DNA of 29,532 bases from a virus (lineage: Duplodnaviria; Caudoviricetes): the IMG/VR virus record IMGVR_UViG_3300046779_001234, positions 1 to 29,532 of that record; one strand, 5' to 3'. Positions within the stretch are counted from its first letter, which is position 1; each line of letters opens with the position of its first letter. The notes beneath the pieces are model-generated. The model was not told the DNA's origin and searched no databases. It saw only the letters and a program-made list of their open reading frames with translations. The position numbers were made by a program, and so were the translations under genes. This document shows positions 1 to 29,532 of this stretch, piece by piece.

Positions 1-327
1 AGAGGTTTCAATGACTACAACGTATTTTTGAGAGCAATGGGTACTGCCCTATCAGCCAAGGACCAGGAGGATAAAGAGTTTTATGTTTATGCCGTAGGTC
101 CAGCCAACGTTAACTCCATGGGCCTAGAGTTTATGAATATTACTGAGAGAACTCTTAAGGCAAAGGGTATCAAGTCTAGGTTATTCAAGGTTCCAGTTTC
201 CTGGGCAAAAGAAAACATCCACGACATTGATTATGTTGCCTACTTCAGTAAGCCTAAAGAGCCACTATCCGATCTGGTAAGTCTTGCCGATGCAAAAGAT
301 ATCGAAGTCGGAGTTTACAGATATTAA
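1..327 (+). CDS. Phage protein, possible SLOG/DUF2493-like; 5'-truncated by the window edge
   Basis: Frame is open from base 1 (RGFNDYNVFLRAMG...), so the TTG at 28 is not the true start; the FNDY N-terminal motif resembles SLOG-family proteins. Confidence 0.6.
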   Translation, partial: RGFNDYNVFLRAMGTALSAKDQEDKEFYVYAVGPANVNSMGLEFMNITERTLKAKGIKSRLFKVPVSWAKENIHDIDYVAYFSKPKEPLSDLVSLADAKDIEVGVYRY

Positions 328-330
328 TGC

Positions 331-359
331 TTGACAAATATTTGTCTGGCTGTTAAAAT
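331..359 (+). promoter_or_regulatory. SigA/sigma70-type promoter
   Basis: TTGACA(331-336)-17 nt-TAAAAT(354-359); palindrome GACAAATATTTGTC overlaps the -35 and spacer. Confidence 0.75.
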
Positions 360-441
360 AATAACACTAGAGAATTCTGCTACCAATAGCAGAAGTTTTG
401 CGGAGTATGCAAAACACATCTATAACAATAAACAAAGGTAA

Positions 442-666
442 ATGCAGGTGATTATGATGAACATTCGGTCACTAAAGAAGATGGAAGCCATTGTGGCAAA
501 GAACCATCAGCTAATCTGGGATGGTTGGACAGTTGTACATTCTGTAAAGAATCCAACTGCTTGGTCGTCCACCAACGGGGCATATGTCAAGGGTAAGTGG
601 TACATCCAGAAGAGGTATGAGCCTACCGTTGATGGATGGGAGATCCCAGACAAGTTAGTGAGGTAG
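442..666 (+). CDS. Hypothetical phage protein (Trp-rich)
   Basis: ORF downstream of promoter, in operon with whiB; start may be ATG 454/457. Confidence 0.7.
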   Translation: MQVIMMNIRSLKKMEAIVAKNHQLIWDGWTVVHSVKNPTAWSSTNGAYVKGKWYIQKRYEPTVDGWEIPDKLVR

Positions 667-670
667 ATTT

Positions 671-955
671 ATGGATAAGCATAGCTGGAAAGAAGATGCC
701 CTATGCAAAGATTATGACGTAAATCTATTCTTCGATACTTACGAAGAGGACCTGACGCTGAGGCCAGCTATTGATAGCCTATGTGCCAGATGTCCACTAG
801 CCAGGCAGTGTTTTGCTGTCGGTGTTTCTGAAAAAGAAACAGGCGTTTGGGGCGGAGTCTATCTTGAGTCTGGTAAAATCTCCAGGGAATTTAACAGACA
901 CAGGTCTAAAAAAGACTGGTCATCTACTTGGCAAAATCTAACAATGGATAAATAA
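671..955 (+). CDS. whiB: WhiB-family Fe-S transcription factor
   Basis: Four Cys (C..LFF..CxxC....C) plus the GVWGG turn motif. Confidence 0.93.
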   Translation: MDKHSWKEDALCKDYDVNLFFDTYEEDLTLRPAIDSLCARCPLARQCFAVGVSEKETGVWGGVYLESGKISREFNRHRSKKDWSSTWQNLTMDK

Positions 956-957
956 TT

Positions 958-1200
958 ATGTATACAGATGCAATGAGAACAGCTGTACGATCATTGGATG
1001 GTCATGCACCAAAAGGATTTGGTGTAACTATAGTAGACAATGAGCATTTTCTAAGTGTAAAAGCTAGTGAAAAAGCCTTCATGTCGCTACTTGACGAAGA
1101 CAAGCGTCGTGCTGTAGAATATATGGTGAGGGTTAAGAAAGCCCTTGAAGATAACGGAGCAATCGTACTGTTAGTACGAGAGGGTGGAGCAGAGCTATAA
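958..1200 (+). CDS. Hypothetical phage protein
   Basis: Tightly coupled ORF; stop overlaps next start (TAATG). Confidence 0.75.
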   Translation: MYTDAMRTAVRSLDGHAPKGFGVTIVDNEHFLSVKASEKAFMSLLDEDKRRAVEYMVRVKKALEDNGAIVLLVREGGAEL

Positions 1201-1694
1201 TGCAAACTTTTTTGCCATCTAAGGATTTTAATGAGTCCGCTAAGATGCTAGATTCTAAAAGACTAAACAAGCAAATCCTAGAGGCATATCAGATTTTGCG
1301 TGTGCTGTCTGGAGTAAACGAGGGAAACGGTTGGGTAAACCATCCTGCAGTTAAGATGTGGAAGGGATCTGAGTATATCCTATTTACATATGCTGCAGCA
1401 ATGCTTAGAGAGGCAGATGCTCGTGGGATCAAGACAGACAAGAATAGATCTAATCTAAACCTTATTCGTAACTTTGCCATGAAGAACTGGGGAACGTCAT
1501 TCCCATCATGGTATAAGAATCCACAAGAGCTAAAGCGTGTTGTCGCAACTCACAAGTCTAATTTGTTCATTAAGGATGAAGAGTTTTACTATGAGTTTAA
1601 GACATCGCTGCTAGACCCAAACAGTAGATCTTGCTGTGCTGAATGCAAGTATTACTGGCCCACACATTCAAGCAAGAAGGAGTTTGTTGGATGA
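1200..1694 (+). CDS. MSMEG_6728-like / pyrimidine-dimer DNA glycosylase-family protein
   Basis: MQTFLP...LDSKRLNKQILE...GWVNHPAVKMW...HKSNL..KD..FY...YYWP signature. Confidence 0.82.
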   Translation: MQTFLPSKDFNESAKMLDSKRLNKQILEAYQILRVLSGVNEGNGWVNHPAVKMWKGSEYILFTYAAAMLREADARGIKTDKNRSNLNLIRNFAMKNWGTSFPSWYKNPQELKRVVATHKSNLFIKDEEFYYEFKTSLLDPNSRSCCAECKYYWPTHSSKKEFVG

Positions 1695-2062
1695 TAGAAA
1701 CAATTATTATATCTGTACTGACAACCGTTATTCTATTCTTAGTTGGTGGGAACATATATCAACACTTTAGATATAGGAGAATCTCTGCAAAACTGCTAGA
1801 GGTATCAATGAACCAGGCACTAATAAGTGAGAATATTGGTGTTATTAATAACGGTAAATATGTGCACCAGGATGTCGCAGATTCAGACGGCTTCTTAAAG
1901 TTCCTTTCAGATTCACGAGAGTGGGCGTTTGGATACATAGAAGAGGTACAGGAAGCCATTCTAAAGCTCTCTGATGCCATGCAGTCTGGAAACGAAGACA
2001 AGATTCATGTAGCATATATTCATCTAATGACATATTTGCCAACTGAATCGGCAAATAATTAA
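1691..2062 (+). CDS. Membrane-anchored hypothetical protein
   Basis: Start moved to ATG 1691 (ATGA overlap with upstream stop); N-terminal hydrophobic segment; FLKFLSDSREWAFGYIEEVQ core. Confidence 0.7.
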   Translation: MIETIIISVLTTVILFLVGGNIYQHFRYRRISAKLLEVSMNQALISENIGVINNGKYVHQDVADSDGFLKFLSDSREWAFGYIEEVQEAILKLSDAMQSGNEDKIHVAYIHLMTYLPTESANN

Positions 2063-2074
2063 ATAGGAGAAAAA

Positions 2075-2389
2075 ATGAACGCAAACACAAAGGCAATGCT
2101 AGACTCCTACCTACGTAATTTACTAGGTGTAGTTCTAGCTTTGGTAACAACAGCAATGGCTAATGCTGGAGTGGCATCGCCACTTGATCTAGGTGCAGGA
2201 GAATGGCTAACTGTAGCTAACGGTCTATGGGCTGCTGCAGTACCAACCCTGATTCGCTATCTGAATAAGAAAGACCCAGCATTCGGAAAGGTTGCTGAGG
2301 TTGTTGCTGTCCAGGTATCGAAGAAAATTGAGACTGCTGCTGCACAGGCGAAGGCTCCTGCAAAGAAGTCAGCTGCTAAGAAGAAGTAA
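2075..2389 (+). CDS. Holin-like membrane protein with Ala/Lys-rich tail
   Basis: Two hydrophobic segments, LIRYLNKKDPAFG motif, basic tail; AGGAG RBS. Confidence 0.5.
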   Translation: MNANTKAMLDSYLRNLLGVVLALVTTAMANAGVASPLDLGAGEWLTVANGLWAAAVPTLIRYLNKKDPAFGKVAEVVAVQVSKKIETAAAQAKAPAKKSAAKKK

Positions 2390-2405
2390 TAAGACAAATA
2401 AAGAT

Positions 2406-2439
2406 AGGCGGATTGCTCTTGCAGTCCGCCTTTTCTTTT
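2406..2439 (+). terminator. Intrinsic terminator
   Basis: AGGCGGATTGC-TCTT-GCAGTCCGCCT stem followed by TTTCTTTT. Confidence 0.85.
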
Positions 2440-2494
2440 GCTATAATATATATGCCTGCCAATTGGGGGCAATTAACTCGCTAAACATTAGGAG
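2439..2494 (+). promoter_or_regulatory. Extended -10 promoter and ROSE-like 5' UTR of hsp20
   Basis: TGCTATAAT (2439-2447); CTCGCT(2477-2482) can pair with SD AGGAG(2490-2494) with a bulged G. Confidence 0.6.
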
Positions 2495-2503
2495 ATGATA
2501 TAT

Positions 2504-2917
2504 ATGGTATACACACGTACACCACACACGGGAAGAGATCTTTTCCCATTCGGAAGCCTTGCTCAGGAATTTGAGAAGGCATTCAGCCAGCCAGTAAAGG
2601 CTACTTACCCACCATACAACATCAATAAAATCTCGGACGAGCATTTCGTTCTGGAGTTTGCTGTTGCTGGATTTAACCAGGGTGGCATTGATATCTCGGT
2701 AGAGAAGGATGTGCTAACTGTTAAGGGTGAGCGTCAAGAAGACGAGGGTGCCAACTATGTCTATAAGGGCATCGCTGGTCGTAAGTTCACACGATCATTT
2801 AGCCTGCCAGAATATTTCGAGGTAGATAGAGCATCAATGATCGATGGAATTTTGTATATTGATTTGTACAAGCGTGTTCCAGAAGATAAGAAGCCAAAGA
2901 AGATTAGCATTAGCTAA
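2504..2917 (+). CDS. hsp20: Small heat-shock protein Hsp20 (IbpA-like)
   Basis: YPPYNI...LEFAVAGF...YKGIAGRKFTRSFSL...DGIL alpha-crystallin motifs; ATG 2504 gives normal SD spacing. Confidence 0.95.
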   Translation: MVYTRTPHTGRDLFPFGSLAQEFEKAFSQPVKATYPPYNINKISDEHFVLEFAVAGFNQGGIDISVEKDVLTVKGERQEDEGANYVYKGIAGRKFTRSFSLPEYFEVDRASMIDGILYIDLYKRVPEDKKPKKISIS

Positions 2918-2923
2918 TCATAA

Positions 2924-2951
2924 ACTCCTGGGCATGAGTATAAACTGCCCA
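2924..2951 (+). ncRNA. 3'-UTR H-type pseudoknot motif, copy 1 of 4
   Basis: ACTC-CTGGGCAT-GAGT-ATAAAC-TGCCCA; P1 ACTC/GAGT, P2 TGGGCA/TGCCCA. Confidence 0.7.
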
Positions 2952-2970
2952 ACAATGATATAATTAGTAT

Positions 2971-3609
2971 ATGTCAGAGCCAGAGAATAAAACAATTGCC
3001 CTTTTTGTTTTAACTGCAGGAAGAACTGAGTACCTAGATGCTGCGATTAAATCAATAAATAAAAATTTAAAGGGAAACATTATTAAAAGAATTATATTTG
3101 ATAATTCTGATGATCATGGTATAAGTTATGATGGGTACGATACAGTTTCCGTACCATCATTTGGTTTGCCGTATAGCAGCCAAAGACACTCTCTTGTCAT
3201 GCAGTTTATTTTCGATATGTCTAAAAATATAGATGCAGACGCTATTTGTTTTTTTGAAGAAGATTGGGAGCTTCTGGAAGAAGTAGACTTAGACTATCTA
3301 TCAAAATATTTAAACGAAAGAATTTCTCAAATAAGATTATTTAGGAAACAGGATTACAATGTGGCAGGCATAATACACGATGACTTTTCTGTTATAAAAA
3401 CAGACGAATATATGTTTACCCTAAATCCATCACTTTTTAGTAAAAAAATTATGCAAACTAAGTACCCAGTAAATCACGATAACCATGAGTGGAGATTTGG
3501 TCAAATTATAAATAAGCCATTTATGGTTTATAAAAATGGCACACGGGTGGTTGGCCATATTGGAGAAAAAAGTATTACAAGGCCTGGAGAGCTATCTGGC
3601 GTTTTTTAA
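2971..3609 (+). CDS. Glycosyltransferase, GT-A fold (GT2-like)
   Basis: VLTAGRTEYL N-terminus, FFEEDW acidic motif, TLNPSLF and HIG motifs; leaderless (TGATATAAT-6 nt-ATG). Confidence 0.7.
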   Translation: MSEPENKTIALFVLTAGRTEYLDAAIKSINKNLKGNIIKRIIFDNSDDHGISYDGYDTVSVPSFGLPYSSQRHSLVMQFIFDMSKNIDADAICFFEEDWELLEEVDLDYLSKYLNERISQIRLFRKQDYNVAGIIHDDFSVIKTDEYMFTLNPSLFSKKIMQTKYPVNHDNHEWRFGQIINKPFMVYKNGTRVVGHIGEKSITRPGELSGVF

Positions 3610-3644
3610 TGGCATTGCCACGGTAGGCATAGTATAATTATTGT

Positions 3645-4967
3645 ATGACAATAACCCTATACACTATGTCCTGGAACGGATACTGGGATAAATATAAGGA
3701 CAGCTGGGCTAGTTCTGTAAATAGTTTGAATACCACCCCCGATGAAATAATCATTGTTTCTGACGTTAAAATAGATACAAGTGCCCTGAAACATAACAAT
3801 ATTAAGAACATCGTGGTACCCAATTATTATGAAAAAAGACCAGCGTCTACATACAGGAATATCGCAATAGACAACGCAACGTCTGACTGGGTTGTTAGTG
3901 CAGACATAGACGATGAATTTAACGCATGGTTTTTAGACAGCTTGCCAGATGATTCAGATATTCATGGATTTTCGTTTTTAGATAAGTATAGCGGAGAGAC
4001 GTTCCGACAGGACCATAGATCACTTGAGTACAGATTGACTGGTGCCGATGTTCCTGGCAATCTTATACCAAGCTGTTCTGCAATCAAAAAATCTGTATTC
4101 GATAGTATAAGGTATGAGCATGGCTGTCACGAGGACAACATATTTTATGCTATGGCATCAAAGTTAGACATAAAATTTACCTACGATAGCTCGGACATGC
4201 CACCTAGATATATATATTCTGGCTGGCATACTCAAAATGAAGAAATTGATAGAGTTACTAAGATATATAAAGAAATGATATCTGGCTCGAATAGGCCAGT
4301 ATACGCATTCTGGTTCTCCGACACCATTAGCGAAAATAGAAAAGCTGGGCTGAAGGTTTTAAATAAGTCTGCAAAAAATTTAATTTTGTTAAACACTCAA
4401 AGATTTTATTCTTTTGAAAACAAAGAGATTCCAATTCACAAGGGCTTCAAATACTTAACGGCTAATCATAAAAGTGACTACGCCAGAGCGTACATGATGT
4501 ATTTTTATGGTGGAGGTTATTCGGATGTAAAGCCAAATGACTTTAACTGGGGGCCGTATTTTGATGAATTGTTTTTGAGTAAAGGAGATGTGATTGGCTA
4601 TGCAGAAAAGCATGAAAACGATGTTGCATTTTATCCAAACAATTCCGAAGAAAAAGCATTTCTTGAGACAAATTACAACAAGTTTATAGGTAACGGACAT
4701 TACATCTTTAAGCCAAAAACAGACATTGTGTTTAGATGGATAACTGAGATTCATAGGATAATTGATCAAAATTATGAGAGGCTGGCCAGTCACCCAGGAC
4801 AAATGAGACACATAAATGATTCAGACTATGACCAGTTAGCTTCTAGTGGCTACCCACTTGAATGGAATGAGCTTGGTGGAAGAATCCTGCACAGGCTGCA
4901 ATATGAGTATAGCTTAAAAAATATTCTAACTGGAATGCCTTTTACTAATAACGTTAACTATAGATAG
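3645..4967 (+). CDS. Two-domain glycosyltransferase (GT2-like plus DXD/capsular-synthesis-like domain)
   Basis: N domain RNIAIDNATSDWVVSADIDD; C domain HKSDYARAYMMYFYGGGYSDVK. Confidence 0.75.
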   Translation: MTITLYTMSWNGYWDKYKDSWASSVNSLNTTPDEIIIVSDVKIDTSALKHNNIKNIVVPNYYEKRPASTYRNIAIDNATSDWVVSADIDDEFNAWFLDSLPDDSDIHGFSFLDKYSGETFRQDHRSLEYRLTGADVPGNLIPSCSAIKKSVFDSIRYEHGCHEDNIFYAMASKLDIKFTYDSSDMPPRYIYSGWHTQNEEIDRVTKIYKEMISGSNRPVYAFWFSDTISENRKAGLKVLNKSAKNLILLNTQRFYSFENKEIPIHKGFKYLTANHKSDYARAYMMYFYGGGYSDVKPNDFNWGPYFDELFLSKGDVIGYAEKHENDVAFYPNNSEEKAFLETNYNKFIGNGHYIFKPKTDIVFRWITEIHRIIDQNYERLASHPGQMRHINDSDYDQLASSGYPLEWNELGGRILHRLQYEYSLKNILTGMPFTNNVNYR

Positions 4968-4981
4968 TGTATAATTATACT

Positions 4982-5073
4982 GTCCCCACACAGGACAAGG
5001 ATTTGCTCTCTTAGGATGGATAGTTACCTTTTTAGCTGGGCATCGCCATAGGTTGCTGTGTGGGGATTTTTTT
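4982..5073 (+). ncRNA. Candidate small structured RNA with its own -10 box and U-tail
   Basis: TATAAT 4970-4975; closing stem TCCCCACACAG/CTGTGTGGGGA (11 bp); internal hairpins; T-run after. Confidence 0.6.
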
Positions 5074-5087
5074 GCTATAATGACATT

Positions 5088-5699
5088 GTGATTATAAAGC
5101 TTTCTGACATAAGGTCAAATATTATATCTATCTCTCCATCGCCACCTATAATGAATGAACTTCTTAAGCTGGGGTATAAGGATGTCATAGTCAAGGCAGC
5201 AACTACAGATAGGGCATCTAAGATAAGAAGCATATCTTATTCACACTATAGTGTTGTCAAGGATAATGAATCTAGAGTGCCATTTATAGTGTTTGAAGAA
5301 GATGCTATGCCATTAAATTATGTAGACAGTGTCAGTATTCCAGACGATGCCGATGCCCTTTACCTAGGGCTGCTATCTGCTCCTAGCTTTTTAGATCCAG
5401 TGCTAGAGGCTATTGCTGGATTTCCTGGAGTGTATCGTGTAGAAAAGCTACTCGGAGCACATGCCATTCTATATCTTAGTAATCGATATGCTTCTGCAGC
5501 AAAAATGGCTTTTGCAAGATCATCGCAAGGCATTCTGGGCTATGAGGATGCCGATATGGCACTATCTGATATTAATAAGAACTTTAATGTTTATGCAATA
5601 AACCCAGTATTCTGTCAGCATAATCCGAACAACCCATTTCTTTCCAATCTCAGTAGAATAAACTCTCTAGCCACAATGAATAGAGATATAATATTGTAA
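5088..5699 (+). CDS. Glycosyltransferase, GT25-like
   Basis: SYSH...PFIVFEEDA...PDDADALYLG...AHAILY; start moved to GTG 5088 (TGCTATAAT-6 nt-GTG). Confidence 0.7.
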   Translation: MIIKLSDIRSNIISISPSPPIMNELLKLGYKDVIVKAATTDRASKIRSISYSHYSVVKDNESRVPFIVFEEDAMPLNYVDSVSIPDDADALYLGLLSAPSFLDPVLEAIAGFPGVYRVEKLLGAHAILYLSNRYASAAKMAFARSSQGILGYEDADMALSDINKNFNVYAINPVFCQHNPNNPFLSNLSRINSLATMNRDIIL

Positions 5700-5715
5700 T
5701 GATATAATTGGCTCT

Positions 5716-6351
5716 ATGCTATTAGATTTAAAAAATATCCCAGCAATTTTTATAAACCTGGAACAAGATCTTGACAAGGGTACTAAAACCAAACAGGTTC
5801 TGCAACAGCTAGGCTTTTCTTCAATATATCGTTCAGCAGCCACCCTCGGTCATCATGTCAACTGGTCAATTAATAAGTGGGAAGATCCAGCATATGCAAG
5901 TGCATGCACAAAAAGTTTTATATCTGCTTTTTCCCTATTAGAGGCCCCATTCATAGTTTTTGAAGACGATATTTTGGCAAATGGCAATATAAATCTTATA
6001 ATGGATATACCAGATGATGCAGATGTTATTTATCTAGGCGGTAGTAGGATAGGCATTGACTCTCCAGAAGCAGTAATAGGAAAGCCTTTCGTAAAAAGCC
6101 ACAATAAAAGCAAGTATAAAAATTACTATGTTCCACGTGGAATGCTTTCGGCACACGCTATCTTAGTTTTAAATGAGCGAGCCAAAGAAATAATAGTCAA
6201 TTCATTTAAGAATAATCCAAATATGATCCAGGACATGACACTGGCCAGACTACAGTTTGGAAGTGAATTGAATTTTTATGGAATATATCCACCAATGTTT
6301 TGTCAAGAGTTTGAGGAAAGCACACTCAACTTCACTAGCTTGGATGATTAG
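5716..6351 (+). CDS. Glycosyltransferase, GT25-like
   Basis: FINL...PFIVFEDD...PDDADVIYLG...AHAILV; paralogue of the preceding gene; leaderless. Confidence 0.75.
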   Translation: MLLDLKNIPAIFINLEQDLDKGTKTKQVLQQLGFSSIYRSAATLGHHVNWSINKWEDPAYASACTKSFISAFSLLEAPFIVFEDDILANGNINLIMDIPDDADVIYLGGSRIGIDSPEAVIGKPFVKSHNKSKYKNYYVPRGMLSAHAILVLNERAKEIIVNSFKNNPNMIQDMTLARLQFGSELNFYGIYPPMFCQEFEESTLNFTSLDD

Positions 6352-6372
6352 TTTGTCTAGTATATAGATATA

Positions 6373-7131
6373 CTATCTCAGTTTTTTATTAATTGAGTCA
6401 ACAACATCGAAGAACCCAAGATCATCAATTGCTGAAATAGCTAGCAGATCTTTTGGCAAGCAGTGCCCTCCAAACCCAAACAATCCGTCATCTGGGCTAG
6501 GAACTATCGAGTGCGATTTGTTTATTCTAGCGTCAAGGCCTATAGCGTCTCTTACATTTTCGTAAGATGACTCAAAGCTTTCGCATATTCTGTATATGGC
6601 ATTAAAATATATTAGCTTAGCTGCTAGGCCAGCGTTATCTGCAAGCTTTATTATTGATGCCTCTTTTCTAGATACGTATCTATAAGAGTCAACGGGGGCA
6701 GGGTATCTGTGTTTAATCAAAACCTCATTAGCAAAAGACCTAGACGTTTCTATATCTCCACCTAAAACTGCAATCCATGCACTATCTACTACAAGTGCTC
6801 CGTCCCTCTGTGGCATAAACTCTGGAAACATAATATAATTAAGTTTATATTTATAGTCCCACTCGTCAATCTTTGTTGGGGATACCGTGCTGCGAATAGC
6901 TACTACGCCAGAGTACCCATAGTCGGACAGTTCCGACAATACTGACTCCAGGTCGTTGTAGTCATCTGGCCCAGTCTGAACAGTGTCAACACAAATAATA
7001 ATATACTTATAGTTATTAAAGCTATTGTTAATAATTCCTTTATAGGGGTCATGGAAGTCGGTCATATTGCCTAGGGATATTCCAGTTGCTGTTCCGACCT
7101 TGCCAGCACCTATTATAAGTATTTCTTTCAT
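6373..7131 (-). CDS. ugd: UDP-glucose/GDP-mannose 6-dehydrogenase family (lacks C-terminal domain)
   Basis: IIGAGKVG, IRSTVSP, PEF, KLADN, catalytic GFGGHCLPKD. Confidence 0.88.
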   Translation of the reverse strand: MKEILIIGAGKVGTATGISLGNMTDFHDPYKGIINNSFNNYKYIIICVDTVQTGPDDYNDLESVLSELSDYGYSGVVAIRSTVSPTKIDEWDYKYKLNYIMFPEFMPQRDGALVVDSAWIAVLGGDIETSRSFANEVLIKHRYPAPVDSYRYVSRKEASIIKLADNAGLAAKLIYFNAIYRICESFESSYENVRDAIGLDARINKSHSIVPSPDDGLFGFGGHCLPKDLLAISAIDDLGFFDVVDSINKKLR

Positions 7132-7138
7132 ATATATA

Positions 7139-7172
7139 ATTATACCAACAATGCGAATACTTTTGGTATAAT
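7139..7172. promoter_or_regulatory. Back-to-back extended -10 promoters
   Basis: TGGTATAAT on minus (7139-7147) and on plus (7164-7172), 7 and 9 nt before the respective ATGs. Confidence 0.7.
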
Positions 7173-7181
7173 GGTGGTATT

Positions 7182-8078
7182 ATGAAATATTTAGTCACTG
7201 GTGGAGCTGGATTTATCGGCTCAAATATTGTAGATAAGCTTTTGGAAAATGGTCACTCGGTTGTCGTTATTGATAATGAGTCATCTGATGCCCATGATCG
7301 ATTTTACTGGAATGAAAAAGCAGATAACCATATAGCAGACATCTGCGACTATGATACTGTAAGGCCACTATTTGATGGCGTAGACTATGTTCTTCACTTA
7401 GCAGCAGAGGCAAGGATTCAGCCAGCGATTATCAATCCACTAAAAGCTGTAAAGACTAACACTCTTGGAACAGCTACGGTACTACAGTGTGCCAGGGAAG
7501 CTGGCGTAAAGCGTGTGGTATACTCGTCCACATCTTCTGGTTATGGAAGAAACGGTATTCCAAATATAGAAACTCAACCAGACGATTGCCTAAATCCATA
7601 CTCTGTATCAAAGATTAGCGGAGAAAAATTATGCTCTATGTATTATGAGCTATTTGGGCTAGAGACTGTAGTCCTAAGATATTTTAACGTATATGGCCCA
7701 AGAGAGCCGATGAGAGGTCAGTATGCACCAGTTATTGGAATATTTAGACGACAAAAGCAGGCTGGTGAGCCATTAACGATTGTTGGCGATGGAGATCAAA
7801 GACGTGACTTCACGCATGTATTCGATGTCGCTAATGCAAATATTCTAGCAAGCACTGCCTCAGTCTCGCAGCACCTGTTGGGTACGGTATTTAATATTGG
7901 CACTGGAACAAACTATTCGGTAAATGAGATTGCTAAAATGTATAATCATACATCAATCAATATCTCACCTAGGCTAGGCGAGGCCAGAGAAACATTGGCT
8001 AACAATGAAAAGTCAGTTAATATTCTTGGATGGCAGCCAAAAGAAAGCGTGGCAGACTACATTGCCAACAACAACTAA
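7182..8078 (+). CDS. NAD-dependent nucleotide-sugar epimerase/dehydratase (GalE/WcaG-like)
   Basis: TGGAGFIGS, HLAA, YSVSK (YxxxK), LRYFNVYGP, GDGDQRRDFTHV. Confidence 0.95.
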   Translation: MKYLVTGGAGFIGSNIVDKLLENGHSVVVIDNESSDAHDRFYWNEKADNHIADICDYDTVRPLFDGVDYVLHLAAEARIQPAIINPLKAVKTNTLGTATVLQCAREAGVKRVVYSSTSSGYGRNGIPNIETQPDDCLNPYSVSKISGEKLCSMYYELFGLETVVLRYFNVYGPREPMRGQYAPVIGIFRRQKQAGEPLTIVGDGDQRRDFTHVFDVANANILASTASVSQHLLGTVFNIGTGTNYSVNEIAKMYNHTSINISPRLGEARETLANNEKSVNILGWQPKESVADYIANNN

Positions 8079-9165
8079 AAAAGCATTAGTCGTTGGCTCT
8101 GGTCTATCTGGCTCTTCCGCTGCCTACACACTCGCTAAAAATGGCTGGGACGTGACTGTATATGAAAAAGAGTATCGTGTTGGTGGTCACGTAAAAACTG
8201 CCACCATTGGTGGAGTAATGTATGAAGAGTATGCAATCCACGTTAATCATACAGACAGCGACGAAGTCATTGAGCTTATCAATGAAGTCGCAGACTGGCA
8301 TGAATATATACATATTGTTAAAACTAATATAGGTGGGAAAATCCTATCGTGGCCACCGCAAGTAGAAGAGCTGAAGAAAACGGAATACTGGGGCAGCATT
8401 GAGAGTGAGCTGAGGCAACTTCCAGATTCACCAGATACATCTAACTTTGAAAGCTATGCTATATCAATAATGGGGGAGACTCTATATAAATTATTTATTC
8501 ACGATTATACTGTTAAACAATGGGGTACAGACCCCAAGAACCTTTCCTCATCTTTTGCTCCTAAACGAATCGACTTGAGGTATGACGGAGACACTAGACT
8601 ATTCAAGGATAAATGGCAGGCGTTTCCAAATGATGGATGGTCCTCGGTAATAGACTCAATGCTTACAAAATACCCAGTAAAAATAATCATGGGAAAGACG
8701 ATCACGGAAAGGGACGTAGACTGGGATAGCTTTGACGCAGTCATAGTTACTGCCCCACTGGATGAGTTCCTTGGACTAGACGAGCTACCATGGAGAGGCG
8801 TTAGGGTAGAGCATGAGTTTATCCCAGGCATTGAGGGCAAAGCTTTGCCTGCTGCTCAGCTAAACTATCCTGGTTTGGATCAGGGGTACACCCGTATGAC
8901 TGAAACCAAGTGGAAATCTGGTCAAAGTATTTTGGGTACGGTTATCACTAAAGAGTATCCAGGTGCCAACTTCAAGCATTATCCAGTAGATGACGTAGGG
9001 GGAAGAAACAGAGTTCGTGCTAATTATTTAAAAAAGCAATTATTAGAAAGCCACCCTAATGCTATAATTGCAGGTAGGCTTGCAAACTATGTATACATAA
9101 ATACTGACCAGGCAATACTGCAGGGAATTAATGCTGCAAAAAAGGCAATGAAGGAAAAACAATGA
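8062..9165 (+). CDS. glf: UDP-galactopyranose mutase family flavoenzyme
   Basis: VVGSGLSG FAD motif, EK...GG, YTVKQWG, YTRMTE, EYP, YP, GRLANYVYINTDQAI; start probably TTG 8062 (ORF open from 8005). Confidence 0.85.
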   Translation: MPTTTKKALVVGSGLSGSSAAYTLAKNGWDVTVYEKEYRVGGHVKTATIGGVMYEEYAIHVNHTDSDEVIELINEVADWHEYIHIVKTNIGGKILSWPPQVEELKKTEYWGSIESELRQLPDSPDTSNFESYAISIMGETLYKLFIHDYTVKQWGTDPKNLSSSFAPKRIDLRYDGDTRLFKDKWQAFPNDGWSSVIDSMLTKYPVKIIMGKTITERDVDWDSFDAVIVTAPLDEFLGLDELPWRGVRVEHEFIPGIEGKALPAAQLNYPGLDQGYTRMTETKWKSGQSILGTVITKEYPGANFKHYPVDDVGGRNRVRANYLKKQLLESHPNAIIAGRLANYVYINTDQAILQGINAAKKAMKEKQ

Positions 9166-9959
9166 AAGAAAAGTTAGGGCTTGTCCTCGTAGCAACAAAT
9201 AAATATGTTCCGCTTGGATTAAGAATGGTTAACAGATTGAACCATTTTTGTAACAACAAAGATGATATGAGGATATATTTATATACTGATGTTGATGTGA
9301 CTGAATTTGTATCAAAGCATTCAAACGTCACGGTAGTAAACATTAACAAAAAGCATTCTTGGGGTGCAGCCCTATTCCTAAGAATGAAGGCATTAAAGGA
9401 AGTTGCTTCTTCTAATGATCATGAATTTGTTGCTGGTCTTGACGCAGATTCAAATATCTACAGAAGTTTCGATGTCGATGAGCTGGTTGCAGAAAATTTT
9501 GTTTTTGAGCACAGCTACATCACTAATGGAAGACAATTAGGTGAGTGGTGGCCATTTGAAACAAACCCTAATTCGATAGCCTATGTAGACCCAGCCAGTA
9601 ACCCAAAGAGCTATTATCAGATATGCTATTTCGGTGGTACTCCAAAAAATGTTATTAAAATGACCGATGTCGTTTTCGAGCAGCTAGACATAGACTTAAA
9701 AAATAACGCTGTCCCTACCCACTGGCCAGACGAAAGATACATGCAAAAGTATTTCGTAGAGTTCCCACCAACTAGACTATTTAACATGAATACGTTCCCA
9801 ATAATAATAGATGATAAGGGCATGGATAACTTTGTTTCTGGCGTTGACGAGCTGCCATTTTTTGGCCTTACACAAGAGGAATATGATGATCTTGTGCATA
9901 AAACGATTATGTATGACGGATTGTGGAACATAAAGAATAATAAATTTATAGCTGAATAG
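9162..9959 (+). CDS. GT6-like (ABO/alpha-1,3-Gal/GalNAc type) glycosyltransferase
   Basis: VATNKY, LDAD, FETNPNSIAYV, YYQICYFGG, WPDERYMQKYF. Confidence 0.8.
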   Translation: MKEKLGLVLVATNKYVPLGLRMVNRLNHFCNNKDDMRIYLYTDVDVTEFVSKHSNVTVVNINKKHSWGAALFLRMKALKEVASSNDHEFVAGLDADSNIYRSFDVDELVAENFVFEHSYITNGRQLGEWWPFETNPNSIAYVDPASNPKSYYQICYFGGTPKNVIKMTDVVFEQLDIDLKNNAVPTHWPDERYMQKYFVEFPPTRLFNMNTFPIIIDDKGMDNFVSGVDELPFFGLTQEEYDDLVHKTIMYDGLWNIKNNKFIAE

Positions 9960-9991
9960 GCTTATCAAATTTATTATGCTATAATATCTGT

Positions 9992-10904
9992 ATGCCATAT
10001 CATGTTGGAGAAAAGGGATCATACGGTTGTTCGGGTTACCCTGCCCTAAAAGACGACGGAACCGTAATGGGCTGCCACACTTCTAAGGAAGAGGCTGCCA
10101 ATCAAATTTATGCTATTAATGTTTCTGAGGGCAACGTTGATAAGGCAGACCCATGCTGGGATGGATATACTCAGCGAGGCATGAAGCCAGGAGATAATGG
10201 AAGAATGGTTCCAAACTGTGTTCCTGTTTCCAAGATGGATTGTTGAGGGCGATTTCGTAATGGCTATGACAACAGAAGGTGCTATTGTCGGTCAGGTAGA
10301 GCACGTAATGGTTGAAGGCGGTACCTACGGTCAGCCAGGCAACCCATATGCGGTAGAATCTACACCAGACAACCCAGCGGTAGCTATCAGAATGCTAGAA
10401 GAGGAAGACGGAGTATACTATTACACACCTTACTCAATCGGTGCACTGATGTCTGATGTAAATAGAATTAACATGCCTAACATTAGTATGGAAGACTATG
10501 AAGATGACAAATATATGGACAAAGCTGAAGGCTATTCTCCTCCTGCTGGTGCCAGGGCTGCTGCTCGTCGTGCTATTAAGTTCAAAGAAGACGGAAAAGC
10601 TAACGGAGCAGGAACTGCAGTTGGATGGACTAGAGCTAGACAGCTGGCTAATGGAGAGACACTCTCGCTCAGCACAGTAAAGCGTATGTACTCATACTTC
10701 TCTCGCCATGAGGTAGACAAGAAGGGTAAGGACTGGGGAAACACAGCAAACCCATCTAACGGATACATCATGTGGCTTGCATGGGGTGGAGACGCAGGAT
10801 ACTCCTGGTCTAGAAGAATCGCACAGCGTGAATCGGACAAGGCCATGTTCTCTGATTTCGGTAAAGATTATACAAAAACTACACGAATTACTAACATTAG
10901 ATAA
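9992..10904 (+). CDS. Multi-domain phage protein split by a +1 frameshift near 10237 (possible head-associated protein)
   Basis: ORF 9992-10246 (PCWDGY..GMK...VPNCVP module) continues in +1 frame as IVEGDFV... (Tudor-like) and a GWTRARQLA...RMYSYFSRH...WLAWGG domain; downstream ORF has no own RBS. Confidence 0.6.
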
Positions 10905-10927
10905 TTCTGTTTTGATATAATTATTAA

Positions 10928-11602
10928 ATGCAAGTAGATCTTCGAGCAATTCCAATTTATTTTATTAATCTGCCAGAGCAAAAAACTAGATATAAAACAA
11001 TAGTTAAGATGCTGAGCAAGGCAGGATTTAAAGACATTCGTCCTATCGAAGGCATAAGACACACAACATCTTATCTAGGTGTCTCTCTTAGTCATTTAAA
11101 GGCATTAAGAATAGGCGAGCAGTCTGGCTATCCATTCATAATTCTAGAGGACGACGTTGATGTCAATAAATTTATTTATAATTTTTGGCTTCCCGACGAC
11201 ACAGATATTTTCTATCTAGGCGTGGCAAAGTCTGGAAGATGCTTTGAGTGTGGTGGCCTTTCTATGGCTACTGGTGCTAAATACGAAAAGTATGATGACG
11301 GCCTGTATAGAGCCGTATCACTATTTTGCGATCACGGGAAGATTTATTTTACAAAAGCTGCGGTTGAAGCTCAAAAAAGAATGATAGCTAAGTCGCTGAA
11401 AAACAGGATGCAGCATGATATATATATGTGGAAAGAGTGTCGTGGTCTACTATGCCTTACAACACGATTCCCAATGGTATACCAGAATGATCCAGATCCA
11501 GACAAGAAGCTGTGGAAACGTGACGAGACAATGATTGATATTGAAGAATACATAAATGAAAATAGAATGGAAGTGTGCGATGACTGCTACTCAAAACAAT
11601 AA
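10928..11602 (+). CDS. Glycosyltransferase, GT25-like
   Basis: YFINL, SLSHLKAL, PFIILEDD, PDDTDIFYLG; leaderless. Confidence 0.78.
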   Translation: MQVDLRAIPIYFINLPEQKTRYKTIVKMLSKAGFKDIRPIEGIRHTTSYLGVSLSHLKALRIGEQSGYPFIILEDDVDVNKFIYNFWLPDDTDIFYLGVAKSGRCFECGGLSMATGAKYEKYDDGLYRAVSLFCDHGKIYFTKAAVEAQKRMIAKSLKNRMQHDIYMWKECRGLLCLTTRFPMVYQNDPDPDKKLWKRDETMIDIEEYINENRMEVCDDCYSKQ

Positions 11603-12383
11603 ATCCCTAGCTCATATGTTTTGGGATGGACCAATTACTACGTATCAGAAGGCATCTATTCTATCTGCATATAATGCTGGATTCCACGTCATAGTCTGGT
11701 CATTCACAACTCACCCACTGCCACCAGAAATTGAGCAACGTAATGCCGAAGAGATTTTATCTAGGAACGACATTTCTCACCTAGCTTACCAGGGGTGGCA
11801 CAGAGGACAGAGTGAGCAACATAGGGAGCGAGCACTTTATAGTGACTTCTTTAGAGCAGAGGTTCTAGACCAGCTTGGTGGGTGGTGGTTTGACACAGAC
11901 CTATTGTTTTTTAAGTCTGCACAAGAGTTTGAAAAGCTGTTGTCAAAAAATGTTGTAGCAGGCCAGGAACCTCACACTTATTTTTCTGTAAACAATGCGG
12001 TGCTTTCTTTTGGAAATAAAAAATATGCAACTCTTTACAAAAGATATCTTTACGAGCTTGGCAAAATGGGTGGAGAATACAAGTGGGGTACTTTTGGTCC
12101 AGGTGCACTAAACTCCATCTTTAATAAGTTAGGTATGAAAGATGACGTGATGCCCCAAAACTATTTTTATCCAGTAAACGTCGGAGATCGTAAGCAGCTG
12201 TATGCACACTCTGGAATAGCTAGAAAGTTTTGTTATGATAGGGTTGCAGATTCTTTTTGCCTACATTGGTGGAATAGCTCAGAGTTTAACAAGAAATCTG
12301 GGTTTGGCGATAAGCCACACAATAGTAGCTTCTTAGGTTTAGAGTTTGCCAAGGTATTCAACAAGTTTGATGGGAATAGGTAG
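11580..12383 (+). CDS. DXD glycosyltransferase (GT32/alpha-1,4-GT-like)
   Basis: HMFW, SDFFRAEVL..LGGWWFDTD, NNAVL, WGTFGP, FYP, HWWN; start ATG 11580 or 11556. Confidence 0.82.
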   Translation: MTATQNNKSLAHMFWDGPITTYQKASILSAYNAGFHVIVWSFTTHPLPPEIEQRNAEEILSRNDISHLAYQGWHRGQSEQHRERALYSDFFRAEVLDQLGGWWFDTDLLFFKSAQEFEKLLSKNVVAGQEPHTYFSVNNAVLSFGNKKYATLYKRYLYELGKMGGEYKWGTFGPGALNSIFNKLGMKDDVMPQNYFYPVNVGDRKQLYAHSGIARKFCYDRVADSFCLHWWNSSEFNKKSGFGDKPHNSSFLGLEFAKVFNKFDGNR

Positions 12384-12388
12384 TTACG

Positions 12389-13207
12389 ATGGGCAGAAAA
12401 GCAATAGTAATATTTGCAACAAATAAATATTTTGTTCTTGGACTAAGACTAATATCACACTGGGAGCATCACTATAAGTCAGACAATAAGATAGATTTTA
12501 TTTTTATATCCGACTCTGATCCAAAACAGTATTATGACAAGAAAAATATACACTATATCCCAGTAGGAAATGATCTATCTTTTCTAGACATAATGATTTT
12601 ACGTTGGGCATATGCGTCTAAGATAGCATCGTTCGGCCTCCATGACGAAATATTGATGATAGATGCAGATACGTCAATCAATAAAGACTTTAGCGATGAA
12701 AACTTTTCTAGTAACCTTACAATGGTCAAGCATCCAGACAATGACAACAGAGACTGGATACTTAATCATTCTTTTGAAAATAACAAAAGATCATCAGCCT
12801 ATTTTAGATTTACTAAAAATGAGGTTTATTACAATGCAGGATTACTTGTAGCATCTCCAAAAGTAATGATAGATCTTAATGAGCATATATCTAAGTGGTA
12901 TCGTCAGAATATAGCTATGGGTATAAGCACCCCATGGCATGATGAAACCTATATAAATAAGTATGCACATACCGTAAAGATACCAGAAAAGATTCTCTAC
13001 CAAGATACAGTATTTCTGACTATGAGTGATAAAGGCGGTAGCTCTATGATAACTGGCCACTCGTCAGGCAGCGGAGTCTATGTATTCGATAATGCCAGAG
13101 CGATAGACAATGCATACACTAAGATACTGGAGCAGTTGCATGCTATGGATATCAACAACTGTAAGTGGATAATCTCAGATGAAGGTAAGATCCAAATAGT
13201 TTCTTAA
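12389..13207 (+). CDS. GT6-like glycosyltransferase (second copy)
   Basis: FATNKY, IDAD, FENNKRSSAY, YYNAG, WHDETYINKY; paralogue of 9162-9959. Confidence 0.8.
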   Translation: MGRKAIVIFATNKYFVLGLRLISHWEHHYKSDNKIDFIFISDSDPKQYYDKKNIHYIPVGNDLSFLDIMILRWAYASKIASFGLHDEILMIDADTSINKDFSDENFSSNLTMVKHPDNDNRDWILNHSFENNKRSSAYFRFTKNEVYYNAGLLVASPKVMIDLNEHISKWYRQNIAMGISTPWHDETYINKYAHTVKIPEKILYQDTVFLTMSDKGGSSMITGHSSGSGVYVFDNARAIDNAYTKILEQLHAMDINNCKWIISDEGKIQIVS

Positions 13208-13476
13208 CTATTTTCACGATAATGAGTTCTAATCTTGTGACAATTTGAGCAAACAACTTCACACTTAGCAACTTCTTTCCAAGCCATCTCTTCACCATAG
13301 TTTCTAAGAACACGATATACGACATCAATCTTTTGGAATCCAGGCATGTGATCAAACTCTAGGACGTAGTGTGGGAAATGTTGACGGCAGTCAGCACAGC
13401 CTTTCTTCTCTTTATAGAGATGAAGCTCTTCTAAAACCGCAGCCATAGCCTTGCGGTGCTTGGCAGACTTTACCAT
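13204..13476 (-). CDS. Small HNH endonuclease-like protein
   Basis: CADC...LEFDH...KCEVVCSNCH..RT motif. Confidence 0.8.
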   Translation of the reverse strand: MVKSAKHRKAMAAVLEELHLYKEKKGCADCRQHFPHYVLEFDHMPGFQKIDVVYRVLRNYGEEMAWKEVAKCEVVCSNCHKIRTHYRENS

Positions 13477-13522
13477 ATAATACTATTTTATCATTGTATT
13501 AATAATAACGGTATAATAAACC

Positions 13523-13639
13523 ATGATAGATATTCACTATAAAATGCCATGTGGGCATAGTGTTTCTGGAATTAATTATGAAGAAATTTTTGTCAATATT
13601 TTCTACCACATTTGCCTTGACAAGATATACCTTCAGTGA
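13523..13639 (+). CDS. Small leaderless ORF (38 aa, MIDIHYKMPCGH...)
   Basis: TATAAT 13512-13517, ATG 5 nt later; not in the ORF track. Confidence 0.4.
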   Translation: MIDIHYKMPCGHSVSGINYEEIFVNIFYHICLDKIYLQ

Positions 13640-13651
13640 TATCATATAGGT

Positions 13652-13819
13652 ATGGAAAAAGATATTGACGAAAATAAGGCATTTCAAACATTTGCCTTGG
13701 AAGACTTACAAAAATTTATTGCTACTTCGGGAAAGTCCACCACTGAACAAGAGCTTCTTGCTTGGCAAATGGGCTACATTGCAGGGGTAAACCGTGCGAT
13801 GGGAATTAAGAATGGCTAG
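13652..13819 (+). CDS. Small hypothetical protein (55 aa), paralogue of next gene
   Basis: TTGACA-17-TATCAT-6-ATG; TEQELLAWQMGYIAGVN motif; not in the ORF track. Confidence 0.75.
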   Translation: MEKDIDENKAFQTFALEDLQKFIATSGKSTTEQELLAWQMGYIAGVNRAMGIKNG

Positions 13820-13985
13820 ACAAAACAAAAGAGAGGATGCTAGGATGATTCGTAGCATTCTTAATAAGGCTAAGTCTGCTATGGTTGATTGGATCGTTAA
13901 GCTTGGCTATACTCCAACGGATGAAGAGCTTAGAGCTTGGCAGTCTGGCTATATTGCTGGACTAAATCAAAAAGAGTCTAATTAA
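13812..13985 (+). CDS. Small hypothetical protein
   Basis: TDEELRAWQSGYIAGLN motif; start moved to ATG 13812. Confidence 0.75.
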   Translation: MARQNKREDARMIRSILNKAKSAMVDWIVKLGYTPTDEELRAWQSGYIAGLNQKESN

Positions 13986-14170
13986 TCTTCGTAGGGGATT
14001 TCAACAAGTGGATAAGTCTCTTGGCAAGATAGGCAGTAGTGGGTGTACTCCTTTACTACTGGGCCACCAAGCACAACGACATTAGCACGAGAAAGTGCTA
14101 TATCATCCATGGTTGGATACCCGTACCATATTGGTACCATCTTTGAGCTATTGCATAATGGACAGTTCAT
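13982..14170 (-). CDS. Zinc-ribbon protein
   Basis: CPLC...YGYP...LGG...CLSC; start moved to 14170 (TGGTAAAAT-7 nt-ATG). Confidence 0.75.
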   Translation of the reverse strand: MNCPLCNSSKMVPIWYGYPTMDDIALSRANVVVLGGPVVKEYTHYCLSCQETYPLVEIPYED

Positions 14171-14312
14171 ATAAATAATTTTACCATAGTTATACAATCA
14201 TATAGAGATTAAGCATATTTTTTATTTAGTTATCGAAATGTAATGTATTTATTGACAAGAAATTAAAGACAAAGTTATAATTGATATATTAACTAAATAG
14301 AAGGAGAGTCAT

Positions 14313-14534
14313 ATGACTACAGTTTATACAAAGCCTGCATGTGTGCAGTGCGACATGACCAAGCGGTACATGGATAAGAACGGTATTGAATACAATACTA
14401 TTGATATTACTAAAGATCCAGAAGCTTTGGACATGATTCTTGGCATGGGATTCTCCTCTGCACCAGTTGTTATCTCTGAGAAGGGTAGCTGGGCAGGTTT
14501 TCAGCCAGAGAAAATTGACCTCCTGGCTGCTTGA
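14313..14534 (+). CDS. nrdH: NrdH-like glutaredoxin
   Basis: VYTKPACVQC, APVV, WAGFQPEKI; AGAAGGAG RBS; upstream TTGACA...TATAAT. Confidence 0.93.
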   Translation: MTTVYTKPACVQCDMTKRYMDKNGIEYNTIDITKDPEALDMILGMGFSSAPVVISEKGSWAGFQPEKIDLLAA

Positions 14535-14575
14535 CTTTTAATTCCTAATAACCTATAATTATTGAGAGAGAAGAG

Positions 14576-14818
14576 GTGGGTATGAATTTTATCATACAAG
14601 AAGTTGAAGACCATGTAGACGAGCATGCTCATGGTAATTTTAGCCTAGAATCGTTGGCCGAAGTAGTATTCGGGACGGAGCACATTATTGCAGAGTTCTT
14701 TTGGAACGCTGTTTTTATTCTTGGAACATACCTTTTTACTAAGGCTGTTGCACTAAGAAAGATTCATAAATACGTAGACGACAAGCATGGGGTTACCCAT
14801 AAAGATGGAGGGTACTAA
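14576..14818 (+). CDS. Hypothetical membrane protein, His-rich
   Basis: One hydrophobic segment; coupled to groES (TAATG). Confidence 0.65.
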   Translation: MGMNFIIQEVEDHVDEHAHGNFSLESLAEVVFGTEHIIAEFFWNAVFILGTYLFTKAVALRKIHKYVDDKHGVTHKDGGY

Positions 14819-15093
14819 TGGAACTAAGACCATTAGAAGATAAGGTTATTGTAAAGCCTATCAAGGAGGAGGCTGTTTCTGCCTCTGGACTAATTATTCA
14901 GAGGGCATCGGAAGAAAAGCCTTCTGAAGGAATAGTGGTTGCCGTTGGTCCAGGCATGGTGTTTGGTAACGGCAGTAAGCTAGAGATTGATCTTAATGTT
15001 GGTGATAAGGTTGCCTATTCTAAGTATTCTGGCGTAGAGTTTGAGGAATATCTCATTCTGCCATACAAAGACATTCTTGCAGTGATTGGTTAA
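14818..15093 (+). CDS. groES: Co-chaperonin GroES
   Basis: LRPLEDKVIV, SASGLII, GIVVAVGPG, VGDKVAYSKYSGVE, DILAVI. Confidence 0.95.
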   Translation: MELRPLEDKVIVKPIKEEAVSASGLIIQRASEEKPSEGIVVAVGPGMVFGNGSKLEIDLNVGDKVAYSKYSGVEFEEYLILPYKDILAVIG

Positions 15094-15811
15094 GGAAATG
15101 ATGATTATTAAAGATTTTCCAGATCCTGTAAAGGTATTGGATGAGGGATATGTACGTTTGGTTGATACTCTTGGGGATGACCTATCTGTTGTTAATGCTG
15201 CACGTGTATCGTACGATAAGGAGTCTCGATCGTTTGAGGCCAGGGATGAGAAGCTTATTAGCTTCCTCATTCGTGAAGGGCATACGTCGCCATTCCGCCA
15301 CGCTGCACTTACCTTCGAAGTCTACGCACCGCTATTTGTTGCAAGACAGTGGTGGAAGTATGCAGTCGCATCAACCCATGTAGATGAGCAAAATGGCTGG
15401 AACGAGTCTTCTCGTCGCTATATCACTGAGCATGAACAGTTTTATGTTCCATTGCCAGACGCATGGCGTAGCAAGCCAGAAAACAGTAAGCAGGGTTCTG
15501 GCGAGCCAATTGATCCAGAGGTAGGACACATGCACTTTGAGCGTCTCCTCAAGACCATCGAGGCTGGTACACGGATGTATCATGACGCTATGAATGATGG
15601 TGTTGCTCCAGAACTAGCACGTCTATTCCTACCTGCCTATGGCATGTATGTTCGTTGGCGTTGGACTGTATCGCTGCAGGGAGTTCTAACATTCCTTGAC
15701 CAGCGACTAGAGCATGACGCACAGTGGGAGATTCAGGAGTATGCTAAGGCTGTTCGCAATCTGTCTGAGCAGGCATTCCCAGAAACAATGAGAGTGCTTG
15801 GTTCGCTATAA
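15086..15811 (+). CDS. thyX: Flavin-dependent thymidylate synthase ThyX
   Basis: VVNAARVSY, GHTSPF, PLFVARQW, NESSRRY, ELARLFLP, R...AQWEIQEYA; start may be ATG 15098/15101. Confidence 0.93.
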   Translation: MVKEMMIIKDFPDPVKVLDEGYVRLVDTLGDDLSVVNAARVSYDKESRSFEARDEKLISFLIREGHTSPFRHAALTFEVYAPLFVARQWWKYAVASTHVDEQNGWNESSRRYITEHEQFYVPLPDAWRSKPENSKQGSGEPIDPEVGHMHFERLLKTIEAGTRMYHDAMNDGVAPELARLFLPAYGMYVRWRWTVSLQGVLTFLDQRLEHDAQWEIQEYAKAVRNLSEQAFPETMRVLGSL

Positions 15812-16359
15812 TGATTATCGGTTTAAGTGGTTATGCACAGTCTGGAAAAGATACCGTTGCAGAACATTTGGTAGAGCACTATGGTTATCGCAGGGTAGCC
15901 TTTGCCGATCCAATTCGTAAAGCTCTTTACAGACTCAATCCTAAGATTGATATTGCAGATATGGTTGGAGTGCCTTTGGCTACTGCAGTGGATGGCCTTG
16001 GATGGGAGAATGTTAAGGCAGATAGCGAAGATGCTAGAAAGCTTCTGCAGCGAATGGGCACAGAAGTTGGTAGAGATATGTTTGGTAGCGATATCTGGGT
16101 TCAAAAGGCATTTGAGGATAATAATGTAACATCTGATGACAAGGTGGTATTTACTGATGTACGCTTTCTGAATGAGTATGCACACATCAAGTCTTACTAC
16201 GGTAAGGTATGGCGTGTAGAGCGTCTTGGAGTTGGCCCTGCAAATACGCACGTATCTGAGAGTCAGCTAGACACAGCATCATTTGACGGTATTATTACTA
16301 ACAACTCTACCAAAGATGACCTATACCAAACACTTGACTATTTGATGCAACACCTGTAG
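15811..16359 (+). CDS. Deoxynucleoside monophosphate kinase
   Basis: IIGLSGYAQSGKDT P-loop, FADPIR, RKLLQRMGTEVGR, TDVRFLNE, HVSE. Confidence 0.9.
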   Translation: MIIGLSGYAQSGKDTVAEHLVEHYGYRRVAFADPIRKALYRLNPKIDIADMVGVPLATAVDGLGWENVKADSEDARKLLQRMGTEVGRDMFGSDIWVQKAFEDNNVTSDDKVVFTDVRFLNEYAHIKSYYGKVWRVERLGVGPANTHVSESQLDTASFDGIITNNSTKDDLYQTLDYLMQHL

Positions 16360-16372
16360 AATAGTAGGTATA

Positions 16373-16446
16373 GGGGAGTTAGCTCAGCTGGTTAGAGCAG
16401 CGGACTCATAATCCGTCGGTCACGGGTTCAAGTCCCGTACTCCCCA
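16373..16446 (+). tRNA. tRNA with CAT anticodon (probably Ile2/lysidine type; elongator Met not excluded)
   Basis: GGGGAGT/ACTCCCC acceptor, GCGGA-CTCATAA-TCCGT anticodon arm, TTCAAGT T-loop; paired 1:72 so not an initiator. Confidence 0.9.
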
Positions 16447-16458
16447 CGAAAGGAACAT

Positions 16459-16797
16459 ATGAAAAATACTAAAGTAAAAATTGGTCCAGAAACATTTAAG
16501 ATTGAGTTTAGAGCAACCAGAGACGATGGTCTGCTAAATGATAGCAACTATGGCTACACTCTAGACCAGAGTAACCTAATTGTAGTTGCATCTGACATTA
16601 GTGAAAGCAAGCAAAAGGTTACTGCTTTACATGAGATCCTTCATGCTGCACGTATGATTTACGAGGGTACAAGTTCACCAAAGAAAAAGGATGACTATGA
16701 TACATGGGAGCATCACTTCATTAGTATTTATGAGAAGGCAATGTTAGTAGTAATAAGAGATAATCCAGAACTGATATCTTGGCTGCAATCAGAATAA
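16459..16797 (+). CDS. Phage protein with HExxH metallopeptidase-like motif
   Basis: TALHEILHA and downstream EH; GAAAGGA RBS. Confidence 0.7.
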   Translation: MKNTKVKIGPETFKIEFRATRDDGLLNDSNYGYTLDQSNLIVVASDISESKQKVTALHEILHAARMIYEGTSSPKKKDDYDTWEHHFISIYEKAMLVVIRDNPELISWLQSE

Positions 16798-16805
16798 AAG
16801 ATTGT

Positions 16806-16885
16806 CTCCCAGTATCGGCTCACTCTTATAAGGTGTAGAAACCGTAGTTGGTGACACGTTGGTTCAAGTCCAACCTGGGGGACCA
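16806..16885 (+). tRNA. Non-canonical tRNA-like gene, anticodon TAT (Ile), no D-arm at the normal position
   Basis: CTCCCAG/CTGGGGG-A-CCA acceptor, GTTGG-TTCAAGT-CCAAC T-arm, CACT-CTTATAA-GGTG anticodon arm only ~8 nt after the acceptor strand. Confidence 0.7.
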
Positions 16886-16886
16886 A

Positions 16887-16967
16887 GCTCTTGTGATGGA
16901 ATGGCAGACATACTAGACTTAAAATCTGGGGACGAAAGTCGTGTGGGTTCGAGTCCCACCAGGAGTA
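16887..16967 (+). tRNA. tRNA-Leu(TAA)
   Basis: GCTCTTG/CAGGAGT acceptor, CTAGA-CTTAAAA-TCTGG, long variable arm GAC-GAAA-GTC, TTCGAGT. Confidence 0.93.
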
Positions 16968-16972
16968 CATAA

Positions 16973-17045
16973 CCCTTCATAGCTCAGTGGATAGAGCAGG
17001 ACACTTCTAATGTCAAGGCCGTAGGTTCGAATCCTACTGAGGGGG
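16973..17045 (+). tRNA. tRNA-Arg(TCT)
   Basis: CCCTTCA/TGAGGGG acceptor, GACA-CTTCTAA-TGTC, GTAGG-TTCGAAT-CCTAC. Confidence 0.93.
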
Positions 17046-17055
17046 CGGAGGAATT

Positions 17056-17169
17056 ATGGCAAAAGAGTCATTAAAGTTTGGATGGTGTATGACTGGTCAT
17101 CACAAACAGTGCATTAAAGTATTACCCAGTTATCCAGATATAAACTGTAGATGTGAATGTCACAACTAA
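17056..17169 (+). CDS. Small Cys/His-rich protein (37 aa)
   Basis: GGAGG RBS; GWCMTGHHKQC...CRCECH; not in the ORF track. Confidence 0.7.
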   Translation: MAKESLKFGWCMTGHHKQCIKVLPSYPDINCRCECHN

Positions 17170-17285
17170 GCAGAAACTAGTCTACGCTTAATTGGATCAA
17201 ATATCTTTGGATGCTTTTTGTTAGCCTTACCGTTTTGACGGTCAGAGTTTCTAACGCCAGAGCCTTTTCCTTTTTTAGCTGCCAT
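17166..17285 (-). CDS. Small basic peptide (39 aa, MAAKKGKGSGVRNSDRQNGKANKKHPKIFDPIKRRLVSA)
   Basis: TGTTATAAT-7 nt-ATG leaderless start; stop overlaps the convergent gene's stop. Confidence 0.6.
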   Translation of the reverse strand: MAAKKGKGSGVRNSDRQNGKANKKHPKIFDPIKRRLVSA

Positions 17286-17355
17286 AACTAAAATTATAAC
17301 ATAGGACTATTGACTTTTACTGGCTGTTTCGGTATAATTATTTTAAGGAGAGATA

Positions 17356-17583
17356 ATGGCTTTAGCTAAAATTAAGGGCAATTCAGCGACGTTTATGTGC
17401 TGGCATAACACGGACTACGAGATCGTAATTGATGATAGTCTACGATTCTTCGTAATAGATTCACCAAACTACACAAAAGCAATTGATCCAAGATTTGAGG
17501 TATGTGTGTACCACCCATCATTTGAGTTTGAATGTGTGTACATTGCCAATAAAGACGACATAGAGTTAGTGGAGATGTTTTGA
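17356..17583 (+). CDS. Hypothetical protein
   Basis: TTGACT...TATAAT promoter and AAGGAG RBS. Confidence 0.7.
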   Translation: MALAKIKGNSATFMCWHNTDYEIVIDDSLRFFVIDSPNYTKAIDPRFEVCVYHPSFEFECVYIANKDDIELVEMF

Positions 17584-17774
17584 GAATTAAATCGTATTAC
17601 GAGGGAACCATGGATGAACGGAAGCGTATTTTGGATGGCATACAAGAGATTGAAGACCAATCTCATGCCACCAAGACACCACTATTTCAAGATACTCTAT
17701 TGTCATTAATCAGGGAATTCATATCGGAGACTCATCCTCCAAAAAGATTTAGAGACATTGGAAAAGGAGAATAG
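17580..17774 (+). CDS. Hypothetical protein
   Basis: TTGA overlap; YYEG..DERKRI motif. Confidence 0.65.
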   Translation: MRIKSYYEGTMDERKRILDGIQEIEDQSHATKTPLFQDTLLSLIREFISETHPPKRFRDIGKGE

Positions 17775-18014
17775 ATGCCAATACATGTAGACATCAGGAT
17801 TAATGATCAACTACTTAATCAAGTTCATATTACACGTGTTCGTGGAAACCAGAAGCCAGATAGTTTTAACGATTATCTAGTTATTGATGGCGACTATCCA
17901 ACAAGGATGGAAGACTGGTTGATTGACGGAGTACCCTTTTCCCATCGCTATGGAGATGGTGCAGAGATTTGTGTAATGAAGGGCATGGAGGCATTGTATG
18001 GCAAGCTGGATTAA
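17775..18014 (+). CDS. Hypothetical protein
   Basis: AAGGAG RBS; F.HRYGDGA motif. Confidence 0.7.
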   Translation: MPIHVDIRINDQLLNQVHITRVRGNQKPDSFNDYLVIDGDYPTRMEDWLIDGVPFSHRYGDGAEICVMKGMEALYGKLD

Positions 18015-18213
18015 GTTTGAGAAGCAATGGTTTGGTGGATACCACCTTACATTCTTTAATAAGATTAACTTTTATGCAGGCAAGAAAAGCCTAATGAATC
18101 CTGAGATAGGGATTGATTTAAACATCTATGATCGTGCGATAACGTTCAGCCTATTTTTTGTATACGTGGGGGTAGAAATTTATCACAAAGAATACGCAGA
18201 GCTTGACAATTAG
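17998..18213 (+). CDS. Hypothetical protein
   Basis: GGAGG RBS, coupled ORF. Confidence 0.65.
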   Translation: MASWIKFEKQWFGGYHLTFFNKINFYAGKKSLMNPEIGIDLNIYDRAITFSLFFVYVGVEIYHKEYAELDN

Positions 18214-18269
18214 TCATTTAAGCGATATACTTTCATTAAACGATAAATAATTTTCAGTTAAGGAAAACA

Positions 18270-18530
18270 ATGGACGACTACAGCAAAATTTTTAATAACT
18301 ATTACAATCCTAAGCGTACACCTATTGCAGAAATTACCTATGAATTACCACAAGGAGAGATTGACGGCAGACGTGGCTGGCTGGATCTAGCACCTAATCC
18401 CATTATTACCGTGGTCTATGAAGACGGACGAAAGACCACATTTGATACCAACCTTATCTTTCAGCGTGGTGTTGAGCGTGGCATTGAAATTAAGAATAAC
18501 CAGATTAAGCGTAAGCTAGGACTAAAGTAA
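18270..18530 (+). CDS. Hypothetical protein
   Basis: Upstream TTGACA...GATACT promoter; AAGGA RBS. Confidence 0.65.
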   Translation: MDDYSKIFNNYYNPKRTPIAEITYELPQGEIDGRRGWLDLAPNPIITVVYEDGRKTTFDTNLIFQRGVERGIEIKNNQIKRKLGLK

Positions 18531-18787
18531 TGAATAACTCAGAAAAACTAATAATGCTTCTTATTGCATTTGCAGGTGCAGGAGGTCTTGTAGGGCTTAT
18601 CACCTTCCTAGTTAATGCCACGGATAATGGTGGTATTTTCTATGGCAAATGGCTAACCAAAACTAAAGCTCCACATCAGTGTGGTCATCCTAGCTGGTTT
18701 ACTGGGGAAGCAGGAGATCGCTGGCAATGTCGTAAATGCAAAACTATTTGGCAACATGCTGGGCATAGCTGGAAGGCAGAGAAATAA
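18530..18787 (+). CDS. Membrane protein with C-terminal Cys cluster
   Basis: N-terminal TM segment; HQCGHP...WQCRKC. Confidence 0.65.
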   Translation: MNNSEKLIMLLIAFAGAGGLVGLITFLVNATDNGGIFYGKWLTKTKAPHQCGHPSWFTGEAGDRWQCRKCKTIWQHAGHSWKAEK

Positions 18788-19224
18788 TGGAACTAGAACG
18801 AATTGGCTATTATGACATAGATAAGATCAAGAAGGTTCTTGTTGGTCGCAGAATTCTAATCGCCAAGGAAGCTACGCTTATCCTTGACAACGGCACTATA
18901 CTACAAATCGCTCCCAATGAAGGTGGGTGTTCCTGTGGTGCTGGAGATTATTATCTTGACAACATCAATAAGTTTGACAATGTTATCACTAACGTAGAGG
19001 TTAAGGATATTAGTGGAGAAGCAGGAACCTGGGGTGAAGATGCCCATACATATCAGCTATTCGTATATTCTGGCGGAATCTCAACATCAGTAGCAGACAT
19101 CAGCGGTGATGATGGCAATGGATACTATGGTACTGGATTTGAAATCTATGTAAAGCACGTAGCAGAAGTAAAAGAAGATAAGTTTATTAACATTTTTGAC
19201 AAGGATAACCATGAAACTAGATAA
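18787..19224 (+). CDS. Conserved hypothetical phage protein
   Basis: NEGGCSC...ITNVE...GNGYYGTGF motif; TAATG coupling. Confidence 0.7.
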   Translation: MELERIGYYDIDKIKKVLVGRRILIAKEATLILDNGTILQIAPNEGGCSCGAGDYYLDNINKFDNVITNVEVKDISGEAGTWGEDAHTYQLFVYSGGISTSVADISGDDGNGYYGTGFEIYVKHVAEVKEDKFINIFDKDNHETR

Positions 19225-19378
19225 CTATACAATTAGCAAGGTGCAGGATCAGATTGCACAATTCCTATTCATTAAGTGGCTTAATGGTGACTTAAAGGAT
19301 TGCAAAGACGCTGAGATCAGAGAACTTTATAAGCTTTATCACGCTATCATGGAAAAGCAGGTAGAGGTAATTGATTAA
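19211..19378 (+). CDS. Hypothetical protein
   Basis: AAGGA RBS before ATG 19211. Confidence 0.55.
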   Translation: MKLDNYTISKVQDQIAQFLFIKWLNGDLKDCKDAEIRELYKLYHAIMEKQVEVID

Positions 19379-19517
19379 GTATCGTAAATACGGACCTAAT
19401 CGCTATGAGCCAGGCAAATTTTTTGGCCTAGTGTTTGAAAAGCACCCAAAATATAAGGGTGTAGATATTTATATTGGTAAGTATGTTTATGTATTTTGGA
19501 CAGGGTATCGCAAGTGA
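19371..19517 (+). CDS. Hypothetical protein (48 aa, MIKYRKYGPNRYEPGKFFG...)
   Basis: GAGGT RBS, TTG start, fills the gap and overlaps next start (GTGA); not in the ORF track. Confidence 0.55.
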   Translation: MIKYRKYGPNRYEPGKFFGLVFEKHPKYKGVDIYIGKYVYVFWTGYRK

Positions 19518-19801
19518 CTGGTATGATGCGTGGTGGAAAAAACAATCCTCGCTGTAAATGTTGTAATGACGATGTCTGCGATGGCTTTCGTACACGTGAA
19601 AAGAATGAATGGAAAAAAGAAGTGGAAGAGTATAAGGGACAATCTCCCCATCTCATAGCGTTTGATGAGTTGGTTTATAATAACCCACAAATTTTCAAGG
19701 TATCTCCAGAAGAGTATGACAAACTAGAGAAACTCCTATCTGAACCACCTAAGCCAAGTGAAAGACTAAAAAGGCTATTAAGTTTAGAAAAAAATGATTA
19801 A
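19514..19801 (+). CDS. Hypothetical protein with CKCC motif
   Basis: GTGA-coupled start; C-terminal EEYDKLEKLLSEPPKPSERLKRLL resembles the DUF1778 C-terminus. Confidence 0.6.
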   Translation: MTGMMRGGKNNPRCKCCNDDVCDGFRTREKNEWKKEVEEYKGQSPHLIAFDELVYNNPQIFKVSPEEYDKLEKLLSEPPKPSERLKRLLSLEKND

Positions 19802-19875
19802 AGTTCGGGCGACAAAAAGTTCGTCGGTATATAGGAGATCCTATGCTACTAACGTAGCAATATCCACCAGTATCC

Positions 19876-20451
19876 CTAAAGCTTTTTAAACCATAGCTGA
19901 TAGTTCTTGATAATGACCTCTACCTTATCGCTATTAGCAGCTATAAATTCATCTATTGCATCCTTTGGTCTTAGATAAGACTCCAGGTCAATTCTCCACA
20001 GATAATCGTCGCAAGCTATAACTCCACCTGGATTTAAAATCTTAAATGACTCTTCCAGATCTGCTGCAACATCCGCCTTCTTGTGAGAAGCATCTATGTA
20101 GATGAAGTCGAATGTCTCTTTATTTTGCTTAAAGAACTCTGAGGTAGTCCCTTTGAACTTGACAGTGTTTAAGCCACGAGTTTGGGCATCGTAAAGAGCT
20201 TCAATACTGCTGTCATAAAAATTTTCATGCCCATCTGCATGACCATCTTCAGATCTAGATCCAATCCAGGTATCGACATCGACACAAGAACCATTCACTC
20301 TCTCTAACATCCACCTAGTTCCATGACCAGTATATGCTCCAAGATGAAGTATCTTGATAGGCTTATCTTTGAAGTATTTGGCTTTCTCAAAGAAGCGAGG
20401 AAAGTTTCTGTGATCGTTTAAAGCACCTTCAAAATAGATTGGTATATACAT
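19876..20451 (-). CDS. Class I SAM-dependent methyltransferase (Methyltransf_24-like)
   Basis: LHLGAYTG, VDTW, FDFIYIDASH, LNPGGVIACDDYLW; start moved to 20451 (TGATATACT-7 nt-ATG). Confidence 0.88.
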   Translation of the reverse strand: MYIPIYFEGALNDHRNFPRFFEKAKYFKDKPIKILHLGAYTGHGTRWMLERVNGSCVDVDTWIGSRSEDGHADGHENFYDSSIEALYDAQTRGLNTVKFKGTTSEFFKQNKETFDFIYIDASHKKADVAADLEESFKILNPGGVIACDDYLWRIDLESYLRPKDAIDEFIAANSDKVEVIIKNYQLWFKKL

Positions 20452-20519
20452 AATATATAGTATATCAGCAAAGCTCAGGGGTATTGACAAATGGGATCGT
20501 AATACCCTATAATAGATAC

Positions 20520-20744
20520 ATGAGCAAACACTGTCCAGTATGTGGATTCCTAATGATAGAGCTAGACAATGTATATACATGTCCTAATCAGAAGTATGAG
20601 TATATCCCAGCTAAGAGCTATGTCGTAGATATGAATGAACAAGGCATCTATATGGATGAAAGTCTACTCAATGCTCTCAAGGAACTAGGTCCTAATTTTA
20701 ATGCTATTGATTGGCTAAAAAATTCGGGGAATCAAGAGAAGTGA
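20520..20744 (+). CDS. Zinc-ribbon-like hypothetical protein
   Basis: TTGACA-18-TATAAT-6-ATG; HCPVCG...YTCPN. Confidence 0.65.
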   Translation: MSKHCPVCGFLMIELDNVYTCPNQKYEYIPAKSYVVDMNEQGIYMDESLLNALKELGPNFNAIDWLKNSGNQEK

Positions 20745-20775
20745 TCGTAATCCCTATAAGAAAGAATAACCCTAT

Positions 20776-20853
20776 ATGCAAGAAACCCTAGTAGCGATAA
20801 CACTGATTGGTTTGGCTATTGCCATATCCTGGATATTGGATAAGTATAAATAA
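20776..20853 (+). CDS. Tiny single-TM peptide (25 aa)
   Basis: MQETLVAITLIGLAIAISWILDKYK; TAATG-coupled to next ORF. Confidence 0.45.
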   Translation: MQETLVAITLIGLAIAISWILDKYK

Positions 20854-20924
20854 TGGACACTATTTTGATAGCAATTGCTTGTTTTATAGGAGCTTTTATT
20901 GCATCCTACATATCATACAAATAA
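20853..20924 (+). CDS. Tiny single-TM peptide (23 aa)
   Basis: MDTILIAIACFIGAFIASYISYK. Confidence 0.45.
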   Translation: MDTILIAIACFIGAFIASYISYK

Positions 20925-21660
20925 CCCCATAGCCCACAAAAAGATCAAATAGATACCCCCTCAGAATGGCATACAAGGCTTCTGAGAGGTGTTTCTGATG
21001 GTGTTATTGCAGAAATATATCTTACTGATTATATTGTGATTTGATATGGAAGTGGAGGATTGTGGAGATATGTGGATGATTGAGCATCTTTAATAGGCCT
21101 CGTAATCATTTTCCCAAATCCCCCTATCCCCAAATAGCCAAATCATTATATCCCCAAATCCCCAAATTGTCAATAGCTGTTATCAATTTGTTATAATATA
21201 TAGCCCAAATTGGCATATCAAAATGTAACAAAACGATAACAAAATATCCAAATTTGTTTAATTAAATATCAAAACATATCAGAAAATAATCAAAACAATC
21301 TATTTCTATATAGGGTGTATTTGCCTATAGGGTTATGTTTTATATAGGGGGTAATTGGTATGGATCGTAATCTTATTTGTACCCTGGCCCCTGGCCAGCC
21401 CCAAAAATTGGGGGCATTTATAAGAAGGATCGTAATCCCCTATAGTACAAATACCCTATATACAAATAACACATTAGCTGATATCCCAATTTGGATAAAA
21501 ACTTTCTGGGATTTTTTAGCTAGGGATCGTAATGTCAAATTATATAAATTTGGATATCTATAATTTGGGAAAAATAATTTGGGGATCGTAATACTTGGAT
21601 CGTAATGTATTTGTTATATATTGCCTATTGACAATTTGAATAAAGTGTGGATCGGCCCCA
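20925..21660. repeat. AT-rich non-coding region with GATCGTAAT, CCAAAT/ATTTGG and CCCTATA/TATAGGG repeats; candidate origin or terminal region
   Basis: GATCGTAAT at 21363, 21428, 21525, 21584, 21598 (also 20495, 20743); lies at the + to - gene strand switch. Confidence 0.6.
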
Positions 21661-21692
21661 GGCTGCCACTTTTGTCAAGTGGCAACCCAGGA
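21657..21692 (-). terminator. GC-rich hairpin ending the minus-strand arm
   Basis: CCTGGGTTGCCACTT-GACAA-AAGTGGCAGCCTGGG directly after stop at 21699; no U-tract. Confidence 0.5.
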
Positions 21693-21698
21693 TTTCTT

Positions 21699-21959
21699 TT
21701 ACTCGTCTATAGCCAGCAAATCGTCTAGGCTCTCGTAGCCTGTATCCTCTACGCCTAAGCCAGCAAGTAGCAAGTCAAAGGTTTCACTAATAAACTGCTC
21801 TGCCATAGGCGACAACTCTACAATGTTGGCTGATACAATGTAGGCAAGTGGCAAGCCAATGTCGTTATACTGGATAAAATCTTGGAACTCGTCATCTTGG
21901 CGATAGTTTAGCCATAGGTCTGATAGAATGTTTGCCTTGTCAGTAATTGATGTCGCCAT
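21699..21959 (-). CDS. Hypothetical phage protein
   Basis: F..YNDIGLPLAY motif; AAGGAAG RBS. Confidence 0.75.
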   Translation of the reverse strand: MATSITDKANILSDLWLNYRQDDEFQDFIQYNDIGLPLAYIVSANIVELSPMAEQFISETFDLLLAGLGVEDTGYESLDDLLAIDE

Positions 21960-22131
21960 TTGTTTCTTCCTTTTCGTATTTTGAGGCTTCCGCCACTTCT
22001 TGAACTCGCCTGTATGTTGTATTGCTGTGTCTTGCTAAGTAAATCCCTACTTGCTCTAAATCTATTGTTAGGTCATTTACTAGTTTTGCTATTTTCTCTG
22101 ATACTTTCTCAGCCTCGCTTTTTCCTCTCAT
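21940..22131 (-). CDS. Hypothetical phage protein
   Basis: GAGGT RBS before ATG 22131; upstream TTGACA-17-TAAAAT promoter (22149-22177). Confidence 0.7.
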   Translation of the reverse strand: MRGKSEAEKVSEKIAKLVNDLTIDLEQVGIYLARHSNTTYRRVQEVAEASKYEKEETNGDINY

Positions 22132-22165
22132 ACTACACCTCACTTGCTATTTTACCAAAGTTTGT

Positions 22166-22273
22166 TGGGGGTGTCAAGAGTGAAAGTAGTAAATTCTCTC
22201 AACACCCCCATGGTAACACCCAGCTACCCCTAACTAGGTTGTTACCGTCCTACGGAGTAGTCTCAACGTAGGA
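22166..22273 (-). ncRNA. Three tandem hairpins in a 3' UTR; loops ACUA, GGGG (UAGGGGUA) and CUACUUUC
   Basis: Stems TCCTACG/CGTAGGA, GGTAACA-CCTAGTTA/TAGCTGGG-TGTTACC, TGGGGGTGT/ACACCCCCA; G-U pairs favour the minus strand. Confidence 0.6.
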
Positions 22274-22284
22274 AGTCTATTTAG

Positions 22285-22626
22285 TTAATCTTTGTACTTG
22301 GGGAATGATTCTAGATACATCTTGATACTATCTGGCATTACGTCCCAGTAGTCCTTGAGGTACCCCTCCATACCGTACCAGCAATCGCCATCTTCAAAGT
22401 ATGCGTCGTTGTTGAGTCCTAGTGCACGAATCTCGTCAACAGTTAGCCTGCGTGGCACTGCAACCTCTTCGTGACCTGCACCTTCGAATGCATAAACATG
22501 TATGCTCCATGATGTAGGGTCGTAGTACCAATGATTAGTACGTGGGTCCTGCTCCTCCTGCATGAAGATATTCAGGTCATAGTCAATCTTAGTCTTATTA
22601 GCATTCTTGCTTCTAGTTAGTACCAC
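22285..22626 (-). CDS. Hypothetical protein
   Basis: ORF in the minus-strand operon. Confidence 0.7.
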   Translation of the reverse strand: MVLTRSKNANKTKIDYDLNIFMQEEQDPRTNHWYYDPTSWSIHVYAFEGAGHEEVAVPRRLTVDEIRALGLNNDAYFEDGDCWYGMEGYLKDYWDVMPDSIKMYLESFPKYKD

Positions 22627-22904
22627 GGTCCCTCTTCCGTTATGTCGTGGTCTTCACAGCCACAGCAGTTCAAACAGTACTGTTGCATCTGGTCACACCT
22701 GTATACGTCCATTATAACTTCTTTGTCTTCTTTAGTCAAGTAGACCTGGCAGTCGCTACAAATTTCGATCGATTCCTCGTCTAGCAACTGGAATACCTCA
22801 CCTGCCTCTACATGGTTATAGAACTTTTCGATTAGTTCTTTCTCCCACTCAGGGTCAATGAGCAATGTAAACTTCTTAACTAACAATTGGTGCGTCCTCT
22901 CCAT
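22617..22904 (-). CDS. Cys-rich hypothetical protein
   Basis: CSDC, CDQ, CLNCCGC; true start possibly TTG 22886. Confidence 0.65.
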   Translation of the reverse strand: MERTHQLLVKKFTLLIDPEWEKELIEKFYNHVEAGEVFQLLDEESIEICSDCQVYLTKEDKEVIMDVYRCDQMQQYCLNCCGCEDHDITEEGPWY

Positions 22905-23313
22905 AGATGTCCTTTAGTGCCTCTACAGTGTCACAGTCGATGTCAATCATACCCTCGTCGCAATCTGGGCAGTCAGGGTTAGGGTCACCATCCCAAGTTA
23001 GAACACCATCAGTCTCTTCATCTACGCAGTCACACTGGCGGTATACCCAACTAGGAACTTCAGTATACTCATCTTCCCAAGGATTCTCAGTAATGTAGTA
23101 GTGAATACGGTTTACGAAATGATAGCCAGCAACAATGTAAGTGCCGCTGTCTCCGTCTACCTCTGTCCAGATATACTTGTTGTCAGCCTTCTGAACAAAC
23201 TCTACTTCCTCGCCATAGGTTTCGAAGTGAAGGTCTTGTCCATGCTTAGTTAGATGATTTTTGATTGGCTTGAAGGTGTCTACCCAAGATGAGTAGGTAT
23301 AGAATTTAGACAT
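22876..23313 (-). CDS. Hypothetical phage protein with C-terminal Zn finger
   Basis: FETYGEE..FV, IWT, GYHFVNRIHYYITENPW, CDC...CPDC. Confidence 0.75.
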   Translation of the reverse strand: MSKFYTYSSWVDTFKPIKNHLTKHGQDLHFETYGEEVEFVQKADNKYIWTEVDGDSGTYIVAGYHFVNRIHYYITENPWEDEYTEVPSWVYRQCDCVDEETDGVLTWDGDPNPDCPDCDEGMIDIDCDTVEALKDIYGEDAPIVS

Positions 23314-23325
23314 TGGGGTCCTATC

Positions 23326-23853
23326 TTAGAAGTGGAAGTCTACAGGAACAATATACCAGTTTTTGATACCCTTGTCAATAGCCTCAAACATATAGGCAGG
23401 GGTAGTTGTGTCGTTATGGCTATCAAAGAAGTATGAGTTATAGTCCCATTCACCATATGCCATATCAATAATCTTCTTTAGTGGATACATCTCTGAGAAT
23501 GAGGCGAACATCTTTTCACGAGGATTGTAGTCAGAGATAATCTTAGTAATGATATCTGCATTTACATCCTTAGCATAGTCATCAAACTCACGCTTACGGC
23601 TTTCCATAGATTGCAGCACACGCTCTTCAAATAGGTCAGGGTCAGTCTCATAGGATAGAACCATAGACTGGTCGTCATCGTTATACTGGTTATCAGGGTT
23701 AGGATTCCACCTACCCCCACCAGTTACAAACCAGTCATACCATGAGGCATAACTGTATTCGCTTCCCATAGCAGTCTCAAGATAATCTTTGACTGAACGG
23801 AATGCCATGTCTTTGTCGTCAGCTGTAGTGGCTATCCACTGTAATACATGCAT
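23326..23853 (-). CDS. Hypothetical phage protein
   Basis: WYDWFVTGGGRW and terminal VPVDFH motif. Confidence 0.78.
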   Translation of the reverse strand: MHVLQWIATTADDKDMAFRSVKDYLETAMGSEYSYASWYDWFVTGGGRWNPNPDNQYNDDDQSMVLSYETDPDLFEERVLQSMESRKREFDDYAKDVNADIITKIISDYNPREKMFASFSEMYPLKKIIDMAYGEWDYNSYFFDSHNDTTTPAYMFEAIDKGIKNWYIVPVDFHF

Positions 23854-23884
23854 GGGGTTATACTTTCTCTAGGGTAATACTATT

Positions 23885-24436
23885 TTACAGTAAAACGTTA
23901 GCGTTGTCAACTGCCTCTTGCAAGATTTCCTCTGCCCTGGCGGTAGCAAACGCCTGTAGATAATCTTCCTGCGTAGGCAACTTATCTAGCGGAAACTCTA
24001 CAGTCACACCATACTTAGTAATAAACTTATTAGTGTTGTAGTTGATTTCATAGACACCCTCACAGAATAGGTCGTCTCCCTCAAAGCCACTCTCGTCTAC
24101 AAGTGGAATAGGTCCAGCAGACCAACGCACTACATTGAGAATGTCTCCACAGGTATCTCTACTAAGACTAGGAAGCATAGAACTAAACTTCTTCATGTGA
24201 GTAGTTTCTGGATAGCGAGCATTGTATTCATCATAGATAGCGTCACGCAGTTCGTCTGCTGCGAAGTAGCACTTATCTAATGCTAACTCCAGTTCCTCTA
24301 CAGCATAACGGTCAGCGGTAAGGATAGATAGAATCTTTACACCCTGTCCCTCTGGATAGTGGTCCCATTGTCCGTATTGTGCTACCTTTAGAATGTTGTC
24401 TTTGTCAATTACTTTAGTAAGTCCACGAGTTCCCAT
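23885..24436 (-). CDS. Hypothetical phage protein
   Basis: MGTR...QYGQWDHYPEGQG motif. Confidence 0.78.
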   Translation of the reverse strand: MGTRGLTKVIDKDNILKVAQYGQWDHYPEGQGVKILSILTADRYAVEELELALDKCYFAADELRDAIYDEYNARYPETTHMKKFSSMLPSLSRDTCGDILNVVRWSAGPIPLVDESGFEGDDLFCEGVYEINYNTNKFITKYGVTVEFPLDKLPTQEDYLQAFATARAEEILQEAVDNANVLL

Positions 24437-24459
24437 GGTTATCTACTTTCTTTTGGGGG

Positions 24460-24690
24460 TTAGTTAAATATATTATACGCTGAAAAGTCTGAATTGTCAA
24501 CAGCAAATCGCTGGGCATTCATCCAAGCTGACTCACCAAAGAAATACTTAGGCTTGCCAGAAACGGGGGAAACTTTATAATAGTCGTAATACTTATCAGA
24601 CTCATATACGTTCACACCACCGTTGTGGAAGATCCTTGTCCATGTAGTGGATGATACTGATGGCTTCTTGCTTGCTAATACTTTACTCAT
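24460..24690 (-). CDS. Hypothetical protein
   Basis: GGAG RBS; KYFFGESAW..A.R motif. Confidence 0.7.
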   Translation of the reverse strand: MSKVLASKKPSVSSTTWTRIFHNGGVNVYESDKYYDYYKVSPVSGKPKYFFGESAWMNAQRFAVDNSDFSAYNIFN

Positions 24691-24859
24691 CTTCTCCCTC
24701 TACCCACATCTCACCAGTGTAGTTGTATGAATTAACATCGTATGCAAATTCCCAAATTTCTTCATCGTCTGCAATTTCTAGGGCTTCTTCTCTTGACTTT
24801 GCTTCTATGGTAATTTGTTCCCAGTTTGTATATTCTCTTTGCACTTTATAATATGGCAT
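24683..24859 (-). CDS. Small acidic protein (58 aa) with IEAxSxEEA motif
   Basis: AAAGGAG RBS; paralogous to 26048-26236; not in the ORF track. Confidence 0.7.
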   Translation of the reverse strand: MPYYKVQREYTNWEQITIEAKSREEALEIADDEEIWEFAYDVNSYNYTGEMWVEGEDE

Positions 24860-24982
24860 ATGTCTCCTTTGGGGTTATAACCAATTATCCCAAAATTGGG
24901 GGATTTTGTCAAGTGTTCGTAATTACTTTTTTATAAGTAACTATATATATTATGTTAACCTGGATCGGCCCATCCTGGGAAG

Positions 24983-25156
24983 CTACTCTTTCATATCAAT
25001 GCTAAGGCTGGCAAGCAAAACCTGTAGTGTCATTCTTGCAGGTATCACGTCAAGGGCAGGATTATCGATAGCATTCTTGATAGTCTTTACAACATAGTCG
25101 TGCATATCCTTCATGCCCTGCTCATACCCAATTTGTTCCATCTCTGATACAGCCAT
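24983..25156 (-). CDS. Hypothetical protein (57 aa, MAVSEMEQIGYEQG...)
   Basis: GGAG RBS, TAATG coupling; not in the ORF track. Confidence 0.6.
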   Translation of the reverse strand: MAVSEMEQIGYEQGMKDMHDYVVKTIKNAIDNPALDVIPARMTLQVLLASLSIDMKE

Positions 25157-25353
25157 TAGCAACTCCCATCGTTTGGTATCTGGTCTTCTGGAACACCCAT
25201 CATTCTTAGGACAGACTGGCTTCTATTGATAAGCCCCTCTAGATAGTCACCAAAACTATCATTGATGTCTAGCCCATCTTTCTCACCAATAAACAAAGCG
25301 GTGTCCTCAATAAGGAACTTGATAATTTCCTCGTTAGTCATTGTCTTCGTCAT
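25156..25353 (-). CDS. Hypothetical protein
   Basis: GGAG RBS, coupled ORF. Confidence 0.65.
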   Translation of the reverse strand: MTKTMTNEEIIKFLIEDTALFIGEKDGLDINDSFGDYLEGLINRSQSVLRMMGVPEDQIPNDGSC

Positions 25354-25531
25354 TGTATGCTGCTCCGTTCATTAGGATGTATGCGTATTCGAGAGCGTCT
25401 AGCCAACCCTCAGCATGCTTGCGTTCCATCGTTTCATCAAAGTCATAGCCAGACCTTTCCTCTACGCCGATGGCTTCAGCAAGTGACACTCGTGCCTGCT
25501 TGATTTCTTGTTCTAGGGCTTTTAGGTTCAT
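25334..25531 (-). CDS. Hypothetical protein
   Basis: AAAGG RBS; AEGWLDALE motif. Confidence 0.65.
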   Translation of the reverse strand: MNLKALEQEIKQARVSLAEAIGVEERSGYDFDETMERKHAEGWLDALEYAYILMNGAAYNDEDND

Positions 25532-25629
25532 TACTTTACCTTTGCTAACATCTCTGATAGTTTTATTAGTTGTTCTGGGGTAAGGCTGTTCAAAACATCC
25601 TCGTTGATTAGATTATTACTTGTCCACAT
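25531..25629 (-). CDS. Small leaderless protein (32 aa, MWTSNNLINE...)
   Basis: ATGTC-type promoter with TACAAT 7 nt before ATG 25629. Confidence 0.6.
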   Translation of the reverse strand: MWTSNNLINEDVLNSLTPEQLIKLSEMLAKVK

Positions 25630-25666
25630 AGAAACCATTGTAGCGTTAGGGTCAGACATTTTACTC

Positions 25667-26017
25667 CTATTCAAAGAATTGTGGGACAACGATAACAAAC
25701 TTGTCAGTTCCGTCATCATTGGTAAATACAGCGTCAACTAGTCTAAGACTACAAGAGTCTTCATACCAAGTAAAGACTAAGTCTTCCATGGCACTAGGCG
25801 TATCACTAATAGTCTTATCATAGCCATAGCCAATCATCTTCTCAGTTTGCTTGGAATCCATGTTCAAATAGATTTTGTGGCAACCGTCGTATGAGACTGA
25901 GTCTGCTTGTGATAGTAGTTCTGATAGGTTTGTTTCCTGGTTTCCCTCACACAAACGGCAGAAAGGGTTACAGTCAAAAGCACCTTCATGGTTAGGGCAT
26001 TCAATGGGGGTATTCAT
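25667..26017 (-). CDS. Hypothetical protein with Cys/His cluster
   Basis: ECPNHEGAFDCNPFCRLCEG and DGCHKIY...WYEDSCSLR modules; start moved to 26017 (leaderless). Confidence 0.7.
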   Translation of the reverse strand: MNTPIECPNHEGAFDCNPFCRLCEGNQETNLSELLSQADSVSYDGCHKIYLNMDSKQTEKMIGYGYDKTISDTPSAMEDLVFTWYEDSCSLRLVDAVFTNDDGTDKFVIVVPQFFE

Positions 26018-26047
26018 GGTATCTACGATAGCACTAGGGTATGACAT

Positions 26048-26236
26048 TTATTCCTCATCCTCGTCTTCGTCGTCTTCCAGTTCCTCAATGTCCATGTCGT
26101 AAACACCGTCATAGGTGATGTCATTGTCCATAGTGTCACCCCAAGAGGTGTAAGCAAGTTCTTCTGCTGCTTCTTTTGATTCTGCCTCAATTTCTCCAGC
26201 AAAATCAATTCTCATCTTTACATAAAATCTAGCCAT
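26048..26236 (-). CDS. Small acidic protein with IEAESKEAA motif
   Basis: Conserved leader GAAAGTAG; poly-D/E tail. Confidence 0.7.
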   Translation of the reverse strand: MARFYVKMRIDFAGEIEAESKEAAEELAYTSWGDTMDNDITYDGVYDMDIEELEDDEDEDEE

Positions 26237-26285
26237 TGTTCTACTTTCTTTAGGGTAAGTCTATTATAGGGTGGGGGTCAGACAT

Positions 26286-26495
26286 TTATGGGGTATAGTG
26301 TTCAACAAGAATAGACTCATCTACCATCTTGCCATACTCACGAATAACATCTTCGTCAGTCCAGTCAATTGAGCCATCTTCATTACGCCACTCTGCTGCG
26401 ACATCTTCAGGTAGGTCATCAGTATCTAGAACATAAAGAACACGGTTAGGCTCATGAGTCCACCAGTCACCGTTTTCGTTAGCAATAAAAATCAT
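26286..26495 (-). CDS. Hypothetical acidic protein
   Basis: GAAAGGA RBS; promoter at 26523-26552. Confidence 0.7.
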   Translation of the reverse strand: MIFIANENGDWWTHEPNRVLYVLDTDDLPEDVAAEWRNEDGSIDWTDEDVIREYGKMVDESILVEHYTP

Positions 26496-26671
26496 TGGGG
26501 TATTCCTTTCGTTGATGTATCAATTATCTCAGATAGCACTGACATTGTCAAGAACCTGGGAAAATATTTTGGTGTTCGTAATTAAGTTTTCGTAATTAAA
26601 TATACAACTATAGATTACTGGTCCGATCACGCCCAACCCCCAGCTGTCAAGCCAGGGGTCAGCGTGTCGCC

Positions 26672-27685
26672 TTATGCCATTACGGCAGACTGAACAATTT
26701 TCATCAGGCGGTTTTTCTCAGCGTTCACCATTGGGTCAAAGCCTGAAGCACTAGCAAGGATAGACTCGTTGCTACCGCCACGACCTGAACGATACCAGTC
26801 TAGGCGTTCTGTTAGAGCGTTGAAAGCACCCCAAGCAGTTCCGCTAATGGTGTTGTTGTAGTCACCAACATAGATAGACTGAAGCAGGTCAATCTTAGCG
26901 TCATACTTTTTGAATGAACCCTTAGCGTCTTTTTCTGGGGCAGGGTATGCCAACTCAACAATCTTGTCAAACTGAGCCTTAGTGATTTCAGTTTCAATCA
27001 TAGCGTTAGCAATAGCAGAGAACTCGTCAATGTAAGTCTTAGCCAATCCAAGAGCCTCTCGTGCTACCGCAATTTTACCCTCGGCAGTCTGGGTGTGGCG
27101 AATCTTGAAAGTTTGCTTTACAGCCTTTTTGCCCTTGAATGAAGATAGAGCAAGGTTTAGAGTGTTAGCACATACAACACGAACAGGTGTAATCGAAGCC
27201 TGAATAGCGATAGAGCCATCGTGGCTAGTGTTGATTAGCAAATAGTTGTCAATCTTATCTGCCACGCCTTTAGGGTCAAGGGTAATTGAATCACGAAGGG
27301 CAATTGAACCAAAGACAACACGACCGCCACGAATAGAGCCAGCAGTTTCCCAACGACCACCACCGTCTAGCAGGTTGTCACCGAATGAGAACAAATCCTC
27401 GTTCTGAAGTGGAACATAGCGTTCACCAACAACGCCAAGAACATCATTGGTGTTGCGGTCAAATGGGTTAGTGCGAGTCACGAAAGAGTAGGACTTGTCT
27501 GAATCAAAGCCTTCTGGAATTGCTACATCTTCTAGGCGAACATTCCAGTTGTCTAGGTGTGCGAGTTTCAACATCTCGTTAGTGTTTACCTCGTTATCGA
27601 ACACAGTGCCAAGACCATGCCAAGCAGGTTGGCGAAGTGAAGCAAAAGCGGTTTCGCCGTTTACGGTTTCTAGTTCGTGAGCCAT
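26672..27685 (-). CDS. DUF932 family phage/plasmid protein
   Basis: MAHELE...PAWHGLG, LGVVGERYVPLQN, ETAGSIRGG, SHDGS, TPVRVVCANT, RHT, GTAWGAFNA; AGAAAGG RBS favours ATG 27685. Confidence 0.92.
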   Translation of the reverse strand: MAHELETVNGETAFASLRQPAWHGLGTVFDNEVNTNEMLKLAHLDNWNVRLEDVAIPEGFDSDKSYSFVTRTNPFDRNTNDVLGVVGERYVPLQNEDLFSFGDNLLDGGGRWETAGSIRGGRVVFGSIALRDSITLDPKGVADKIDNYLLINTSHDGSIAIQASITPVRVVCANTLNLALSSFKGKKAVKQTFKIRHTQTAEGKIAVAREALGLAKTYIDEFSAIANAMIETEITKAQFDKIVELAYPAPEKDAKGSFKKYDAKIDLLQSIYVGDYNNTISGTAWGAFNALTERLDWYRSGRGGSNESILASASGFDPMVNAEKNRLMKIVQSAVMA

Positions 27686-27877
27686 AGTGGTCACCTTTCT
27701 TAGTGGGGATTTCTGATAAGACTATTATGACAGAGGGGTCAGACATTGTCAAGACTATTTAGGAAAAATTCTGGGGATTTCGTAACAACTTCGTAAACTT
27801 GACAAATGATCCTGGGCGTGAGCGGCCCCCTGATCACCACAAATGTCAAGCTTGGTTTTCGACAGATGTGGTGTGGG

Positions 27878-27904
27878 TGAGCAGTTTAGACACTTGCTCA
27901 GGTG
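27878..27904 (-). ncRNA. 3'-UTR pseudoknot motif, copy 2
   Basis: CAC-CTGAGCAA-GTG-TCTAAAC-TGCTCA, 6 nt after stop. Confidence 0.7.
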
Positions 27905-27910
27905 CTTGGA

Positions 27911-28360
27911 TTAGATAAGGTCAATAACTGACGAGTAAGAACTTGCCGAGATTTCCTCTTGGCTAGTCATACGCAATACCTTTAGGTTCTGCTCTAGGAC
28001 TTCCTTGCGGTTGATGTGCTTGTTGCCATACCACTCACTCTGGTTTGGCTTCTTTGGCTCAGTTGGCTTTACAGGGAAACCAACAATCTTGTCAGAGTCA
28101 AAGGTGAGTTCCAGACGACCATTGTAGTTAGTGCCAATACGAATGTCTGCGGTGTGGTCATAACCAATCTTGTCAGCGTTCTTGCTAACAAAATCAGTAA
28201 TAGCCTTAGCAACCTGAGTCTTGTAGTTTGCTAGGTCTGCCTCATACTTCTCGTAGTCAGCAGGGTAAGACGCAACATCAGCGTCAATCTTCTGGATTGC
28301 TTCCTCAATCTGAGCAATAACAGCAGCGGTTGGAACTTTTACGGACAGGGCACGAGCCAT
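27911..28360 (-). CDS. Hypothetical protein
   Basis: Own promoter, conserved leader, biased codon usage. Confidence 0.8.
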   Translation of the reverse strand: MARALSVKVPTAAVIAQIEEAIQKIDADVASYPADYEKYEADLANYKTQVAKAITDFVSKNADKIGYDHTADIRIGTNYNGRLELTFDSDKIVGFPVKPTEPKKPNQSEWYGNKHINRKEVLEQNLKVLRMTSQEEISASSYSSVIDLI

Positions 28361-28419
28361 TTTGTATCTACTTTCTTTTAGGGTATTTTTATTATAGGGG
28401 TAGGGTGTGACATTTATTG

Positions 28420-28449
28420 TGAGCAGTTTACCTTGACATACTCAGGTCA
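28420..28449 (-). ncRNA. 3'-UTR pseudoknot motif, copy 3
   Basis: TGAC-CTGAGTAT-GTCA-AGGTAAAC-TGCTCA, 6 nt after stop. Confidence 0.7.
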
Positions 28450-28455
28450 TTTTTC

Positions 28456-28695
28456 CTAGAACAGCCCTAGGAACTTCTTGCGTGGTGCTTCAACAGTAAT
28501 AGTCTTTTCAACAATCTTCTCAATAACCTTTGCTTCTGGCTTTGAGATGAACTTGGTCTGGTTGGTAGCACCATCAAAAGTGCCATTTGGGTTACGAACA
28601 ACAGCCTTGAAACCCTCGCCAGATTTAGTTACCCAAATCTCGGTGCGAACAGTTAGTTGCTGGTTCTTCTTCTGAGCAATAATCTTGCCTGACAT
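28456..28695 (-). CDS. Hypothetical basic protein
   Basis: Own promoter and leader; C-terminal RKKFLGLF amphipathic tail. Confidence 0.75.
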   Translation of the reverse strand: MSGKIIAQKKNQQLTVRTEIWVTKSGEGFKAVVRNPNGTFDGATNQTKFISKPEAKVIEKIVEKTITVEAPRKKFLGLF

Positions 28696-28750
28696 TAGTC
28701 TTCTTTCTTTAGGGTAATTACAGTATAAAGTATGGGTCTGACATTTATAG

Positions 28751-28791
28751 TTGGGGGGATAGAGAAAGGATAAGAAACGCTATCCCCCCAA
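28751..28791 (-). ncRNA. 3'-UTR hairpin with anti-Shine-Dalgarno-like loop
   Basis: 12-bp stem TTGGGGGGATAG/CTATCCCCCCAA; minus-strand loop CGTTTCTTATCCTTTCT. Confidence 0.55.
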
Positions 28792-28801
28792 GTCTATTTA
28801 T

Positions 28802-28948
28802 TTACTTTACAGTAGTCCAGCGGTCAGTTCCGTTTACATCTAGACGAACTCGGAATGAGCCTGTCTTGTTCTGGATTACTTCCTGAATTACACCAGACAC
28901 GCCAGACTTAGCGGTGGTGAACTGTGAGCCAACAGTTAGAGTGTTCAT
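28802..28948 (-). CDS. Small beta-rich protein (48 aa, MNTLTVGSQFTTAKSGVSG...)
   Basis: GAAGGAAG RBS; not in the ORF track. Confidence 0.7.
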   Translation of the reverse strand: MNTLTVGSQFTTAKSGVSGVIQEVIQNKTGSFRVRLDVNGTDRWTTVK

Positions 28949-29155
28949 TTTGCTTCCTTCACCTAGTCCATTACTAGGATTTTTCTCGTTTTTTATTCTC
29001 AGGTTTTCCTGATGTATCTATTATGGGGCATAAACGAATAATTGTCAAGCCCAAATGCTACTTTTTAGATAATTTTTTCTACAAACTTTTTGGGGATTTT
29101 TTGTAGACTTCGTAACTTGACAAATGGTGTGGGTAGGGGATCGGTACCACAAAAG

Positions 29156-29240
29156 TGGGACAGTTTTACGTCGTGTCCAGGACGGTAGGGACCTAAGAAA
29201 GGATTAAGACGGCCACCTACATATGCATACCCCTATGCAT
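29156..29240 (-). ncRNA. 3'-UTR module: UAGGGGUA hairpin, anti-SD hairpin and pseudoknot copy 4
   Basis: ATGCATA-GGGG-TATGCAT; GTAGG-T-GGCC-GTCTTAATCCTTTCTTA-GGTC-CCTAC; CGTC-CTGGACAC-GACG-TAAAAC-TGTCC. Confidence 0.65.
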
Positions 29241-29244
29241 AGAT

Positions 29245-29532
29245 TTATTTTTTACTTGCACTGAATAGAATGTCATTACGGGCAAACACACATTGCGAAC
29301 ATGCAACACATGCAGAACCCTTTTCGCTAATCAGCTGTAGTTTACGATTATTTTCAGGGCATGGAATGGCAGACTTGTCTTGAATAGTCTTGAAGTCCGC
29401 TTTACCTGTAGCAAAGTCCTTGGCCAGATAGGCAAGCTTTACGTCATACTTTTCTTTTAGTTCGAAACCTAGGTCCTTGTTTGCCTCATCGGTTGAGAAG
29501 TAGAGACTAAGGTTATCAATACCAGTTAACAT
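29245..29532 (-). CDS. GP88-like (mycobacteriophage gene product 88 type) protein, C-terminal part; truncated by the window edge
   Basis: NLSLYFSTD...CPE...ACVACSQC...ILF motif pattern. Confidence 0.6.
   Translation of the reverse strand: MLTGIDNLSLYFSTDEANKDLGFELKEKYDVKLAYLAKDFATGKADFKTIQDKSAIPCPENNRKLQLISEKGSACVACSQCVFARNDILFSASKK

Follow-up and report, generated by a model that had tools for sequence, protein, structure and literature searches.

This virus carries, on the minus strand at 22273-22166 and at the 3' end of its early arm, a conserved sequence that is predicted to fold as an RNA of three hairpins and that we regard, with moderate confidence, as a 3'-UTR-derived two-loop antisense repressor of the early genes, similar to C4 and 6C but in neither family. 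This candidate RNA likely acts in trans on the phage's own early genes. No Rfam model, and none of the cultured phage records searched, contains this RNA family. The virus is uncultured, comes from a lake and likely infects actinobacteria. Early-gene shut-off in lytic phages is usually credited to proteins that act on RNA polymerase; an antisense RNA with many targets among the phage's own early leaders would, if true, be a different solution. Positions refer to the window, which is the whole 29,532-nt stretch of DNA analysed.

Structure and conservation of the three-hairpin element

The element comprises HP0, HP1 and HP2, all on the minus strand. HP0 (22248-22273), the first, has a stem, a 2-nt bulge, GAG/CUC and a 4-nt loop. 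HP1 (22212-22246) presents a GGGG loop at 22230-22227, complementary to ACCCC, and in the predicted fold has a weak apex (A-U, U-A, U.G) atop a strong lower stem. HP2 (22166-22210) has a G/C-rich stem and a 15-nt open loop (22195-22181) that contains CUACUUUC, the complement of GAAAGUAG. The folding z-score of 22155-22290 is -6.4. A first-pass annotation of this DNA had quoted three hairpins and seven leader strings, all of which are present on the minus strand where it placed them. Its two-hairpin architecture at 22166-22246 is right about the hairpins and incomplete, HP0 (22273-22248) having been overlooked upstream; of its G-rich cap, the GGGG loop stands and the extent does not, the flanking UA/UA being paired in the predicted fold.

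Across relatives, stems vary with compensation and loops are kept, which is the opposite of the outcome (loops lost, stems kept) that the annotation had named as refuting its proposal. In the alignment, 84.9% of cells are paired, compared with 66.6% after shuffling and 39-54% after sliding, and compensatory changes occur at five of the seven pairs of the HP0 outer stem when 40 elements are aligned by sequence alone. The closing A-U pair stands at 40/40 through the way elements were selected and is excluded as evidence. Model R1 captured only HP0 plus four spurious pairs and therefore acts mostly as a sequence profile. The early-gene strand folds better in all 40 elements and has more G.U pairs (208/1689 versus 66/1446 on the other strand). 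AGGGGU lies within a hairpin loop at 43/367 sites on the early strand and at 6/642 on the other, and 66 tandems of a G loop and an anti-SD loop are found on the early-gene strand, against none on the opposite one. The strand bias and the G.U pairs disfavour a DNA hairpin instead of an RNA. As in 3'-UTR-derived sRNAs, the conserved structure is on the sense strand and comes after a stop codon. Two further candidates were set aside: the loop is not the SD of an opposite-strand gene (ATG follows 2-10 nt later in only 3/64 elements), and a two-armed geometry with matched stem lengths is unsupported (rho 0.14, p 0.27).

The element is not universal. Within the 400 nt examined, no such element occurs in 39 of 86 held-out loci, and in 30/77 groups the HP2 loop is of another type, often short or unrelated to the SD; this includes a stand-alone copy in locus L015, which is relocated behind its own promoter match in a genome with ACCCC in 7/18 leaders. 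The anti-SD loop is optional across the phage family.

HP2 likely doubles as a terminator, although it is not among the results of a terminator scan that admits loops of 3-8 only. Its 3' arm, conserved in the alignment, includes the -35 element of a TTGACA-17-TAAAAT promoter match (22149-22177, minus strand) for gene 22131. Immediately 3' of the element lie two conserved small genes (21699-22131, minus strand). They are predicted from sequence to escape the candidate RNA because their leaders lack ACCCC (0/51 and 0/84 orthologous leaders).

Leader boxes and promoters of the early genes

All leaders described here are on the minus strand. That of gene 23853 (23854-23875) carries ACCCU, GAAAGUA and ACCCC before the AUG and is the best candidate for a core target. 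ACCCU stands at the predicted +1 of genes 28360 (28361-28384) and 26236 (26237-26256), each with GAAAGUAG, and of gene 28695 (28696-28715), where it is followed by GAAAGAAG. Gene 24436 (24437-24460) has ACCCCC and GAAAGUAG, gene 24859 (24860-24875) ACCCC then AAGGAG, and the DUF932 gene (27686-27708) CCCC followed by GAAAGG. The box lies between SD and AUG in gene 26495 (26496-26510; GAAAGGA then ACCCC) and immediately before the AUG in gene 23313 (23314-23325; ACCCC). The boxes are not carried by most minus-arm genes, as had been claimed: ACCC occurs in 8 and GAAAG in 7 of 20 readable leaders (within 30 nt). The exact 8-mer AGAAAGGA occurs in none of the minus-arm leaders of the window, its nearest forms being GAAAGGA (26495) and AGAAAGG (27685).

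The combination ACCCY-N1-7-GAAAG occurs five times, always on the minus strand, where 0.57 are expected, and 0/100 shuffles reach five; TAGGGGTA by itself is weak (three matches versus 0.78 expected; 4/100 shuffles). ACCCC stands between SD and AUG in 120/1858 early leaders (shuffle mean 6.5, maximum 13) and in 0/610 opposite-strand leaders, and roughly half of the ACCCC boxes sit there. Five promoter-like sites, TGTC-N12-TAnnnT, lie on the minus strand at 28743, 28412, 26284, 26046 and 25658 (span 25637-28743) and put ACCC at about +1 in three leaders. By sequence these putative promoters have the geometry of PafBC-dependent promoters, whose 22-nt consensus is tGTCgg-N10-tA-N3-T (PMC8635444): TGTC through the end of the -10 box measures 22 nt in 168/169 motif matches, whereas the gg positions are unlike that consensus. 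The commonest position of ACCC begins exactly 7 nt past the -10 box (18/169); ACCC is found in the promoter spacer too.

Covariation of loops and leaders

Loop and leader variants co-occur within genomes. In held-out loci CUACUUUC loops accompany GAAAGUAG leaders (20/104 versus 6/261, p 4e-4 uncorrected for kinship, with L311 entered as "none" although it is CUAC), and at least two such leaders are found in 15/24 CUAC-loop genomes versus 2/51. Orthologous leaders with AAAGUAG number 16/30 in CUAC-loop genomes versus 6/53 in others for gene 28360, and 14/26 versus 0/35 for gene 24436. In a swap test, own leaders beat the median relative at matching the loop for 19/20 CUAC and 52/63 CCUU hairpins. 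Leaders of four-G loops have ACCCC in 18% and ACCCA in 3%, and those of three-G loops 5.5-6% and 16%, respectively. Between L006 and L034 the loop and five orthologous leaders switch in parallel, and in the L077 and L094 lineages the gene 23853 leader retains AAAGUA upstream of a separate SD. Candidate compensatory variants of loop and leader already exist in nature.

The raw and held-out association is strong, but tree-corrected tests are non-significant: sign tests give 2.7 versus 0.2 of 6 pairs and 3.0 versus 0.1 of 7, and for the G loop 3.0 versus 1.2 of 10, L058 having been dropped by the fold filter in the sets of 7 and 10. The best, 6.4 versus 1.0 of 10 (median p 0.125), was picked post hoc and is also non-significant. 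These tests point in the same direction and are underpowered, and linkage between neighbouring modules can yield part of the association. Other observations run against an antisense reading: in many loci with no G hairpin ACCC leaders are nonetheless present (18.7%), AAAGUA is missing at gene 23853 in 8/31 CUAC genomes, GAAAGUAG within 2-10 nt of an ATG is absent from the complete CUAC-type genomes G004, G005 and G009, and each seed is only 5-8 bp. The UCCUUUCU loops of the window pair equally well with plus-strand and early leaders and so do not single out early genes; the swap-test rank of the 29185 loop is 0.25, and this loop version is a generic 16S mimic. Of the antisense regulon first proposed, pairing of loops with the phage's own leaders is supported, in that stems compensate, loops stay and loop and leader variants co-occur; the optional anti-SD loop and the generic UCCUUUCU version do not bear it out.

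Comparison with known systems

C4 of P1/P7 (RF01695) has three stem-loops processed from a longer transcript, and two of its loops pair with the target, one giving upstream specificity and one covering the ribosome site (PMC5320573). The element shares three stem-loops and, as complementarity only, two loops directed at an upstream box and the RBS, in line with the suggested C4-like concept with different sequences; in an Rfam search at E<=1 the C4 model has no match, only tRNAs and unrelated sub-threshold matches. Unlike C4, which is proteobacterial, the present RNA would be actinobacterial, has three successive hairpins with no stem joining its 5' and 3' ends in the predicted fold, whereas C4 is processed by RNase P at a tRNA-like closing stem, and its predicted targets are many and have promoters of their own; this fragment shows no lysogeny genes.

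Actinobacterial precedents are 6C (PMC6486639) and s-SodF (PMC3919588). The loops of 6C (RF01066) pair with many mRNAs by short G-C runs without Hfq, which the present loops resemble, but the polarity is reversed (a G loop against C boxes) and the RNA is phage-encoded; instead of two C-rich loops and a 6C model match, we find G-rich and U/C-rich loops. In Streptomyces coelicolor, s-SodF, about 90 nt long and derived by processing of a 3' UTR, pairs with its target over the stretch from 5' end to RBS and represses it; origin and pairing region would be alike, whereas s-SodF has one target and a 19-nt perfect match and the present RNA has 5-13-nt loop seeds and many predicted targets. The anti-SD motif in the icaR 3' UTR of Staphylococcus aureus blocks initiation (PMC3868564) and is a similar sequence in a similar place, but it acts on its own mRNA, whereas here other units also have matching leaders and one copy of the element stands alone. 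The SAS of cluster K mycobacteriophages are conserved leader boxes before non-structural genes that exceed 16S pairing and whose partner is unknown (PMC3203893). Their CCC likewise ends just before the AUG; their 13-bp consensus GGGATAGGAGCCC differs from the leader consensus read here, where a complementary, covarying RNA is present. Such an RNA would supply a specific hypothesis for what start-associated leader boxes pair with, a question left open by Pope et al. 2011.

Proposed mechanism and alternatives

Transcription from promoters at 23910 or 22739 would yield the RNA as the 3' UTR of the final early units; it would outlive decay behind HP0 and would accumulate while early transcription runs. 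Once its weak apex opens, the GGGG loop may base-pair with ACCC(C/U) located either at the 5' end or in the interval from SD to AUG, and this would be the source of specificity for early messages, while the HP2 loop would mask the ribosome site. Together the loops would damp early translation after a delay and act as a self-timer. More tentative, and somewhat less likely than not, is a family-wide, RNA-only shut-off in which 3'-UTR RNAs read a two-box leader address by lock-and-key co-evolution (four-G/ACCCC, three-G/ACCCA, CUAC/GAAAGUAG). If true, this circuit would end early translation on schedule without a repressor protein, could tell co-infecting relatives apart and would suggest a role for unexplained actinophage start-associated sequences.

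It is unlikely that action is confined to cis, with each 3'-UTR hairpin folding onto the leader of its own message as in icaR and touching no other transcripts. Each of the three elements of the window comes after a stop codon and lacks an immediately preceding promoter match, the 23853 leader is in the same predicted unit as the three-hairpin RNA, and the GP88 leader is complementary to both loops in the 3' UTR of its own message in L003 and to the anti-SD loop in L030 and L036. However, matching leaders that also covary with the loop stand in other units (28360, 26236), the L015 copy stands alone, and L038 and L051 retain the loop though their own leader mismatches. An account without antisense pairing has a similarly small chance as a whole: HP2 would reflect terminator/promoter overlap, HP0 and HP1 would bind protein or block a nuclease, ACCC would be a start-site or protein-binding motif, GAAAG(G/U)AG would be nothing more than the family SD, and covariation would stem from shared descent of neighbouring modules. 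ACCC at the predicted +1 of several leaders and in the promoter spacer suits this account, as do the many genomes that dispense with the HP2 loop and the non-significant tree-corrected tests. Yet CUACUUUC deviates from the 16S tail at precisely the point at which the phage SD deviates, an ACCCC box that lies between SD and AUG does not occupy a promoter position, private loop-leader matches emerge at different hairpin sites (L079, L021, L029, L056), and in a clade that has retained both loop and leader box, spacer ACCC occurs in 0/70 promoters. Spacer ACCC was itself rejected as a conserved target, being absent in that clade.

Foreign targets are quite unlikely, be they host mRNAs, early genes of a related phage in competition with this one, or a C-rich host RNA (6C) sponged by the G loop. 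Actinobacteria generally carry the 16S tail GAUCACCUCCUUUCU. This tail is documented for Listeria and Streptococcus (PMC6288834) and ends in UCCUUUCU, some CUAC genomes have one or zero matches of their own, and 6C loops are C-rich (PMC6486639); these points favour foreign targets, but taken one genome at a time, loops match up with the leaders of the phage itself. Very improbable is pairing that stabilises or activates, a covered 5'-terminal ACCC shielding early messages from a 5' exonuclease. The exact 7-nt spacing in 18/169 PafBC-type promoters speaks for it; the second loop, which covers the SD, speaks against it, and so does the location of about half of the ACCCC boxes between SD and AUG, since pairing there would impede the ribosome. 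The trans-acting antisense repressor remains the preferred reading.

Relatives and other hairpins in the window

Cultured relatives have no match for the three-hairpin RNA or for genes 28360 and 21959, and in Samisti12 (1-14000) the promoters are different and the model gives no match. A host search by genome scan returned two contigs only, in unrelated MAG records. No RNA run is listed as containing the sequence, and three runs of the same study yielded only short pieces of relatives and no contig over 22036-22303; neither result bears on expression either way. Streptomyces BE phages have DUF932 and ThyX in common with this virus.

Two further hairpin elements occur on the minus strand and may be shorter versions for GAAAGGA-type sites. 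The two-hairpin element at 29241-29185, directly after a GP88-family gene, has a GGGG loop (29233-29230) and a UCCUUUCU loop (29210-29194), with a folding z-score of only -1.8 (29180-29250). Its L003 counterpart has identical loops and altered stems, and short tandem elements like it are also present in L055, L062 and L379. The single hairpin at 28797-28747, after gene 28948, has the loop UUUCUUAUCCUUU(CU) and a z-score of -4.6 (28740-28810); 16 other listed loci have a counterpart in the same place, and in two of these the loop is the CUACUUUC variant.

Virus and early region

We infer that the source is an uncultured actinophage of ~110 kb. The 29.5-kb record (CheckV completeness 27%) encodes WhiB, ThyX, three tRNAs, DUF932 and a GP88-family protein; its DUF932 and ThyX are closest to those of Streptomyces BE phages (55% and 67%, respectively), and the same-study runs listed for it are freshwater. 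Small genes with numerous promoter matches are arrayed along the minus arm (21699–29532); the BE terminal repeat serves as the analogy for regarding this arm as the early region, whose genes would be expressed early. Minus-strand TTACGA(A/T) repeats cluster in early-arm intergenic spacers as well as the non-coding stretch below 21700 (29115, 27796, 27785, 26595, 26581, 24922, 21605–21370). On the plus strand, glycosyltransferase, nucleotide-sugar epimerase and UDP-glucose dehydrogenase-like genes are clustered at 3645–13207, several of them apparently leaderless.

A conserved, predicted three-hairpin RNA

The hairpin/leader feature is real: the three hairpins and seven leader strings reported by the first-pass annotation all lie where it placed them. 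Its element at 22166 contains the described hairpins, but an additional upstream hairpin and an overlap with a promoter −35 box had been missed. The complete predicted RNA (22273–22166, minus strand) comprises HP0 (22273–22248), HP1 (22246–22212) and HP2 (22210–22166), the last with an anti-Shine-Dalgarno (anti-SD) loop. The G-rich first loop is also present, but as a predicted GGGG loop (the G loop) with the flanking UA/UA paired. The exact string AGAAAGGA occurs in none of the minus-arm leaders.

Relatives were gathered as 157 loci via two early genes (best 80 of 127 and best 80 of 405 matches), merged into 119 groups where near-identical, and as 155 further loci via gene 21959 (best 80 of 391 and best 80 of 418 matches; five viral matches were already in the first set). 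The held-out loci number 86, 47 with three or more scorable leaders. Once redundancy was removed, 60 of the 77 regions preceding the gene 22131 homologue contained AGGGGT. Forty elements, picked by AGGGGT at the right distance and excluding 11 deviant ones, were aligned on sequence only; the alignment has compensatory changes at 5/7 outer pairs of HP0, and 84.9% of HP0 and HP1 cells are paired versus 66.6% when shuffled and 39–54% when slid. Folding is better on the early-gene strand in 40/40 elements, and G.U pairs are also commoner there. When sites were taken irrespective of position, 43/367 AGGGGU occurrences on the early strand fell in a hairpin loop, versus 6/642 on the other strand; tandems of G loop and anti-SD loop number 66 and 0, respectively. 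Early-strand anti-SD motifs occupy hairpin loops at 113/218 intergenic versus 16/94 coding sites, and are found 3′ of six or more different genes. Across IMG/VR as a whole, a pattern scan produced 92 matches, of which 28 fold into both hairpins and 25 of these adjoin at least two window-gene homologues; none of the 64 unstructured matches belongs to the family. Each of five complete genomes contains the three-hairpin RNA in one or two copies, with none elsewhere. The three-hairpin structure is thus conserved as RNA. At the third pair below the G loop, 39/40 elements have U.G or U.U, so the HP1 apex looks selected for weakness and may open.

Conservation is not uniform. The element is absent from the examined stretch in 39/86 held-out loci, some of which have variant loops or an element further upstream, and the second loop is other than anti-SD in ~30/77 groups. 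Individual relatives carry a relocated, stand-alone RNA with its own promoter match (L015, 16719–16857), two copies with differing loops (L017, 14485–14608 and 15343–15472), a doubled HP1 with two GGGG hairpins ahead of the anti-SD hairpin (L004, 16316–16390; L093, 4440–4514), or a block with the RNA and homologues of genes 21959–24678 inverted relative to DUF932 (L098, 12639–15020).

Leader boxes and promoters

The bipartite leader, ACCC plus a GAAAG-type SD, is a real pattern (5 occurrences versus 0.57 expected), but its attribution to most minus-arm genes was too broad, with ACCC in 8/20 and GAAAG in 7/20 minus-arm leaders. Early leaders carry more than an SD. Among leaders defined with a purpose-made simple gene caller, 120/1858 early ones have ACCCC between SD and AUG (shuffle mean 6.5) and 108/1858 have it in their 5′ part (shuffle mean 12–16), compared with 0/610 and 4/610 opposite-strand leaders. 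A fixed-spacing motif upstream of leaders, of the same length in 168/169 matches across relatives, fits the PafBC promoter geometry, tGTCgg-N10-tA-N3-T (PMC8635444). The window class, ATGTCWKACCY-N6-TAnnnT (minus strand; 28743, 28412, 27745, 26284, 26046, 25658), has the spacing of host promoters of PafBC, a DNA-damage activator, and places ACCC at about +1 in three leaders. Just downstream of the site at 25658 is a single match (25628–25620) to a DnaA-box pattern.

Loop and leader variants

The anti-SD loop has CUAC and CCUU variants. The CUACUUUC loop deviates from the 16S tail, which is the same in Actinobacteria, at the base where GAAAGUAG deviates from a perfect SD. This tail has been demonstrated for Firmicutes and others (PMC6288834). 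At least two GAAAGUAG leaders occur in 15/24 genomes with the CUACUUUC loop versus 2/51 others; held-out frequencies are 20/104 leaders (CUAC loop) versus 6/261. When loops of 83 hairpins were swapped, own leaders beat the median relative in 19/20 CUAC and 52/63 CCUU cases, with private loop/leader matches (e.g., L079 and L021/L029). Orthologous leaders of three genes, picked after an earlier leader count had been seen, differ likewise between CUAC genomes and others: AAAGUA 23/31 versus 4/63 (gene 23853), AAAGUAG 14/26 versus 0/35 (24436) and 16/30 versus 6/53 (28360). GAAAGUAG-ATG sites of complete CUAC-loop genomes gather in one early block (5/5 and 5/6 in G001 and G002), and all those of G003 lie inside a single 10-kb block. 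Three complete genomes with CUAC-type loops (G004, G005, G009) lack GAAAGUAG at SD spacing; one leader in the clade of G004 and G005 retains the site further upstream. UCCUUUCU loops pair as well with window plus-strand leaders as with early leaders, so any specificity must stem from the G loop or the CUAC variant.

For the first loop, ACCCC occurs in 204/1093 leaders with the GGGG hairpin versus 52/838 without, and three-G loops accompany ACCCA leaders. Two loci with 98% identical DUF932 (L006 and L034) have GGGG and UUGGGU loops, and five orthologous leaders differ in the matching direction; as several of these genes have also diverged, transfer of entire modules is possible. In a deeper clade (L125–L157), the two loops in the region preceding the gene 22131 homologue are both G/U-rich (GUGGG, GUGGUGG, UUGGGU); its leaders are enriched, in one contrast only, in CCACC (3.3% versus 0.6%) and ACCAA (11.3% versus 3.4%).

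Possible function

We consider it probable that the RNA, as the stable 3′-terminal part of the last early units, would accumulate as early transcription proceeds and then keep ribosomes from initiating on leaders tagged with ACCC. Target specificity would come from the G loop, and the HP2 loop would occlude the ribosome site. The next two genes downstream, with leaders lacking ACCCC and a promoter match of their own inside HP2, would escape. Fold-back in cis is an unlikely alternative, since in L015 the RNA stands alone behind TTGACA-17-TACAAT while ACCCC leaders persist, which favours action in trans despite an HP2 loop that is not anti-SD.

It is just as unlikely that the RNA has no antisense role. 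The covariation that the first-pass annotation proposed to test appears as association of loop and leader variants (raw, held-out and single orthologues), but none of four kinship-corrected tests is significant: 2.7 versus 0.2 of 6 pairs in the first, 3.0 versus 0.1 of 7 in a second analysis (G loop, 3.0 versus 1.2 of 10) and 6.4 versus 1.0 of 10 in the last (median p 0.125). Because the early arm is mosaic, linkage must be reckoned with as a confounder. Two lineages retain AAAGUA ahead of an independent SD, an arrangement that speaks for its preservation as a site rather than as the SD. Host or competitor targets appear slightly less probable still, and stabilisation of the targets is quite improbable.

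Blocking of early leaders follows the same logic as C4 antisense RNA (PMC5320573), 6C sRNA (PMC6486639), s-SodF (PMC3919588) and icaR (PMC3868564); SAS boxes (PMC3203893) are the nearest precedent for the leader boxes. The RNA belongs to none of the compared families open to testing: it has no match in Rfam, and the accessible part of the Weinberg 2010 motif survey (PMC2864571) contains no such motif. Searches of open-access literature listed no report of it, nor of a phage-encoded RNA that represses many early leaders of its own phage.

Another 3′-UTR hairpin, CCUG(A/G)G.A...AAACUG, recurs at ~28446 and ~27902 (minus) and ~2927 (plus), with a similar one at ~29182 (minus). It has no Rfam match, often lies directly 3′ of anti-SD hairpins in relatives, and is possibly a processing or stability element.
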